Part shown: positions 1-64,000 of the stretch, one piece after another
How the letters are laid out: each line of letters starts with the position of its first letter
Numbering within the stretch: the stretch's first letter is position 1
From: Chloroflexota bacterium
Lineage (GTDB): Bacteria > Chloroflexota > Dehalococcoidia > Lucifugimonadales > JADFKI01
Length of the DNA stretch: 64,000 nucleotides
Assembly (NCBI GenBank): GCA_027623195.1
Contig: JAQBUT010000013.1
Coordinates: 13,300-77,299, forward strand
Direction: 5' to 3'
Notes under the pieces: model-generated
The model's database searches: none
Told to the model about the DNA's origin: nothing
What the model saw: only the letters and a program-made list of their open reading frames with translations
Position numbers and translations under genes: made by a program

Positions 1-23
1 GGGTTGCGCGTGGCCCATCCTCA

Positions 24-671
24 CTACCGAAGCAGCGATAGGAACTGCTTTGCCGCTAGTATCATGGCCTCGTCATCTGTCAGGCTCAGTACCTGTTCCA
101 GGTCGGGCACAGCCTTCGTGGGGTCTTCAGACTGTAAGTACACCCGAGCCCTGAGCAGGTACAGTTCAGGGGTTTTAGGCGTCAACGAGATTGCAGTCGT
201 AAGGTCGTTGGCGGACAGGCCAAGCTCGCCCGTTGTCAGGTATACACCAGCCCTATTCACGTACGGCTCGCGCAGGTTGGGATCCAGCTGAATGGCCCTC
301 GTAAAATCTATCAGAGCGTTGTCTATATCCTTCCGCTCGACGAAAACCAGCCCCCGGTAGTTATAGACGATGGCCAACTGCGGGTCCAGCTTTATGGCCC
401 TGCCCAGGTCTTCCAAGGCGAATCCCTCGTCTCCAAGCAGGTGGTATAGGAAGCCTCGTTCGGCGTAGGCCTCCGCCAAATTGGGGTCCAGCCGTATGGC
501 CTCGGTAAGCTCGTCGTAGGCCCGCTTCATCAGGCCTTGACGACGCAAATCTACCCCGTGGTCCAGGGCGTCCAAGGCATCCAACTCGTCGGTGGTGACG
601 GGCGTTCCGCCGCATGCCATGGCCAGCGCAAGGGCAACGGCGACCAGCGTAACGAAGAGAGCGTTGCTCAT
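24..671 (-). CDS. TPR-repeat lipoprotein
   Basis: 215-aa ORF. The N-terminal hydrophobic signal ends in a lipobox-like LAMAC. The body consists of repeated ~34-aa TPR-like units (A..Y..RG..Y..LGD...AL.D...AI.LDP). Confidence 0.7.
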   Translation of the reverse strand: MSNALFVTLVAVALALAMACGGTPVTTDELDALDALDHGVDLRRQGLMKRAYDELTEAIRLDPNLAEAYAERGFLYHLLGDEGFALEDLGRAIKLDPQLAIVYNYRGLVFVERKDIDNALIDFTRAIQLDPNLREPYVNRAGVYLTTGELGLSANDLTTAISLTPKTPELYLLRARVYLQSEDPTKAVPDLEQVLSLTDDEAMILAAKQFLSLLR

Positions 672-725
672 GGCATCATGTTAACAGAGGCCTGGGCGTG
701 CAAGCGCTCTTTTTTATGCCAGGGA

Positions 726-2282
726 TTAACCCTTACCCTCACGAATCCAGTCCGCGACTCGCTCGGCGATCATAATGGTGGTGGCGTTGGTGTTTGCACG
801 AATCACGTCAGGCATTATGGACGCATCGACTACTCGCAAGCCCTCCATGCCGTGGACCCTGCCATACTGGTCCACAACGGCCATGGGGTCTGAAGCCGGC
901 CCCATCTTGCATGTGCCGGAGGAGTGGTGCTGGGTGCCGACGTTCTCCATGATCCACTTGTCCAGGTCGGCGTCCGACTCCAGGATGTCCGTGGAAGGGG
1001 CTATGCGCTCGACAATCACGTCCTGGTATTCGGGACGCTCGGCGACATCTGCAGCCAGACGCAGCGCGCCTCGCATTCGTTCTCGATCCCAGGCATCGCT
1101 CAGGTAGTTGTAATTCAGCACGGGCTGGTCCCGGGGATCGCTGGACGCAAGACGCAGGGTTCCCGCCGTGACGGCCTTCTGTATTGCCACGCTGATGCCG
1201 GTGAACGTTCCCTCTTCGTCTCCGGCGAATCCAGGAGGACGATGCTCGCTGGTCATAAGCAGTGGGGACATCTGCATGTCGTTGCGGAACTTCGAGTTCG
1301 GCGTGGTGTACCGCATGCCTACCTGAATCGACGGCGTGAACGTATCCATGTCTTCCATAGTTGTCCTGAAAGGCATGAAGACCGCCGGGTGGTCCCTCAA
1401 GTTCTCTCCTATCCCGGGTAGCTCGTGTACAACGTCGATTCCTACGGATGCGAGGTGCTCTGCCGGGCCAACTCCGGACAGCATTAGCGTCTGGGGTGAG
1501 TTGATGGCTCCTGCGCTGAGTATGATCTCGCCCGCCTCAATGCGGAACGCCTCGCCTCCGCTCTCGGCCTCGATACCTACCGCCTTCTTGCCTTCGAAAA
1601 GTATTCGTCTGACCATCACGTCGCCTCGAATGGTCAGGTTCAGGCGGTGGCGCGCGGTGGTAAGGTAGGTCAACGCCGTGCTCATGCGTATGCCATCTAT
1701 GTTGTTCAATGGCCGAGGGCTCAGGCCAGTGGCATCCGGATGGTTGGCGTCCATGGCCTCAGGGAAGCCCATGCCGATACATGCATTCCAAAAGGCCTGG
1801 GCCGAAGGGATCATGTCCTCTTTTTCGTAGCGACGCACCGGTATGGGACCGTCCCCGCCGTGGAAGTCGTCTGAGCCGAAGGTCAGGTCTGTCTCGCACT
1901 TTCGGAAATAAGGCAGGCAGTCCACGAAAGACCACTCGGTGTTTCCCAACTCTGCCCATTCGTCGTAGTCTTCCGGAATGCCTCTGAAGAAGACCTGTCC
2001 GTTTATCGAGCTTGAACCGCCAATCACCTTACCCCTGGGAATGATGATGGGCTCTCGTCCTTCCGTGGCCTGGGCTTCGTAATTCCAGGAGTGGGCATCG
2101 GGGCCGTACGCCGAAAACCAGGGGTTGTTGCCCTGCTTAACGTCCTCCGGCATATGATCGATGTCGGGGTAGTCCGGACCTGCCTCCAGCAGCAGAACGG
2201 AGCGCTCAGGGTCCTCGGTCAGGCGTGTTGCCAGCACAGACCCTGCGGAGCCGGCGCCAATGATGATGTAGTCGTACCGCAC
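726..2282 (-). CDS. GMC-family FAD oxidoreductase (choline dehydrogenase-like)
   Basis: 518 aa. The N-terminal YDYIIIGAGSAGSVLATRLTED is a Rossmann FAD motif, and the C-terminal HHSSGTCKMG...VVD.SIMP is a GMC signature-like segment. Confidence 0.9.
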   Translation of the reverse strand: MRYDYIIIGAGSAGSVLATRLTEDPERSVLLLEAGPDYPDIDHMPEDVKQGNNPWFSAYGPDAHSWNYEAQATEGREPIIIPRGKVIGGSSSINGQVFFRGIPEDYDEWAELGNTEWSFVDCLPYFRKCETDLTFGSDDFHGGDGPIPVRRYEKEDMIPSAQAFWNACIGMGFPEAMDANHPDATGLSPRPLNNIDGIRMSTALTYLTTARHRLNLTIRGDVMVRRILFEGKKAVGIEAESGGEAFRIEAGEIILSAGAINSPQTLMLSGVGPAEHLASVGIDVVHELPGIGENLRDHPAVFMPFRTTMEDMDTFTPSIQVGMRYTTPNSKFRNDMQMSPLLMTSEHRPPGFAGDEEGTFTGISVAIQKAVTAGTLRLASSDPRDQPVLNYNYLSDAWDRERMRGALRLAADVAERPEYQDVIVERIAPSTDILESDADLDKWIMENVGTQHHSSGTCKMGPASDPMAVVDQYGRVHGMEGLRVVDASIMPDVIRANTNATTIMIAERVADWIREGKG

Positions 2283-2417
2283 AATGCACCTCTTAAACGG
2301 GTTGGATTTGGCTGATTGTAAACGAATTGTCGATAGGCCACGGATGTCAGGTGTCGTTTGGAGGCTCGGCGTCCGTAAGGGTTGGTTTCACGCCATGGGC
2401 TGAGCCTCTTGCTTAGG

Positions 2418-2906
2418 CTAAATGAGCCCCCGCCAGTCGCTTAGGATCTGCTGGTCGTGAGGGAAGGGAAGGTCGTTTAATTCGTTAAGGGGGAACCATG
2501 CGGCTTCCTGGGCATCGTGACCGGCCTGCATGTTGCCCCCAGTGATGTGCGCCGAATACACCGCTAGGATCACAGGATTACCCTCCAACGAATACAGACC
2601 AATAAACCTGTCCAGGTCTATATCCAGCCCGGTCTCTTCTTTGACTTCGCGGACTGCGGCACGTTCGACTACTTCTCCTCTGTCCACGTAACCCGACGGG
2701 AATGCCCAACGCCCCATCTGTGGCTCTACACCGCGTTTGACCATGACAAGCCTTTCCCCGTCGGAGACCAGCACAGCCGCCACCACTTTGGGATCAAGGT
2801 AAACGACAAATTCGCAGGAAGGGCAGTATTGCCTGATCCTGCCTTCAATATGCTTTTCTGCCAACTCGGTGGGGCATCGCTGACAGTAGCCGATATTGCC
2901 TCGCAA
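2418..2906 (-). CDS. Nudix hydrolase with N-terminal zinc ribbon
   Basis: 162 aa. CQRC...CPSC Cys pairs are followed by the Nudix box GYVDRGEVVERAAVREVKEETGL. Confidence 0.85.
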   Translation of the reverse strand: MRGNIGYCQRCPTELAEKHIEGRIRQYCPSCEFVVYLDPKVVAAVLVSDGERLVMVKRGVEPQMGRWAFPSGYVDRGEVVERAAVREVKEETGLDIDLDRFIGLYSLEGNPVILAVYSAHITGGNMQAGHDAQEAAWFPLNELNDLPFPHDQQILSDWRGLI

Positions 2907-3121
2907 GTACGTCTCCTAAATCATCAAGCTCAGGCCACAATGCTATCCGCAGGCGCGGGAGTTGTCCATAAGGGGCATGTGGACGTTCCAAATAAACTGA
3001 CAGTCATAAACATTATGGACGAGGAGGAGAAGCCCTGGTTGTACGCTGGCTCCTTCATTGACTGATGCCCGTGTCGGTAACTATAATGGCGGCGCTTATC
3101 AACAGGAGGCAAACCACACAT

Positions 3122-3871
3122 ATGCGAGAAAATACAGCCAAACACAAGCTTGAGCGTGGCGAGACGGTAGTAGCCATATCAGGTCACAACTCATCTGATG
3201 TTGTCGACTTCCTGGGGCCTCTGGGATTCGATGCCATCTGGGTAGAGGGCGAGCACGGCCCCGTGGACTTCGCCGACATTCCCGATATCACCAGGGCCTG
3301 CGACCTTTGGGGCATGACTTCCGTTGTCCGGGTCAATCAGAATAACCCCGGCGTGATATACAGGACGTTCGATGTGGGCGCTCAGGGTGTGGTTATTCCT
3401 CACGTGAATACGGTAGAAGAGGCTAGGGCAGTGGTAGATGCTGCCAAGTTTCATCCCATAGGCCAACGGGGAATGTTCGGCAACAGGCAGGGATACGGCG
3501 ACCCCGATTACTTCCACAAGGCCAACGATGAGACTCTGGTGGTGATCCTCATCGAGGACATCGTCGCGGTCAATAACCTGGCGGAAATCCTAACTGTCGA
3601 TAACATTGACGTATTCTTCGTCGCCCCCAGCGACCTTGCCCAAAGCATGGGCCACCTGGGAGGCGCTACCGAACCAGTCGTTCTTGAGACGATAGATAAG
3701 GCATTGGATCAGATTGTAGGGGCGGGCAGAACCGCCGGAGCGCTGGTGAACGACGCCAACGTTGAGCACTACATAAGCAAAGGCGTGCGCTTCATGATGA
3801 CCGGGTGGCCTGCATGGGTTAATTCCGGTGCGCAGACGTTCCAAGCCAAGGTGAAAGCGGCCACCGGGTAA
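3122..3871 (+). CDS. HpcH/HpaI-family aldolase
   Basis: The ORF track starts at 3065, but ATG 3122 lies 12 nt behind AGGAGG (3104-3109). The segments FDAIWVEGEHGP, VVRV and GAQGVVIPHVNTVEEA...PIGQRG match the HpcH/HpaI aldolase pattern. Confidence 0.85.
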   Translation: MRENTAKHKLERGETVVAISGHNSSDVVDFLGPLGFDAIWVEGEHGPVDFADIPDITRACDLWGMTSVVRVNQNNPGVIYRTFDVGAQGVVIPHVNTVEEARAVVDAAKFHPIGQRGMFGNRQGYGDPDYFHKANDETLVVILIEDIVAVNNLAEILTVDNIDVFFVAPSDLAQSMGHLGGATEPVVLETIDKALDQIVGAGRTAGALVNDANVEHYISKGVRFMMTGWPAWVNSGAQTFQAKVKAATG

Positions 3872-3892
3872 TCCTCTCGACAGGCTGAAGAC

Positions 3893-5140
3893 GTGTCCAA
3901 CCTGGCCTCTATTCTGGAAAGCAGGCTCTCGTCCCAACGCCTTCGCTGGTTGCGGGCGTTGGCCGAGGCCAGTCGGAATAGGGCAACGGGCATATACATC
4001 GTCGGAGGCGTGGTTAGGGACCTTCTGCTGGATCGTCCTATTGTCGACATGGACATTTCGGTTTCAGGTCTGGACGAACAACTGGCCTCGGACATGGCGG
4101 ACGCCCTGGATGGTCGTGTTACGTCCCATTCCCAGTTCAACACCTTCAAGATAGAAATTGATTCCACTGTCATAGATGTCGCCATGACCAGGCAGGAGTC
4201 GTACGCCAATCCCGGGGCGCTGCCAGAAGTTCTGCCTGGCTCCTTGGAGCAGGACCTCGCCCGCAGAGATTTCTCAGTCAATGCCATGGCCGTAGACATC
4301 TCGTCAGACGCCTGGGGGGAGTTGCTCGACCCCTTCAACGGGCAAGGGGACCTGAATCGAAGCTTCATTAGAGTCCTCCACCCGAAGAGCTTTTCCGATG
4401 ACGCCACCCGTATATTCCGAGCCGTGCGGTACTCCCAAAGGCTGGGTTTCGCGCTGCAGGACGAGACTGCGATGTTACTGCAAAACAGCCTTGGCCGACT
4501 TGATGCCATCTCCGGCGACCGCATGCGACACGAATTCCAGAAGGTATTCGCAGAGGCCTGCGCGGGCCCAATTCTTTCGAGGCTAGACGAGCTTGGCGTA
4601 TTGGGTGTAGTTTTCGGCCCACTGGGACGACATTCTTCTTTACCCTGGCCGGACTGGCAGGCATCGGAAGGATTTTCAGAAAATCCACCAAACCCGGAAG
4701 AACTGGTCTGGCTGTCCACCTTGGCTTGCGGGCTAACCCCTGGTGAGGCCGGCCTGTTTGCCCGGAGGCTTAACATGGATTCCAATTGGTCGACGGTGGT
4801 ACGGGATACAGTAGCAGTCGAGGGCCTTCTCGACGAATTGTGTTCACATGGCATCCTCAGAAGTCGCATTTACCAGATGCTTAATCAACTCCATCCTGCG
4901 GCCCTCCGGGGAGTTGCCGCCACGCATGACGGCAGCGCGGCTTCCGGTAATATTCACCTGTATCTTCAAGAGCTTCAGGGGATGCGCACAGAGTTGACAG
5001 GGCGAGACCTGATGGCTTTAGGAATCGATGAAGGTCCAGAAATCGGACGACTTCTGAATGCGCTGTTAGAGGCCCGCTTGGACGGCAGTATCGCCGACCG
5101 GCTAAGCGAAGAAGCCCTACTTAGACGGATGATTTCCTAA
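3893..5140 (+). CDS. cca: tRNA nucleotidyltransferase / poly(A) polymerase family (CCA-adding enzyme-like)
   Basis: 415 aa. GIYIVGGVVRDLLLDRPIVDMDISV is the class-II nucleotidyltransferase head motif, and RRDFSVNAMA follows it. Confidence 0.8.
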   Translation: MSNLASILESRLSSQRLRWLRALAEASRNRATGIYIVGGVVRDLLLDRPIVDMDISVSGLDEQLASDMADALDGRVTSHSQFNTFKIEIDSTVIDVAMTRQESYANPGALPEVLPGSLEQDLARRDFSVNAMAVDISSDAWGELLDPFNGQGDLNRSFIRVLHPKSFSDDATRIFRAVRYSQRLGFALQDETAMLLQNSLGRLDAISGDRMRHEFQKVFAEACAGPILSRLDELGVLGVVFGPLGRHSSLPWPDWQASEGFSENPPNPEELVWLSTLACGLTPGEAGLFARRLNMDSNWSTVVRDTVAVEGLLDELCSHGILRSRIYQMLNQLHPAALRGVAATHDGSAASGNIHLYLQELQGMRTELTGRDLMALGIDEGPEIGRLLNALLEARLDGSIADRLSEEALLRRMIS

Positions 5141-5312
5141 GCCAACTGGTATCGCAGTAGGTATCTACACCCACGTTCCCCGTAATGCTTTACGTCTCAA
5201 GATATTGTACCATATACCGTGTTTGCGGCTTACGATATTCGGCACAATATATAGGTATGAGCCATCGCCAGAGGTATCTTACACCGACGGCGCGAAGGGT
5301 TCAGGAGGGAAA

Positions 5313-6236
5313 ATGACAAGCGGTCAACAGGGATTCTCATCTAGCACAGCTGGTCTGGCTCTTGAAAAGCCGGCCAAAATACTGGTTGTCGATGATGAAG
5401 ACATCATTAGGGTTCTCCTTGACGAGATTTTGTCGGAGGAAGGCTATAAGGTCTACCAGGCCGAGGACGGCAGGGAGGCTGTTGCTCTTTTAGAAAAGGA
5501 TAGCTTCGATCTTATAATCAGCGACATGGTGATGCCTGAGGTCAGTGGTATAGAGGTTCTGCAGGCAGCATTCCGCATAGACCCTCATTATTCAGTCATC
5601 ATGATTACGGGGTACCCCTCTGTGGACACCGCCGTAAAATTAGTTAGCATGGGTGCCGCCGACTATATCACCAAGCCATTCAACGTCGACCTCATCAAGG
5701 TTACTGTTGCCAAAGTGCTCGCGATGAGGAAATTGGGCAACACATCGGGGGAGAACGACTCCGGCGACACCTTCGGACTGATCGACCCTGTTACAGGGGC
5801 GTACAATCTGCAGATGTTCTCCGGGCTACTAGATAACGAGGTCTCCAGGTCCCAATATAGGACGCATGAGATGTCACTTCTCTTGATGGAAATCGACAAG
5901 TTCGAGACCTACGTCGGCAAGGGCGGCGCGGCCGCCGGTGATCAGCTGACGCGAACGCTATGCAAGGTAATCAACGAACGGCGTCGGCCTGGCGATGTCC
6001 TGGGCCGCTCCGGATCATCCGAATTCGCCCTTCTGCTGCCAGAGACCGGCAGGGAAGAAGCCGAGGCACTAGGCCATCTGATTCGCAAGGGCGTCGAGTG
6101 GAACTTCACTATAAGCGCCGGCATCGCCAACTTCCCCAGGGACGCTCGCGAGCCGGAGCCAGTCTTCACCACCGCCAAGTCGGCCATGGAGGCCGCGAAG
6201 CAGCGCGGTGGCGATACAATTCTAATGCCTAAGTAG
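5313..6236 (+). CDS. Response regulator: REC domain plus degenerate GGDEF domain
   Basis: ATG 5313 follows AGGAGG. The REC domain has KILVVDDED, the phospho-acceptor context IISDMVMP, and ITKPF. The C-terminal GGDEF fold begins DPVTGAYN and carries RSGSSEF in place of RxGGDEF, preceded by RPGD (RxxD). Confidence 0.85.
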   Translation: MTSGQQGFSSSTAGLALEKPAKILVVDDEDIIRVLLDEILSEEGYKVYQAEDGREAVALLEKDSFDLIISDMVMPEVSGIEVLQAAFRIDPHYSVIMITGYPSVDTAVKLVSMGAADYITKPFNVDLIKVTVAKVLAMRKLGNTSGENDSGDTFGLIDPVTGAYNLQMFSGLLDNEVSRSQYRTHEMSLLLMEIDKFETYVGKGGAAAGDQLTRTLCKVINERRRPGDVLGRSGSSEFALLLPETGREEAEALGHLIRKGVEWNFTISAGIANFPRDAREPEPVFTTAKSAMEAAKQRGGDTILMPK

Positions 6237-6320
6237 GTTTCCTTTCCCCCTGCCTCCGCAGAAAAAGTTAGGCCGGAGTCTCGACTAAGGTCGGACATTC
6301 GGCCCCTTGTTCTGATGACT

Positions 6321-7739
6321 TTACCCCAACGAAACACCACCGAGACCTGGCTCCGTCATTGTCGTCGGGTCCAGAATTTCGTCAAGCTGCTCTGCCGACA
6401 GGTTGGTTTTGACCAACGCCACCTCTTTCACGGTCTGCCCTGTCATCTGAGCCTCGTGTGCGAGGGCGGCCGAGGCGTCGTAGCCAATGTGCGGCACCAA
6501 AGTGGTCACTATGGCTAGTCCACGGTCCACCATGTCCGGCCCCTTCTGTGTGGCCTTCAGTCCTCGAACGCACTGCTCATCCAGGTTCCTGGCCGCCGCC
6601 GCTAGAAGGTCTATTGACTGCAACAGGTTGTAGGCGCAGACGGGCATCATCACGTTTATCTCGAAGTTACCCGATTGCCCCCCCACAGTAATGGCAGCGT
6701 CGTTCCCTATGACGTGGGCTGCCACCTGGCATACGGACTCCGGAATTACCGGGTTCACCTTGCCGGGCATTATGGAACTGCCGGGCTGTACCTCCGGAAG
6801 CTCGATCTCACCGATGCCAGCTCTCGGTCCCGACCCTAGCCAGCGGATGTCGTTGCATATCTTCATGAGGCTTACGGCCACTGTCTTGAGCGCTCCACTG
6901 GCCTCAACCACATTGTCCAATGTGTTCTGAGCCTGGAAGTGGTTTGTCGTTTCATGTACCTCCACGCCCAGCATATCGGTTAGCCTGGCGCAGACCTTCT
7001 TCGCGAAGTCCGGGTGGGTATTCACTCCCGTGCCAACTGCGGTGCCGCCCAGAGCGACCTCCGAAAGCTCCTCCTGGGCGTGGCGCACCCGCCTGATAGC
7101 CCGCTCCATCTGGCCTGCATGTCCCAGGAACTCCTGGCCAAGCCATATGGGCGTGGCGTCTTGCAGGTGAGTCCTGCCGGTCTTGATTACGGTCATGAAC
7201 TCTTTGGACTTAATCTCCAGCCCCTGTTGTAGCTGCTTAAGCGCGGGCACAAGATCGTCGTTGATGGCCCTGAGGGCGGATACGTGAATGGCGGTGGGAA
7301 TAACGTCATTGGACGACTGACCGATGTTCACATGATCGTTAGGATGCACGGGCGTGCGAGAGCCAAGCACCCCGCCCATGATCTCGATGGCCCTGTTTGA
7401 TATGACCTCGTTGACGTTCATGTTGGTGGATGTGCCGGACCCGGTCTGGAATATATCCACGACGAACTGGTCGTCCAGCTTTCCGTCGACAACCTCCTGG
7501 GCAGCCTGAGTTATGGCATTCTTCAGGTCCTCGGGCAGCAGGCCAAGTTCGGCATTCGTCTGGGCAGCGGCCATCTTGATCTGCCCCAGCGCCCGGATGA
7601 ACGAGCGGGGAAACCGAAGGTTGCTAATGGGGAAGTTGAGCACTGCCCGCATGGTGTTAGCGCCGTAGTATACGTCGGCCGGGACCTGGAACTCTCCCAT
7701 GGAGTCGCGCTCGGTACGGAATTTGCCCTGCTCAGTCAA
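6321..7739 (-). CDS. fumC: Class II fumarate hydratase (fumarase/aspartase superfamily)
   Basis: 472 aa. It has the GSSIMPGKVNP lyase signature. QTGSGTSTNMN, GRTHLQDATP, GGTAVGTGVNTHP and GNFEINV resemble FumC more than AspA. The VNPVIPE segment is aspartase-like, so the substrate call is not absolute. Confidence 0.8.
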   Translation of the reverse strand: MTEQGKFRTERDSMGEFQVPADVYYGANTMRAVLNFPISNLRFPRSFIRALGQIKMAAAQTNAELGLLPEDLKNAITQAAQEVVDGKLDDQFVVDIFQTGSGTSTNMNVNEVISNRAIEIMGGVLGSRTPVHPNDHVNIGQSSNDVIPTAIHVSALRAINDDLVPALKQLQQGLEIKSKEFMTVIKTGRTHLQDATPIWLGQEFLGHAGQMERAIRRVRHAQEELSEVALGGTAVGTGVNTHPDFAKKVCARLTDMLGVEVHETTNHFQAQNTLDNVVEASGALKTVAVSLMKICNDIRWLGSGPRAGIGEIELPEVQPGSSIMPGKVNPVIPESVCQVAAHVIGNDAAITVGGQSGNFEINVMMPVCAYNLLQSIDLLAAAARNLDEQCVRGLKATQKGPDMVDRGLAIVTTLVPHIGYDASAALAHEAQMTGQTVKEVALVKTNLSAEQLDEILDPTTMTEPGLGGVSLG

Positions 7740-7877
7740 TTTATTGTCCTTTCAATTTAGTCTGCTTATCCAGCACGCTGAATCGCAAAACAATTGGTCG
7801 GTCCGCTAAACGATTATGTCCTTGGATTGATATGCAGTTTCTTAAAGGAAGATTGTTTGGCCCATTGATGGAAAAAA

Positions 7878-8516
7878 TTAAACGGTGGTTGCCATGAACT
7901 GCACGGTTCGGTCAGCAATCTCCTGTTCGTGGCCTCTCAGGCTATGATCGGTTTCGGGTATCTCTCTAAACTGAACCGGCTCTCGGACCTCATCTAGTTC
8001 TCGCTGCAACTCCGCCGAGTCCACGATGCGGTCGTTTTGCCCCACTATGAAAAGCTTCGGCCTCTTGTCACCGCGTATGGGGGATGCTTGGACAGCCGAG
8101 ATGGGCGGTGCGATTAAGATCAGGCTTGCAGCGTGCTTGTAGTTCCGCAGTCCCCGCAGTATGACGCCAGCGCCAAAGGAGTAGCCGACCAAGGCAATGC
8201 GCTTCTTATCGATTCCAGGCCAGTTGCGGGCCAGGTTCAGCGCAGCCTTGACGTCTTCCTGCTCCGTCTCCCCGTTGGTGAACTGCCCTTCGCTGCCCTC
8301 GACGCCCCGGAAGTTGAAGCGCAGCGTGGCAATGCCCAATCGGTCCGCGTTGGTGCATATCGCCGTTACGATTGGACTATCCATGTTACCCCGCAGAGTC
8401 GGGTGGGGATGGCAGACCACCAGCATCGGGTAGGGCTGAGCGAAGTCCTCCGGCGTCGACAGTATCCCCTCAAGGGCTGCCTTTTTGCTTTCAAATCCTA
8501 CGGCTGTCTGTCTCAT
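7878..8516 (-). CDS. Alpha/beta hydrolase (COG2945-like)
   Basis: 212 aa with CHPHP...GNMDSPIV, RFNFRGVEGSEG and the nucleophile elbow GYSFGAGV. Confidence 0.8.
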   Translation of the reverse strand: MRQTAVGFESKKAALEGILSTPEDFAQPYPMLVVCHPHPTLRGNMDSPIVTAICTNADRLGIATLRFNFRGVEGSEGQFTNGETEQEDVKAALNLARNWPGIDKKRIALVGYSFGAGVILRGLRNYKHAASLILIAPPISAVQASPIRGDKRPKLFIVGQNDRIVDSAELQRELDEVREPVQFREIPETDHSLRGHEQEIADRTVQFMATTV

Positions 8517-8523
8517 GCCGCCC

Positions 8524-9240
8524 CTACTGCACTTTGCCTTGATATTGCTGGCACAGCCACTCCTGAAAGAAATTGCCGGTCAATTCGCCAATGACGTCCA
8601 GGGAATTTGCAAAAAAATGGTCGGCGCCCTGGATCAGCTCTATCTGCTTTGGGTCCGAGAATCGCTTTGCAAGAAAGCCGAACTGAGCCGCCGGAAAATC
8701 ATGGTCGAACTCGCCGCAGATCAGGAGCTTCGGGTGAAGCATCTCATGGGCGCCCATCTCGTTGAAGACTCGGGAAGGGCAGGCTATGGACGCGATTGCC
8801 TGCGTCACTTCACCGTATGTCGACGCAATTAAGGCCACCGCTGCACCGAAGGAGTACCCAGCCAGCCCTATCCGGCTGGGGTCCACCTCGTCCTGTAAGG
8901 ATAGGAAGCTGAGCGCCTCCACAGCGTCGCTGATTTCACCGGAACCTTCGTCGAAGGAGCCCTCGCTCAGTCCAACGCCACGAAAATTGAAGCGCAGGGC
9001 CGCGATACCCGCCTCGCCAAGGTAGCGCACCAAGGCTGACACCACCGCGTTATCCATGTCGCCACCGTGCCTCGGATGTGGATGGCAGATCACCACTGCG
9101 GGGAGGCTGTCGCCGTCGTTCGGGAGGTGCAGCACTCCCTCCAGGGTTATGTCGCCGTTGGTGAAGCTGATATTTCTCTGTGATTTTGTCATTATTCGAA
9201 AGTTTGGCAAGCCTCTTTTACTGGGCCGCAAGCCAGTCAA
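8524..9240 (-). CDS. Alpha/beta hydrolase (COG2945-like), tandem paralog
   Basis: 238 aa with CHPHPRHGGDMDNAVV, RFNFRGVGLSEG and GYSFGAAVA. An alternative start at ATG 9192 (MTKSQ...) is possible. Confidence 0.8.
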   Translation of the reverse strand: MTGLRPSKRGLPNFRIMTKSQRNISFTNGDITLEGVLHLPNDGDSLPAVVICHPHPRHGGDMDNAVVSALVRYLGEAGIAALRFNFRGVGLSEGSFDEGSGEISDAVEALSFLSLQDEVDPSRIGLAGYSFGAAVALIASTYGEVTQAIASIACPSRVFNEMGAHEMLHPKLLICGEFDHDFPAAQFGFLAKRFSDPKQIELIQGADHFFANSLDVIGELTGNFFQEWLCQQYQGKVQ

Positions 9241-9410
9241 TCTTACGGTGAAGGGTTGGCTTTTGACAAGCAGGATTGTTAGAATTGGCGCAGTTACAGG
9301 CGCGGCGCAAACAACTAAAGCTCCTGACAGGTTCGCCTGGAAACGGCCCTATTGCCCCTGTGCGATAATTACTCTATCGAAAGATATTCCATCAACATTT
9401 GGAGGAAGAC

Positions 9411-10451
9411 ATGCGAGAGGTTGACCTGCGTAGCGACACCGTAACCAAACCGACGCCCGAGATGCGGAAAGCGATGGCCGAGGCTGAGGTGGGCGACGAC
9501 GTCTTCAGCGACGACCCCACGCTGAACAGGCTGGAGGCGATGGCTGCGGAGCGTTTGGGCAAAGAGGCGGCCGTATTCGTCGCCAGCGGCACCATGGGCA
9601 ACCTTGTTTCGGTGTTGACTCACTCCCAGCGCGGCGATGAGATCATCGTGGGGGACAAGTGCCACATATTCAGAAGCGAGGCTGGCGGCGCGTCCGCTCT
9701 AGGCGGCGTGGCCTATAACATTCTGCCCAACGACGAGCGAGGCATGCTGGACCCTGATCAGGTGGAGGCAGCTATCAAGCCGCCTAACGTGCACTTCACC
9801 CGCACAGCCATGATCGGTCTTGAGAATACCCACAACGCCTGTGGAGGCTCCGCCCTGACGCCGGAAGACACCAAGGCCATAGCAGATGTGGCACATCGGC
9901 ACGAGATTCCGCTGCACGTGGACGGCGCTCGTATATTCAACGCGTCGGTGGCGCTGGAGACGCCAGTGGCCGAGCTGGTCAAGGACGCCGACACGGTCAC
10001 CTTCTGCCTTTCCAAAGGCCTGAGCTGCCCGATAGGCTCTATCATCGTAGGCAGTTCGCAATTCATCGACGGAGCGCGCAAGTGGCGCAAGATGGTCGGC
10101 GGCGGAATGCGACAGGTGGGCATCGTTGCGGCTGCGGGCATCGTCGCGCTGGACACCATGGTGGATCGCCTCGCCGAGGACCACGCCAACGCACGCAAAC
10201 TGGCTCAAGGGCTGGCCCAGATTCCTGGCATTTCCATAGAGCCGGACAAGATGTACTCGAACCTGGTCTTTTTCGATATCAAAGACGGCGACCCGGCGGT
10301 GATAATGCAGGAGATCAACAAGCGCGGGGTTAAGGGCGGCATGCCCACTCGGTCCTGGCGTTTCGTGACCCACTACGGCATCACGCCGGACGATATCGAC
10401 TACACGTTGGAAGTCATGGAGACCGTCATGCGTGATTTTTCCAGAAACTGA
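9411..10451 (+). CDS. ltaE: Low-specificity L-threonine aldolase
   Basis: ATG 9411 follows GGAGGA (9401-9406). DLRSDTVTKPT..M..AM..AEVGDDVF.DDPT is the typical threonine aldolase N-terminus. Confidence 0.9.
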   Translation: MREVDLRSDTVTKPTPEMRKAMAEAEVGDDVFSDDPTLNRLEAMAAERLGKEAAVFVASGTMGNLVSVLTHSQRGDEIIVGDKCHIFRSEAGGASALGGVAYNILPNDERGMLDPDQVEAAIKPPNVHFTRTAMIGLENTHNACGGSALTPEDTKAIADVAHRHEIPLHVDGARIFNASVALETPVAELVKDADTVTFCLSKGLSCPIGSIIVGSSQFIDGARKWRKMVGGGMRQVGIVAAAGIVALDTMVDRLAEDHANARKLAQGLAQIPGISIEPDKMYSNLVFFDIKDGDPAVIMQEINKRGVKGGMPTRSWRFVTHYGITPDDIDYTLEVMETVMRDFSRN

Positions 10452-10477
10452 ATCAAACCCAGGGACCACCATTAGGG

Positions 10478-10520
10478 AGAGGCAGGTCAACCTAAACTGA
10501 CCTGCCTCTTTCCTATTTCG
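10478..10520 (+). terminator. Rho-independent terminator after ltaE
   Basis: A perfect 12-bp stem, AGAGGCAGGTCA (10478-10489) with TGACCTGCCTCT (10498-10509), has an 8-nt loop and is followed by a T-rich tract. Confidence 0.7.
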
Positions 10521-10634
10521 CCCAATACAATTTCAGGCAAGGTTCGTGGTGAGTGCTGATTTCATCTAGTATCCTCGACGGAGTGGTGACTTGTAGCACC
10601 GAATGTCATACGAAGCACATTCCTTAAAGGTTCC

Positions 10635-11855
10635 ATGCTCTTAGTCTTTCGAAATGCCCGGTTCCGCCTGCTGTGGATAAGCGTAATCATCAACTACGTT
10701 GGCCTGATGACGTACTTCACGGTGCACGGTTGGCTTGCCCTTACCGTAAGCGATTCGGCATTCTGGGTAGGCGCAACTGCTGGAGTTAGCGGGCTGGGAC
10801 TCATGGGATGCAGCGTCGTATCCGGCGTGCTGGTGGACAGGCTTAACCGCAAGAAGCTGATCATTGCCGCGCAGCTAGCTCAGGCCACGATGGCTCTGAC
10901 CCTGGCGGTTCTGATCTTTACCGATCAGGTGGTGCTTTGGCACGTGATGCTGGTGGCGTTTCTCGACGGCACCTTCATGGCCATAAAAATCCCGTCGCGG
11001 TTTGCGCTGGTTCTGGATGTGGCAGGCCGCGAGAACTTGCTGAAGGGCACTGCCGCCAACTTCGCCGCCATGACGATGATGGGCATAGCAATTCCGCCTT
11101 TGGCCGGGTATATCGTTGGCGCGCACGACATAGCATGGGCCTACGTTATGATGAGCAGCGCCTTTGTCGTTTCCGCCATCGTCCTGGCGTTCCTTAGCGG
11201 CGTCACGCCCATAGTGCGCGCACGCATATCCTCTCCTCTGCAAGACTTGAAGCAGGGCTTTCGCTACGCCATCACAACGCCCCAGGTGAGGGCTTTGCTA
11301 CTGCTTACGCTTACGTCTGAAGCCTTCGGGTGGGCCCACGAGACGATGCTGCCTGTCATGGCGGGCAAGGTGCTGGAGGCTGGACCTCAAGGGCTGGGAT
11401 ACCTGCTGTCAGCAGGCAGCGCGGGCGCGCTGGTCTCCACGCTGACAATGTCCAGCATGGGCGATATCAAGAATAAGGGCAGGGTGCTGATAGTGGGCTA
11501 CATGGGATTCGGTTTTTTCTTGATCATGTTCTCCCAGTCGCCCTGGCTACCGCTGTCCATGTTACTAATCGGTTTGGCCTACGCCAGCGTGGCGGTGTAC
11601 GAGACGACAGTTAGCACCTTGTTGCAGACCTCAGTCCCCGACGAGATGCGCGGGCGGGTGCTTAGCTTGCAGTCGCTTACCTGGGGCTTTACAGGCGCGT
11701 CAGGATTTCACACCGGAGCCATAGCAGCACTGGTGGGAGCGCCGCTGGCCATCTCCATAGGCGGTGGCATGCTCATCCTGAACGGCCTGCGTATGGTCCG
11801 CGGGATTGCCAGCCGATTCCAAGAGGCGCAGGTGGAGCCAGCGACCGGCGACTGA
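10635..11855 (+). CDS. MFS transporter
   Basis: 406 aa with about 12 hydrophobic segments. The loop motif GVLVDRLNRKK is typical of MFS TM2-TM3. Confidence 0.85.
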   Translation: MLLVFRNARFRLLWISVIINYVGLMTYFTVHGWLALTVSDSAFWVGATAGVSGLGLMGCSVVSGVLVDRLNRKKLIIAAQLAQATMALTLAVLIFTDQVVLWHVMLVAFLDGTFMAIKIPSRFALVLDVAGRENLLKGTAANFAAMTMMGIAIPPLAGYIVGAHDIAWAYVMMSSAFVVSAIVLAFLSGVTPIVRARISSPLQDLKQGFRYAITTPQVRALLLLTLTSEAFGWAHETMLPVMAGKVLEAGPQGLGYLLSAGSAGALVSTLTMSSMGDIKNKGRVLIVGYMGFGFFLIMFSQSPWLPLSMLLIGLAYASVAVYETTVSTLLQTSVPDEMRGRVLSLQSLTWGFTGASGFHTGAIAALVGAPLAISIGGGMLILNGLRMVRGIASRFQEAQVEPATGD

Positions 11856-11871
11856 GGCCGCAGCACTACGA

Positions 11872-12087
11872 TTATACGGACGTACAGAAAACTACTGAGG
11901 TACTCGGTCCGCGTTGTTGACGATTACTTCTGATGGGGCTTCTCCGAGGCCCTGCCTCCGCATTCAAGGTCAGTGGCTCATCATCTCGCTCATGGCCCTG
12001 GTTATAGGGGATGCTTTTCGTCGCTATGGCGACTAGCATTCCACCTAGTATTGCGCCGCCAAGTACTGATGCAAGATACCTTTTCAT
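11872..12087 (-). CDS. Possible small membrane protein (weak)
   Basis: This uses an internal ATG of the 101-aa track ORF (MKRYLASVLGGAILGGMLVAIA...). It lies 13 nt after the SHOCT gene stop, has only a weak RBS, and the C-terminal half looks random. Confidence 0.25.
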   Translation of the reverse strand: MKRYLASVLGGAILGGMLVAIATKSIPYNQGHERDDEPLTLNAEAGPRRSPIRSNRQQRGPSTSVVFCTSV

Positions 12088-12100
12088 TTCGGGCCTGCCT

Positions 12101-12352
12101 TTATGCGTGCCTGATTCCTCCCCGGAGAGAGTCCTGCAACTCCTCAAACTGCTCGGTGGTAATCTCGCCACGAGCAAGTCTTAACCGGAGAATATCCATT
12201 GGGGTCTCTCCGGAATCTGGGGGCGTATTCTTGGAGCTAACGAGTTTGGAGACTCCCCATATACCCAGTCCTATTACCGCGACCCAGAACAGCATCATGC
12301 CCATGCCAAAAAACGGCATCCACCACTGAAATCCTTGCTGAAAACCCCACAT
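12101..12352 (-). CDS. SHOCT-domain small membrane protein
   Basis: 83 aa. An N-terminal TM helix is followed by a C-terminal SHOCT-like segment, DILRLRLARGEITTEQFEELQDSL. Confidence 0.75.
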   Translation of the reverse strand: MWGFQQGFQWWMPFFGMGMMLFWVAVIGLGIWGVSKLVSSKNTPPDSGETPMDILRLRLARGEITTEQFEELQDSLRGGIRHA

Positions 12353-12677
12353 TACCTGCTCCTTCGTGCCCTCGGAGTCATATCTGTATCGGAAGTTCGG
12401 CCTGTTTTAGACTCCGCCAGATGGCGCATTAGCCTAACATCAATTCTCGTCGGTTTGGTATGAAGGAATCATGAGGAAACCGACAAATGCATGAAGATGT
12501 CGTGAAATTCAGGGAATCAGAGGCAAGTTCCTTGAAATGCGCCGCCACTACATAGAGCGCTGCACCGAACGCTTCGCCCCGCCCATGACCGAAGAGGAGG
12601 AGCGAAAGCTTGCGGCGTAGGGCTGCACGGGGGCGAAGTGGTCAGTGGTTACACATGATGGCCGATCGAGGTTGTGT

Positions 12678-13439
12678 TTACTCGCTGCAATCATTGGGCA
12701 ATAGATAATGTGGCAGAATCGGACTGTTAGCTGTCAGCATGATCGTAGAAAGCCACATCAAATGATCAAAGGCAACTGAGTTCGATCGGTATGATTGCCA
12801 ACCTGGAAGTGCTTCCCCTTGCTCATCGACGAGATGAAGTGTACCGCTACCATCGCCGTAGTCAATAACAGAGCCCCTGTCCATAACAAAAATTCCATCG
12901 AGAATTTCGTTTGAAGAAACGGAATTGTCCGACATGTAGCCTTCAACGGACCCTTTTATCGCGTCGAGGCTAACCTGAGATTCAAAGGCAAATATGAACC
13001 AAGGCGGATGACCTAAGAATCTTGAGCTATCATCGCCATTTGACATCAGTATTCCTGTAAAAGGAGCGGCCTGTAACTGTTTGAATCGGCGGGATTTATC
13101 GATGGATTCGGTCAATTCGGTACTTGTCAAATTTGTCTTAATCTCTCCTGCTGCTGATATGCCTTCTATGAAGAATAGACCGGGCTGGTCAGGTGTGAAC
13201 GTAAATGGATGGTCTTCGGTTACGACCACAACGTCGGTTTGTGCCGAAGTATTGCCGTGGCTGTCGATTATCTCCCCATGGCCAATCTCTAGCCTCCGAG
13301 GGAGGTAATCGCGTAAAAATCTGCGAAATGTTTTCTCGACAGATTCTCCTTTGTTTCCGGCATGGTTGAAGGTAGCTCGCACCTCTTCGAGCCGGGCCTT
13401 CATCTGTTTCTCTACCGCATCTATCTTGTCTTTCATCAT
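12678..13439 (-). CDS. Hypothetical protein, PD-(D/E)xK nuclease-like (resembles DUF6602 from memory)
   Basis: 253 aa with a GAGGG RBS 8 nt upstream. An N-terminal coiled segment is followed by G.S.E..FR.FL.DYLP..L.IG.GEIIDS.G..S.QTDVVVV...FFIEG...GEIKT (a D...E.K arrangement). GC is clearly lower than in the flanks. Confidence 0.55.
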   Translation of the reverse strand: MMKDKIDAVEKQMKARLEEVRATFNHAGNKGESVEKTFRRFLRDYLPRRLEIGHGEIIDSHGNTSAQTDVVVVTEDHPFTFTPDQPGLFFIEGISAAGEIKTNLTSTELTESIDKSRRFKQLQAAPFTGILMSNGDDSSRFLGHPPWFIFAFESQVSLDAIKGSVEGYMSDNSVSSNEILDGIFVMDRGSVIDYGDGSGTLHLVDEQGEALPGWQSYRSNSVAFDHLMWLSTIMLTANSPILPHYLLPNDCSE

Positions 13440-13460
13440 GGGAATACCCTCAATTCATCG

Positions 13461-14795
13461 TTAGTGGTCTCTATTCCCATCCCCCCACCAGCGCTTCAAT
13501 CTTTCCGCCACCTCGGGTTCGTAGCCCTGGTCGCCGGGGTTGTAGTAGCGGCGGCCCTTGATGCTCTCGGGCAGGTTCTGCATGGGTGCGAAGTTGTCCT
13601 CGTAGTCGTGGGAGTACTTGTAGCCGTCGCCGTAGCCCATGTCCTTCATCAGGCCCGTGGGGGCGTTGCGCAGGTGCATGGGAACCGGGTCGTTGCGCGT
13701 CTGCTGCACGTCCTCCATAGCCTTGTTTAGCGCCATGTACGAGGCGTTGCTCTTGGGAGCGGTGGCCAGGTAAACCGTTGCCTCCGCCAGGGGAATGCGG
13801 CCCTCCGGCAGGCCAATCAGGTGGTACGCCTGCTGCGCGGCCATTGCCACCGACAGCGCCCGAGGGTCCGCCATGCCAACGTCCTCCGCCGCCAGGATGA
13901 CCAGACGCCGTGCGATGAACATGGGGTCCTCGCCGGCCTCCAGCATGCGTGCCAGGTAGTAGACGGCCGCGTCCGGGTCCGAGCCGCGCACCGACTTTAT
14001 GAAGGCAGATATGGTGTCGTAGTGCTGGTCGCCGCCCTTGTCGTAGCGCAGTGATCGTTGTTGCATGGCATCCTGTATCACCCCGACCGTGATCTTGCGG
14101 ACACCCTGGGCGTCGGGATTCGTGGCCGCCGTAGATAGCTCCAGGGCGTTGAGGGCCGTGCGTGCGTCGCCGTTGGCTAAATTTACGAGAAGGGCTGTGG
14201 CATCCTCGTCCAGCAGAGGTTTGAGGTGAGCCAGGCCCCGCTGAGGCGTTGCAACCGCTTGGGAGATAATCTGAGAAATCTCATCGTCGGTCAGCGATTG
14301 CAGGGCGAAGACCCTGGCACGGGACAGCAGGGGAGACACCACCTCGAAGGAGGGGTTCTCAGTCGTCGCGCCGATGAGCACAAAAGTGCCTTCCTCCACG
14401 AAGGGCAGTATCACGTCCTGCTGTGCCTTGTTGAAGCGATGAATCTCGTCAACGAACAGCACGGTGCGCTGGCCGTGCATGCCCAGGCGCTCCCGGGCCT
14501 CGCCTGCGATGCGTCGTAAGTCGGCCACACCTGACGCCACGCCGCTGACCCTCTCGAACTGGCTCTTCGTTGCCGTGGCGATGAGGTTGGCCAGCGTAGT
14601 CTTCCCCGTGCCCGGAGGCCCCCAGAGGATTATGGAGGGGAGTTGGTCGGACTCGATGCTGCGTCGCAAGACGGTTTCGGGGCCAATGATGTGCTGCTGC
14701 CCCACGTACTCGTCGAAGGTGCTAGGTCGCATCCTGGCAGCCAGAGGGGCCCTGCTCTGCAACTCGCGTTGGCTTTGGTGTTCGAAAAGCGTCAT
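13461..14795 (-). CDS. rarA: Replication-associated recombination protein A (AAA+ ATPase)
   Basis: The start is set at MTLFEHQ (ATG 14795). It has LAARMRP.TFDEYVGQ, Walker A GPPGTGKTT, Walker B LFVDEIHRFNK and the MgsA C-terminal domain. The track ORF extending to 15803 is spurious read-through. Confidence 0.92.
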   Translation of the reverse strand: MTLFEHQSQRELQSRAPLAARMRPSTFDEYVGQQHIIGPETVLRRSIESDQLPSIILWGPPGTGKTTLANLIATATKSQFERVSGVASGVADLRRIAGEARERLGMHGQRTVLFVDEIHRFNKAQQDVILPFVEEGTFVLIGATTENPSFEVVSPLLSRARVFALQSLTDDEISQIISQAVATPQRGLAHLKPLLDEDATALLVNLANGDARTALNALELSTAATNPDAQGVRKITVGVIQDAMQQRSLRYDKGGDQHYDTISAFIKSVRGSDPDAAVYYLARMLEAGEDPMFIARRLVILAAEDVGMADPRALSVAMAAQQAYHLIGLPEGRIPLAEATVYLATAPKSNASYMALNKAMEDVQQTRNDPVPMHLRNAPTGLMKDMGYGDGYKYSHDYEDNFAPMQNLPESIKGRRYYNPGDQGYEPEVAERLKRWWGDGNRDH

Positions 14796-14911
14796 TTCTG
14801 ATGTCCTTAATGATATGTCTAACTGACCTGAGTGTAGCGAAAGCGGCGGCATAGGGGTAGGGGCGGGTTTCGCGGTAGCCTGAACCGTCGCCGTCCCCAG
14901 GTTGCAAACGA

Positions 14912-15838
14912 TTACAGTGAGACTACGCTCCTGAAAATCATGACAGAACTCATCAGCGCGAACATGAGCAACAGCGCGATTTTTAGCGTGCGCTCGGGGC
15001 AGCGGGCCGAGATGTGTGGTGCGATCTGACCGCCTATTATCACGCCAGGAACCGCCAGTATGACCAGCGTCCACTCGAAGGCTACGGTGCTGCCAGAGAC
15101 GCTGGCCACCACCAGATGCGTCAGCGATCCGGCCAGTACTGTCGCCGAGACCACGATTACGGTTGTGGCTACGGCAACCCTGGCTGGCATGTCGTGCCGA
15201 ACAATTAGCGTCGTGGTGACTATCGCCCCGACGCCCACGCCTATGAGGCCCACCAGCGCTCCGCCAGCCCCGGTGTAGGCACGGTCCCGCCAATTGAATC
15301 GGGCGAGGTAGCTGTACTTGCGACCGTCCCGGGCCATGATTTCGGAATTCGCATTTTCGCGAGAAGCTAACGGGGAGGCGACCGTTGAGGCTACGCCGGG
15401 GCGATTGATGTTTCGTTCGGTCCCGCGACGAACAATGATCGATCTGAGAACTGTAAACGCCAGCAGAAGCAGCACCGAGCCGAAGACTATGAAAAGCAGC
15501 CATGAAGGGATCAGGAATGACACGGACCTGGCTAAGATGGCGCATGGAATCGTGATGATCAGCAGCCTCGCCGCCAGACGAAAATCCACCACGCGCTGGC
15601 GGACATATCCCATGCTGGCGCTGGCGGTGCCGAAGAACATGATGAGCAGGGAAACGCCGATGGCTTCGTTGGGCGTTAGCTGAGGGAAGGTGCCGCTTAA
15701 CGCAGGAAACAGCAGCAGGAAGGCTGGCGCGAACATGACTGCGCCTTCCATGGCCAGTGTGTTGGCGGTGATAGCGATGCCCAGGGATGCAGGCAGCACC
15801 CACCAGATGGCCAGTACGTTCGAGGTAAAATCGCCCAT
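14912..15838 (-). CDS. TauE/SafE (TSUP) family anion permease
   Basis: 308 aa, a polytopic membrane protein with two homologous halves and a central hydrophilic loop, typical of DUF81/TSUP. Confidence 0.8.
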   Translation of the reverse strand: MGDFTSNVLAIWWVLPASLGIAITANTLAMEGAVMFAPAFLLLFPALSGTFPQLTPNEAIGVSLLIMFFGTASASMGYVRQRVVDFRLAARLLIITIPCAILARSVSFLIPSWLLFIVFGSVLLLLAFTVLRSIIVRRGTERNINRPGVASTVASPLASRENANSEIMARDGRKYSYLARFNWRDRAYTGAGGALVGLIGVGVGAIVTTTLIVRHDMPARVAVATTVIVVSATVLAGSLTHLVVASVSGSTVAFEWTLVILAVPGVIIGGQIAPHISARCPERTLKIALLLMFALMSSVMIFRSVVSL

Positions 15839-15997
15839 TGGCGGCTACTGCACTTCATTGGTTACAGGATTCGATGGACCGACGTCTGCGGCATTATCGA
15901 CGGTTGAGACCTTCGGGGGCAAGTCTGGCCACGCCGGTGCTCGGCCTATCGGCTCAGATGCGCCTGTCGAAAAATGGATTCCTTTAGAGGTGGAAGG

Positions 15998-16297
15998 TTA
16001 TTTGAGGTCCGCGATGGTAACGCCGCCGTTGCCCTCACTGGGTGCCGCCGGATGGTGTCGAACGACCAGTGGGTGCTTGGTCAGGAAATCACGGACGGCC
16101 TCCCGCATAGTTCCCGTGCCTTTGCCGTGGATGACCCGAACCCAGGGGTAGCCCGCAATCACGGCGTCGTTCAGGTACCTGTCCAGCTTTTCCAGGGCCT
16201 GGCGAACGGGCATGCGGCGTAGATGAACCTCGGTCTCCACCGAGAGTTGGCTTAGTAAACGGGACTGTGGCTGGTCTTTCCTTGGCTTGGGATTCAT
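15998..16297 (-). CDS. Smr-domain protein
   Basis: 99 aa. VHLRRMPVRQALEKLDRYL......VRVIHGKGTGTMREAVRDFL matches the Smr domain pattern. The start ATG overlaps the selA stop (ATGA at 16294-16297). Confidence 0.8.
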   Translation of the reverse strand: MNPKPRKDQPQSRLLSQLSVETEVHLRRMPVRQALEKLDRYLNDAVIAGYPWVRVIHGKGTGTMREAVRDFLTKHPLVVRHHPAAPSEGNGGVTIADLK

Positions 16298-17697
16298 GAG
16301 CCAACCAGCGCATTGGAGACGACCGCAAGCAGGGCGTCTTCCTCCTCGGGCAGGACAGTTCGAGGGTCTAGCAGCACGCGCTCGTCCTCGATGCGGCCAA
16401 TTACCGGGGTGTCGCCCTCTCGCAAAGCCTTGGCCAGAGCCTCAGCGCCGCCAGTCCTGTTGCGACAGTCGATCGCCAACGCCCATGAGTCGATGGTCTC
16501 TCCCGGCAGGCTGCCCCCGCCTATGGTGGACATGGCCTTTTCTACGGATGCGGCACCGCCTATTCTGGCCTGCCAGCGCTCAGCTTTGGCAGCGGCCTCG
16601 CTCTCTGACATGGAGATCATTCGCCAGATGGGCACCTTATCCACTGCCTCGCCCTTGATGTAGTGGAGGACTGTCGCCGCCAGGGCCGCCATGCTCATCT
16701 TGTCGATGCGCACCGCTCGGGCCAGCGGGTGCCGCGCCACGATGTCTATAAGCTCGCGCTTCCCCGCGATGATGCCCGCCTGAGGGCCACCAAGCAGCTT
16801 GTCGCCTGAGAAGAAGCCCAGCCCGACGCCCGCCTGAACGCTCTCCTGGGGCATAGGCTCGTGGGCAATGCCGTATGCCGCCGTGTCCAGCAGGCAACCG
16901 CTGCCAAGGTCGTGCAGCACAGTGACACCACGTTGTGCGCCTAGCTCTACTAACTCGGCTAACTCAGGCGCGTGGGTGAAGCCCATGACACGAAAATTGC
17001 TTGCGTGAACGGCCAGTATCGCGCCGGTGTTCTCCGTGATTGCAGCCTCGAAGTCGCGGGCGTAGGTGCGGTTGGTGGTGCCAACCTCGACTAGCGTAGC
17101 GCCGCTCTGACGCAGCACGTCCGGAACGCGAAAGCCGCCGCCGATCTCCACAGCCTCGCCCCGCGAGACTATGACCTCCTTGCCAACGGCCAGCGCCGCC
17201 AGCCCCAGCATGAGAGCGGAGGCGTTGTTGTTTACCACTAGGGCTGCCTCGGCGCCCGTGACCTCTGCCATCAGGTTGGATATGTGCGCCTGCCGGGAGC
17301 CGCGCCTGCCGGTATTCAGGTCCAATTCCAGGTCGCTATAGCCCAGGGCTGCGCGTCGGGCGGCGTCGGTGGCCTCCTGGCTCAATGGAGCGCGTCCCAG
17401 GTTTGTGTGCAGTATGACGCCAGTGGCGTTAATGACGTGGGTGGGCCACTCTCGCCAGTTGGTCTCGGCGCTCTCCTCGATGGCCTGCACCAGCCTGTCG
17501 AAGTCTGGCGCAGCGTACCCATCAAGGATAGTCTGGCGGGCTGCGTCGATTTCCGAGCGCACAAGGTCTACCACGACCTTTCGGGAGTATTTTTGGACCA
17601 GCATTTCCACGCGGTCGTCGGAGAGGACTTTTTCGACGCTGGGAAGAGACTTAAATTTTGAGGTCATCTTTTGAGGTCTCGAGCTTTCTGAATTCAT
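16294..17697 (-). CDS. selA: L-seryl-tRNA(Sec) selenium transferase
   Basis: The start is set at ATG 17697, behind GGGAGAG. It has SLPSVEKVL, NATGVILHTNLGRA and a PLP-fold segment, SGDKLLGGPQAGII. The resulting 467 aa is typical for SelA. Confidence 0.9.
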   Translation of the reverse strand: MNSESSRPQKMTSKFKSLPSVEKVLSDDRVEMLVQKYSRKVVVDLVRSEIDAARQTILDGYAAPDFDRLVQAIEESAETNWREWPTHVINATGVILHTNLGRAPLSQEATDAARRAALGYSDLELDLNTGRRGSRQAHISNLMAEVTGAEAALVVNNNASALMLGLAALAVGKEVIVSRGEAVEIGGGFRVPDVLRQSGATLVEVGTTNRTYARDFEAAITENTGAILAVHASNFRVMGFTHAPELAELVELGAQRGVTVLHDLGSGCLLDTAAYGIAHEPMPQESVQAGVGLGFFSGDKLLGGPQAGIIAGKRELIDIVARHPLARAVRIDKMSMAALAATVLHYIKGEAVDKVPIWRMISMSESEAAAKAERWQARIGGAASVEKAMSTIGGGSLPGETIDSWALAIDCRNRTGGAEALAKALREGDTPVIGRIEDERVLLDPRTVLPEEEDALLAVVSNALVGS

Positions 17698-17844
17698 ATT
17701 GCTGCTCTCCCTATTATAACCCTGTCTCCTCAATTCACCTTCGCCACTATTTACGTAAGTGACCAACAGCGTAAACATCAGTTGTGTTGACCCTATTTCG
17801 GCTGCTTGATAGAATGGGTTGAATTTGCCCAATGACAGGAATTT

Positions 17845-18465
17845 ATGTTCGTAATCGGATTAACAGGAGGCATTGGGACAGGCAAAACTCAGGTATCTGA
17901 AATGCTGGAGAAGCTGGGTGCGGCCATAGTCAATGCCGACCTTTTGGGTCATCAGGTGTACTTGCCGCAATCAGAGGGCTGGCGTGAGGTGGTAGACACC
18001 TTCGGCCAGGAGATCTTGACCCCCGAGGGTGAGATAGATCGAAGGAAACTGGGGCCCATTGTTTTTGGCGACCCAGAGGCCCTCAACAAGCTTAACGCCA
18101 TTACGCATCCTAAAATCCACGGACTGGCTGAGGATAGCCTTAGGAGGCTGGCCGAACAGGGCAGGGAGGTGGCGGTTCTGGAAGCAGCCCTGCTAATCGA
18201 GGCTAAGTGGACAGGCCTGGTGGATGAGGTCTGGGTGACCACCGCCCCAGTGCAGGATGTGGTCAGGAGAATACAAGAGCGAAACGGCTTGGATGAAGAG
18301 GCTATACGCTCTAGAATTTCTTCTCAGATGCCCCAGGAAGAACGAGTAACCCACGCCGACGTAATCGTAGAGAACGCTGGCGATCTTATCGAGCTAGGGA
18401 ACAAAATTCAAGAACTGTGGGACCGCAGAGTTGCGACTCATAAGGAGAGTAGACGTAAGAGATGA
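17845..18465 (+). CDS. coaE: Dephospho-CoA kinase
   Basis: 206 aa with the P-loop [12 protein letters not shown] and typical CoaE length and layout. Confidence 0.9.
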
Positions 18466-19352
18466 CTCAGAGTACGACAACACTTTTTCGCAGCTACCTC
18501 ATCGAAGAGTATCACCTAACGGAAGAGCCATACTACAAGCCCGTCGGCGACGAGATAGAGCTTTTCGAGGCTGCATATAAACAGAAGATTCCCCTGATAT
18601 TTAAGGGCCCCACGGGCTGCGGTAAGACGCGATTCGTAGAATATATGTCCTACAGGTTGGGCCAGACTTTAACCAAGGTTAAGCAGACTGGAGACGATGG
18701 GGCGCCTCGCGCCGGTAACATACCGCTGGTCACCATTGCCTGCCACGAAGACCTGACTTCCAGCGACCTCGTGGGCCGTTACCTGTTGGAGGGCGACTCC
18801 ACAGTATGGATCGACGGGCCACTAACGCGTGCGGTCAAGGTTGGCGGCATCTGCTACCTGGATGAAATTGTAGAGGCCAGGAAGGACACCACCGTCCTGA
18901 TCCACCCTCTAACGGACCACAGGCGCATTCTTCCCGTGGAGAAGAAAGGGGAGTTGCTGGAGGCCGCTGAAGGCTTCCTGCTGATTCTGTCTTATAACCC
19001 TGGTTACCAGAGCGCACTGAAGGACCTGAAGCACAGCACGCGCCAGCGTTTCGTTTCCATTGAGTTCGACTACCCGCCCCGAGATATCGAGGCGGAGATC
19101 GTCGAGCACGAGTCTGGCGTGGACAAAGACATGGCTATGCAACTAGCCAAGCTGGGCGAGAAGGTGCGTAACCTTAGAGAGCATGGTCTCGGCGAGGGCG
19201 CCAGCACGCGCCTGCTTATCTACGCGGGCAAGCTCATCTCACAGGGCATTGCCCCACGGCGGGCCTGCCAGGTGGCCGTGAACTGGGCAGTGACCGACGA
19301 TCCTTCCGTACAGAAGAGCATCGAAGAGTTGATCGGCAGTATTTTCGAATAA
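18462..19352 (+). CDS. CbbQ/NorQ/NirQ-type MoxR AAA+ ATPase
   Basis: 296 aa. [83 protein letters not shown] and ASTRLLIYA match the CbbQ/NorQ consensus closely. The start overlaps the coaE stop (ATGA). Confidence 0.9.
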
Positions 19353-19441
19353 GAACGTTAACAGGGGACATTGAGGATTGGCGTTGCGGGCTTGCTCGGC
19401 ACCCCGATCCTCAGTGCCCTGTCAGCGTCAACCATTGAAAG

Positions 19442-20068
19442 GTGAAATCGTCTGTGACAGGGCAACCAGTACCGGACCTCATACGACGCATCCTTTCTGA
19501 GAATCCTCACAAGTCCTTAAGTGATCCCTCTCTCACTCCAGCCGGGGTGACGCTTCTGCTCTACCCCAAAGACGGCCTGCACTGCGTCCTTTTGCAAAAA
19601 AGGTCCCAGTTGGTGGAGCACCACAAGGGGGAAATCTCCTTTCCAGGTGGCATGAAGGACGCAACCGATGTGGACCTCCAATACACGGCCCTGCGAGAGG
19701 CTCACGAAGAGATGGGTATTCTCCCCGAGCACATAGAGGTGCTAGGCCAGGTGGACGATGTATCCACGATCTCTAATTTCGTCGTAAGTACGTTTGTGGG
19801 GACAATACCGTATCCCTACGAGTTCACGACCAGCGATGTAGAGGTAGCCGAGGTTCTGGAAGTCCCGCTGAATAACCTGATGGATAGGGCTAACAGGCGT
19901 GACGAAGTACGTCTAGTAAATGGTAAACTAAACTATGCTCCGGTTTTCGCCCATCAAGGGCACATAATATTTGGGGCAACCGCTAAAATTTTGGACCAGT
20001 TCCTAGCATTGCTGGAGAACGCTCCCCATAAGGAGGCCCCGTGGCTGAAACATCAGCTCCCAAGATAG
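19442..20068 (+). CDS. Nudix hydrolase, CoA pyrophosphatase-like (NudL/Nudt7 type)
   Basis: 208 aa. VLLQKRSQLVEHHKGEISFPGG fits the CoA-Nudix flank LLTxR[SA]x3[RK]x3Gx3FPGG with the correct spacing and two substitutions. The Nudix box is GGMKD......ALREAHEEMGI. The start is uncertain (GTG 19442 or GTG 19454). Confidence 0.8.
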   Translation: MKSSVTGQPVPDLIRRILSENPHKSLSDPSLTPAGVTLLLYPKDGLHCVLLQKRSQLVEHHKGEISFPGGMKDATDVDLQYTALREAHEEMGILPEHIEVLGQVDDVSTISNFVVSTFVGTIPYPYEFTTSDVEVAEVLEVPLNNLMDRANRRDEVRLVNGKLNYAPVFAHQGHIIFGATAKILDQFLALLENAPHKEAPWLKHQLPR

Positions 20069-23000
20069 AAGAAATAAGGGCTGAACTGGCGAAATTTCCC
20101 TCCTCCGTTCTGGAAGAGTTCGAAAAGGCGCTTTTGAAGATGCCCGATAACCTCACTGAGCCGCAGCTAGCGGACTGGGCGGGCGCAGGACGGGACCTTG
20201 CTCAAAAGACGGTTCGCTCCTGGGAGGCATCTGCTCAGTATTTCAAGGTGAGTCCATCGGTTCTGGGCTTTATGCCGCTGAACTACTTCTTCAAGTGGAC
20301 AGACTGTGGTCAGGCCTTGTGCGCGGAGTCGCCAACACTGGCCGCTGCGTTCTTCGAGGCCAGCCCCGGCACTATGAGCAAATTGCGGTCCCGCCACATC
20401 GAGAGTTGGTCGGGGCTCGGTCGAAGCCTTTATAAAGGAACTTGGAAGTCCAGCACATTGGCCTGCAAGTTCTTTCAGTCCAGTCCCGTTCTACTGGAAC
20501 ACCTGAGCTTTCCAGAGCTGGAGCGCTTTGCTTCGTTCCTGGACTCTCTGTCTCACCGCTCATATGATCTTGCATCCGAGTGCCTGACGCTGGGCCAGGG
20601 GATATTCCCGCTTATTGGCGAGGACCGAGCGGCGTTCATATCGCTGGCCTCCACGCTGGTGGAAACCGGATGGCGCGAGGTCAAGAGCTTCTTCGAGGCG
20701 GGTTCACGAGCGCTACCCCGCGTAGAGAGTGGGCAGCGCCTGCGCTTCCTTAAAATGGCGGAGCAGCTAGTCAAGAACGGCGGCACGAATATCCCTGGCG
20801 TCATGTTGGAAATATCCAAAGCCCTGTCTCAGATAGAGCCTCACCAGCATGCCCATATATTGGGATTGGGTGAGGCGCTGATGGTGCATTCGGCCCTTGC
20901 GGTCCCCGAGTTCATCAAAGCCTGCCCCCAGGCCCTGGAAAAAGTAACCATGTCTCAGTTGGAGAAGTGGTTCTCCGAAGGGGTGGGGATTTTGGAGCAG
21001 AACCAGGACGGTGGTTTGGCCTACTTCAAGATGGAGTCTGCCCGTTCAGAAGAGATTCTGGAAGGGCTCTCCTCAGGTGTTGAATACGGTCGCATCAAGG
21101 ACGTGATGGAGATGTACTGCCGTGCCATGGCGGGCGCTGACATAAAGCTTGCCGAGGCCGTTGACCTGGTAGAAAAGAACATAGGTTGGGTCTCCAATGA
21201 GGCTCCCTCCACTGAGGGCACCACGGTGTTTGTGCCTTCCCTGGTGGATAAGTACGGTTCCAAATCCGACAACTTCTCCTGGTACAAGGTCGTATCCACG
21301 CACCAGGTAGCGCATATCGAGTTTGGTAGCTTTATTTTCGATTTTGATACGCCGTCTATTTTCTTTACGGACCGACGACAGGAGCTGGAGCAGCAGAAGG
21401 TACAGATGCCTGAAGGTTCCCGCCAGGAAATGCCTGAGGTGGATTCAGAGAGCGTCGAGCATGCGTGGGTGACGGATGCGCAACGCTTTTTTGACCTGTT
21501 CGAAGATAGGAAGCTGGCACTGGACATCTACACGGTCGTGGAAGACGCACGTCTGGATGCCAGGGTTAAGGTCGAGTATCCGGGCATACGCTTGGGGTAC
21601 GACCTGATTCAAACCAGTTCCCTTCACGAGCGCCCGGAGATTACCGATATGCCCGTAAGGGAGGCGCTGGTAGAATTTCTCGTGCGCCTGAGTCTGAACC
21701 AGTACAACGGGATACCTGCCCCGGAGCAGTTCGTGGACGAGGCGAAAGAGGTGGGCCGAATAATGCAGCAGGTGCTCAGGCCCGAAGCAACCATACAGGA
21801 TACGGCGGAGGCTTCGCTGCGAATTTACGCTATTATCGCCCAGATTCCCAACGAGGAGGTCCCTACGGAGGACTGGGAAGATGTCGATATGGACGATACC
21901 CAGAACGAGGAGTATCAGGACCCCGACGATATGGAGCAGCTCCTGCAGCAGATCTCTATGGGCATGGAAATGGAGATGAGGCCCGACAGCGAGCAGGAGT
22001 ACGACTCGACTGAAAACGTCGAGTTTAGGGGCGACTTCAAGCCCGAGCTGGTCCAAATGCTGACCGAGCTTCGCAGGCAGCAAAAGGAGGGTGGTTCCAC
22101 CGACGGAGAGCCGATCTCCCAGGAACAACTGGAGGAACTACTGAAGAACAGTGCAGAGTTGGAACTCCAGGCAACCCAGGGTGAGCTTCAGGAGTCCAGC
22201 AATATGATGGCCAACAACCTGATGAAAGAGGCCGGCCTAGACATGCCTCAGTCGCCTGAGTACGGCAAGGGGCCACTGGTGCATGTGGATGAGGACGGTG
22301 GCGCGTTGGAGGCAAACGAGCCACAGACCTTTGTTTACGACGAGTGGGACTTCCGTGCGGATGATTACAAGCCTCGCTGGTGCATCGTCCGTCAGAAGAC
22401 GATGGCAGAGGGCGATCCCACCTACTACAGTTCGACTCTGACCAATTACGGTGGCCTTGTCACGCAGATCCGACGTCAGTTCGAGATGATGGTGCCGGAG
22501 AATTTCCAGAAGGTTCGCAAGCTGGAAGATGGCGAGGAGATAGACATCGACGACCTCATAGAGGCGGTGGTGGACAGGAAGACTGGCGCCAGCCCTAGCG
22601 ATAAGTTCTACTGGCGGCGGAACAAGGTCCAGCGCGATGTGGCGGTGGCTTTCCTTCTGGACACCAGCGCATCGACAGCGGAGGCTATAGACGACGCCAA
22701 GAAGTCGCCTGACGACTGGGATGCCCCGGACGACCCCGTCGAGTACATGGTCTGGCTCAGGACTCGCCGAGGAGAGGCGATGCGTCGCTCCTACAAGCGC
22801 ATCATCGACGTCGAGAAGGAGGCGATTGTTCTTCTAATCAACGCCTTGGAGGCCATCGGCGACCTGTACGGCATATACGGGTTCAGCGGTTACGGTCGGG
22901 AGAACGTGGAGTTCTACACGATCAAGGACCTGGACGAAAACTTCTCAGAGAGAGTGAAGAAGCGCATCGACAGGGTTGCGCCGCTACATGCCACCCGCAT

Positions 23001-23322
23001 GGGCCCAGCCATTCGGCATACAACGTACAAGCTGGACAAGCAGGACGCGCGGACCAAGTTGATGTTCCTGATTAGCGATGGTCGTCCCCAGGACAGGGGC
23101 TACAGCCGTGAGGGCGTGGAGAAGGAATACGCAGTCCACGACACCAAGATGGCTCTGGACGAGGCAAAGGCTAAAGGTATTCAGTCCTTCGCGCTGACAG
23201 TGGACAAGAATGGCCACGACTACCTAAAGAATATGTGTGATGATATGGGCTACGAGGTATTGGACGACATCTACGAGTTGCCGTCCCGCCTGCTGTACCT
23301 GTATAAGAAGCTGACGATGTAG
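20041..23322 (+). CDS. CbbO/NorD-like protein with C-terminal von Willebrand factor A domain
   Basis: 1093 aa. GTG 20041 lies 4 nt after AGGAGG (20031-20036). It has N-terminal helical repeats, an acidic linker, the YDEWDFR...W motif, and a VWA domain with MIDAS residues (LLDTSAS, ISDGRPQD). Confidence 0.8.
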   Translation: MAETSAPKIEEIRAELAKFPSSVLEEFEKALLKMPDNLTEPQLADWAGAGRDLAQKTVRSWEASAQYFKVSPSVLGFMPLNYFFKWTDCGQALCAESPTLAAAFFEASPGTMSKLRSRHIESWSGLGRSLYKGTWKSSTLACKFFQSSPVLLEHLSFPELERFASFLDSLSHRSYDLASECLTLGQGIFPLIGEDRAAFISLASTLVETGWREVKSFFEAGSRALPRVESGQRLRFLKMAEQLVKNGGTNIPGVMLEISKALSQIEPHQHAHILGLGEALMVHSALAVPEFIKACPQALEKVTMSQLEKWFSEGVGILEQNQDGGLAYFKMESARSEEILEGLSSGVEYGRIKDVMEMYCRAMAGADIKLAEAVDLVEKNIGWVSNEAPSTEGTTVFVPSLVDKYGSKSDNFSWYKVVSTHQVAHIEFGSFIFDFDTPSIFFTDRRQELEQQKVQMPEGSRQEMPEVDSESVEHAWVTDAQRFFDLFEDRKLALDIYTVVEDARLDARVKVEYPGIRLGYDLIQTSSLHERPEITDMPVREALVEFLVRLSLNQYNGIPAPEQFVDEAKEVGRIMQQVLRPEATIQDTAEASLRIYAIIAQIPNEEVPTEDWEDVDMDDTQNEEYQDPDDMEQLLQQISMGMEMEMRPDSEQEYDSTENVEFRGDFKPELVQMLTELRRQQKEGGSTDGEPISQEQLEELLKNSAELELQATQGELQESSNMMANNLMKEAGLDMPQSPEYGKGPLVHVDEDGGALEANEPQTFVYDEWDFRADDYKPRWCIVRQKTMAEGDPTYYSSTLTNYGGLVTQIRRQFEMMVPENFQKVRKLEDGEEIDIDDLIEAVVDRKTGASPSDKFYWRRNKVQRDVAVAFLLDTSASTAEAIDDAKKSPDDWDAPDDPVEYMVWLRTRRGEAMRRSYKRIIDVEKEAIVLLINALEAIGDLYGIYGFSGYGRENVEFYTIKDLDENFSERVKKRIDRVAPLHATRMGPAIRHTTYKLDKQDARTKLMFLISDGRPQDRGYSREGVEKEYAVHDTKMALDEAKAKGIQSFALTVDKNGHDYLKNMCDDMGYEVLDDIYELPSRLLYLYKKLTM

Positions 23323-23352
23323 GGCGGTTCGCTGAATATTAGGAAACTGGAC

Positions 23353-23388
23353 AAAAAAGGAGTCGCCTGAAGGCGACTCCTTTTTTTC
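23353..23388. terminator. Bidirectional rho-independent terminator
   Basis: AAAAAA-GGAGTCGCC-tgaa-GGCGACTCC-TTTTTTT: a perfect 9-bp GC-rich stem with a tetraloop, an A-run on one side and a T-run on the other. Confidence 0.85.
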
Positions 23389-23593
23389 TTATAGTGCAGC
23401 GTCGTTCGGGATTCCAGCGCTTAGCAAGCGAAGCAAACCATATTCAACAAATCATGTTAAGTCATCGAAATATAGCTAAACTTATGCTGAAAGCGTAATA
23501 TAATTACGAGGAATGGGTGTTGGGTAAAGAGAGGGCACTTCAACGAGCTTCAATCGCGCGTATTGCCAACGAGATTCGCAAAGGGGGTAGCAA

Positions 23594-24658
23594 ATGTCGT
23601 TAAAGGTTGGAAACCTAGAACTGTTCATGGGGCCTAAACAGGCCGGAGGGCCAGACGATCTTGAGAAGGTTATCGTCGACTTCATTTCCAAGGCGACCAG
23701 GCGTCTGGATATAGCGGTGCAGGAGTTGGATTCCAGGCCCATAGCGGACGCCATCATCGCAGCCCGCCAACGAAAGGTGACCGTTCGCCTGGTTTTGGAA
23801 GGCGATTACCTTTCATCCACAAGGCGGCGCTCGGACCCTTACGTGGCCGGGGGACCCCACGAACCCAATCGCGAGATACATGCAGCGATGTTGAGGACGG
23901 CCATCAATGTAAAGTCGGACTACAACCCACATATATTCCATCAAAAGTTCATTGTTAGGGATAATGAGACCGTCCTGACAGGCTCAACAAATTTCACTCA
24001 AACGGGAGTGTCCAGCAACCTTAACAACGTGGTGATAATTCAGGACACGGATATCGCTAAGATTTACGGCCGCGAGTTTCGAGAAATTATGCAGGGGCAC
24101 TTCGGGAATCTCAACGAAGGTCACGACGCAAAGCCGCCGGAAAAGACAGTCTCCGGAATTCCATTAAAAGTATTGTTCGCCCCCGACCACGCCCCAGAGA
24201 TGGAGATCATGAAGCAGATGCTTAAGGCCAAAAATCGCATCGACTTCGCGGTGTTTACTTTCGCTGAGTCATCGGGAATCGATGATGCAATGCTCAGCGT
24301 GGCGGCTGGAGGGATAAAGATAAGAGGAGCCTTGGACGGCCTAAGCTCCAACAGTAAATGGGCGGCCACACATGGTCTGGCGGGTAAGGCCAACATCGAA
24401 CTTTTCAACGTTCGGAAGCAGACCACCGTTAACAAGCTGCACCATAAGCTTATGGTCATTGATGAGCGTGTGGTGATAGTCGGTAGCTTCAACTATACGG
24501 GGCAAGCTAACAGATTGAACGACGAGAATATTATCGTCTTGGGAGACTTGCGAGATGACGTATCTCAAACGTCCAAGAATAACCAGGAAAAAGTGGGGAA
24601 ATTTGCCTTGGACGAAATAGACCGTATCGTTCAGCAATTTGGCAGCGCCATAATTTAG
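23594..24658 (+). CDS. Phospholipase D / HKD-nuclease family protein with two HKD motifs
   Basis: 354 aa with a GGGGG RBS 6 nt upstream. The two HKD motifs are HQKFIVRDNETVLTGSTNFT and HHKLMVIDERVVIVGSFNYT...NDEN. There is no signal peptide or TM segment. Confidence 0.85.
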   Translation: MSLKVGNLELFMGPKQAGGPDDLEKVIVDFISKATRRLDIAVQELDSRPIADAIIAARQRKVTVRLVLEGDYLSSTRRRSDPYVAGGPHEPNREIHAAMLRTAINVKSDYNPHIFHQKFIVRDNETVLTGSTNFTQTGVSSNLNNVVIIQDTDIAKIYGREFREIMQGHFGNLNEGHDAKPPEKTVSGIPLKVLFAPDHAPEMEIMKQMLKAKNRIDFAVFTFAESSGIDDAMLSVAAGGIKIRGALDGLSSNSKWAATHGLAGKANIELFNVRKQTTVNKLHHKLMVIDERVVIVGSFNYTGQANRLNDENIIVLGDLRDDVSQTSKNNQEKVGKFALDEIDRIVQQFGSAII

Positions 24659-24708
24659 CCAATGGCCGAGACAAGGAGTTTCGGACGAGAGCTGTCCGCC
24701 ATTCAGCC

Positions 24709-25104
24709 TCAGGCCTGAAAAACCGTCGCCTCGCCTTTGAGGACCTCGTCGCCGGACTGGTTCTTGATGCTGATGTCTAGCTTGGCGATGCTGCGCCGGT
24801 TACTGGCCGACGTTACCGTTGCCTCGGCCATGATGGTGTCGCCGATGTATACAGGCTTTGGGAAGCTCCAGTTCTGACTCAAGAAGACGGTGCCAGGGCC
24901 TGGCATGTCCATGGCAACCATCGCGTGCAGAAGTCCCGTGGTTATGCCGCCCTGGCATATCAGCCCATCGAACCTGGTGTTGCTGGTGAACTCCTCGTCG
25001 AAGTGCAGGGGATTGTAGTCGCCAGTGATTTCAGCGTAGGACTGCACCATTTCCTTGGTGACTGTCATTTCCCGTTGAGCTTTCTGTCCGACTTCAAGAT
25101 CCAT
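24709..25104 (-). CDS. MaoC-like (R)-specific enoyl-CoA hydratase/dehydratase
   Basis: The start is set at MDLEVGQ (ATG 25104). YAEITGDYNPLHFDEEF is the hot-dog-fold hydratase motif. Confidence 0.85.
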   Translation of the reverse strand: MDLEVGQKAQREMTVTKEMVQSYAEITGDYNPLHFDEEFTSNTRFDGLICQGGITTGLLHAMVAMDMPGPGTVFLSQNWSFPKPVYIGDTIMAEATVTSASNRRSIAKLDISIKNQSGDEVLKGEATVFQA

Positions 25105-25235
25105 GATTCTTTTCCTATTCCCGTGTTCCCACCCGTGAGCCCTCAGCAAATCACAGGGCTTGGGTATAGCCCCTAGTCTTTGGCGCATCTAGGTTGATAT
25201 GTCTCCAACGATTGCGTTCCCAAGGCAATCCAATC

Positions 25236-26495
25236 TTAACGCCGCATGGAGAGGGATTGAGGAGGCAGGCCGTTTAGAAAACGGACTAACCCTAAAAGCG
25301 CGTGCGTCGAGGCGCGGCTACGCAACCTCAGCCTGCTGGTAGGGTAGTGGCCTGAGGTAGAAGACACGCTGTCGCCAATAGCGAACCCGATGTGCGACGT
25401 TCCAACCGGCCCGCTGGCGTCTGTTGGGTCGGCAACCAGGCCTGTGATCGCCAGGCCCACGTCAGCATCGAACAACTTACGAGCGGCCCTGGCCATGTCC
25501 TCCGCCACGTGAGCGTTGATGGGGCCGTATTCTTCTATTAGCTTCGGGTCGACACCATGCCCTTCTAGCAGATCGTCGCGGTACACCACAGCGCTTCCCT
25601 TTAGGAAGTGGCGACTCCCTTCTACGTCCGCAAGGTTGGAGGCCAGCAGGCCTCCTGTAAAGGACTCCATGATGCCGAGGGTGAATCCTTTCGCCTGGAG
25701 CAGCGATGCGGCCAGACTTTCCGGCGTATCATCGTCCGTGCCCCAGACGACGTCTTCGCCTATTACACGACGAATCTCCGTCTCCATCGGGCGGATTAGC
25801 TCCCAGGCCTCTGCGTCGGTGGGGGCGGTTGCTATGGCCCGCAGATGGATGCCGTCCTGTTTCGAGTAGATGCCCAAATACGGATTCTTGCTCTGAAAAA
25901 GCGGCGAAAGCATCTCGTCCAGACCGCCTTCGGATATGCCAAACGTCTTCAGGTTACGGGTGACGATGGCCACGTCAGGATTTCGCGCCTTGATCTTCGG
26001 ACCTATGGTGCTCGTCCACATGGGAAGAATCTCTCTGGGTGGGCCAGGCATGGCCACGATTACATGGCCGTCCTTTTCCGCCCACCAGCCTGGGGCGGTG
26101 CCGTGATCGTTGGGGACCGTTTGTGCCGACGGTATGAGCGTCGCCTGTTTGATGTTGGTCTCCGGCATGGGGAATCCCCGGTTGACGAAGAGGCCTTTGA
26201 GGTGCTCCAGCAGGTCATCTTGAACAGCCATCTCTTCGCCAAAGGCTGCCGCAATGCTCTCCCTGGTTAGATCGTCAGATGTCGGTCCGAGGCCGCCTGA
26301 AGTGAGGGTGATGTCGGAACGCTTCCAGGCCCGCTCAATAACTTCACGAAGCAGTTTGGGGTCGTCGCCCACCTTGGTCACCCACCGCACTTCAACGCCA
26401 ATTTTTGCCAACTCTGAGGCAAGAAAGGACGAGTTGGTATCCACAAGCTCGCCCATGAGAAGTTCGGTGCCGATAGATATGATTTCAGCGTTCAT
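25236..26495 (-). CDS. cinA: CinA-family protein (MoCF-binding domain plus NMN deamidase domain)
   Basis: 419 aa. MNAEIISIGTELLMGELVDTNSSFLA is the canonical CinA N-terminus, and a C-terminal PncC-like domain is present. Confidence 0.9.
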   Translation of the reverse strand: MNAEIISIGTELLMGELVDTNSSFLASELAKIGVEVRWVTKVGDDPKLLREVIERAWKRSDITLTSGGLGPTSDDLTRESIAAAFGEEMAVQDDLLEHLKGLFVNRGFPMPETNIKQATLIPSAQTVPNDHGTAPGWWAEKDGHVIVAMPGPPREILPMWTSTIGPKIKARNPDVAIVTRNLKTFGISEGGLDEMLSPLFQSKNPYLGIYSKQDGIHLRAIATAPTDAEAWELIRPMETEIRRVIGEDVVWGTDDDTPESLAASLLQAKGFTLGIMESFTGGLLASNLADVEGSRHFLKGSAVVYRDDLLEGHGVDPKLIEEYGPINAHVAEDMARAARKLFDADVGLAITGLVADPTDASGPVGTSHIGFAIGDSVSSTSGHYPTSRLRLRSRASTHALLGLVRFLNGLPPQSLSMRR

Positions 26496-26638
26496 ATTTG
26501 AACCTTGTCTAACGTATATTAACCCGGATCTTGAATATACCCGGCAAGTATAAGTGGCGGGAGGACTGTCGGGCAGCGAAAAGGCCGGACCGTAAGAGTG
26601 CGGCCTCCGCTAATCCTATATTACATTCAGGCGTAACG

Positions 26639-27658
26639 TTAATCGCCGTATGGTATGTCCTCGCCAAATGCCAGAACGGCGTCTACCCAGTCAGCGTTTA
26701 TTTCCAGCACTGGTTGGAAAGAATAACTGGATTCGTCCTTGGCGTAGTAATAAGCCCCATCGTCGGACTTATTGCCTAGAATCAACAACACGCCGTCCGT
26801 AAACGTCGTGCCCCGGTCTGTCTTCCCAGTGAACCTGATCTCAATTGCGGTGGAGTCTTCGGTGATGCCCCACGGAGAGTAATCCCGGTCATCCACTCTG
26901 GGCTGGGCCACCGAGATATGCTCGGCTCTGCCCACTCTGGGGGAGAATTTATCCCAACGTTCCTCGTCGATAGGGCGCAATACCGGGTCGTTGGCGAAGT
27001 CCTGAACGAACCAGCCACCCTGCCTGAAGTTTTGCGCGAAGGAGATTCTGTGGGTGCCCTCTAGGGCAGGGTCCCCGTAATGGATATTAAGCTCCGCGAT
27101 TGTTGATGGGCTTCGCTGCTCATACCATTTGGGTATCGGCGGCTCGTATGCAAGCCGGCTGATGACATCCACCCACGTCGACGTGATTAGAAAAAGGTCT
27201 GGGAATCCTTCAACCTGGCTGTAATTATGGTTTCCGTCGGTGGTTACATCGCCTAATCGAAACTGCAGGGACCGGTTGGAGGTCAGGCCGACTTCTACTA
27301 TGGTGTCTGGTTCGTCAAGCCCATACTCCGCCGGATCATCGATCACAGGCCGGAATGTCGTAAGGTCGCGCTTGGTTCCAGGACCGCTCAGGAGCAGCGG
27401 AACGCCTCCCCAGCGTATGAAGTTTGGCGGTATATCTGCAGGATCGTCGAATGCCCAGGTGTGCGGGCCTGATTTATGAAAGCGGACGATGCTGCCCCTG
27501 TAGTTGACCATGATAGTCTCGATGTCATCTTCCGAGACCTGGTAAAACCAGGGAGACTTTGTCTGTTGCTCAGGCACCGATTCAAAGGGATTGATCCATG
27601 CAACGACGCCAACAGCTATCGCAATTATTATCAGAACACCGGTAATTTTGAAATTCAT
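26639..27658 (-). CDS. DUF4340-like membrane-anchored protein (GldG-operon partner)
   Basis: The start is set at MNFKITGVLIIIAIAVGVV (ATG 27658). It has a single N-terminal TM and sits directly downstream of the GldG-like gene, as I recall is typical for DUF4340 proteins. Confidence 0.65.
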   Translation of the reverse strand: MNFKITGVLIIIAIAVGVVAWINPFESVPEQQTKSPWFYQVSEDDIETIMVNYRGSIVRFHKSGPHTWAFDDPADIPPNFIRWGGVPLLLSGPGTKRDLTTFRPVIDDPAEYGLDEPDTIVEVGLTSNRSLQFRLGDVTTDGNHNYSQVEGFPDLFLITSTWVDVISRLAYEPPIPKWYEQRSPSTIAELNIHYGDPALEGTHRISFAQNFRQGGWFVQDFANDPVLRPIDEERWDKFSPRVGRAEHISVAQPRVDDRDYSPWGITEDSTAIEIRFTGKTDRGTTFTDGVLLILGNKSDDGAYYYAKDESSYSFQPVLEINADWVDAVLAFGEDIPYGD

Positions 27659-27674
27659 TCCGCCCGTCCGCCTC

Positions 27675-29363
27675 CTATCGTCTTCGCCACCACACGAGCG
27701 CGCCAAGCACTAGCATCACCAGGGGCGGTACCACCCAACTGGACCACTTGATGAAGTTCCTACCCCGACTGGTGACCACTAACTCTCTGTATGGGAACAG
27801 CTTTGGGCCTATTCCGATTAGATCGTAGTCTTCGGCCAGCCAGTTTACGGAGTTAAGAAACAGGTCCCCGTTGTCGCTACTGCTGAAGAAGAACTTGTTT
27901 TTAGCGAAATCCGAATCGCCGAATAGTACCATCTTGGCTTCGGAGTGCCGTTCCGATTCGTCTACAGTGCCGGATGCCTGGATAGCCATGATTATGCTAA
28001 ACGGGCGTCGTACGTCCACATCCCCGTCGAAGTGAATGTTTTCAGGGTTTGGCTCCAACCAACTGGCCCCAGTCGTGACGCCTAATGGCGCCAGTCTTAG
28101 GTAAGGCGGCATCTCCTCGACAGGTATCAGTGGCTCCAAGGATGCTGCGTCGGGGAAGAAGCTGACCCTAATCTGGTCCGTAATAGGAATGCCCTCGGAC
28201 AGTGGAGAAGTGCTGGTGAAGTACTGTCCATAGTCCTTTTGAAGCAGAGGCGTTAGCTCTTGACCTGCGACGTTGCTTACTGGATCGGCCACGCTGAAAT
28301 TTCCGATGACGACCCCCCATTGCACGAATAGCTCAACGAAGGAACTTGGTGTGTTAGGGTCGAACAGCCCAATAATGCGCCCTCCCTCAGGATTATCGTC
28401 GGAACCTCCGTTCCGAATGTACTGGTTCAGGGCGTCTCGTTCCATCGGGTCGAGATCTTTTTGTGGGCCGGCGATTATTAGCACGGCGGCATTTTCAGGT
28501 ACGCCGCCCGTTTCCAGCAGGCTTAACGGCGATACTCTGTAGTTGTCCCGCTGCAATCCCTGCAGCGCGAAGTCAAAACCGTTATCGGCGTCCCCAAGCT
28601 GGCCCGTTATTGAGTCTCTTGTGGGGCCCGCTTCGCCGTGGCCCGTTAAGTAGTAAATGGTCTTCTGTTCTTCGCCAGTGGCGATGAGAATACTGGTAAC
28701 GAAGTCTTGCTCAGTGAAGGACTGTGTTGCCTGTTGAGTGCCATCACTCAGGTCCTCGAAGACTATCACGGGATAGTTTACGACTCCGTACTGCTGCGCC
28801 ACGCTTCGCTCCAGTTCGGGGTCGACGAACTCGAAACTGAAGTTGTTGCTTCGGCGGTCAAATTCGTTCAGCAAATCTTCAACCTGCTGCTTGGTGGAGA
28901 TCGTGCTGGCAGCAGTGGGAATGAAGAAGGCATGGGCCTTGACGCCCCCGTCCAGACCGTTCAGTATCCGTTGCGTGTCATCTGACAACGTGAAAACCCT
29001 GGTAGCCGTAACGTCTACCCTGGTAGGGGTTCGGAACAACAGAAAATTCACGAGCACGATGATAACGAAGAAAGCGACTGTCATCACGATGACGTTGCCG
29101 CCGAACCTGCCCTGCCTTCCGCCCAAGAAAATTGCTATGGCACGTGGCGATAGAACCAGCGCCAGGAAAAGCAGAACCAGTCCTATTATTATGACGCTTA
29201 AAGAGAAGTCACGGGTCTCTTCGATGGTTAGGAAAAGGCCCCCGCCCACGACTAACCCAAGAACACCTACGATTGCCGTGACGAAGCTCCAGAACCCTGT
29301 GGACTTGATAGAGCTTAGAAGGAACTCCCGTACGCTCTCTCCGCCCTGGTCTTGATTTACCAT
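27675..29363 (-). CDS. GldG-like ABC-transporter auxiliary protein
   Basis: 562 aa with N- and C-terminal TM helices flanking a large extracytoplasmic domain. Its position after the ABC-2 permease and ATPase is typical of Gldg-family proteins. Confidence 0.75.
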   Translation of the reverse strand: MVNQDQGGESVREFLLSSIKSTGFWSFVTAIVGVLGLVVGGGLFLTIEETRDFSLSVIIIGLVLLFLALVLSPRAIAIFLGGRQGRFGGNVIVMTVAFFVIIVLVNFLLFRTPTRVDVTATRVFTLSDDTQRILNGLDGGVKAHAFFIPTAASTISTKQQVEDLLNEFDRRSNNFSFEFVDPELERSVAQQYGVVNYPVIVFEDLSDGTQQATQSFTEQDFVTSILIATGEEQKTIYYLTGHGEAGPTRDSITGQLGDADNGFDFALQGLQRDNYRVSPLSLLETGGVPENAAVLIIAGPQKDLDPMERDALNQYIRNGGSDDNPEGGRIIGLFDPNTPSSFVELFVQWGVVIGNFSVADPVSNVAGQELTPLLQKDYGQYFTSTSPLSEGIPITDQIRVSFFPDAASLEPLIPVEEMPPYLRLAPLGVTTGASWLEPNPENIHFDGDVDVRRPFSIIMAIQASGTVDESERHSEAKMVLFGDSDFAKNKFFFSSSDNGDLFLNSVNWLAEDYDLIGIGPKLFPYRELVVTSRGRNFIKWSSWVVPPLVMLVLGALVWWRRR

Positions 29364-29364
29364 A

Positions 29365-30078
29365 TTACCGCCACCTACGGGCTTCTAAAGATCGCACCGT
29401 GATGAACAGGAATACAACCACAATGCTTAAGTAATAGACGACATGGCTAGAGTCCAAGACGCCTCGAGAGAAGTCATCGAAGTGAGCGTCCATGGATAAG
29501 CCTGATATCACGTCTGCTCCCACGCCCTGAAGTAAAACGCCGATCCTGTTTATGTTGGCTAACATGAGCAGGATACCGATTCCTACCACCGCCGCGACAA
29601 TCTGGTTGCCGGAAAGCGAAGAGGCCATGATGCCTATGGCCAAGGCGGCGGCTCCGTAGAGGAAAAGACCGAGGTATGCGCTGACAAGTGGCCCGATGTC
29701 AGGGTCGCCGAACACGAACAACATCAGCACGTAATACAGGGTAAACGATAGCGTTACCCCCAGTGTGACCAGGCTGGCCAGGTACTTGCCGATCACTACC
29801 TCCCAGTCTCTCACTGGTGAGGTGAGCAGCAGCTCCAATGTACCCAGCTTTTGCTCCTCGGCCAGCAGGCGCATCGTGAGCAGCGGCGCCAGGAAAACGA
29901 TGAAGAGTGTTGCCCAGTTTATGTACCCGCGGACGCTGGCCTCAGCGAATGGGCGGGTGATGTCGAATACGAAAAAGACTCCCGTGAGAACCAAAAACAT
30001 GGCCCCGACTACGTACGCCGTCGGGGATGAGAAGTATGATCGAGTTTCTTTCCAGGCGATGATGAAAGTGTTGTTCAA
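29365..30078 (-). CDS. ABC-2 type transporter permease (GldF-like)
   Basis: 237 aa with about 6 TM helices. It overlaps the ATPase gene by 4 nt. Confidence 0.8.
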   Translation of the reverse strand: MNNTFIIAWKETRSYFSSPTAYVVGAMFLVLTGVFFVFDITRPFAEASVRGYINWATLFIVFLAPLLTMRLLAEEQKLGTLELLLTSPVRDWEVVIGKYLASLVTLGVTLSFTLYYVLMLFVFGDPDIGPLVSAYLGLFLYGAAALAIGIMASSLSGNQIVAAVVGIGILLMLANINRIGVLLQGVGADVISGLSMDAHFDDFSRGVLDSSHVVYYLSIVVVFLFITVRSLEARRWR

Positions 30079-31058
30079 CCCTGCTGCGCCTCCTCTTCAA
30101 CTGCCCCGATAACGCCAGGTATTTGCTCCTCCGTGGTTACCTGAAGGAATATCTCCTCCAGCGTCATACCAACGGACTGCAAGCGTAAAAGCTCCCACCC
30201 GCCCGTTACAACGGCTGAAGCCAACCGCGAACGTAGTTCCAGATCAGGCAATAAGGACACGGCATAAGTGGTGTGTCCGCCGTTCTGGACGTAATGGTGG
30301 TCTACGTCGGTTACGCCTTCGACGGCGCTGATGGCGTCCGCGATTTCCTTGGACGGGCCCTTTACGTCTAGCTCAATCCTATCGACGCCACGCAATCGGG
30401 TGGCCAGCATTTCCGGCGTATCTTCCGCCACAATCTGGCCCTCATTGATAATGATTACGCGCTCGCAGATCATGCTCACTTCTGGCAGTATGTGCGTGCT
30501 TATGACTAGCGTATGTTCGCCGCCCAGGCTTTTGATTAGCTGCCGGGTTTCGACTACCTGGATAGGGTCTATGCCTATCGTCGGCTCGTCCAGCACCAGA
30601 ACGTCCGGCTCGTGCAATATTGCCTGCGCGATGCCCACCCGCTGCCGAAAGCCCTTGGACAGCTTTCCTATGTGAGTATTCCGGTACACGCCCAGGTTTA
30701 CTATGTCGATGACTTCGTTAATTCGACGGGCAACATAATTCGATGACATTCCGCGTATGCGCCCCATGAACTTAAGGTAGTCCGTTACCTCCATGTCTGT
30801 GTACAGAGGCACCGTCTCCGGAAGGTAACCAATATGCCTTCGTGCCTCCAGCGAGTCGGACACGATGTCGCTACCAGCGATACGCACCGTTCCACTGGAC
30901 GGCGGCAGGAATCCCGTCAGCATCTTCATGGTCGTGGACTTTCCGGCGCCGTTGGGACCGAGAAAACCGAGAATCTCTCCCTTGCCAACACTGAAGGAAA
31001 TGTCCGTCACTGCGGGGAAGTCACCGTAGTATTTACTTACGTGTTCAATTTCGATCAT
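30075..31058 (-). CDS. ABC transporter ATP-binding protein (GldA-like)
   Basis: 327 aa with Walker A GPNGAGKST, signature LSKGFRQR and Walker B VLVLDEPT. Confidence 0.92.
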   Translation of the reverse strand: MIEIEHVSKYYGDFPAVTDISFSVGKGEILGFLGPNGAGKSTTMKMLTGFLPPSSGTVRIAGSDIVSDSLEARRHIGYLPETVPLYTDMEVTDYLKFMGRIRGMSSNYVARRINEVIDIVNLGVYRNTHIGKLSKGFRQRVGIAQAILHEPDVLVLDEPTIGIDPIQVVETRQLIKSLGGEHTLVISTHILPEVSMICERVIIINEGQIVAEDTPEMLATRLRGVDRIELDVKGPSKEIADAISAVEGVTDVDHHYVQNGGHTTYAVSLLPDLELRSRLASAVVTGGWELLRLQSVGMTLEEIFLQVTTEEQIPGVIGAVEEEAQQG

Positions 31059-31307
31059 GGCCTATACATCCAATCGTAGGAATTTTTCCTTCGATTTAGC
31101 CCTTTATACGTCGTTAGCTTGCGTTAAGATATCAAGAAAATTATCAGCCTTGTTCCAATACTTCAACCAATCTCCACGGCTGTGTCAAGGCGTTTGCTTG
31201 AGGATTCTATACCATGTGGGTGGAGGGTATCAACTCTATATTGTGCGAAACCTCATGGGGTGATAATCTTATTTGAATGTTGGTTGGAATACAGGAGGCA
31301 GACCTTA

Positions 31308-31730
31308 GTGCATCTGGTAGTTGATGGCTACGGAGCGGATCCGGCGAAGCTCAAAGACGAAGACCTTATATATCATTTTCTGGATGACTATCCCACTGCC
31401 ATCGGCATGACCAAGATCGTCCCTCCACAGGTGTACACGTACCATGGTCAGACTCCGGAGGACTGGGGTGTGTCCGGCTTCGTTCTCATAGCGGAAAGCC
31501 ACATCAGTGTCCACACCTTTCCAGACAAGGGCTACATCAACATAGACATATTCTCCTGTAAAGAGTTCGACGCCAACTCCTCGTTGGAAGATGTGAAGAG
31601 CACCTTCTCCCTGCCCGAAGCCAACGTTTGGACATTGGATCGCGGGCTGGAGTTCACCCAACCTCGCGAGGCTTATAACGGAATGGTCCGCGAAAGGGTA
31701 GGGCTGACCCGCAGCGCTCCTACACCCTAA
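31308..31730 (+). CDS. Pyruvoyl-dependent decarboxylase of the AdoMetDC (SpeH/SpeD class 1) fold
   Basis: GTG 31308 lies 8 nt after AGGAGG (31294-31299). The self-processing site context is IAESHISVHTFPDKGYINIDIFSC. The protein is 140 aa. Confidence 0.85.
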   Translation: MHLVVDGYGADPAKLKDEDLIYHFLDDYPTAIGMTKIVPPQVYTYHGQTPEDWGVSGFVLIAESHISVHTFPDKGYINIDIFSCKEFDANSSLEDVKSTFSLPEANVWTLDRGLEFTQPREAYNGMVRERVGLTRSAPTP

Positions 31731-31751
31731 CTGGATTCTGACGGGGGCCAA

Positions 31752-32654
31752 ATGCCTGATAAAACCTATGATTGGCTGGGCGACGTTCCCCTTCAATGGA
31801 ACACCTTCCTCGATACTCCTCCTGAGGAGTCAGACCCCGACGAAGCCTTGGTGTTCGTTATCCCCGTCCCCTATGACAGCACAACATCCTATAAGGGGGG
31901 AGCCAGAGAAGGTCCTCGTGCAATCATCGAAGCCTCCAGGCATCTGGAAGACCTGGATCTCGAATTGGGGCGGGACATCTCTAGCGTCGGAATACATACC
32001 ACCCCGGCATTAGCGCCAGACGTAGGCGGGCCAGAGGCCATGATCGCCAACGTGCGCAAGGCGGTCCGGCATGCAGCAGGCCAAGGAAAGCTAGTGGCTT
32101 TGCTCGGGGGCGAGCATACCATTAGTGTTGGGGCTGTGCAGGCTCTGGCAGAAGTGCATTCTGACCTCTCGGTGCTCTACCTGGATGCCCACGCCGACAT
32201 GCGGGATACTTACATGGGAAGCCGATGGGGTCACGCCTCTGTGGCCAGGCGGGTATGCGAGGTTTCGCCACTCGTATTGGTGGGTGTTCGCAGCGCATGC
32301 GCGGAAGAAATTTCCTTCATAGAGAAGGAAGACCTCCCGGTGTTCTTCTGGCCAGGTTCTCTCTCTGATAAGACCGATCTGGCGAATGTTGTCACGGAAC
32401 TCCTGTCACCTAACGTATACATCAGCGTGGATCTGGATGTCTTCGATCCCTCCGAGGTGGCTGCGGTGGGAACGCCTGAGCCGGGTGGCATGCATTGGGA
32501 AGAGGTCACAAATCTTCTCAACGCCGTTGGCCTGCGTCGCAACATTGTGGGCTTTGACATCGTAGAGCTAAGCCCTTCACTGGGTCCGGAGGCGGGGGCG
32601 TATGCCGCAGCCAAGCTGGCGTACAAGCTGATAGGCTATGCGACCGGCAAGTGA
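31752..32654 (+). CDS. speB: Agmatinase (ureohydrolase family)
   Basis: 300 aa with the Mn-binding motifs GGEHTIS, LDAHADM and SVDLDVFDPS. Confidence 0.88.
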   Translation: MPDKTYDWLGDVPLQWNTFLDTPPEESDPDEALVFVIPVPYDSTTSYKGGAREGPRAIIEASRHLEDLDLELGRDISSVGIHTTPALAPDVGGPEAMIANVRKAVRHAAGQGKLVALLGGEHTISVGAVQALAEVHSDLSVLYLDAHADMRDTYMGSRWGHASVARRVCEVSPLVLVGVRSACAEEISFIEKEDLPVFFWPGSLSDKTDLANVVTELLSPNVYISVDLDVFDPSEVAAVGTPEPGGMHWEEVTNLLNAVGLRRNIVGFDIVELSPSLGPEAGAYAAAKLAYKLIGYATGK

Positions 32655-32801
32655 TTTATTTGGTATGCGGCGGTGTTCGCCCTTCATAAAAGATGCGATT
32701 TGTAAATGCGAACTGCTCGGTCAAAGCTAAATATTGCCATTTTGGTTGGCTAGCCTATGCCGTGATAAAATAAGGTACTATTTCTCACAGGGAGACTATT
32801 T

Positions 32802-33995
32802 ATGACCGCATCCGGTAAGCTAATTTACCTGGACCACTCTGCCACCACTCCGGTACGTGAGGAAGTGCTGGATGCGATGATGCCTTACTTCTCCGCCAGC
32901 TACGGCAACCCTTCCAGCATTTACACTCTGGCTCAGGACGCGCGCAAGGCCGCCGACGATGCGCGAGAGACTGTGGCACGTATTCTCGGGGCGCGAATGA
33001 GCGAGATAGTGTTCACCAGCGGCGGGACGGAGTCGGATAACGCTGCCCTCAAGGGCGTTGCATTTGCGTTGAAGCACCTGGGCAACCACATCATCACCTC
33101 CAGCATTGAGCACCATGCGGTGTTGCATAGCTGCCATCAGCTAGAGCAGTTTGGCTTTGAAGTTACCTACCTTCCCGTGGATGAGTTCGGCCTCGTTGAC
33201 CCTGAAGGTGTGCGGCAGGCCATAACGGATCAGACGGTACTCGTCAGCGTGATGCTGGCCAATAACGAGATCGGGACCATCGAGCCGGTTGCGGAGATTG
33301 CCAGGGTCGTCAAGAAAGAAGCCAAGATCCGCAAGCAGACCATAATGGTGCATACAGACGCGGTGCAGGGAGCGGGGTATCTGGACCTTAATGTGAAGAC
33401 GTTGGGCGTAGACCTCATGAGTCTTTCGGCTCACAAGTTCTACGGTCCTAAAGGCGTGGGGGTGCTATACATTAAGCGCGGCACTCCATTCGAGCCGCAG
33501 AGCATGGGTGGGGGGCAGGAACGACAGCGAAGGTCAGGAACGGAAAACGTGCCCGGCATTGTTGGACTGGCTGAGGCCCTCAGGCTGGCGGACGAGGAAA
33601 GGGAAGTGGTTTCGCAGCGTTGCATTCGCCTGCGGGACACCATGATTGAGGCCATAAAGGAAAAGGTAAAAAAGGTCCATTTGAACGGGCATCCAACTCA
33701 AAGGCTTCCAAATAACGTCAATATGTCTTTCGAAAATGTTGAGGGAGAGCCTATACTCTTGGGGCTGGACTTCTCAGGAATATACGCTTCAAGTGGAAGC
33801 GCATGCTCATCAGCATCGCTGGAACCTTCTCACGTGCTGCTAGCAATTGGAAGGCAGGCAGATCTCGCGCAGGGTAGCCTTCGTTTAACCCTGGGCCGTG
33901 AGACGACTGATGAAGACGTTGAGTTCGTCCTGTCAGTGCTTCCCGGCCTGGTGGCGAGATTGAGGGCTATGCCCTCTCTATCAGCAATAGAATAA
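32802..33995 (+). CDS. Class I cysteine desulfurase (NifS/IscS type)
   Basis: 397 aa with [10 protein letters not shown], the PLP lysine context [12 protein letters not shown], and the catalytic loop SSGSAC. Confidence 0.92.
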
Positions 33996-34018
33996 ATCGG
34001 ACGGTCAGAGTTAACAGA

Positions 34019-34615
34019 ATGGGAATTTTCCCGACACCTAAAACGGTATCAATACTATCCAGGCAGGCTCCATTTACGACCGCAATTAAACTGACCTTCC
34101 TTTTATCGATGCTGCTGACTGTATTCGCGCTGACTGGCTGCGGGGAGAAATCCGACCTGGTTGTTGTTGTAGGTCGCAGTCTGGAGTTGCACGCCACCCC
34201 GCCTGAGATAGTCGAAAAGGTGGCCTTTCGAGATACTACCGGAGCACACAGGATCATTCGGCCCCGAGCCTCTAATCGCCAGCTTGCCGTGGTAAAGCTA
34301 ACCGTCGTGAACAGGACGGCGCTTGTCACCTCTCTTGTTATAGACGGAGAGGCCGCGAAGCTGGGAGACCGTCGCGGGGAACGCATCGAAGCGATAGACC
34401 CTTTTGCGGACTCCAGTCCAGCCGACGGCGCGACGCCCGAAGAGGATTTGTACGCACCTTTCCTTCGGGGCGAGGTAGAGCTGGATAGGAATTTCCAGGT
34501 GGAAGGTTACATTGTGTTCGACGTCCCTAAGGGACTGATACTTGGCAGCCTTTTTTGGGACGAGGTCGACGCTATAGTAGTTGATTTCGTGGACTACTCC
34601 AGCCGACGGCCCTAG
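34019..34615 (+). CDS. Lipoprotein of unknown function (possibly DUF4352-like beta-sandwich)
   Basis: 198 aa with a signal peptide and lipobox LTGC. The mature part is beta-rich (VVKLTVVNRT ... VEGYIVFDVPKG). Confidence 0.5.
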   Translation: MGIFPTPKTVSILSRQAPFTTAIKLTFLLSMLLTVFALTGCGEKSDLVVVVGRSLELHATPPEIVEKVAFRDTTGAHRIIRPRASNRQLAVVKLTVVNRTALVTSLVIDGEAAKLGDRRGERIEAIDPFADSSPADGATPEEDLYAPFLRGEVELDRNFQVEGYIVFDVPKGLILGSLFWDEVDAIVVDFVDYSSRRP

Positions 34616-34793
34616 GCGCTGTTGCGCCCCCGCCTGAAGCTTGGAACATTACCCCAGCCGCCGCATATTTCGTGCTATTCGACACGCCACCGTTTGCCCC
34701 GGAATCCCCTTTATATTATGCGCATCTAAACTTATGCACGGAAACAAAATTCCGTAATAACTTATCTGATAGAACAGTGAGGAATTGATTTAG

Positions 34794-35120
34794 ATGGCGC
34801 ATCCTATAAACATTAACGACAACAGTTTTCAGCAAGAAGTCTTGGATTCCGACCAGCCGGTGCTGGTGGATTTCTGGGCAGAGTGGTGCGGACCATGTAA
34901 GTTGATCGCGCCTCTGGTGGATGAACTGGCCCAGGAGTACGACGGCAAGGTAAAGTTTGCCAAGGTAAACGTTGACGACAATCCCAAGACAGCCATGGAG
35001 TACGGCATCAGGGGCATACCCACGATGCTCATATTCAAGGGCGGACGGCCTGTGAAGCAGGTGGTCGGAGCGGTAGCCAAGTCGGTGCTGCAGGAGAGCC
35101 TGGAAGAGGCCACAGCCTAA
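34794..35120 (+). CDS. trxA: Thioredoxin
   Basis: 108 aa with the WAEWCGPCK active site and a canonical TrxA layout. Confidence 0.95.
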
Positions 35121-35140
35121 GGACCAAATCCAGATGGCCG

Positions 35141-35180
35141 GCAAGTCCTCGCCCAAGCAGGGGAGGCTTGCTTTAATTAA
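35141..35180 (+). terminator. Possible terminator after trxA
   Basis: An imperfect hairpin, GCAAGTCCTC...GGGAGGCTTGC (with a bulge and a wobble pair), is followed by TTTAATT. Confidence 0.4.
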
Positions 35181-35195
35181 CCAAAACATTATAAT
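35168..35195 (+). promoter_or_regulatory. Candidate sigma70-type promoter upstream of selC
   Basis: TTGCTT (35168-35173), a 16-nt spacer, then a perfect TATAAT (35190-35195). This would give an ~80-nt 5' leader on the tRNA-Sec precursor. Confidence 0.4.
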
Positions 35196-35283
35196 TTAGT
35201 GGGGCGTTCGTGAGAGCGCCTCGCTTGTTGTCAGTAGCGTGTGCGGTAACAAACGGTCGGCGCGCTGCAAGACATCACAATGC

Positions 35284-35381
35284 GGGGGCGAATGCGCTCC
35301 GGTGGGTACCACGGACTTCAAATCCGATGGTCCGGGCCCTGCGGTTCGGACGGTGGGTTCGACTCCCTCTCGCTCCCGCCA
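35284..35381 (+). tRNA. selC: tRNA-Sec (anticodon TCA, reads UGA)
   Basis: 98 nt. An 8-bp acceptor stem pairs GGGGGCGA with TCGCTCCC (one G-U), followed by discriminator G and an encoded CCA. The D-arm segment CTCCGGTGGG is present. The anticodon loop is CTTCAAA with TCA at 35318-35320. A long variable arm and the T-loop GGTTCGACTCC complete it. Several segments match E. coli selC as I remember it. Confidence 0.9.
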
Positions 35382-35736
35382 ATAAGCCATGGTTACAGTG
35401 CGCCGTAAGCTTGTTGGATTCGTCTTCGGGCGAACACCTTCAGTAAGTGGCCCTGTCGTCTGCTACTACTTCTAGCAACGTCAGGAAGGTGGCAAGGTTT
35501 CTTAACTGCGGTCGCACCTGGAACATCCCATCCACCACTCCATCGTCATGGCGCACTAAGTTAGGTAACTCACCCCTCACGACTCCTACCCTCCTTCGTG
35601 TTTGCTCCGAAATCTCGGACGGTTGCCGCTGTTCTTTGCAAGCCGCGCTCTATTGTTACAATGTGCCTCTCCATGGCGTATATAGGCGTATGTAAGGTTG
35701 GATTAACGGACGAGATGTAGTTTCTGAGGTAAAGCC

Positions 35737-36396
35737 ATGGAGAACGCTGTGGAGAAGCCAAAGCGAGCGCGGCATCATACCGGACCGCCACCTGGGCAGG
35801 TCTGGCGAACGGAAATGAAGACTGGACATCCTAGGGCCCTTCTTACCACCGTGCAGGGGACATTAGAAGATGAAGGCTTTGCGGTGCCCGATGGCCCCGT
35901 ATACTCCGACGAGGCGGCGCCTATTCGGGACACAAGTTACTTCACAGGAACCGTTACGGGTATCATCGACAATAGAGTAATCAGATGGTGGATGGTTGCC
36001 GTTTCGATATTCCTGATTCCTGTGCTTATAGGAATTTGGCTACTGATAAGAGAATTTCGCTGGGAACGGACGAAAATTGAGCTTTCAGTAGAAGGCGAGA
36101 CTTACTGGGCCGGTGCCACTGGCGAAGAAAGGTCTGAACAGTTCAGGAGCGAAATGGAAAGATCAGGGGTCGTGAGCGATGTCAGGTGCAGGTTGACTAT
36201 GCAGGTAGGCTACGCCATGGAAGAGGATGGCGTGAGGCAAAGCCTCAAGGGCAGGGCATGGCACCCCGAAGAGCTAAGTCGTAACTTGGTAACGGCTATA
36301 CAGAATCGGGTACCCAATCTTGTTCTGGAATCTCCTAATTCAACTCCTCAATTTATTGAAGCTGCAAATTCGTTGCCTCAGCTAGGTAGCGGTTGA
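35737..36396 (+). CDS. Hypothetical single-pass membrane protein
   Basis: 219-aa ORF with one clear TM (WWMVAVSIFLIPVLIGIWLLI) and low GC (about 40% in a 120-nt hand count). I recognised no family. The start is uncertain (ATG 35737 or the MKTGH Met). Confidence 0.4.
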   Translation: MENAVEKPKRARHHTGPPPGQVWRTEMKTGHPRALLTTVQGTLEDEGFAVPDGPVYSDEAAPIRDTSYFTGTVTGIIDNRVIRWWMVAVSIFLIPVLIGIWLLIREFRWERTKIELSVEGETYWAGATGEERSEQFRSEMERSGVVSDVRCRLTMQVGYAMEEDGVRQSLKGRAWHPEELSRNLVTAIQNRVPNLVLESPNSTPQFIEAANSLPQLGSG

Positions 36397-36534
36397 GATT
36401 CTATTCCGACGATCGCCATGGCACTCCCGAAAGATAAGCTCTGACGCACAATGCCGCTTTCCAATCCGGGCTTGAAAATGCAAATGTCTCGTTAATAAAC
36501 CCTCTTTTTAGGCCCCATATTTCGGATAATCAAT

Positions 36535-36558
36535 CCGACATATGACCCGACATATGAC
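36535..36558 (+). repeat. Perfect tandem 12-mer, CCGACATATGAC x2
   Basis: Direct reading of the sequence gives 36535-36546 identical to 36547-36558. Each unit contains the palindrome CATATG. The repeat lies 33-45 nt upstream of the SDR gene start candidates. Confidence 0.9.
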
Positions 36559-36590
36559 TGACGAGACGAAGCTATTTGATATGACGGTAC

Positions 36591-37376
36591 TTGGAGATCG
36601 ATTTGAGACTTGAAAACAAGGTTGCGCTGATCACCGGCGCGGCGTCTGGAATGGGCCGTGCTGCGGCGGAGTTATTTGCTGCCGAGGGCGCCAAGGTAGT
36701 CATGCTAGGCCGACGTCAGGCGCAGGGCGAGGAAGTTGCCGGAGTGATTACTGCCAACGGCGGGGACGCTATCTTCGTTCGCGCGGATATCTCAGTGGAA
36801 GATGACGTGCGCCGGGCCGTGGAAGCGGCTGTAGGCAAATACGGCAAGCTGGACGTTCTTTTTAACAACGCTGGGATCAATAAGACTGCCCAGGGACGGC
36901 CCGACGAAGAGCCCACCGATAGCTGGGACCAGATTATGGGAGTGAACCTTCGCGGGGCTTACTTCTGTATCAAAAACGCAGTGCCGGAGATGCGGAAGGC
37001 AGGCGGCGGGTCAATCATCAACAACTCGTCGGTGCTGGATAGCCAGGCAGATGACAACTCGGCAGCCTCGTACCACGCCTCAAAGGGGGGACTCACCGCT
37101 TTGACGTTGAAATGCGCAGTCGTCTACGCCGAGGACAACATCAGGGCCAACTGCATTCAGCCAGGAGCCATTGCGACGGAGATGTCCAGAATTACCTGGG
37201 ACAACCTTGACGATCCGGATCTGATAGAACGGCGAAGCAAGGCCCAGCCCTTGAAAAGAATGGGACACCCCATGGATGTCGCCTATGCGGCCCTCTATTT
37301 TGCTTCTGACGAATCGGCCTTCGTTACGGGCGCCACCCTGCTGGTGGACGGCGGGCAGAGCGCGTCTTACAGGTAG
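36591..37376 (+). CDS. Short-chain dehydrogenase/reductase (SDR)
   Basis: 261 aa with ALITGAASGMGRA, NNAG and the catalytic YHASKGG. The start is either TTG 36591 or TTG 36603 (GGAGA RBS 5 nt upstream). Confidence 0.9.
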   Translation: MEIDLRLENKVALITGAASGMGRAAAELFAAEGAKVVMLGRRQAQGEEVAGVITANGGDAIFVRADISVEDDVRRAVEAAVGKYGKLDVLFNNAGINKTAQGRPDEEPTDSWDQIMGVNLRGAYFCIKNAVPEMRKAGGGSIINNSSVLDSQADDNSAASYHASKGGLTALTLKCAVVYAEDNIRANCIQPGAIATEMSRITWDNLDDPDLIERRSKAQPLKRMGHPMDVAYAALYFASDESAFVTGATLLVDGGQSASYR

Positions 37377-37385
37377 GAAACACAC

Positions 37386-37423
37386 AAAAAAAATGAACGC
37401 CGTTCAAACGGCGTTCATTTTTG
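37386..37423. terminator. Bidirectional rho-independent terminator
   Basis: AAAAAAAA-ATGAACGCCG-ttcaaa-CGGCGTTCAT-TTTT sits between the convergent SDR gene and the small membrane protein gene. Confidence 0.85.
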
Positions 37424-37461
37424 TACCCTTTAGGTCAGAACCTCTTGATTGGCCCCTTGTG

Positions 37462-37713
37462 TTAGATGACCTGCTTCACGACCACTGCTGCGTTTACGGA
37501 TAAGGTGATCAGGGCCGCGGTAACCAACGAGCCAGCGAACGTGTACAGGAAGAAGGCGCTGGCATCCAACACAGCCGATGCTCTGCGCTTCGGCAAGTAG
37601 ATGGCCGCGTGAAGAAACAGAGGCCGCGCGAGGTTCTGGGCCACTAGGACCAAAACCCAAGATATTGCGAAAACTGCTGCCAAGCCAAGGGTTACCTCTA
37701 GAATTAACATCAC
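37462..37713 (-). CDS. Small hydrophobic membrane protein
   Basis: 83 aa with 2-3 TM segments. A strong AAGGAGG RBS lies 6 nt upstream of the ATG. Confidence 0.55.
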   Translation of the reverse strand: MMLILEVTLGLAAVFAISWVLVLVAQNLARPLFLHAAIYLPKRRASAVLDASAFFLYTFAGSLVTAALITLSVNAAVVVKQVI

Positions 37714-38029
37714 CTGCCTCCTTTGTCTTATATATATTTTGGCTCCGCCAGAATTACAGGAGTGTTACGGCGTGCAGGCAGTTTTTTGACTTTTGCCTAT
37801 ACCAAATTTGAAGGCTAGGGATTTCCGTGTTCTAGATTGCCCCCGCATTGGATTCATAGGCATGGAACCTTCGTCCAAAAGCGTAATCGGAAAAATGGTA
37901 CCGGGACGATAGGACGGAAGCGGCCAGTTCCGTCATCCAGGACACCAGGAAATTCGGCCCATACGGATGCTACGCCGTTTATCAGGGGCGACGGGGCGTT
38001 TACCTTTAATACGCGAGCGCATGGTGTGA

Positions 38030-39469
38030 ATGGAAAATGGGGTAACGATAGAATTGATTTTGAGTTCGGCTATCTGGTGTAAGGCACGAAGCTTCGCAGT
38101 TTGGGTAGCGATATCAGCGATGGGTATTCTTGTCGTAACCGCGTGCGCGCTGCCAGGAGCTGGTTCTGGGCGAGGCAACGATGTGTTTGCGGCCCCGGCG
38201 GTCGCCCCGGCACAAGTCACCAAGTCAAATGACAGCTTCACTCTTAAGGAAGTTCAAAGATTCCTGGACCCGTCCGGCTCTGCTTTGCTCCAGGAGCCTT
38301 TACCTCGGTCTGGCGTCTTGCCATCTAATCCTGGGACTTTGGGGACGAAATTGTGGCTTCTGGCGCCAACGCCTACGTTTACCGCCGTGACTCAACCATT
38401 GCCGACGCCCCCAGCAGGTGAGCCTACGCCACCTATGCCATCACCAACCCCGGTGTGGACGCCAACCCCTGGAGTCGCGGCAACCCATACCCCGACGGCC
38501 GTGCCAATTCAGCATTCGCCCACAAGTACTCCTTCGCCGGAGAGTTCGCCAACGACCACCCCAACCGCAACATCGACACCGATGCCGGTAGAGTTCGTTA
38601 AGGCGCTTTCGATGGGCCAGTTGGTTTTCGGGGTGGATATATCGCCAGATGGGACCAAGCTGGCAGTAGCCTTAGGAAACAACAGGATAGAGGTGATGGA
38701 TGTTGAGTTGGGGACCTCTGCGGATCGTTTAAGAGAACACAACGACGCCGTCAATGACGTGGAGTATTCCCCCGACGGCATTCGCATGGTCTCGGCCTCG
38801 GATGACGAAAATGCCATACTGTGGATTCATTATGACCAGTGGGAGATTGACCGTGAGCTGGAGGATCACAGTGACCCTGTGAATGCCGCAACATTCTCTC
38901 CCGACGGCACAATAATAGCCACGGCGTCTAAGGACCAGGGCGTAGCTTTATGGTCTGTGGAAACAGGGAAACGTCTGTTGAGTATCAAAGGGCATAGCCA
39001 GTCTGTTAACGACGTAGCCTTCTCTCCCGACGGTTTGACTTTTGCGACGGTCTCAAGTGATCGTTCAGTGAAGCTGTGGAACGTGAGTGACGGCTCGTTC
39101 GTAAGAGAGTTTGAAGGCCACCAATCGTCGGTAAATGGGGTAGCCTTTTCTCCAGACGGCGCATTACTGGCCTCGGCAAGCGATAATGAAATTCGTCTTT
39201 GGAACGTTTCTGATGCTACGACTGCGCGGGTCATCCTGGGGCATGATGACCGCATCAACGTAGTGTTGTTTACGCCAGACGGCGCGACTCTGATCTCAGG
39301 GTCGGATGACAACACCGTGAGGCTTTGGCAGGTCAGCGACGGGCTGCCCATCCAGACGCTTTCGCAACACACCAGCGCCATAAAGGGCCTCAGCATCACC
39401 GATGACGGCAAGACGTTTGTTGTCGGTTCCCGGGATATGTCTGTTAGTGTCTGGAGATTTAGGGACTAG
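38030..39469 (+). CDS. Seven-bladed WD40 beta-propeller lipoprotein with Pro/Thr-rich linker
   Basis: The likely start is ATG 38120 (MGILVVTAC, lipobox VTAC). A PT-rich linker (PTPPAGEPTPPMPSPTPVWTPTPG...) is followed by seven repeats of the type GH...V..V.FSPDG..LAS.S.D..V.LW.V. Confidence 0.85.
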   Translation: MENGVTIELILSSAIWCKARSFAVWVAISAMGILVVTACALPGAGSGRGNDVFAAPAVAPAQVTKSNDSFTLKEVQRFLDPSGSALLQEPLPRSGVLPSNPGTLGTKLWLLAPTPTFTAVTQPLPTPPAGEPTPPMPSPTPVWTPTPGVAATHTPTAVPIQHSPTSTPSPESSPTTTPTATSTPMPVEFVKALSMGQLVFGVDISPDGTKLAVALGNNRIEVMDVELGTSADRLREHNDAVNDVEYSPDGIRMVSASDDENAILWIHYDQWEIDRELEDHSDPVNAATFSPDGTIIATASKDQGVALWSVETGKRLLSIKGHSQSVNDVAFSPDGLTFATVSSDRSVKLWNVSDGSFVREFEGHQSSVNGVAFSPDGALLASASDNEIRLWNVSDATTARVILGHDDRINVVLFTPDGATLISGSDDNTVRLWQVSDGLPIQTLSQHTSAIKGLSITDDGKTFVVGSRDMSVSVWRFRD

Positions 39470-39484
39470 GCAGACGGCTGCAGC

Positions 39485-40102
39485 CTAGCCTAAGGCCAGA
39501 GACGCCAAAATCGCCACGGCAAACCAACCCACAAATACCCACGCCACTGCCTTGTTGGGCCAGGGAATCCTCCTGAGCCAAGGCAAATCCCTCTGCCGAA
39601 GCGTGATCGCCAGCGCCGTCAAGGGAAGAAAAACAAGCGTCTCCCGAACGATAACTAAGACGTTGGACAGGCTCAACAGCGTTTCGATCCGGTACCCTCC
39701 ACTGGGCAATAATGCTATGGGGGCCTGGAGGCGTATGTCAGCCCAGGGCCACAACAGGCTGATGCTTCCCTTGTCACTTGAATCCACCATCATGGAGTCC
39801 AATACCAGGTGCGAGAAGTAAACAAGGAATAACATTGCGGCTGTGTGCATAGGACGGGGTACTTTGAACATGGCCAGCGCCAATAGCGAAACGAGGCCAA
39901 ATGCCAGCGCCACCGTCAGGCTGTGAGAGGCTCCGCGGTGAAACGCCCAGATGTTACCGACGAATAGGCCTCCTACCAGGTCTAAGTCCGCCAGCACGGC
40001 CACAACCGCCAGGACGACGCCCTGTTTTCTCTCTCGACTAGACCCGGCCATGCTCTGCGTTATAGCCAGGCCCACCAGATAGTGCCCAACAGGTGTAGCC
40101 AA
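39485..40102 (-). CDS. Membrane-bound metal-dependent hydrolase (YdjM/DUF457-like)
   Basis: 205 aa, polytopic. It has the N-terminal GHYLVG and LADLDL...FHRGASHSL motifs. Confidence 0.7.
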   Translation of the reverse strand: MATPVGHYLVGLAITQSMAGSSRERKQGVVLAVVAVLADLDLVGGLFVGNIWAFHRGASHSLTVALAFGLVSLLALAMFKVPRPMHTAAMLFLVYFSHLVLDSMMVDSSDKGSISLLWPWADIRLQAPIALLPSGGYRIETLLSLSNVLVIVRETLVFLPLTALAITLRQRDLPWLRRIPWPNKAVAWVFVGWFAVAILASLALG

Positions 40103-40367
40103 CCTTCCCCCCTTGTTACCTGTGCATCACATTAACCGCTACTGGCCACAATGAGCCGAGCAGCCTTGATCACATTATAAGAGTTGTCCGAATTTCAAGG
40201 CTACCAAAACTGGAATAGTCTTAGACAAGTTTGATTCCCAACATGCGACTGGCGACCGAAATGCAAGAAGTAAATGAGAAAAGTAAAAAAATAAAGTCTG
40301 CTTAAATGGCAAAAGGTCATTCGGAGCGGCTACAACGCACTTACGCCATTTCGATGGAGCCTTGTAA

Positions 40368-41177
40368 CTAGATGATGCTGGGACTGTCGTCGCGTGGCGT
40401 CCAGTCTTCCCCTGCGCCGTCCTGAGGCTGGTAACCAAGCACGTTCCCTGTGGTCTCTATATCCCATATGCTGAGAGCGTTGTCCGACTCTCCATTTACT
40501 ACTGTGAACCCTACCGACGACGGGGCGTCGATGCTTTTCTGTATGAGCTGTGCGGCATCGCGATGACTGAGCCATAGGGATAGCGATGGCGGTGAGAAAG
40601 TTGGATCGTCCGGCGTCATCACCCAGCCGATACGAAGGCAGATCACAGACAGGCCGTGGGCGTCATGAAAGTAGCTGCCCAACGCCTCTCCGAAGGCCTT
40701 GCTAACGCCGTAATAGCTGTCCGGACGGATTAGTTCCGTTGTGAGAGCAGGGAAAGGCCGTCGTATTTCGCTAAGCCTACCGTCGTATGCAGCCTTGTAC
40801 GGGTCCTGCTTGAGAGGGTAGTAGCCAACGACGTGGTTGCTGCTGGCGAACACAACGCGCTTCACCCCGGCGTCTCTGGCTGCTTCGAAAACGTTTCTGG
40901 TCCCGATTATGTTGTTATCCAGAATGGATTCCCAGGGGCCACGAGGGCTTGGGTCAGCGCCAAGGTGCACTACTACATCCACACCTTCAAAGGCTGGGCG
41001 TATGCCGTCGTAGTTGGAGATGTCGGCAACTGTGCTGGGCACGTCGTCCACTTGCACTCTATCCAGGCCGCTCAGCGCGTATCGATCACCCAGTTGCCTC
41101 CGAATGATGCCACCTATCTGGCCCGCCATGCCCGTGACCAGGACTCGCTTCTTGTCAGCCAAGACGTTCTCCTTCAA
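40368..41177 (-). CDS. NAD-dependent epimerase/dehydratase family protein
   Basis: VLVTGMAGQIGG is a Rossmann motif and YGVSK is the catalytic YxxxK. The likely true start is TTG 41162, 6 nt after AAGGAG. Confidence 0.85.
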   Translation of the reverse strand: MKENVLADKKRVLVTGMAGQIGGIIRRQLGDRYALSGLDRVQVDDVPSTVADISNYDGIRPAFEGVDVVVHLGADPSPRGPWESILDNNIIGTRNVFEAARDAGVKRVVFASSNHVVGYYPLKQDPYKAAYDGRLSEIRRPFPALTTELIRPDSYYGVSKAFGEALGSYFHDAHGLSVICLRIGWVMTPDDPTFSPPSLSLWLSHRDAAQLIQKSIDAPSSVGFTVVNGESDNALSIWDIETTGNVLGYQPQDGAGEDWTPRDDSPSII

Positions 41178-41267
41178 ATGTTTCTAATTGCTTTCATCTG
41201 CCCACGAGGCATTGCAAGCGGGCGGATAGCAATTATATAGCAGACTTGCGGCCTTAAATGTTTTGCG

Positions 41268-42578
41268 TCATTCGGGCGTAGCGCTCCTGGAAGGAGGCCT
41301 GGCTACCATAATGAGACCAGTCCCCAAAAGCGACAGCAGGAAGAATGCCGTGAACGCCCTGGAGTAGCTTAGAGTCAGGTCGAAGGCCAGCGCAGCTATG
41401 AGAGGTCCCAGTGCGAATCCGGCAACCTGAACGGCCCTGCTCACGCCGAATATCGTTCCTATTCGTCGCCGGCCGTAGTAGTTCGCCAGCATCAATGTGC
41501 CCAGAGTCCTTATGCCGCCCTCCGTGAATCCTTGTAGTGCGGCGTACAGATACGCCATGGCCGGAGTATCTGTTCTCAGCAGCAGCAGCAGGGTGCCGGC
41601 CCGGAGGGCGTAGTTAAGCGCCAGAAGGTATCTGGTGGAGTATCTGTCGGCAACCAAGGCCCACACCAGGTTGCTAATACCCGACGCCAGGAAACCTATG
41701 CTGACTGCCCCGACTGCTAAGGTCGCCGACAGCCCTTGCTGTACCAGGAAAGGCACCAGGTGAAGCCCGACGCCCGAGCTAGCGATCCCTACAGCGAATG
41801 TGGATACGAGAATGAGGGCCAACGCGGGGTGCCGCACGGCTTCCTTAAGTGTCCAATGCTCCTCATCGGCAATGGCGCTTCCTGAGGGCTGGGTCGGGCT
41901 ATCGCCGCTTCGAATGGGCAGCGGCAGGTCTCCGTCTATGGCCAGGCCCATGTCCTCAGGCTGACGCCTTACCAGAATTGCAGTGGGTATTACGCCAAAT
42001 ACCACCATGACTCCGGCCAGAATTAGCCAGGCAGCCCTCCAATGTATATTGTCCATTGTTAGCTGCACTACCAGCGGCAATATTACTCCGCCAACGGACG
42101 TAACGAAAAATAGGGTTGCCAGCGCTCGTCCTCGAAGTCGAAGAAACCATTTGGCAATGGCTGGCGCCGACGGAGGCTGAATGAATCCCTGGTCGGCCAA
42201 CCTTGCCAAGCCGAAAGCCAGGTAAAACCATAACAACGTCTGCATCGCCGCCAAATTCACCATGGCAACCACCACCATCAGGCCCCCGATTACCAGTGGT
42301 ATGCGGGCTCCAAAGCTATCAGTCAAACGCCCAGTCAGAAGGGCGGTGGCTGCGCCAAGGAGGGCTCCGAGACTGGTGGCGCCGGCTATCTCGGTACGGG
42401 ACCAACCGAACTCGTCGGCAAAAGGCAGAATGAAAACGGTGAGCACGCCTATGGTGGTTGCGCCGTTGGCAAAATTAATGCCGGACACGGCCGTCAAAAC
42501 GTGCCAGCCGGGGTAAACGTTACGTCGCGGATGCATTCTCATATAATCGACTGTGGCCTGCGTATATGCAACGGCCAT
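41268..42578 (-). CDS. MFS transporter
   Basis: 436 aa with about 12 TM segments and the loop motif GRLTDSFGAR. Confidence 0.85.
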   Translation of the reverse strand: MAVAYTQATVDYMRMHPRRNVYPGWHVLTAVSGINFANGATTIGVLTVFILPFADEFGWSRTEIAGATSLGALLGAATALLTGRLTDSFGARIPLVIGGLMVVVAMVNLAAMQTLLWFYLAFGLARLADQGFIQPPSAPAIAKWFLRLRGRALATLFFVTSVGGVILPLVVQLTMDNIHWRAAWLILAGVMVVFGVIPTAILVRRQPEDMGLAIDGDLPLPIRSGDSPTQPSGSAIADEEHWTLKEAVRHPALALILVSTFAVGIASSGVGLHLVPFLVQQGLSATLAVGAVSIGFLASGISNLVWALVADRYSTRYLLALNYALRAGTLLLLLRTDTPAMAYLYAALQGFTEGGIRTLGTLMLANYYGRRRIGTIFGVSRAVQVAGFALGPLIAALAFDLTLSYSRAFTAFFLLSLLGTGLIMVARPPSRSATPE

Positions 42579-42722
42579 TTGAGGTTGAATTGACGTTGGA
42601 TTTGGCCGCTGCTACACTCGCGCAGCGAAAGTATTAGTTAACGATATGGCGGCTTCCGTTTACGAAGTTGCGGTTATATTCGTAGACTCAGATTTTAGAT
42701 ATTTCAGAAACGGGGAGGGGAC

Positions 42723-43007
42723 ATGATTGGTGTATTAACTCACCATTGGGCCAAACAGGACAAAATTCAAGAGGCCAAAGACCTGCTGGACGGCAACGGC
42801 GAAGCCCAGAGCCGCGCTCCGGGATTTATTGGCCGGGAGACTTACTACTCTCTTAGCGACCCAACCAAGATTACAACGATGGTTAAGTGGGAGAGTAACG
42901 AGATATATGACCAGTGGAGGGCTAGTCCTGAGCGCGCGACCGCTATGTCTGGAGCAGATGCCCTCTGGTCCAAGGGCGCGGAATCTGAGCGATTTGAAGC
43001 GGTTTAG
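42723..43007 (+). CDS. Antibiotic-biosynthesis-monooxygenase (ABM) domain protein
   Basis: 94 aa with a ferredoxin-like pattern (GFIGRE.Y......KITTMVKWES...YDQW) and a GGGGAGGGG RBS. Confidence 0.7.
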   Translation: MIGVLTHHWAKQDKIQEAKDLLDGNGEAQSRAPGFIGRETYYSLSDPTKITTMVKWESNEIYDQWRASPERATAMSGADALWSKGAESERFEAV

Positions 43008-43066
43008 CCGATCGTAAATTTACGTGAAGGTCCCTCTCTCGTGAAAATGCGAGGGGCGGGCCTTTG

Positions 43067-43705
43067 CTATTGGTGCCTGGCGATATTGGGCCACTCTCTG
43101 CGCCAGCCACCCAGGCGCTCTATCATGGCTTCCTGCTCGATCATATGTATGATCTCCGCATACTTTAGGCCGCGAGAGGAAGAGTCCGATTTGGCGAGGC
43201 CCTCGTGCAGAAGTAGGGCATTTACCATGAGGTCACCGACGAAAACGTAGCGAAGGTGTCGGCCCATTCGGTCTACTTCTAATACGTCCTGTTCCAACAA
43301 GACCCTTCTGCCTTCTACGATTTCGCGATTGCGTTCCAAGGCCTCCACAGCGAAAGGCTCTGCACCAGACACCGGGCGCTTTAAATCGGGAGCGTCGATG
43401 CCGATGTAGCCCACCGTCATAAGCTTGCCGTCGACGAAAACCTCAATCGTATCTCCGTCAATTACCTTTGTCACTTCTGCTGAGGTAAGTTTCTTGGTCC
43501 GGTAAGCGCGCCCAGGTGAGTTTCTGGTAATTCGGTCCATAGCCTGAATTGTTCGCGCAGCGCCCACATCCTCAAATAAATGAGAAGCTTCGACCTCCTC
43601 CTTCTGTAACCAGGAATGCTTCGAATAGCTGGGCGCATTGTGGTAAATGCTCCAGGTGGCAACGCCGAAGAACATTACAGCGCAGAAAGCAATAACGAAT
43701 CGCAT
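43067..43705 (-). CDS. Membrane-anchored thermonuclease (SNase-like)
   Basis: 212 aa with an N-terminal TM. The motifs VIDGDTIEV, GIDAPD, FAVEA...N, D..GR.LRYV and NALLLHEGLAK are present. Confidence 0.85.
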   Translation of the reverse strand: MRFVIAFCAVMFFGVATWSIYHNAPSYSKHSWLQKEEVEASHLFEDVGAARTIQAMDRITRNSPGRAYRTKKLTSAEVTKVIDGDTIEVFVDGKLMTVGYIGIDAPDLKRPVSGAEPFAVEALERNREIVEGRRVLLEQDVLEVDRMGRHLRYVFVGDLMVNALLLHEGLAKSDSSSRGLKYAEIIHMIEQEAMIERLGGWRREWPNIARHQ

Positions 43706-43846
43706 ACTGGGATGATTACCTAATTTTCACTGAAAAACATCGTAGTAAGCCCCTAATTTTCGTATTTCTGTATCGTTATACGGCGCTGGTTGACGCCTGT
43801 ATAGGCGGGGAGTATGCTAACTTCACCCATACCAGGAGGCTCAAAA

Positions 43847-45556
43847 ATGCAAAATCAGCCCACTATAACCAACCTCGTGAAGGAAGAAGCCAGGGCGTCT
43901 GGCGGGATGGTTGCAGCCAAAGACCCTGCAGCCACCAGGGCGGGGCTGGAGATGCTAAGGAGCGGCGGTAACGCAGTGGATGCTGCGGTGGCGGTCTGCT
44001 TTGCCGTGGGCGTGGTGGAACCGGCCTCCAGCGGCATAGGGGGTGGAGGCTATCTGGTATACCAGATGGGACAGCAGGGTGGTGTCATTGGCTTCCCAAT
44101 GCGAGGTCCGTTGGCCGCGAAGCCAGACATGTTCCAGTTAACCGGCGAGGGCGCGGTAGGCAACTTCGGATGGCCGGCAGTTGCCAATAACGAGAATATT
44201 GAAGGATACCGATCTATTGCTACTCCGGGTGCCGTAGCGGGCCTTTGTGAGGCACATAAACGGTTCGGCAAGCTGCCGCTTAAAGATGTGGTGGCTCCTG
44301 CGGTGCGATTGGCCAGAGAAGGTCACGCGCCGGGTTGGCACAACCTGTACGCCATGGGCGTCTTGGCCGGGATGTTGTTCAAGTATGATGAGCTTCGTCG
44401 GGTACTGATGCCCGGAGATAATATGCCAACCGGCGACCTGGTAGAGCCAGCTAATCTCAAGCAGCCTGAGCTTGCCAACATCCTGGAGGCTATTGGCCAA
44501 CAGGGCCCTGATGCATTCTACAAGGGCGATTTTGCCCAGGCTATGACGTCAGACATTCAGGCCAATGGCGGAATCCTATCGATGGAAGACCTGGCGCAGT
44601 ACAAGCCCTTCGTGTGGGACAGGGGCCTGGAGATTTCGTACCGAGGTTACACAGTGCGGGTGCCGCCGTTCGCCAGCGCGGGCATCACCAGCGCCATGAC
44701 GTTGAAACTGCTTGATGGCTTCGACCTGGCGTCGATGGGGCACAATAGCGAGGAGATGCTGCACACGTACATCTCCTGCGCGCGACTGGCGTATGCCGAT
44801 CGCTTCGAGTATGTTGCCGACCCAGAGTTCGCCGACGTACCGTGGAACGGCCTGGTTTCCGATGCGTACCTCGCTCGCCGTCGCGCCGAGGTGGCGTCGA
44901 AGGCGCCTAACGCGTTCCTTCCGGGCGATCCTTGGCAGGAGGAAGGGCGGCGTCCTGAAAATGTGCTGGCCTCCAGCAGGCCATCGTTCGACAATGGAAC
45001 TACCCATCTATGCGTTATCGACGGCGATGGCAATGCTGTCTCCATGACAAACACCATAATGTCGGGCTTCGGTTCGGGCATCATTCCCAGGGGTACCGGC
45101 GTTGTCATGAATAACGGCATGATGTGGTACGACCCCGAGCCCGGTCGTGTCAACTCTATCGCCCCTGGAAAGTTCCCGCTGAACAATATGACTCCCGCGC
45201 TGGTCATGGACTCGGACGGAGTGAAGCTGGCATTGGGAGCCTCCGGAGGCCGGCGCATCACAAACTGCGTCACCCAGCAGATTGTTAAGATTCTGGACTT
45301 TGGCATGGGCCCCCAGGCGGCAATAGACTCTCCCAGGGTTGACTGTAGCATGCCATTCACCAGTGTCGACCCAAGACTAGATCCTGCCCTGATATCGGCA
45401 TTGGAGGGCAGGGGCCATTCACCCAAGGTAATTGGTGGCGGATTCGTGGAAACCGGGTTTGCCAGCTTTGCCAGTCCAGTGGCCATCTTGAAAGGCGACG
45501 ATGGGCTAACCGCTGGCGTGGACACATTCCATTCGGCATACGCCGAAGGCATTTAG
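43847..45556 (+). CDS. ggt: Gamma-glutamyltransferase
   Basis: ATG 43847 follows AGGAGG. It has GGNAVDAAVA, and the autoprocessing/catalytic Thr context is DNGTTHLCVIDGDGNAVSMTNTI. GASGG is also present. Confidence 0.92.
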   Translation: MQNQPTITNLVKEEARASGGMVAAKDPAATRAGLEMLRSGGNAVDAAVAVCFAVGVVEPASSGIGGGGYLVYQMGQQGGVIGFPMRGPLAAKPDMFQLTGEGAVGNFGWPAVANNENIEGYRSIATPGAVAGLCEAHKRFGKLPLKDVVAPAVRLAREGHAPGWHNLYAMGVLAGMLFKYDELRRVLMPGDNMPTGDLVEPANLKQPELANILEAIGQQGPDAFYKGDFAQAMTSDIQANGGILSMEDLAQYKPFVWDRGLEISYRGYTVRVPPFASAGITSAMTLKLLDGFDLASMGHNSEEMLHTYISCARLAYADRFEYVADPEFADVPWNGLVSDAYLARRRAEVASKAPNAFLPGDPWQEEGRRPENVLASSRPSFDNGTTHLCVIDGDGNAVSMTNTIMSGFGSGIIPRGTGVVMNNGMMWYDPEPGRVNSIAPGKFPLNNMTPALVMDSDGVKLALGASGGRRITNCVTQQIVKILDFGMGPQAAIDSPRVDCSMPFTSVDPRLDPALISALEGRGHSPKVIGGGFVETGFASFASPVAILKGDDGLTAGVDTFHSAYAEGI

Positions 45557-45566
45557 GCGGAGTGCT

Positions 45567-46004
45567 ATGCCGTCACTTAATTCCCAGCAGCTAAACGATT
45601 TCTTGACTACCGGTAGGCCCTTGATGAAGCTGGGCACCGTTGGCCCGGAGGGATGGCCGTATGTCTGTCCGCTCTGGTTCGATTACGACGGGCAGACCTT
45701 TACCGTTGCCGGACGCCAAAAGGCCAAATGGGTCGCAAACGTCAAGGCCAACTCGAAGGTCTCGGTATGCGTGGACACATATGACTCGCCTTATACCCGA
45801 GTCATAATGGAGGCCGATGCCGTTATCGAGGACGAGGCTTGGCTGCACTCTGCCCCAACCAGGGCGATACGTTACCTGGGCGAAGAGGAGGGGATGCGTT
45901 ACTTCAACAGCACCAAGAACGAGCCTCGATGCCTAATCAGGATAACGCCGCGGACCGTCAGCACGTGGACGGGTGGAGGCTGGCACCCCAAATATCGCGC
46001 CTGA
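45567..46004 (+). CDS. Pyridoxamine 5'-phosphate oxidase-family (split-barrel flavin/F420-binding) protein
   Basis: 145 aa. GTVGPEGWPYVCPLWFDYDG.TF.VAGR.KAKWVANV..N.KVSVCVD is typical of the PNPOx-like fold. Confidence 0.75.
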   Translation: MPSLNSQQLNDFLTTGRPLMKLGTVGPEGWPYVCPLWFDYDGQTFTVAGRQKAKWVANVKANSKVSVCVDTYDSPYTRVIMEADAVIEDEAWLHSAPTRAIRYLGEEEGMRYFNSTKNEPRCLIRITPRTVSTWTGGGWHPKYRA

Positions 46005-46086
46005 TTTTAGGTTTTTTGGGGGAAATAAGGGGCTAGTGGGCTCTGAACCAAATTGGCAAATTCCAGGTGCATGATATTTGGCCGGT

Positions 46087-46920
46087 TCAGGATTCTGGTG
46101 TCCAGCTAATTAATCCCTGCCTGCCGCGCCCTATATCTCTTACAACAAGCCCGTCCGGAGTCTCGACAAGCAGGTCCTCGACAGCCTTTTTCAAGCGCTC
46201 CTCCTCCTCCGTATCGGGCTTCACGTAAAGCCGTCCCAAAAGTTGATCGTGCGCTTCTTGCTGGCTTTCGAAGGTCTGAAGGGGTGAGGGCTCGAACATC
46301 TCAACGTCGGGGTATATGTCCATCTCCCAGAGCAGCGGCATCAGTTCTGACAGGCCGGGCATGTCGATGCGCTCCTCGCCGTGCACAGGAAGCCAGAATG
46401 GAGACATGCGGGAAATGGGCGCTCGCATGAAACACAGGATCATCACCTGTTCTTTAGCGTGCTCCGCCAGCTTGCGAATGAACGGCTCCGCATCAGCCAC
46501 GCCGTAAAGCACGTGGGCGCATATGACTACGTCGGCAGGTTCCACTTTCGCGTCTTCCCAAAGGCTTTGCACCACGGAGACATTGGTTATCTCTGACTGC
46601 TTCGCCTCCTCCTGAAGCTGCTCGATCATGCTCTGTGAAGGTTCGGCGACGGTGACGTGGGTCACCTTCAAGGCCAGCGGTAACGCGATGCGTCCTGCGC
46701 CGCCGCCTACGTCCAGCACAGTGGAATCAGCGCCGATTTTGGATGCGATCTTGTCCATTACCGGGTCGTCCGCGCGCCTAGGGTCCTGCCGGAAATATTG
46801 AGCGAAGGGTCGCCAGAAATCGCCGGACGACCAGTGAGCATCGGCCTGTACCTTCTCCGACTGCGCGTGGTGCGATTCTACCCGTTGTTTCCAGGATTCA
46901 ATTGCTGAAGTCAATTCCAC
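46087..46920 (-). CDS. Class I SAM-dependent methyltransferase
   Basis: 277 aa with motif I VLDVGGGAGRIALPLA and motif II DVVICAHVLY. Confidence 0.8.
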   Translation of the reverse strand: MELTSAIESWKQRVESHHAQSEKVQADAHWSSGDFWRPFAQYFRQDPRRADDPVMDKIASKIGADSTVLDVGGGAGRIALPLALKVTHVTVAEPSQSMIEQLQEEAKQSEITNVSVVQSLWEDAKVEPADVVICAHVLYGVADAEPFIRKLAEHAKEQVMILCFMRAPISRMSPFWLPVHGEERIDMPGLSELMPLLWEMDIYPDVEMFEPSPLQTFESQQEAHDQLLGRLYVKPDTEEEERLKKAVEDLLVETPDGLVVRDIGRGRQGLISWTPES

Positions 46921-47143
46921 GCTCCTTCAAATGTGCAGGTTTGGGCTCTATAAGTTACAAGGCCAATTATTGCAGTGGAGAACATGTTTGCCAATAGCAG
47001 AGAAGCTTGAACAAAGTGTCAAAGCCTTCTTTCGGCTCTACACCGCCGCAAACTGGATTTGTAACCCTATCCACGCCCTGCCACTTTAGTGACTGGATGT
47101 TTCGCCAGGTACTCCTATTGAAAGAAATTCCGTTGCATACCGC

Positions 47144-47416
47144 ATGGCGGAAGTGTATCCTTCTTACGCTATGGATATTGCACGTTTCGCAGACACCCCG
47201 TTTTCCTGGGCAATCGTCGGTTTCATCATCGGCATTGCTCTTGGCGTCAACGCCATATCGGTGATATTGCTGGCCATCGGCCTGGGACTCTTCCTTCTTT
47301 ACCTGCGCCTGCACGGCCCCGCCGAACAATCGACCGAGGGCCGATTATTCGCTGCAGGTCCCGTCTTCATTGTCAGTTGGATCGTGGGCTTCGTGGTGCA
47401 CGGCCTGGCCTTCTAA
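47144..47416 (+). CDS. Small membrane protein translationally coupled to lutA
   Basis: 90 aa with 3 hydrophobic helices. Its stop overlaps the lutA start (TAATG at 47414-47418). Confidence 0.5.
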   Translation: MAEVYPSYAMDIARFADTPFSWAIVGFIIGIALGVNAISVILLAIGLGLFLLYLRLHGPAEQSTEGRLFAAGPVFIVSWIVGFVVHGLAF

Positions 47417-48213
47417 TGACTCAAAGCAAGCCACCAGTACAGGCCTCGCTTTTCGTCACCTGCATCATAGACCAGTTCTACCCTGATGTCGGCGAGAGCA
47501 TGGTGCGGGTGCTGGAACGGCTGGGCGTGAAGTTGGACTTTCCTCAGGCCCAGACCTGCTGCGGGCAGCCAGCCTATAACGCCGGTTTCTGGAGCGACGC
47601 AAAGCCTCTTGCCAGAAGGGTGTTGGACCAGTTTCAGCATTCCGAATACGTGGTGGTGCCATCCGGCTCCTGCGCCAGCATGATACGCGTCTTTTACCCC
47701 GAACTCTTCCACGAAGAACCAGAGTCTTTACAGAAGGCCACGTCACTGGCCAAACGTACTTTCGAACTCTCCGAATTCATCGTAGACGTTCTGGGAGTGA
47801 CAGACCTTCGGCACCTCTCAGGGGATGTCGCCGCGTCGGAAAGCAAAAAAATCACCTATCACGAGGCCTGTCACCTGCGTCGGGAACTGGGCGCGACAAC
47901 CCAGTCGAGGGCGCTGATTCGTTCGTTGCCGGGCATCGAGCTGGTGGAGATGGATCAGGCCGAGGTGTGCTGCGGCTTTGGCGGCACCTTCTCCGTCAAG
48001 TATCCAGATATATCCGGCGCCATGCTGCAGGACAAGTTGGACCGAATCAAGGCCACGGGGGCGTCGTCCGTTGTCGCCTGCGATTGCAGTTGCCTTATGC
48101 AAATCGGGGGAGGGCTGGAAAAGGGCGGCTCCAATGTTCGCTCGGTGCACCTGGCTGAGCTGCTGGATGACGCCATAGGAAAGACAGTTCGTCCCGACAG
48201 CAGATTGGGTTAG
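47416..48213 (+). CDS. lutA: Lactate utilization protein A (CCG-domain Fe-S oxidoreductase)
   Basis: The start is set at MTQSKPPVQASLFVTC. It has two cysteine-rich CCG motifs (QTCCGQP, VCCGFGG). Confidence 0.9.
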   Translation: MTQSKPPVQASLFVTCIIDQFYPDVGESMVRVLERLGVKLDFPQAQTCCGQPAYNAGFWSDAKPLARRVLDQFQHSEYVVVPSGSCASMIRVFYPELFHEEPESLQKATSLAKRTFELSEFIVDVLGVTDLRHLSGDVAASESKKITYHEACHLRRELGATTQSRALIRSLPGIELVEMDQAEVCCGFGGTFSVKYPDISGAMLQDKLDRIKATGASSVVACDCSCLMQIGGGLEKGGSNVRSVHLAELLDDAIGKTVRPDSRLG

Positions 48214-48223
48214 GGGAATCTAA

Positions 48224-49639
48224 ATGCAACCTCGCATAAAGCAGTTCCCTCAACTCGCCGCCGCCGCTCTTAAGGACGAGCAGATTCAGAACAATCTGCT
48301 AGGTCTTTACAACGGTTTCCACCAGGCCCGCATCGCCGCATCCGAGGCCACGCCCAACTGGGATGAACTCAGCGATCGCGGGCGCGCAATAAAGGCCCAC
48401 ACAATCGACAACCTGGACTACTACCTTGAGATGGTGGAACGTACCGTAACGGCTGCCGGAGGCAAGGTTTTCTTCGCCAAGGACTCCGACGAGGCTACCC
48501 AGTACGTGATAGAGGTTGCAAAGGCCAGGGGCGTTAAGCTCGCAATCAAGGGGAAGTCCATGGTCTCGGAAGAGATGGGCCTCAACCATAGATTGGAAGA
48601 AGCAGGCATAGAGCCGGTCGAAACTGACCTGGGTGAGTACATCATCCAGTTGGCCGACGAGACGCCGTTCCACATCATTGCTCCCGCCATACACAAGTCC
48701 AAAGAACAGGTTTCGGACCTGTTTCAGGAAAAGCTGGGTACTCCGCCCATGACGGAGATTTCAGACCTAGCCGCTGAGGCCCGTCGTCAGCTTCGTAAGA
48801 AGTTTATCGAAGCGGATATGGGTATAACGGGAGCAAATTTTGTGGTGGCCGAGACGGGTACAGTGGCGCTGGTGACCAACGAGGGCAACGGGCGTATGTC
48901 TACATCCATGCCCAAGCTGCATATCGCCATTACAGGCATGGAGAAGGTACTTCCCTCGATAGAAGACCTGGGTATTATGCTCAGGCTGCTGATAAGGTCT
49001 GCCACCGGCCAGCGCATATCCAGCTACGTCACGACGGTTACTGGCCCGCGCAAGTCGGATGACGAGGACGGGCCCGAGGAGTTTCACCTGGTGCTGGTGG
49101 ACAACGGAAGGTCGAAACTGCTTGCCGACCCTGCGCTCAGGGAGTCGCTATACTGCATTCGATGCGGTGCATGCCTCAACGCGTGCCCTGTGTACCGCAA
49201 GGTTGGAGGCCACGCTTATGGCTGGGTATATCCTGGACCGATAGGCGCTATCGTTTCGCCCATGCTAACAGGACTTTCGGACGGCAAAGACCTGCCATAC
49301 GCGTCTAGTCTTTGCGGCGCATGCAAAGAGGCCTGTCCCGTCAAGATCAACATACCTCGTATGCTGCTTTACATGCGGCACCAACTCGCTGAAGGCGACA
49401 ACTACCCAGAGCATAAGACGGCTCCATTAGGCGAGGCCATCACATTTAAGCTCTGGAGACTTTCTCTTTCCAACAGCCTTAGTCTTAAGATATTCAGCGG
49501 ACTAGCGAGGCTGTTGCAGAAACCCTTCGCCAAGGACGGGCGCATTAACAAATTGCCGCCGCCGTTATCCGCCTGGACCAATCTGAGGACATTCCCTGCG
49601 CTGGCGTCACGGCCTTTCCGCAAACGCTGGAAAAGCTAA
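48224..49639 (+). CDS. lutB: Lactate utilization protein B (4Fe-4S, LUD domain)
   Basis: 471 aa with the ferredoxin motifs CIRCGACLNACPVY and CGACKEACPV. Confidence 0.92.
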   Translation: MQPRIKQFPQLAAAALKDEQIQNNLLGLYNGFHQARIAASEATPNWDELSDRGRAIKAHTIDNLDYYLEMVERTVTAAGGKVFFAKDSDEATQYVIEVAKARGVKLAIKGKSMVSEEMGLNHRLEEAGIEPVETDLGEYIIQLADETPFHIIAPAIHKSKEQVSDLFQEKLGTPPMTEISDLAAEARRQLRKKFIEADMGITGANFVVAETGTVALVTNEGNGRMSTSMPKLHIAITGMEKVLPSIEDLGIMLRLLIRSATGQRISSYVTTVTGPRKSDDEDGPEEFHLVLVDNGRSKLLADPALRESLYCIRCGACLNACPVYRKVGGHAYGWVYPGPIGAIVSPMLTGLSDGKDLPYASSLCGACKEACPVKINIPRMLLYMRHQLAEGDNYPEHKTAPLGEAITFKLWRLSLSNSLSLKIFSGLARLLQKPFAKDGRINKLPPPLSAWTNLRTFPALASRPFRKRWKS

Positions 49640-49642
49640 GCC

Positions 49643-50380
49643 ATGGACAGCAAGGAATTCATAGCCAACGTGCGCCGCTCTCTTGGCCGCGAGGAGGGTA
49701 GTCAGGTTACGCCGTCTGAGGCGACTCACATGTCGCTTAGCAGTCAGCAGGTGGAGTCTTGGGCCCAAGCCATAACGCGTGGAATTGAAGCCCACGCCGA
49801 TGAGTACATGGGGCAGCTTGAGAAGACTGCGGTTGAGGCCGGCTGGCGTGTGGCCAGATGTGCCACGGCTGCGCAGGCAGCGAGCCACATTCGCAATATC
49901 GTCAGGGATGTGGAGGCGACCTCGGTTTTGCACTCTGCCCACCCCGCCCTGGAGGCACTGCATCTGGGGGAGACGTTGATTGGGACTGGGGCAAATCTAG
50001 AAGCTATGGTCCTCAATGATACTTCTGACAGGGAAGTTCAGCGCGATGCCTTGCGTCAAAAAGCCATCAACGCGGACATTGGAATTACGGGAGTTGACTA
50101 CGCCATAGCCGAGACCGGGACTGCCGTTCTCCTTGCGCGAAAGGGCGTAAGCAGGGTTGTGTCGCTACTGCCTCCGGTGCACATCGCCGTGGTGGAGAAG
50201 GGCCAGGTGCTCCCTAGCCTGGACGAGCTGTTCACTCTGCGGCGCAAGGAATTCTTGCACAACAATCTGGGCAGCTACATGAACCTCATTAGCGGGCCAA
50301 GCCGCTCCGCCGATATCGAATACCAGCTTGTTACAGGCGTGCACGGTCCAGGCGAGGTACACATGGTGCTTATCGGCTAG
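49643..50380 (+). CDS. lutC: Lactate utilization protein C (LUD domain)
   Basis: 245 aa. GITGVDYAIAETGT and GPSRSADIE are LUD-domain features. The gene lies immediately after lutB. Confidence 0.85.
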   Translation: MDSKEFIANVRRSLGREEGSQVTPSEATHMSLSSQQVESWAQAITRGIEAHADEYMGQLEKTAVEAGWRVARCATAAQAASHIRNIVRDVEATSVLHSAHPALEALHLGETLIGTGANLEAMVLNDTSDREVQRDALRQKAINADIGITGVDYAIAETGTAVLLARKGVSRVVSLLPPVHIAVVEKGQVLPSLDELFTLRRKEFLHNNLGSYMNLISGPSRSADIEYQLVTGVHGPGEVHMVLIG

Positions 50381-50387
50381 TAAGCCG

Positions 50388-51563
50388 TCAGACTCCGAAA
50401 ACCCTGACGCCTACCTGCATAAGCCGCAAGGCCTCCTCCACTGCCGTAGCCAGCAGTTCGGCCGCCCCCTCCGACGCCTCGTCCAACGTCATAGGCGATG
50501 TGACGATGGATGTCACCGCGTCTATGGCGTGCTCGTGCACGTCGCGGAACCCGCCCCCCAACGAACCGGCAATTGCAATGACAGGTATGCCCAGTTTGCT
50601 GGCTCGACCCGCTACACCAACGGGAGACTTGTTGTAGATGGTGGAGTGGTCGATGGCCCCCTCCCCGGTGATAACAAGATCGCTACCTGGCAAGTAATCA
50701 TCCAGACCCACCGTGTCCAGAACGATGTCCACACCCGCCCGCAGTTCTCCTTTGGCAAATGCGATTAGTCCGCCCCCCAGTCCGCCGGCTGCGCCTGAGC
50801 CGGGCACGTTTTCGATGTCCGCTCCAATGTCTCGCTTTACGATGCGCGCGAAGTGGGCCAGTGCCGCATCAAGCTCCTCTATCATCTCAGGGGTGGCTCC
50901 CTTTTGCGGACCGTAAATTGCCGAAGCGCCCGTAGGTCCGGTAAGGGGATTGTTTACGTCGCATGCCACCAAGAACTCAGATTCGCGTACTCGGCCATCC
51001 AGCCCAGACATGTCGATGCTATGCAGGTTGGCCAGCGCCGCTCCGCCGTGGGGGAGGGGATCATCATGCTCATCGAGAAGCCTTACGCCTAACGCCTGCG
51101 CCATGCCCGCGCCGCCGTCGTTCGTGGCGCTTCCTCCGATTCCAATTATGAAACGGCGAAACCCATCGTCCAACGCCTTGCGGATGGTCTGGCCCAGTCC
51201 GTAGGTCGTCGCCGACATGGGATCGCGTTTGTCTAACGGCACCAGGGCCAGTCCGGACGTACGTGCCATTTCGATGACAGCGGTTCGGCCATCGCCCATG
51301 GCGCCCCACTCAGCCGAGCGTTGCTCCCCCAGCGGCCCCGTCACTTCGATGGACCGGATCTCACCGCCGGAGCCTTCAACCAGCGTTTCCAGGGTGCCGT
51401 CCCCGCCATCAGCGACAGGCACCATTTCGACTACGGCATCGGGAACGATTCTCAGGACGCCTTCGCGCATGGCACGAGCAACGTCCAGGGCGGAGATACT
51501 GCCTTTGAAGGCTTGGGGAGCGATGACAATTTTCATAACGCCGGACATTATAGCACCAGCCAT
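50388..51563 (-). CDS. Glycerate kinase
   Basis: KIVIAPQAFKGS.SA..VA.AM, VADGGDGT and GSATNDGG are present. The start could be Met1, Met6 or Met10 (51536), and none has a clear RBS. Confidence 0.9.
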   Translation of the reverse strand: MAGAIMSGVMKIVIAPQAFKGSISALDVARAMREGVLRIVPDAVVEMVPVADGGDGTLETLVEGSGGEIRSIEVTGPLGEQRSAEWGAMGDGRTAVIEMARTSGLALVPLDKRDPMSATTYGLGQTIRKALDDGFRRFIIGIGGSATNDGGAGMAQALGVRLLDEHDDPLPHGGAALANLHSIDMSGLDGRVRESEFLVACDVNNPLTGPTGASAIYGPQKGATPEMIEELDAALAHFARIVKRDIGADIENVPGSGAAGGLGGGLIAFAKGELRAGVDIVLDTVGLDDYLPGSDLVITGEGAIDHSTIYNKSPVGVAGRASKLGIPVIAIAGSLGGGFRDVHEHAIDAVTSIVTSPMTLDEASEGAAELLATAVEEALRLMQVGVRVFGV

Positions 51564-51931
51564 TTACTGGGCGGCGTTAACCCTCTGCCATCTGGGGGAC
51601 AGGAAAATTAAATTGCAGGCCTGAAATCAGCGTTTTGATGGAAATTCTTGCGAACGTAGGTTCCGAATTTTTTTCAGCCCGAATCGCCCCACCCAGTGTA
51701 GACAGTAGTGTGCCATTAAATTCGTGGCTCTACGGCCCATTTCAGAAGCGCTATTTTTCCACCCCTGTAGCATGCGGCTTAGAGATAAGGTTGGATGGGT
51801 CTAGTGCCATGAAGGGCAAAAAGGGCCGCGCTTGCCTTCTGGCGATAGGGTCTCGGCGTGAAAAGAGGATCTCCATGTATGACAAATGGGATTTCGAAAT
51901 AAGACCTCGCAGGCCAAGGCCTCACGGCATA

Positions 51932-51960
51932 TTGACAATATGGTCATATGTCCGTAGATT
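51932..51960 (+). promoter_or_regulatory. Near-consensus sigma70 promoter of the RHH/PIN pair
   Basis: TTGACA (51932-51937), a 17-nt spacer containing the palindrome ATATGgtCATAT, then TAGATT (51955-51960). The ATG at 51970 is only about 3 nt from the expected transcription start, so the mRNA would be near-leaderless. Confidence 0.55.
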
Positions 51961-51969
51961 AATAGTGTT

Positions 51970-52293
51970 ATGACTACTTCAAATGAACAGCCAACACGAC
52001 AAATATATGCTTCTGTGCGGGAAGACCTGTACCTGGCCGCCAAGGCCCGGGCCACCGAACTAAGGATCCCCTTGCGAAGGTTCTTGGAGGACGCCCTGGA
52101 GCTGGCGCTTGCTGGACGTGCCGGAGCGTCAGGCCCAAAGGCCTTCGAGATGCACGAGCCGACGCAGCCATCCATATGGGAAGACGAGTACGTACGAATG
52201 CAGAGTCAGCAGGCAGTCGGGTCGCCTGTGGACCTTTCGGAGGACGAGGCCAAGCAGCTGATCCGCGAGAGCTTTGGCAGGGGAGACGCGTAG
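51970..52293 (+). CDS. Putative antitoxin-like protein (RHH/CopG-like N-terminus)
   Basis: 107 aa. IYASVREDLYLAAKARATELRIPLRRFLEDALELAL fits a strand-helix-helix layout. Its stop lies 2 nt before the PIN gene start. Confidence 0.5.
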   Translation: MTTSNEQPTRQIYASVREDLYLAAKARATELRIPLRRFLEDALELALAGRAGASGPKAFEMHEPTQPSIWEDEYVRMQSQQAVGSPVDLSEDEAKQLIRESFGRGDA

Positions 52294-52295
52294 CT

Positions 52296-52685
52296 GTGGC
52301 GGATATTCTGGTCGACAATACGCTATTCGAAGACTTTCGGAAAGGTGATGGCGGCGCGAAAGGTGTGATCGACACCATTATCGATGGCGAGGTGACAGCG
52401 GCCATTTCGCCACTGACGGTTTTTCACCTGTGGAATGAGTCTGAGATGGACCGCCGCACGGAAATTGCTTATAGCAGCATACTCACCTTTATGGAAGAGG
52501 CGCCATTCACCATAGCGGCCTCCAGGCAGGCTGGCCTGTGGATCGCCTCGGCCGAAGCAGACCAACGGGGAAGACTGGTCTACTTTGCCATGCTAGCGGC
52601 CACGGCCAAAGAGCGCGGTGAGGTGATATGTACCCGTAACTCCAACCCGTACTCTAGTTTCTACAGTAACTTCACCGCATATTAG
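52296..52685 (+). CDS. PIN-domain protein (VapC-like, possibly degenerate)
   Basis: GTG 52296 follows GGGGAGA. It has the N-terminal ILVDNTLF and the C-terminal LAATAKERGEVICTRNSNPY, where the canonical sequence is IAATA...LvTrDkdF. Confidence 0.65.
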   Translation: MADILVDNTLFEDFRKGDGGAKGVIDTIIDGEVTAAISPLTVFHLWNESEMDRRTEIAYSSILTFMEEAPFTIAASRQAGLWIASAEADQRGRLVYFAMLAATAKERGEVICTRNSNPYSSFYSNFTAY

Positions 52686-52852
52686 GGCCCCACATAGAAT
52701 GATCTGCCGATACGACGTATTACAGTTATTCTGCATAATCTAACCAAAACGCAAAAAACTCGTATTTAGCACCGATTTGCCATTTACCGCGCAGCCCAGT
52801 ACCATCGCATCTCAACCCGCCTCGTTTTGAGAACTGCATATCAGGTGCAAAC

Positions 52853-54229
52853 ATGCGACGCAAATTGGCGCTGCTTCTTGTAACACTGGGCTTCGGCGGA
52901 TTCCTCGCCATTTATAACCTCACGCCTGTTGCAGGCTCTGACCACACGGCAGCCGTCATTACTTTGGACGGTGCCATAGATACCATATCGGCCGACTTCC
53001 TAGCCCGGGCCATCACCTCTGCTTTCAAAGGCGGCCACAGCTTTCTAATAGTTAGCCTGGACACGCCGGGAGGCACCTTGGAGTCTACAAGGGACATTGT
53101 CGAGGGCCTGTTGGCGTCGCCAATTCCAGTGGTGGTGTACGTTTCCCCGCCAGGAGCGCAGGCGGCTTCCGCCGGGACATTCGTGACATCCGCCGGTCAT
53201 GTGGCCGCCATGGCCCCGGCCACCAATATTGGCGCGGCCTCCCCTGTGGCGGCAGGTGGAGCGGACTTGCCCGAAACGATAAAAGACAAGGTAACTGGGG
53301 ACACGGCGGCCCTATTACGCGGCATTGCCCGAGAGCGAGGTCGCAACGCAAAGGCCCTGGAGGAGACCGTGCTCAGCGCGGCGTCATATACGGCCGCTGA
53401 AGCCCTGGAGAGCGGTGTGGTGGATATCATGGCGCAGGACCTGGACGATTTACTGGCTCAGTTAGATGGCATGACCGTGCAATTAAAATCAGGCCCCGTC
53501 ACATTGCGAACCGACGGCGTGCGGCTCGTGACCATCACGAGAACGCCCGTGGAGCGGTTCCTGGGCATGATTGCCAATCCTGACATTGCATTCTTGCTAC
53601 TGTCTATTGGTGGAATGGGTATTCTCATAGAACTCCTTAGTCCCGGTCTGATGGGCCCAGGTATCGTTGGGCTCATCGCCCTGGCTTTGGCCTTCGCGGT
53701 CCTGGGCAATATGCCGGTTAACTGGGTTGGCGTTGGCCTTATACTACTGGCCATGTCCCTGTTTTATCTGGAGGCGCAGGCTCCGGGAATTGGAGTATTC
53801 GGTATTGGGGGAGCCGTAAGCTTCATATTAGGGGCGTTCCTTCTGTTTGGAAACCTGAGCTTTGGCCCAACCGCCCCCCAGCTTCCGGCTGCCCCTAGGG
53901 TCGAGATAAGCCTGTGGGCTCTGGGCACAGTAACCGTGCTGCTGCTCACTTCCGCATTTCTAACGGGCAGGGCGATGCTTCAAGCGAAAACAGCCGTCGT
54001 CTACGCAGGCGCAACAACTTCTGGAAATTTGGTGGGTCAGATTGGCCATGCAACATCTGACCTACACCCCCGTGGCACCGCGTACGTGGGGGGTGAGGAG
54101 TGGACCGCCGAGTCCGATGATGGCGAACCTATACAAAACGGTAAAGAGGTACTGGTGCTAGGCGTAGAGGGCCTTGTGCTAAAGGTTTTCCAGGCCGACA
54201 AAGATACATCATTAGGAGAGAAGATATGA
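52853..54229 (+). CDS. NfeD-family membrane-bound ClpP-class serine protease
   Basis: 458 aa. After a signal/TM segment comes a ClpP-like domain (LDTPGG, AASAGTF), then multiple TM helices and a C-terminal NfeD beta-barrel (GTAYVGGEEWTAES). Confidence 0.85.
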   Translation: MRRKLALLLVTLGFGGFLAIYNLTPVAGSDHTAAVITLDGAIDTISADFLARAITSAFKGGHSFLIVSLDTPGGTLESTRDIVEGLLASPIPVVVYVSPPGAQAASAGTFVTSAGHVAAMAPATNIGAASPVAAGGADLPETIKDKVTGDTAALLRGIARERGRNAKALEETVLSAASYTAAEALESGVVDIMAQDLDDLLAQLDGMTVQLKSGPVTLRTDGVRLVTITRTPVERFLGMIANPDIAFLLLSIGGMGILIELLSPGLMGPGIVGLIALALAFAVLGNMPVNWVGVGLILLAMSLFYLEAQAPGIGVFGIGGAVSFILGAFLLFGNLSFGPTAPQLPAAPRVEISLWALGTVTVLLLTSAFLTGRAMLQAKTAVVYAGATTSGNLVGQIGHATSDLHPRGTAYVGGEEWTAESDDGEPIQNGKEVLVLGVEGLVLKVFQADKDTSLGEKI

Positions 54230-55074
54230 TTCCATTTTTCAAGATCGTCCAACAATATGAGTTGCTCGCCGTGTTCTGGTTGGGCAAATTTATCGGTTTG
54301 AAGCAGCCGGGATTGCATCCATTGCTTTGGCCGTTCCACACAACTCAAACCATAGACATGCGCGAGGACGTCATCGACATTCCACGCCAGACCAATATCA
54401 CCAGCGACAATGCGCCCATTGACATCGACTTCCTGGTATATCTCCGTGTGATGCAAGAGCAGGCAGAGAGGTCGGTCCTGGAGGTCGTTGACTACCGCGC
54501 CGCTGTGGTGGGCATCGCGACGACGACCCTACGCGCTGTCATCGGCGAGATGCCCCTGGACGACGTGCTGTCCCAGCGGGAGCGCATAAACGAGGAGTTG
54601 CGCCAGAAGCTAGACGAGATTACGGAACGCTGGCGAATCAAGGTTACCCAGGTAGAGATCCGGGAGATCGAGCCGGCCAGAGACATTCAGGAGGCCATGA
54701 ACAGGCAGATGGCCGCCGAGCGCCTTCGACGCGCTACCGTGATAGAGGCGGAGGGCGCCAGGGAGGCCTCGATCACGAGGGCAGAGGGAGAGAGGCAGGC
54801 GGCGATATTGACGGCCGAGGGAGCTCGACAGAGCGAAATTCTGAAGGCCGAGGGAGACCAGCAGGCCTCTGTACTGCGGGCGGAGGGCTTCAGCCTAGCC
54901 CTAGACCGCATATACAGCGTGGCGCAGAACATCGACGCGAATACGCTAAGCCTGCAGTACTTCGAGACCCTTCAGAAGCTAGGGGAAAGCTCCTCCACCA
55001 AGTTCGTGCTCCCAATGGAGCTCACCAGTCTGCTGGCACCGTTCATGCGAATGACCGGCGGTGGCTCTGAATAA
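54226..55074 (+). CDS. SPFH/Band-7 (stomatin-like) protein
   Basis: 282 aa with an SPFH core and an A/E/R-rich coiled coil (AERLRRA.VIEAEG.REA.I..AEGERQAAIL.AEG). The start overlaps the NfeD stop (ATGA). Confidence 0.92.
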   Translation: MIPFFKIVQQYELLAVFWLGKFIGLKQPGLHPLLWPFHTTQTIDMREDVIDIPRQTNITSDNAPIDIDFLVYLRVMQEQAERSVLEVVDYRAAVVGIATTTLRAVIGEMPLDDVLSQRERINEELRQKLDEITERWRIKVTQVEIREIEPARDIQEAMNRQMAAERLRRATVIEAEGAREASITRAEGERQAAILTAEGARQSEILKAEGDQQASVLRAEGFSLALDRIYSVAQNIDANTLSLQYFETLQKLGESSSTKFVLPMELTSLLAPFMRMTGGGSE

Positions 55075-55125
55075 CATTCGAATGTAACTGTCGTGAGGGC
55101 AGGGCAATAGCAATGGATTTGGATT

Positions 55126-55156
55126 AGGGCGGTTGATAAGACCGCCCTTTTTCTTT
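55126..55156 (+). terminator. Rho-independent terminator after the SPFH gene
   Basis: AGGGCGGT-tgataag-ACCGCCCT is followed by TTTTTCTTT. Confidence 0.8.
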
Positions 55157-55508
55157 GTCTGATCGCCGGAAATTTGGACGGCTTTTTGCTCACGCTTTAC
55201 ACATTTTGAAAATAGTATAAAAGGCTAATGCTAGTTGTACAGAAAAAAGCTGTACAACGGTTAAACAAGGTCTTAAACCCCGTTCAAGAAATGACCCCAT
55301 TTTCAATAACTTGTCTAAAAACTATGTTCTAGACAACCTCTAAACAGAGTATTGGAACTCGAAAAAGAGCCATCCAAAGCTATCATTAAAAGAAAATTGG
55401 GTATTGGCCGCTACTATGTCACAGGCGCGACCTGGTAGGGCGGGCGATGAGGAATGCAGGCATCGGGGAAAACTTGGGCAAGAGAAGTGCCGATACTAGG
55501 GCTGAGGA

Positions 55509-57395
55509 CTAAACGTAGTTCTTGACTTGGCGGGCTAGTTTTAGGGTCATACCGGGGACGGCAGCCAGCTCCTCCGGTGAGGCGGCCTGAATGCCTTTCA
55601 CGGAACCGAACTTGATCAACAGTAGACGTTTGCGCTTGGGGCCAACACCTGGGACCAGGTCTAAAGCCGACTCAACGCCCTTCTTGGAACGACGTTCACG
55701 GTGGAAGGTTATGGCAAATCGGTGGGCCTCATCTCGCGCCCTTTGGACTAGATATAGACCCTGAGACGTTCGTGGAAGCACTATGGGCTCCGCCATATGC
55801 GGGACGAACAGCTCTTCGTTCTCTTTGGCGAGACTAGCCAGAGGGATGTCGTTTATACCCAGGTCCAGGAACACGCTTAGAGCCGCGCCCAAGTGGCCTT
55901 TGCCACCGTCGATCAGCACCAGGTCTGGAGCGATTCCCCAGGACTCTTCGCTCTTGCTTTTGCGTAACGCTGCCCCCGCGTTTGCCGGGTCGTCCGAATT
56001 ATTTTTGCCGTTAGCTTTTACTTTTGAGAAGCGCTTGAAACGGCGGGTGAGCATCTCTCGCATGCTCGAATAGTCATCCGCGCCCTCCACCGTCTTGATC
56101 TTGAAGCGTCGATAGTGGTCGTTGCGCGGTTTGCCGTTTTCGAAGACCACCATGCTTCCGACAGTGTTGGTTCCCTGGATATTGGAGATGTCGTAGCACT
56201 CGATGCGCTCAGGCAGGTTAGGCAGACTCAACGCCTCCTGGAGTTCTGACATGGCAGAGTCCATGGCGGCAGTATCCGCCAATTGCTTCACTTTGAGCTG
56301 AGCGAAGCCCTGAGCAGCGTTTTCGGCTACCATCTCAACTAGTCGCCGTTTCTCGCCTCTCTGGGGCACCTGAATCCTCACAGTGCCTCGACGCTTCTCT
56401 TGGAGCCACTCTTCTATCGCGGCAGTGTCATCCAGTTGATGCTCCACCAGGATTTGGGGAGGAACGTATGGGGTGGCGTCGTAGAACTGCTTAACGAAGG
56501 CGGTCAGTATGTTGCCTGGCTCGTCGTCTTGCGTGCCGGCCATGAGGAAGTTGTCGCGGCCGATAAGCTTGCCCTGGCGTATGAAGAATACCTCCACCCA
56601 AGCCTCTCGCAAGCCCGTGGATGCGGCGATCACGTCGATGTTCTCGGACGTTAGGTGCAGGACCTTCTGTCCCTCGTGGACCTTCTCGATGGCCTGTAGC
56701 TGGTCCCTGAGGGCGGCGGCCTTCTCGAACTCCAGGGCGTCCGACGCATCGAGCATACGCCGCTCAATCGACTTCACGACCTCGTTCGTCTTGCCCTCCA
56801 AGAAGTATGTGACCTGGTCTATAACCTCGGCGTACTGCGCCTTATCCACTGCGCCGATGCACGGGCCTACACAGCGGTTAATGAAAAAGTCCAGGCAGGG
56901 TCGTTCGTCGTTTCCAGTTATGGTTTTTGTGCACGATCGGTAGGGGAATAGCTTCTTCAGGAGGCTCAATGTGCGCCGCACGCTGCCCGCGTTGGCGAAA
57001 GGTCCGAAGTACTTCGACCCATCCTTTTTGATTCGCCGCGTGATGTACACCTGCGGATAATCTTCGGAAACGTCTATCTTGATAAATGGATAGCTCTTGT
57101 CGTCCTTGAGCCGCGCATTGTACTGAGGTTGGTGCTCCTTGATGAGGTTGCACTCAAGGATAAGGGCCTCTGACTCCGACTCCGCAACTATGTACTCGAA
57201 GTCCGCAACCTTGGCCACCATGCGAACAATCTTCGGAGGCAGGTTGGCGGAGGAGGCAAAGTACGACCTTACGCGGTTGCGAAGGCTGGCTGCCTTGCCC
57301 ACGTACAGAACCTTACCCGCCTTGTCCCGCATCAGGTAGACGCCGGGTTGGGTAGGTGTGGCTCGGAGGCGGTCTGAGAAATCGATTCGTTGCAT
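55509..57395 (-). CDS. uvrC: Excinuclease ABC subunit C
   Basis: 628 aa with an N-terminal GIY-YIG domain (PGVYLMRD..GKVLYVGKA), a UVR domain, an endonuclease V-like domain and a C-terminal HhH2. Confidence 0.95.
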   Translation of the reverse strand: MQRIDFSDRLRATPTQPGVYLMRDKAGKVLYVGKAASLRNRVRSYFASSANLPPKIVRMVAKVADFEYIVAESESEALILECNLIKEHQPQYNARLKDDKSYPFIKIDVSEDYPQVYITRRIKKDGSKYFGPFANAGSVRRTLSLLKKLFPYRSCTKTITGNDERPCLDFFINRCVGPCIGAVDKAQYAEVIDQVTYFLEGKTNEVVKSIERRMLDASDALEFEKAAALRDQLQAIEKVHEGQKVLHLTSENIDVIAASTGLREAWVEVFFIRQGKLIGRDNFLMAGTQDDEPGNILTAFVKQFYDATPYVPPQILVEHQLDDTAAIEEWLQEKRRGTVRIQVPQRGEKRRLVEMVAENAAQGFAQLKVKQLADTAAMDSAMSELQEALSLPNLPERIECYDISNIQGTNTVGSMVVFENGKPRNDHYRRFKIKTVEGADDYSSMREMLTRRFKRFSKVKANGKNNSDDPANAGAALRKSKSEESWGIAPDLVLIDGGKGHLGAALSVFLDLGINDIPLASLAKENEELFVPHMAEPIVLPRTSQGLYLVQRARDEAHRFAITFHRERRSKKGVESALDLVPGVGPKRKRLLLIKFGSVKGIQAASPEELAAVPGMTLKLARQVKNYV

Positions 57396-57513
57396 ATGTA
57401 CCAGTGTAGCTACTGCCGGCTATCCCTGTACATGCCGATGCGGTAATTAAAGGAGATCCGGCTAGACTGTGCCGCCCAGCCGGACCAGCTCTTGAGTTGC
57501 TTGTAGAAGGTGG

Positions 57514-57879
57514 TTAGCCTAACACGAACGTTAGGGCAACCAGTATCGCTACGACTATCGCGGATATGATTCCGATCTGCCTAAGCTCGCCACCCAGGTA
57601 TCTGTATATCGGGGCCTCTGCTGCTTCGGCCACTCGTCGGCCGGATCGAGGCGCAGAGCGTTGCCTCGCGGCAGGGCGGGGCGTCGGTCGTGGCCGAGGA
57701 GAAGCTTCAACCACTGCGACGTCTTGTTGCACCTCATCGGATTCCGCTACCGCCGTATCAACGAAAGACGCAGACCCGGTAGGGCCGGAATCCGTCTGCT
57801 GCGGGCCGGGCCTGTCGCGCCGTTTTTTATCCCTGAGTTTGGCCTGTCTGGATGCTGCTTTGTTTGATTTGCTTGGCAT
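57514..57879 (-). CDS. Hypothetical tail-anchored protein with basic/Pro-rich N-terminus
   Basis: 121 aa. AGGAGG lies 8 nt upstream of the ATG. A K/R-rich N-terminus and a PRPRPTPRP segment are followed by a single C-terminal TM (IGIISAIVVAILVALTFVL). Confidence 0.55.
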   Translation of the reverse strand: MPSKSNKAASRQAKLRDKKRRDRPGPQQTDSGPTGSASFVDTAVAESDEVQQDVAVVEASPRPRPTPRPAARQRSAPRSGRRVAEAAEAPIYRYLGGELRQIGIISAIVVAILVALTFVLG

Positions 57880-57898
57880 AAAGGTATCCTCCTGATGG

Positions 57899-58801
57899 CT
57901 AACGCGCCCGAGGATGGGCTTTATCGTATTCGGATCTAACGTGTTCGCTAGTTAGGTGAGTATATAGCTGCGTTGTTGTGATGCTGGCGTGCCCCAGCAG
58001 TTCTTGCACATGGCGGAGAGGCGCTCCGCCCCTTAAAAGATGCGTAGCGAAACTGTGGCGTAGCGTATGTGGGGTAATCTTCTTTTCGATGCCTGCGCGT
58101 TTGGCATGGCCTTTGAGAATCAGCCAAAACCCCTGGCGTGTTAGCCGCTCTCCGCGCCTGTTTAGGAACAGGGAACCACCGGAACGCGGGTTCGACATGC
58201 GGGGCCTGGCCTCGGCCAGATACTCTTTTAGCACGCTCACGGCGTTCTGATGGATTGGGATGACTCGCTCTTTGGCTCCCTTGCCGAAGCATCGCACGGA
58301 ACCTCGTTCGAGGTCCACATCGCTTATGTCCAGGGAGACCAGTTCCGTTACTCTCATCCCGCTGGCGTACAGAAGCTCCAACATACCCTGGTCTCGAGAG
58401 ACATCGGGTGTGCTCCCTTTGGAAACGGAGGCTAAAAGCTCTACTACCTCGTCTACCGTCAGCGCCTCTGGTAAGGCTCTGCCGACCCTGGGAGAACTTA
58501 GATTCTCCGTTGGGTCCTTGGGTATCAGGCCCTCATCCAGCAGGTAGCCGAACAGAGACTTGGCCGACGCCACCTTTCGCGCTCGCGTTGTATCTGAGTA
58601 ACCCTGGTCGTGGAGTCGAAGCAGGTACGCAGTCATGACCTCATCGTTTACGTTCGGCCAGCCAAAATCCTCGGCTGGATGAGTCGTTACCAGGTACTCT
58701 ACCAACTGGTTGAGGTCGTTCTTGTAGGCGATACGCGTGTTGGGGGAGACGCCCCGCTCTACTGTCATGTAGTCAAGGAAGAGCTTAACGCTTTCCTGCA
58801 T
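57899..58801 (-). CDS. xerD: Tyrosine recombinase XerD/XerC
   Basis: 300 aa with the catalytic-domain motifs ASGMRVTE, HTLRHSFATHLL and LGHASITTTQLYTH. Confidence 0.88.
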   Translation of the reverse strand: MQESVKLFLDYMTVERGVSPNTRIAYKNDLNQLVEYLVTTHPAEDFGWPNVNDEVMTAYLLRLHDQGYSDTTRARKVASAKSLFGYLLDEGLIPKDPTENLSSPRVGRALPEALTVDEVVELLASVSKGSTPDVSRDQGMLELLYASGMRVTELVSLDISDVDLERGSVRCFGKGAKERVIPIHQNAVSVLKEYLAEARPRMSNPRSGGSLFLNRRGERLTRQGFWLILKGHAKRAGIEKKITPHTLRHSFATHLLRGGAPLRHVQELLGHASITTTQLYTHLTSEHVRSEYDKAHPRAR

Positions 58802-59057
58802 GTGTCGTCCTCTTTATGTGTCTTTTGCAGTTGACACCATATTAGCATAAGAGCGGGCTCGATGCCCTCGATTTATTGGCTTGACACGGCTACTTCGCCC
58901 CGCTACCTTAATGTGGCTTTCGACCGAATGCCAACGCCTGTACCGTAAAACAGCCAATGAGGGCTAAGAGCTTAACACAGGCGGTGGTGGGCCTTTAGGG
59001 TTCACAACGGAGAGAGCGTCCACAGTTCTACACTAATCCTTTCATTGCGGTATTTAC

Positions 59058-59939
59058 ATGATCGAAATAGAAGTAGGGCCCAATCTAATATCCGCCGGTT
59101 CTTTCCTGCTAAGTTGGCACGGTTTCTTCAGCTTCATAGCTGTTGCCACCGCCGTCTTCCTGGTAGGGAGGTGGGCGCCCATGAAGGGCATAGACCCGGA
59201 TGATATTTACTCCATAGCTATCTGGGCCATTATCGGGGGCGTCATAGGCGCCAGAGTGGTGCACGTAATAGACCAATGGGCCTATTATCAGGATAACCTC
59301 GTCCAGATACTGTTCATCTGGAGTGGCGGTATAGGCTTATGGGGAGGCATACTGGGTGGATTTATCGGAGGCACCAGTTACGCGCTGTGGGCCAAGCATC
59401 CCGTGGGCCTCATCGCCGACCTGACGGCTCCCGTTATGCTCCTGTCGCAGTCTATAGGCCGCCTGGGAGATATCGTCAATGGCGAGCATTGCGCCAAGGC
59501 CGCCAACGATTTCATCTTTGGTTTCAACTGGATTAACCCGATCAGCGATGCCAGGATCTGCTCAAACGGCATTGGCATTGCTGTGCAGCCCGTAATAGCC
59601 TACGAGATAATATGGAACTTGCTGGCCCTGGTGCTGGTCTGGAAGCTGAGAGGCAAGATACGACCCGACGGCATGCTGTTCGCGCTGTACCTGGCCCTGT
59701 ACTCTACCGGACGGTTCCTCATCACCTTCCTCAGAGAGGACAGAATATGGGCACTGGGTTTGCAAGAGGCCCAGTACATTGCCCTTCTGGTCCTGCTTAT
59801 AACGGTTCCACTGCTCATCATTAAAGCTCGGCCCGGAGCGGCACTTCGATTGGCTGCAGACGGCACTCCTCTGGAGCCCCCAGCGTCAGTTGGACGCGGC
59901 ACCAGGGCCCAACGCCGCCGGAGGCAGAGGGACCGCTAA
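59058..59939 (+). CDS. lgt: Prolipoprotein diacylglyceryl transferase
   Basis: 293 aa, polytopic, with the Lgt motifs HGFF, GGIGLWGGILGG, GRLGD..NGE and GRF..TFLRED. Confidence 0.9.
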   Translation: MIEIEVGPNLISAGSFLLSWHGFFSFIAVATAVFLVGRWAPMKGIDPDDIYSIAIWAIIGGVIGARVVHVIDQWAYYQDNLVQILFIWSGGIGLWGGILGGFIGGTSYALWAKHPVGLIADLTAPVMLLSQSIGRLGDIVNGEHCAKAANDFIFGFNWINPISDARICSNGIGIAVQPVIAYEIIWNLLALVLVWKLRGKIRPDGMLFALYLALYSTGRFLITFLREDRIWALGLQEAQYIALLVLLITVPLLIIKARPGAALRLAADGTPLEPPASVGRGTRAQRRRRQRDR

Positions 59940-59986
59940 ACTGGCGAGTTCGGTACCTAAAATACAGTATTTTCGCAATCAAACAG

Positions 59987-60020
59987 GCGCCCTCTACCAA
60001 AATGGAGGGCGCTTTTGTTT
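59987..60020 (+). terminator. Rho-independent terminator after lgt
   Basis: GCGCCCTC-taccaaaatg-GAGGGCGC is followed by TTTTGTTT. Confidence 0.8.
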
Positions 60021-60040
60021 ATCCGAGTAAAATGCTAATA

Positions 60041-60074
60041 TTTCAGTCTATTGACTGAAAATCGCAACTGAAAT
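60041..60074 (+). promoter_or_regulatory. Operator-like palindrome plus extra half-site upstream of the Gfo/Idh/MocA gene
   Basis: TTTCAGTC-tatt-GACTGAAA (60041-60060) is a perfect 8-bp inverted repeat. A further ACTGAAA copy lies at 60067-60073. The region is 35-67 nt upstream of GTG 60108. Confidence 0.35.
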
Positions 60075-60107
60075 TAAACGTTAAAATACGCTGAAGTGAG
60101 GTGAAAG

Positions 60108-61148
60108 GTGGCAATTGGATGGGGTCTGATAAGTCTGGGAAGACACAGCGACATTAAGATCGCTCCCGCCATGAATCAGGCGGCCGAAACACGTTTCGTG
60201 GCGGCCTACAGTCGAGACCTGGCAACCGCTGAGGCCTTCGCTGAAAAGCATGGCGCCGACTCGGCATATGATTCGCTGGACGGCATTCTGTCAGATTCGA
60301 ACGTAGATGCCGTATTCATTGCCTCGCCCAACTTCATGCACGCCGAGCACACAATAGCGGCCGCCAGAGCAGGGAAGCACGTTCTGGTGGAAAAGCCTAT
60401 GGCTACTGGCGTCTCTGACGCGTTAAATATGGTCACCGAATGCGACAAGCGCGGGGTTAAACTCGGCGTGGGCTTTCATCTGAGGTTCCATCCGGGGCAT
60501 ATTAAGGCCAAGGAGTTGCTGGACCTGCAGGCGTTGGGCGCGGTCTCCCTGGTGCAAGGGCAGTGGTGCCTTGGGCAGCGAGGCGTTGTGAACCCTCCCG
60601 CTCGCACTGGCCGTTCGCAGTGGTGGGGCGACCCTCAGATGATTGGGGGCGCGTCCACTCTTATGGGAACAGGCGTGCACGTCATAGATATCCTGCAGCA
60701 CATGACTGGCCAGTATATTGCCGAGGTGGCAGCGTTGACGGACGGTCAGACAGAAGAGAGCCCTTTGGAGCAAGCAGCGTCCATAGCTATACGCTTTGAG
60801 GACGGCACGATGGGTTCCATAACCGTAGGACGCCGTGTGCCGGAGTCCGAGAACGACGCCATGATCTACGGCAGCCACGGACGAATCGCCTTGCGCGGTA
60901 CCCTGTGGGAGGCCTGCACAGGCAGCCTTGAGGTGGATACTGAGACCATTCAGACCTCTGAGTCCTACGACGACGGCCTGCAGGCGCTGTACAAGTTACA
61001 GATAGAGGCCTTCAACAGGGCGGTGCAAAGCGATGAGGAGTTTCGAGCGTCGGGCGTGGATGGGCTGCGCGTGGTGGAGGTTACATCTGCCATCATTGAG
61101 TCTGCTGCCACGGGGCGCGCCGTGAAGGTGGAGAGGGCGGTGCTCTAA
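60108..61148 (+). CDS. Gfo/Idh/MocA-family NAD(P)-dependent oxidoreductase
   Basis: 346 aa with a GAGGTG RBS. The N-terminal Rossmann region (IGWGLISLG...) and VLVEKPMA are typical of the family. Confidence 0.88.
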   Translation: MAIGWGLISLGRHSDIKIAPAMNQAAETRFVAAYSRDLATAEAFAEKHGADSAYDSLDGILSDSNVDAVFIASPNFMHAEHTIAAARAGKHVLVEKPMATGVSDALNMVTECDKRGVKLGVGFHLRFHPGHIKAKELLDLQALGAVSLVQGQWCLGQRGVVNPPARTGRSQWWGDPQMIGGASTLMGTGVHVIDILQHMTGQYIAEVAALTDGQTEESPLEQAASIAIRFEDGTMGSITVGRRVPESENDAMIYGSHGRIALRGTLWEACTGSLEVDTETIQTSESYDDGLQALYKLQIEAFNRAVQSDEEFRASGVDGLRVVEVTSAIIESAATGRAVKVERAVL

Positions 61149-61155
61149 TACGGGG

Positions 61156-62844
61156 CTAACGGGAGGGGCGGAAATCCATAACCGTAAGCTGTACTTTGGG
61201 CTGGTAACCCCAGGTGTCCAGGCCCACTGTGTATACGAGGTCCACGCCGCGTTGTGTCTCATGAATCTTATCGCCCTGGCGGAAAGCTATCGCTCCAAAG
61301 GCAGCGCCGTCATCCCACACTCGCATCTTCAGGTGGCGGCCTTCGCTTCCCACTTGCCGCGATTCCACCACCCGGACGTTTCGCGTCATGAATATGGGGG
61401 CTCGGTTGGCTTCACCGAATGGGGCCAGTGACTGAATAAAGTCAAAGTTTTCCCTGGTGAACATGGAAAGGGGAACCTTGCAATCAATGTCGATCGCAGG
61501 CGACAGCTCAACATCGCGCAACTTCTCTGCAGCTACGGCATAGAGCTTCTCTTCCAGGACGGGCAGGGAGGACGTTGGTATCGTGAAGCCAGCAGCCTGG
61601 TGGTGGCCTCCTGACTTGATGTAAAGCTCCTGTCCCTCACGAATGGCCTCAATGATATTGAACTCTGGAATGCTGCGGGCGCTGGCTCGGCTCAACTCGC
61701 CAGCTGTGGAGATCGCGATAGCCGGCCTGTAGTACTGCTCTGCCAATCTTCCCGCGATGAGCCCTAGAATTCCCGGTATCCAATCATCACTTTTGACTAT
61801 CAGGATAGACGGAAGGCCTCGGCCGCTCATCTGGGCCTCCAATTGCTCGTTCGCCGCCTGCATACCCTGCTCCGTGAGTGTTTGTCGTTCAGAATTTTTG
61901 TGTTCAAGTTGGGTTGCCAATTCGTGAGCGCGCGCCGAGTCAGTCGCCGTGAGTAGCTCGAGGCTTAAACCGGCATTTCCCAGCCTTCCAGCGACGTTGA
62001 GACGGGGGATTAAGCCGAAGGACAAGGACTCCGTGTCCAATGAACCAAACTTCAGTCTGGCACTCTCGGCTAATGCCCGTATACCTATGTTTTGTGTTTT
62101 GTTTAGCTCTTCAAGTCCCCTTTTTACGAAGAATCTGTTCTCGCCGGTCAGCGGACCGACATCAGCCACCGTTCCCAGGGCCACAAGTCCCAACAAATGC
62201 TCTGGCCAGGGCAGTCCCATGTCGTCATACAATGCCTCGACGAGCTTGAAGGCCATGCCGACTCCCGTCAGCCCAAGGAATGGGTATGTGGAGTCCGGAT
62301 GATTGGGATTGAGAATGGCACACGCCGCCGGCAGGGTAGGTAGCATAGTGTGGTGGTCCGTAATTATTGTCTCGATACCTAAAGTTGCCGCCAGGTCCAC
62401 CTCTGAAATGGAGGTGGTGCCGCAGTCCACTGTTATCATCAGCGAGACGCCCTGTTCCTTCAGGTAGTGGACGGCATCCGGATTGAGCCCATGCCCCTCA
62501 TCCACGCGATGAGGCAGGTAAGGGACTACTGAGCCGCCGATATCCCGTAGCGCATTTATCAGTAGTGCGGTACCGGTTATTCCGTCCGCGTCAAAGTCTC
62601 CGAAAAGACCTATGAGTTCCCCGGACTCCACGGCTCTCCGCAGCCGCATTACGGCCACGTTCATGCCCGGAAATAACATGGGATCGTACGTTATGCCACG
62701 TTCGGCGTTTAGGTAGGGTGCGAGATCCGCGCGGGCCTTTACGCCACGGCTGTACAACAGGTGGGAGTGGAAGGATGAGAGGCCCAGTTCTTGCGAGAAG
62801 CCTGCGGGCGGGGCTTCTGTCATACGCCACTTTTTAGAAATCAT
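61156..62844 (-). CDS. recJ: Single-stranded-DNA-specific exonuclease RecJ
   Basis: 562 aa with DHH motifs (GDFDADGITG, DCG, ITDHH) and a DHHA1 segment, GGHHQAAG. Confidence 0.93.
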   Translation of the reverse strand: MISKKWRMTEAPPAGFSQELGLSSFHSHLLYSRGVKARADLAPYLNAERGITYDPMLFPGMNVAVMRLRRAVESGELIGLFGDFDADGITGTALLINALRDIGGSVVPYLPHRVDEGHGLNPDAVHYLKEQGVSLMITVDCGTTSISEVDLAATLGIETIITDHHTMLPTLPAACAILNPNHPDSTYPFLGLTGVGMAFKLVEALYDDMGLPWPEHLLGLVALGTVADVGPLTGENRFFVKRGLEELNKTQNIGIRALAESARLKFGSLDTESLSFGLIPRLNVAGRLGNAGLSLELLTATDSARAHELATQLEHKNSERQTLTEQGMQAANEQLEAQMSGRGLPSILIVKSDDWIPGILGLIAGRLAEQYYRPAIAISTAGELSRASARSIPEFNIIEAIREGQELYIKSGGHHQAAGFTIPTSSLPVLEEKLYAVAAEKLRDVELSPAIDIDCKVPLSMFTRENFDFIQSLAPFGEANRAPIFMTRNVRVVESRQVGSEGRHLKMRVWDDGAAFGAIAFRQGDKIHETQRGVDLVYTVGLDTWGYQPKVQLTVMDFRPSR

Positions 62845-62943
62845 AAGTCATCCATGGCCGCTAGCCTGGGTATGTGGCCAATTAGACGGCCGCTTCAAAT
62901 ACTGGTGCCCTGGGTGGTGGCTGGCTGTCAGATAGGAGCGAAA

Positions 62944-64000
62944 TTACTCGATAAAAGCCTGGTAGACCAGAGAGGCGTTGTGGCCCCCGAATCCGAAGGA
63001 ATTGGTCATGGCGGCCCTTACCGTCCCTTGGCGGGCGACATTGGGCGTGTAATCCAGATCGCAATCAGGGTCTGCGTTGTCCAGATTAATCGTGGGGGGA
63101 ATTGCTGATTTGGCTATGGCCATAACCGATATGGCCGACTCTAACGCCCCGCTGGCTCCAAGTAAATGCCCAGTCATGGACTTGGTGGAGCTAATGGGGA
63201 TGCTGTACGCCCTTTCGCTGAACACGCCCTTCATGGCCATGGTCTCATACTTGTCGTTCAGTGGGGTAGAGGTGCCGTGGGCATTTATGTAGCTGATCTC
63301 TTCCGGTTGGAGGCCAGCCTTTTTTAGGGCAATTCGCATGGCCCGTGACGCGCCCTCACCTTCGGGAGCGGGCTGCGTAATGTGATTGGCGTCAGCGGTG
63401 GTTCCGTAACCTACCAGTTCGGCAATGGGCTTCGCGCCTCTACTTATCGCGTGGTCCATCGTCTCCAACACTAGCACAGCGGCCCCCTCGCCCAGGACGA
63501 ATCCGTCTCTGTCCACGTCGAAGGGCCTGGAGGCGGCCTTCGGATCATCGTTGCGGGTTGATAGAGCCATGCAGGCGTTGAAACCGGCCACCCCGATTGG
63601 GCATATGGCTGCTTCGGCGCCACCGGCAAAGACGACGTCAGCGTCGCCTTGCTGTAGCACCTCAAAGGCCTGGCCGATGGCATCGGCTCCGCTTGAGCAT
63701 GCTGATACGGTCGAGTAATTGGGGCCTTTTGCCCCCAGCATTATGGATACTTGTCCTGATGCCATATCCGGGAGCATCATGGGCACCAGGAACGGGCTGA
63801 CGCGCGACGGACCGCGTTCGTTCAGCACCCCTATCTGCTCAGACAGGGTCATGATGCCGCCTATGCCGCTGGAAATCATCACCGATATGCGTGTGCTGTT
63901 CTCAGGAACGATCTTCATGTCCGAATGCTCGACAGCCTCGATGGTTGCTGCTGCGGCCAACTGCACGAAGCGGTCCATACGACGGGCCTGCTTCTTGCCG
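62944..64000 (-). CDS. fabF: Beta-ketoacyl-ACP synthase II, N-terminus beyond the window end
   Basis: It has the active-site Cys context VSACSSGADAIG, the His motifs INAHGTSTP and TGHLLGASG, and the C-terminal SFGFGGHNASLV. The reading frame stays open to nt 64000 (..GKKQARRMDRF..). Confidence 0.9.
   Translation of the reverse strand, partial: GKKQARRMDRFVQLAAAATIEAVEHSDMKIVPENSTRISVMISSGIGGIMTLSEQIGVLNERGPSRVSPFLVPMMLPDMASGQVSIMLGAKGPNYSTVSACSSGADAIGQAFEVLQQGDADVVFAGGAEAAICPIGVAGFNACMALSTRNDDPKAASRPFDVDRDGFVLGEGAAVLVLETMDHAISRGAKPIAELVGYGTTADANHITQPAPEGEGASRAMRIALKKAGLQPEEISYINAHGTSTPLNDKYETMAMKGVFSERAYSIPISSTKSMTGHLLGASGALESAISVMAIAKSAIPPTINLDNADPDCDLDYTPNVARQGTVRAAMTNSFGFGGHNASLVYQAFIE

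Follow-up and report, generated by a model that had tools for sequence, protein, structure and literature searches.

The locus described here belongs to the genome of an uncultured marine Chloroflexota (SAR202) and consists of four co-directional genes: coaE, a CbbQ/NorQ-type AAA+ ATPase gene (hereafter Q), a gene for a Nudix hydrolase of the CoA-diphosphatase type, and a gene for a VWA/MIDAS protein (hereafter O). A check of the open reading frames placed all four at the coordinates and in the common orientation given in the original prediction, and the junctions described there were recovered. The stop of coaE and the start of Q overlap as ATGA (18462–18465). O begins at GTG 20041, four bases past AAGGAGG, with a 28-nt overlap with the Nudix stop; the JGI gene call on the identical contig concurs with both the start and the overlap. 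The Nudix gene does follow Q, but the gap of 89 nt first given between them has to be revised. GTG 19454 is more likely to be the start than 19442, since the gene caller gives a protein of 204 aa and orthologues begin near that residue; with this start the gap measures 101 nt.

Table 1 Features of the locus, with positions in the window (the whole 64-kb stretch of DNA that was analysed)
Feature	Position	Strand	Basis
Promoter-like site, TTGACC + 17-nt spacer + TG-TAGAAT	17787–17815	+	~30 nt upstream of coaE
coaE, dephospho-CoA kinase, 206 aa	17845–18465	+	PF01121, TIGR00152
Q, CbbQ/NorQ-type MoxR AAA+ ATPase, 296 aa	18462–19352	+	AAA_5 + CbbQ_C
Long, stable hairpin between Q and Nudix	19353–19429	+	Folding versus shuffles
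Nudix hydrolase, CoA-diphosphatase type, 208 aa from 19442	19442–20068	+	PF00293
O, VWA/MIDAS protein, 1093 aa	20041–23322	+	
O residues 1–345, all-helical repeat array, recurring (A/S)xxYFxxSPxxL motif	20041–21075	+	AlphaFold2
O residues 345–640, conserved middle domain	21073–21960	+	Conservation
O residues 641–762, acidic linker, mostly disordered	21961–22326	+	AlphaFold2 pLDDT, D/E-rich translation
O residues 763–787, beta-hairpin TFVYDEWDFRADDYKPRWCIV	22327–22401	+	Strands 763–770 and 775–787 in the model
O residues 865–1093, VWA domain + C-terminal tail LPSRLLYLYKKLTM	22633–23322	+	PF00092, Foldseek
Bidirectional intrinsic terminator closing the unit	23353–23388	.	Perfect GC-rich hairpin, A6 and T7 flanks

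The unit is bounded by a promoter-like site on its 5' side and by a strong terminator on its 3' side. The promoter-like site has 10 of 12 consensus positions and an extended -10 TG; it is a consensus match only, and shuffled sequences yield similar numbers of such sites. It falls in the region divergent from selA. The bidirectional terminator noted earlier at the end of the unit is borne out, with a perfect GC-rich hairpin between A6 and T7 (dG -25.1 kcal/mol, z = -6.9, none of 200 shuffles equally stable). The hairpin in the Q-Nudix spacer is also unusually stable (dG -42.5 kcal/mol, z = -4.6, 0/200 shuffles); a U-tract is absent after its stem, Rfam gave no match, and conservation of its sequence ends at the closest relative.

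In profile searches, CoaE matches PF01121 with an E value of 2e-51 and scores 169 bits against TIGR00152, whose cut-off is 65.6. As it exceeds this equivalog cut-off and its translation contains the P-loop, it qualifies as a dephospho-CoA kinase. Q carries an AAA_5 domain (PF07728, E 1.6e-28) followed by CbbQ_C (PF08406, E 2.7e-30), both exceeding their cut-offs. The Walker A (GPTGCGKT) and Walker B (YLDE) motifs are invariant in the alignment. Its PDB matches are CbbQ (5c3c, E 4.5e-104) and NorQ (9qhd, E 1.5e-90), with identities of 53% to Rubisco-linked CbbQ and 51% to NorQ. By its domains, Walker motifs and identity, Q is assigned to the CbbQ/NorQ/GvpN group of MoxR AAA+ ATPases, and on sequence grounds it is a catalytically intact CbbQ/NorQ-type enzyme. 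Q proteins of 80 species are 77–89% identical; residues 70–88 form a variable insertion that has no counterpart in CbbQ or NorQ.

The Nudix protein matches PF00293 (E 5.6e-12), and every one of its best PDB matches is a CoA diphosphatase: NUDT7 (8e-15), D. radiodurans 1nqy (4e-14) and 9nxm (5e-13), the last a chain deposited as Nudix hydrolase 11. It shares with the CoA diphosphatases NUDT7, E. coli NudL and D. radiodurans DR_1184 the Nudix box, here an intact REx2EE, and the spacing of the upstream CoA motif LLTxR[SA]x3[RK]x3Gx3FPGG. As originally reported, VLLQKRSQLVEHHKGEISFPGG fits this motif with exact spacing and two substitutions. These put Q in place of T and E in place of R/K, and the alignment shows box and motif to be kept in 66 orthologues. 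It differs from these enzymes in the two substitutions and in its score against the NCBIfam CoA pyrophosphatase NF007980 (96.7 bits, E 1.3e-27), which is under the equivalog cut-off of 134. A CoA-type substrate is thus a prediction from family likeness.

O is longer than its relatives, as had been suspected (1093 aa versus 632–646 aa for NorD and ~745 aa for Rubisco-linked CbbO). In the AlphaFold2 model, pLDDT exceeds 90 over most of the N-terminal repeat array, for which Pfam gave no match and Foldseek no meaningful fold match in the PDB. The middle domain has six invariant residues, H421, Q422, E501, R504, Y513 and G515. Searched alone by Foldseek, this domain gave nothing; one of its helices, LAxDIFTxVEDxRID, shows weak similarity to the CobT N-domain (E 0.04–0.09; Pfam CobT, E 0.48). 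Residues 217–426, which span the end of the helical array (217–345) and the start of the middle domain (to 426), align to CbbO 57–263 with a probability of 96.4% (hhalign, E 1.2e-9; the reference being one frameshifted CbbO). The acidic linker has pLDDT values mostly below 70. NorD, CobT and Midasin possess equivalent linkers (PMC13036017; bioRxiv 10.64898/2026.07.21.739949).

The C-terminal part of O resembles NorD. Residues 763–1092 align to NorD 342–631 (hhalign, E 1.2e-44), hairpin, MIDAS and C-terminal tail included, and in this comparison O aligns nowhere N-terminal of residue 753; ~750 residues precede the hairpin-VWA module in O versus ~340 in NorD. Residues Y766, E768, W769, Y776, W780 and C781 of the hairpin are invariant. 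By analogy with the NorQD structures (PMC13036017), we infer that this hairpin would be a finger that enters the Q pore. The Pfam VWA match covers residues 926–1069, and the MIDAS is complete (D874, S876, S878, T985 and D1013, invariant or nearly so). Compared with NorD by hhalign, the VWA domain has a 33-residue insertion past the DxSxS motif; the tail is conserved. The best Foldseek match of the O model is the NorD VWA domain (9qh6_G, E 1.6e-14), and MDN1 MIDAS is also found (E 1.8e-5). Overall, the acidic linker joins a hairpin-VWA-tail module to ~640 N-terminal residues, of which a part is probably homologous to CbbO. Pfam (AAA_5, CbbQ_C, VWA), PDB, hhalign and Foldseek thus agree with the families first proposed for the two proteins, CbbQ/NorQ and CbbO/NorD.

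With few exceptions, the 80 related species keep the order coaE-Q-Nudix-O, as predicted. Taken alone, this conservation is weak evidence, because the entire ±10 kb is syntenic in close SAR202 relatives. The coaE link, however, exceeds regional synteny and outlasts changed flanks. coaE lies beside Q-O in each of the 76 GTDB-species loci with a long enough flank, in 35 of the 47 informative metagenome loci, and in 6/10 further loci drawn from individually chosen distant O proteins. The arrangement coaE-Q-(x)-O endures with altered flanks in Dehalococcoidia/SAR202 down to ~30% O identity; at 30–40% identity, L089, L090, L091 and L094 keep coaE amid entirely different flanks. A rearranged order, PHP-Q-O-coaE, occurs in L092, L095, L101, L102, L106 and L108, the named members of this group being Candidatus Tectomicrobia MAGs. 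The coaE product of this clade also exceeds the TIGR00152 cut-off of 65.6 (161 bits) and has the P-loop. In a rough neighbour-joining tree, which carries no support values, the two coaE arrangements form separate clades. Q-O or O occurs without coaE in 12 of the 47 informative metagenome loci and in L086, L087 and L088, and several sublineages have Q-O but lack coaE. Other genes are inserted at some loci: L125 and L157 contain an ADP-forming acyl-CoA ligase alpha-like gene and L089 contains a PhyH-family gene, both counted here as CoA-related, and the operon of 12 species has a PhnB-like gene.

The Nudix gene is less constant. It is absent from 14 of 29 metagenome loci with coaE upstream, and a YfcE-family phosphodiesterase, above its family cut-off, occupies the slot in L127 and L134. 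In the rearranged clade a PHP hydrolase (PHP/CehA-like) precedes Q. Nudix is therefore optional and its slot is open to an unrelated phosphoesterase. Of the proposed four-gene unit, the coaE-Q-O link stands, whereas Nudix cannot be kept as a fixed member, since roughly one in two coaE-linked metagenome loci lacks it. The Q-O machine appears to be commonly accompanied by a phosphoesterase of any of three unrelated families, CoA-type Nudix, YfcE or PHP. All three require divalent metals and directly adjoin Q or O, and Q-O might be their metal-loading chaperone, as NorQD is for cNOR. To our knowledge, however, such small hydrolases need no insertase, the operon lacks a phosphoesterase at about half of the coaE-linked loci, and a 1093-aa adaptor conserved at 63–80% would have to serve non-homologous clients. 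Even with the precedent of NorQD, CoxDE and CobST, which function in metal insertion (PMC13036017; bioRxiv 10.64898/2026.07.21.739949), we regard this role as improbable.

The neighbourhood could also mislead. Bacterial coaE is often found in operons with unrelated genes, so that co-transcription need not imply a common function. Q-O might then mature or repair a metalloenzyme encoded elsewhere, while coaE and the phosphoesterase would be housekeeping genes that share the transcript. Such hitch-hiking would fit the sublineages that have Q-O without coaE, the dispensable Nudix, the unrelated insertions (PhnB-like in 12 species, PhyH) and the broad synteny around the locus in close relatives. 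It is harder to reconcile with a coaE adjacency that survives the change of all other flanks as well as the reordering in a second clade, and chance is hard to credit for three unrelated phosphoesterase families recurring beside Q-O. In addition, known MoxR-VWA pairs are usually encoded beside their client. Form II CO dehydrogenase operons do lie elsewhere in the genome of SAR202 MAGs (PMC11411561), and we consider hitch-hiking a serious though somewhat unlikely explanation.

Pfam annotation of the whole window found it free of Rubisco, nor and cox genes, in agreement with the original prediction. Neither the window nor any of 83 related loci and 80 metagenome loci gave a tblastn match to RbcL, RbcS, NorB or NorC, and no cox-type Pfam family appeared where the neighbours of related loci were annotated. 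The orphan status ascribed to Q-O thus extends, for Rubisco and nor genes, from the window to ~160 related loci. If the pair were simply a CbbQO, acting as Rubisco activase, or a NorQD with its client gene at another place in the genome, this would explain the 51–53% identity of Q to NorQ and CbbQ, the probable CbbO homology of O 217–426 and the 'NorD' label given by JGI to relatives. These client genes are nevertheless missing from every locus searched, the N-terminal region of O is unalignable to that of NorD, O is ~350–450 residues longer, and the long-O family is near-universal in the clade. Moreover, a SAR202 survey that tabulates RubisCO per MAG mentions, for the SAR202 MAGs it describes, no more than rTCA genes and form II CO dehydrogenase (PMC11411561). 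This explanation is therefore very improbable. The client of Q-O is probably a new one, neither Rubisco nor cNOR, since in many genomes the pair adjoins coaE and an interchangeable phosphoesterase and no known client; nothing in these loci points to CO dehydrogenase.

A defence or conflict system had been offered as an alternative, since MoxR-VWA pairs occur in such systems and a two-HKD PLD gene lies downstream. In such a reading the MoxR-VWA pair would be the sensor and Nudix or PLD the effector; the PLD gene has sub-threshold similarity to DrmC, and a NucC-like nuclease is encoded 4.4 kb upstream. This proposal did not survive the searches: no PADLOC model fits CoaE, Q, Nudix or O, and the PLD gene is non-conserved, occurring in 0 of the 80 related loci. 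The housekeeping neighbourhood is stable and the operon is kept in hundreds of species at 63–89% identity, unlike mobile defence islands. A defence role is the least probable of the readings considered.

Q-O may plausibly be linked to the chemistry of CoA and nucleotides. coaE is co-operonic in two clades with different gene orders, and from gene neighbourhood we infer a functional link between Q-O and the 3'-phospho-ADP end of CoA. The explanation that we prefer, with moderate confidence as a whole, is a remodeller of the CbbQO/NorQD class coupled to CoA chemistry. The NorQD and CobST structures suggest, by homology, that Q assembles as a hexamer and that one O puts its finger into the pore, with its tail docked on the ring. 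O would grip the client both with its MIDAS site and with its N-terminal module, and ATP hydrolysis would twist and stretch the linker, so that the client is opened. More speculatively, the machine may reopen a CoA- or dephospho-CoA-binding enzyme, perhaps CoaE and perhaps the product of a gene outside the unit, that holds a trapped nucleotide ligand or awaits cofactor loading; the phosphoesterase would dispose of the freed ligand and CoaE would restore CoA. In its boldest form, which we think distinctly unlikely, Q-O would be an AAA+ 'activase' devoted to coenzyme A metabolism, the first of its kind, prying open CoaE or another CoA-binding enzyme that a tightly bound or damaged CoA-type nucleotide has locked, with an interchangeable phosphoesterase (Nudix, YfcE or PHP) destroying the ejected ligand. 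If true, such a CoA activase would be the cofactor-level counterpart of Rubisco activase with CbbY. The original proposal, in which an inhibitor would be ejected and afterwards hydrolysed, stands as an analogy.

Among known systems, CbbQO shares with Q the AAA_5 + CbbQ_C architecture and with O the region aligned above and a C-terminal VWA/MIDAS; in the rough tree, CbbO is the sister of the entire long-O clade. The present system differs in its operon partners, which are coaE and phosphoesterases, in the lack of a nearby Rubisco gene at ~160 loci, in an O that exceeds CbbO by ~350 residues, with additional helical repeats at its N-terminus and with middle region and linker both extended, and in the extra variable loop of Q. 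NorQD, which inserts FeB into cytochrome c nitric oxide reductase, is close in its ATPase and in the hairpin, MIDAS and tail of NorD, and a finger-in-pore coupling is expected in Q-O because O and NorD share these elements (PMC13036017). It differs by the 750 N-terminal residues of O, which have no NorD alignment, by the 33-residue insertion, and by norCB, which is not nearby. CobST of the aerobic cobaltochelatase (CobSTN) follows the same motor-adaptor logic, in which a VWA domain, whose shaft enters the ring, comes after an N-terminal domain and a disordered linker (bioRxiv 10.64898/2026.07.21.739949). The similarity of O to it is marginal, limited to the one helix of the middle domain; Q, with its CbbQ_C domain, does not belong to the CobS type, and cobN is not nearby. 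Midasin/Rea1, the eukaryotic pre-60S ribosome remodeller, combines six fused AAA modules in one giant polypeptide and has ribosome assembly factors as its clients. On the other hand, Q matches its AAA_5 modules (~5e-35), the VWA domain of O matches MDN1 MIDAS, and an acidic linker lies ahead of the MIDAS in both. Overall, as judged from protein sequences, the unit is a variant of the CbbQO/NorQD kind of remodelling machine.

The four ORFs of the original prediction were present exactly at the positions described for them. Together they encode an intact CbbQ/NorQ-type motor (Q) and an adaptor (O) with all elements coupling NorD to NorQ, a MIDAS site and a large conserved client-side module, beside a dephospho-CoA kinase (CoaE) and a Nudix protein. 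The window comes from the genome of an uncultured member of Dehalococcoidia/SAR202 (Chloroflexota), assembled from aquatic metagenomes.

Features of the coaE-Q-Nudix-O unit (window coordinates) and of the O protein (residues)
Feature	Position	Strand	Remarks
Promoter-like site	just upstream of coaE		consensus-type site
coaE	17845-18465	+	end falls within Q start codon, ATGA overlap
Q	18462-19352	+	ORF confirmed
Q-Nudix spacer hairpin	19353-19429	+	near-perfect, long; dG -42.5 kcal/mol, z -4.6; no U-tract
Nudix	listed start GTG 19442; GTG 19454 favoured	+	favoured by gene call on identical JGI contig and orthologue alignment
O	start GTG 20041, 1093 codons	+	AAGGAGG just ahead; 28-nt overlap with Nudix stop
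Terminator	23353-23388	bidirectional	perfect; dG -25.1, z -6.9; closes unit
O helical repeat array	residues 1-345		AlphaFold2 model
O middle domain, conserved	residues 345-640		AlphaFold2 model
O acidic disordered linker	residues about 641-762		AlphaFold2 model
O long beta-hairpin	residues 763-787		AlphaFold2 model
O VWA domain, complete MIDAS site	C-terminal to hairpin		AlphaFold2 model

The hairpin in the Q-Nudix spacer could serve as a processing or stability site dividing Q from Nudix-O expression. It has no second copy in the window, is not conserved among relatives and matches no Rfam family; L031, an 88% relative, has a similar hairpin, whereas the one in L021 is different. The sole Rfam match between 17 and 24 kb lies over the terminator and is sub-threshold (alphaproteobacterial sRNA BjrC1505, 23353-23468, minus strand; 26.4 bits, gathering score 50, E 0.075), probably driven by the underlying terminator hairpin. 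None of the RNA runs searched for the operon sequence contains it, all matches being to DNA metagenomes.

CoaE scores well above the NCBIfam dephospho-CoA kinase equivalog cut-off (169 bits versus 65.6). Q carries AAA_5 and CbbQ_C domains with invariant Walker motifs, and matches the solved CbbQ and NorQ structures with E values of 1e-90 to 1e-104. It is 53% identical to CbbQ from Cereibacter, whose gene adjoins form I Rubisco, and 51% identical to Agrobacterium NorQ (norCBQD cluster). Its residues 70-88 form a variable loop absent from both CbbQ and NorQ. Among relatives, Q identity is 77-89%, compared with only 43-69% for CoaE; judged by its sequences, the long-adaptor family is under strong constraint. 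Every one of the best PDB matches of the Nudix protein is a CoA diphosphatase (NUDT7; 1nqy from D. radiodurans; 9nxm, deposited as Nudix hydrolase 11). It reaches 1.3e-27 against the NCBIfam CoA pyrophosphatase model, under the trusted cut-off, and 66 orthologues keep the catalytic Nudix box as well as the CoA-type motif that lies upstream of it.

The O protein was modelled with AlphaFold2 on a 45-sequence alignment (mean pLDDT 80.6). From residue 763 to the C-terminus it aligns with NorD, beta-hairpin and C-terminal tail included (hhalign E 1.2e-44), and Foldseek on the model retrieves the recent NorQD structures together with the MIDAS domain of Midasin. In the NorQD structures, a VWA finger inserts in the AAA+ pore and the NorD C-terminus touches the ring (PMC13036017). 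By analogy, the conserved O hairpin is taken as a pore-entering finger of the NorD type, and the same Q-O coupling would therefore be expected. The N-terminal part of O gives no alignment with NorD, but one Rubisco-linked CbbO matches residues 217-426 with its own N-terminal part (probability 96.4%, E 1.2e-9). O is thus classed as a probable CbbO-like adaptor carrying large additions, and it is not a NorD orthologue. The CbbO reference was taken from locus 3712-5945 on Cereibacter sphaeroides plasmid CP031752.1 (L100). There the gene follows cbbL-cbbS-cbbQ, lacks any listed annotation and is read in two frames that overlap (406 and 364 aa), through either a frameshift or a sequencing error.

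A single conserved O helix is weakly similar to the CobT N-domain. The 'M48C domain' label of that N-domain, together with an H421-Q-x-x-H425 motif, raised the idea of a zincin-like middle domain. Only 32 of the 45 sequences have H425, and the domain by itself has neither a Pfam nor a Foldseek match, the latter search, with a domain-only model (pLDDT 83.5), returning nothing below E 3.8. The zincin-like reading was therefore rejected and is no more than a weak lead.

The long-adaptor family is sizeable: about 70 of the 150 best 50%-identity cluster representatives are at least 1,000 aa long. It was detected in 315 GTDB species genomes. The best 80 of these bear the label Dehalococcoidia, Chloroflexota or SAR202 without exception, and the literature describes this lineage as very abundant in dark-ocean waters. 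Databases label O as 'VWA domain-containing', 'hypothetical' or, by transfer, 'NorD'. The named relatives are all MAGs. Miltoncostaea oceani, the one cultured organism in which a relative was found, carries an apparently split version without coaE on a plasmid. There (L088, NZ_CP064358.1, record 35210-38920), Q is followed by a 362-aa hypothetical protein and a 548-aa VWA protein, so that O appears split or frameshifted; the 46.6-kb plasmid has thiolase, DUF35, acyl-CoA synthetase, ketoacyl-synthase-like and TPP enzyme genes as neighbours. In an ENA assembly of the same sequence as the window (L002), whose contig is otherwise identical, O is called as two ORFs of 432 and 519 aa (12007-14864) and SelA is split (7819-9236); frameshifts introduced in assembly are the most likely cause, rather than true pseudogenes.

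The machine was proposed to be an orphan, lacking Rubisco, nor or cox genes in the 64 kb, and this held: Pfam annotation of the whole stretch found none of them, and tblastn with RbcL, RbcS, NorB and NorC was negative in the window. These tblastn searches were also negative in 83 genomic loci of relatives (flanks of +/-10 kb) and in 80 diverse metagenome loci. ORF clustering of 80 metagenome loci, used to look for a client beside the Q-O-only sublineage, returned only Q, CoaE, Nudix and CinA as recurrent neighbours. In close relatives, housekeeping genes recur beside the unit (SelA, MgsA, CinA, ABC transporter, transaldolase, UvrB). The gene for SelA, the selenocysteine synthase, whose end is overlapped by an Smr-domain gene (15998-17832, minus strand), diverges from coaE; of 80 related species (L004-L083), about 60 have it in this place, which implies selenoprotein use in the lineage. 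A SAR202 genome survey tabulates RubisCO per MAG, and its descriptions of SAR202 MAGs report rTCA genes and operons for form II CO dehydrogenase (PMC11411561).

Gene order was conserved in relatives: among 80 GTDB species loci, every locus whose flank reaches the genes has coaE-Q-Nudix-O, except for two species with coaE-Q-O, in which Nudix is missing. This alone proves little because in close relatives the entire neighbourhood is syntenic. The main rival explanation is that coaE and the hydrolase merely ride along in the operon, with an unlinked metalloenzyme as the client. Distant members (O identity 30-40%) speak more strongly for a real coaE link: their flanks are wholly different (ETF, ribosomal protein and his genes), yet coaE-Q-(Nudix)-O is kept. 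A clade with Candidatus Tectomicrobia MAGs as its named members has the order PHP-Q-O-coaE, with a PHP/CehA-like metallohydrolase upstream of Q. Among the 47 loci of a diverse metagenome sample with flank sufficient for judging coaE, the gene is upstream in 29 and downstream in 6, and 12 have Q-O only. In a rough tree, loci with coaE upstream and those with it downstream belong to different clades.

Nudix is a variable member of the unit, present in about half of the coaE-upstream metagenome loci. A YfcE-family phosphodiesterase takes its slot in L127, L134 and L169 (the first two above the family cut-off). In some lineages other genes also enter the unit: an ADP-forming acetate-CoA-ligase-alpha-like gene (463 aa) in the Q-Nudix interval (L125 1951-3342, L157 545-1936), a PhnB-like PF06983 gene in the same interval in 12 species (e.g. 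L004 8837-9304), and a PhyH-family dioxygenase gene between Nudix and O (L089 4733-5713). Three unrelated phosphoesterase families, and coaE in two gene orders, thus adjoin the machine; these genomic associations argue for, and do not prove, a functional link with the chemistry of CoA and adenine nucleotides.

A defence role, put forward earlier as an alternative, is unlikely, because the PLD and MaoC genes downstream are absent from nearly all relatives and no PADLOC defence model matches CoaE, Q, Nudix or O. The two-HKD PLD protein (23594-24658, plus strand; upstream 23389-23593 AT-rich) has sub-threshold similarity to DISARM DrmC and NucT. Its gene is missing from all 80 related loci, and the adjoining MaoC dehydratase gene (24709-25188) from all but three, in two of which it directly follows O. 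CinA usually occupies that place in relatives, and the PLD region looks like a lineage-specific insertion outside the unit. Elsewhere in the window, a 253-aa DUF6602 protein (12678-13439, minus strand) matches PADLOC models of nuclease effectors, PD-(D/E)xK at 2e-31 and NucC-type at 2e-21; its gene lies between MgsA-type ATPase and MFS transporter genes, with no obvious partner genes nearby.

In the inferred mechanism, a Q hexamer with the O finger in its pore would hold the client via the MIDAS site and the N-terminal module, and ATP would be used to twist the acidic linker, opening the client. More speculatively, the client may bind CoA or dephospho-CoA, CoaE itself being a candidate as the one constant neighbour, and the phosphoesterase may clear the released ligand. 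The recurrence of coaE and phosphoesterases gives concrete first experiments on the client, whose identification would add another example of enzymes being repaired or matured at the expense of ATP and, if the CoA link is true, a hitherto unknown layer of cofactor quality control. MoxR-VWA pairs are widespread, and clients are known for very few of them, namely Rubisco, cNOR, CO dehydrogenase and chelatases, the targets of RavA-ViaA being disputed. In the literature searched, no paper ties coaE or SAR202 to CbbQ, NorQ or MoxR. The gene partnership is thus not described there; the machine itself is a variant of this known type.
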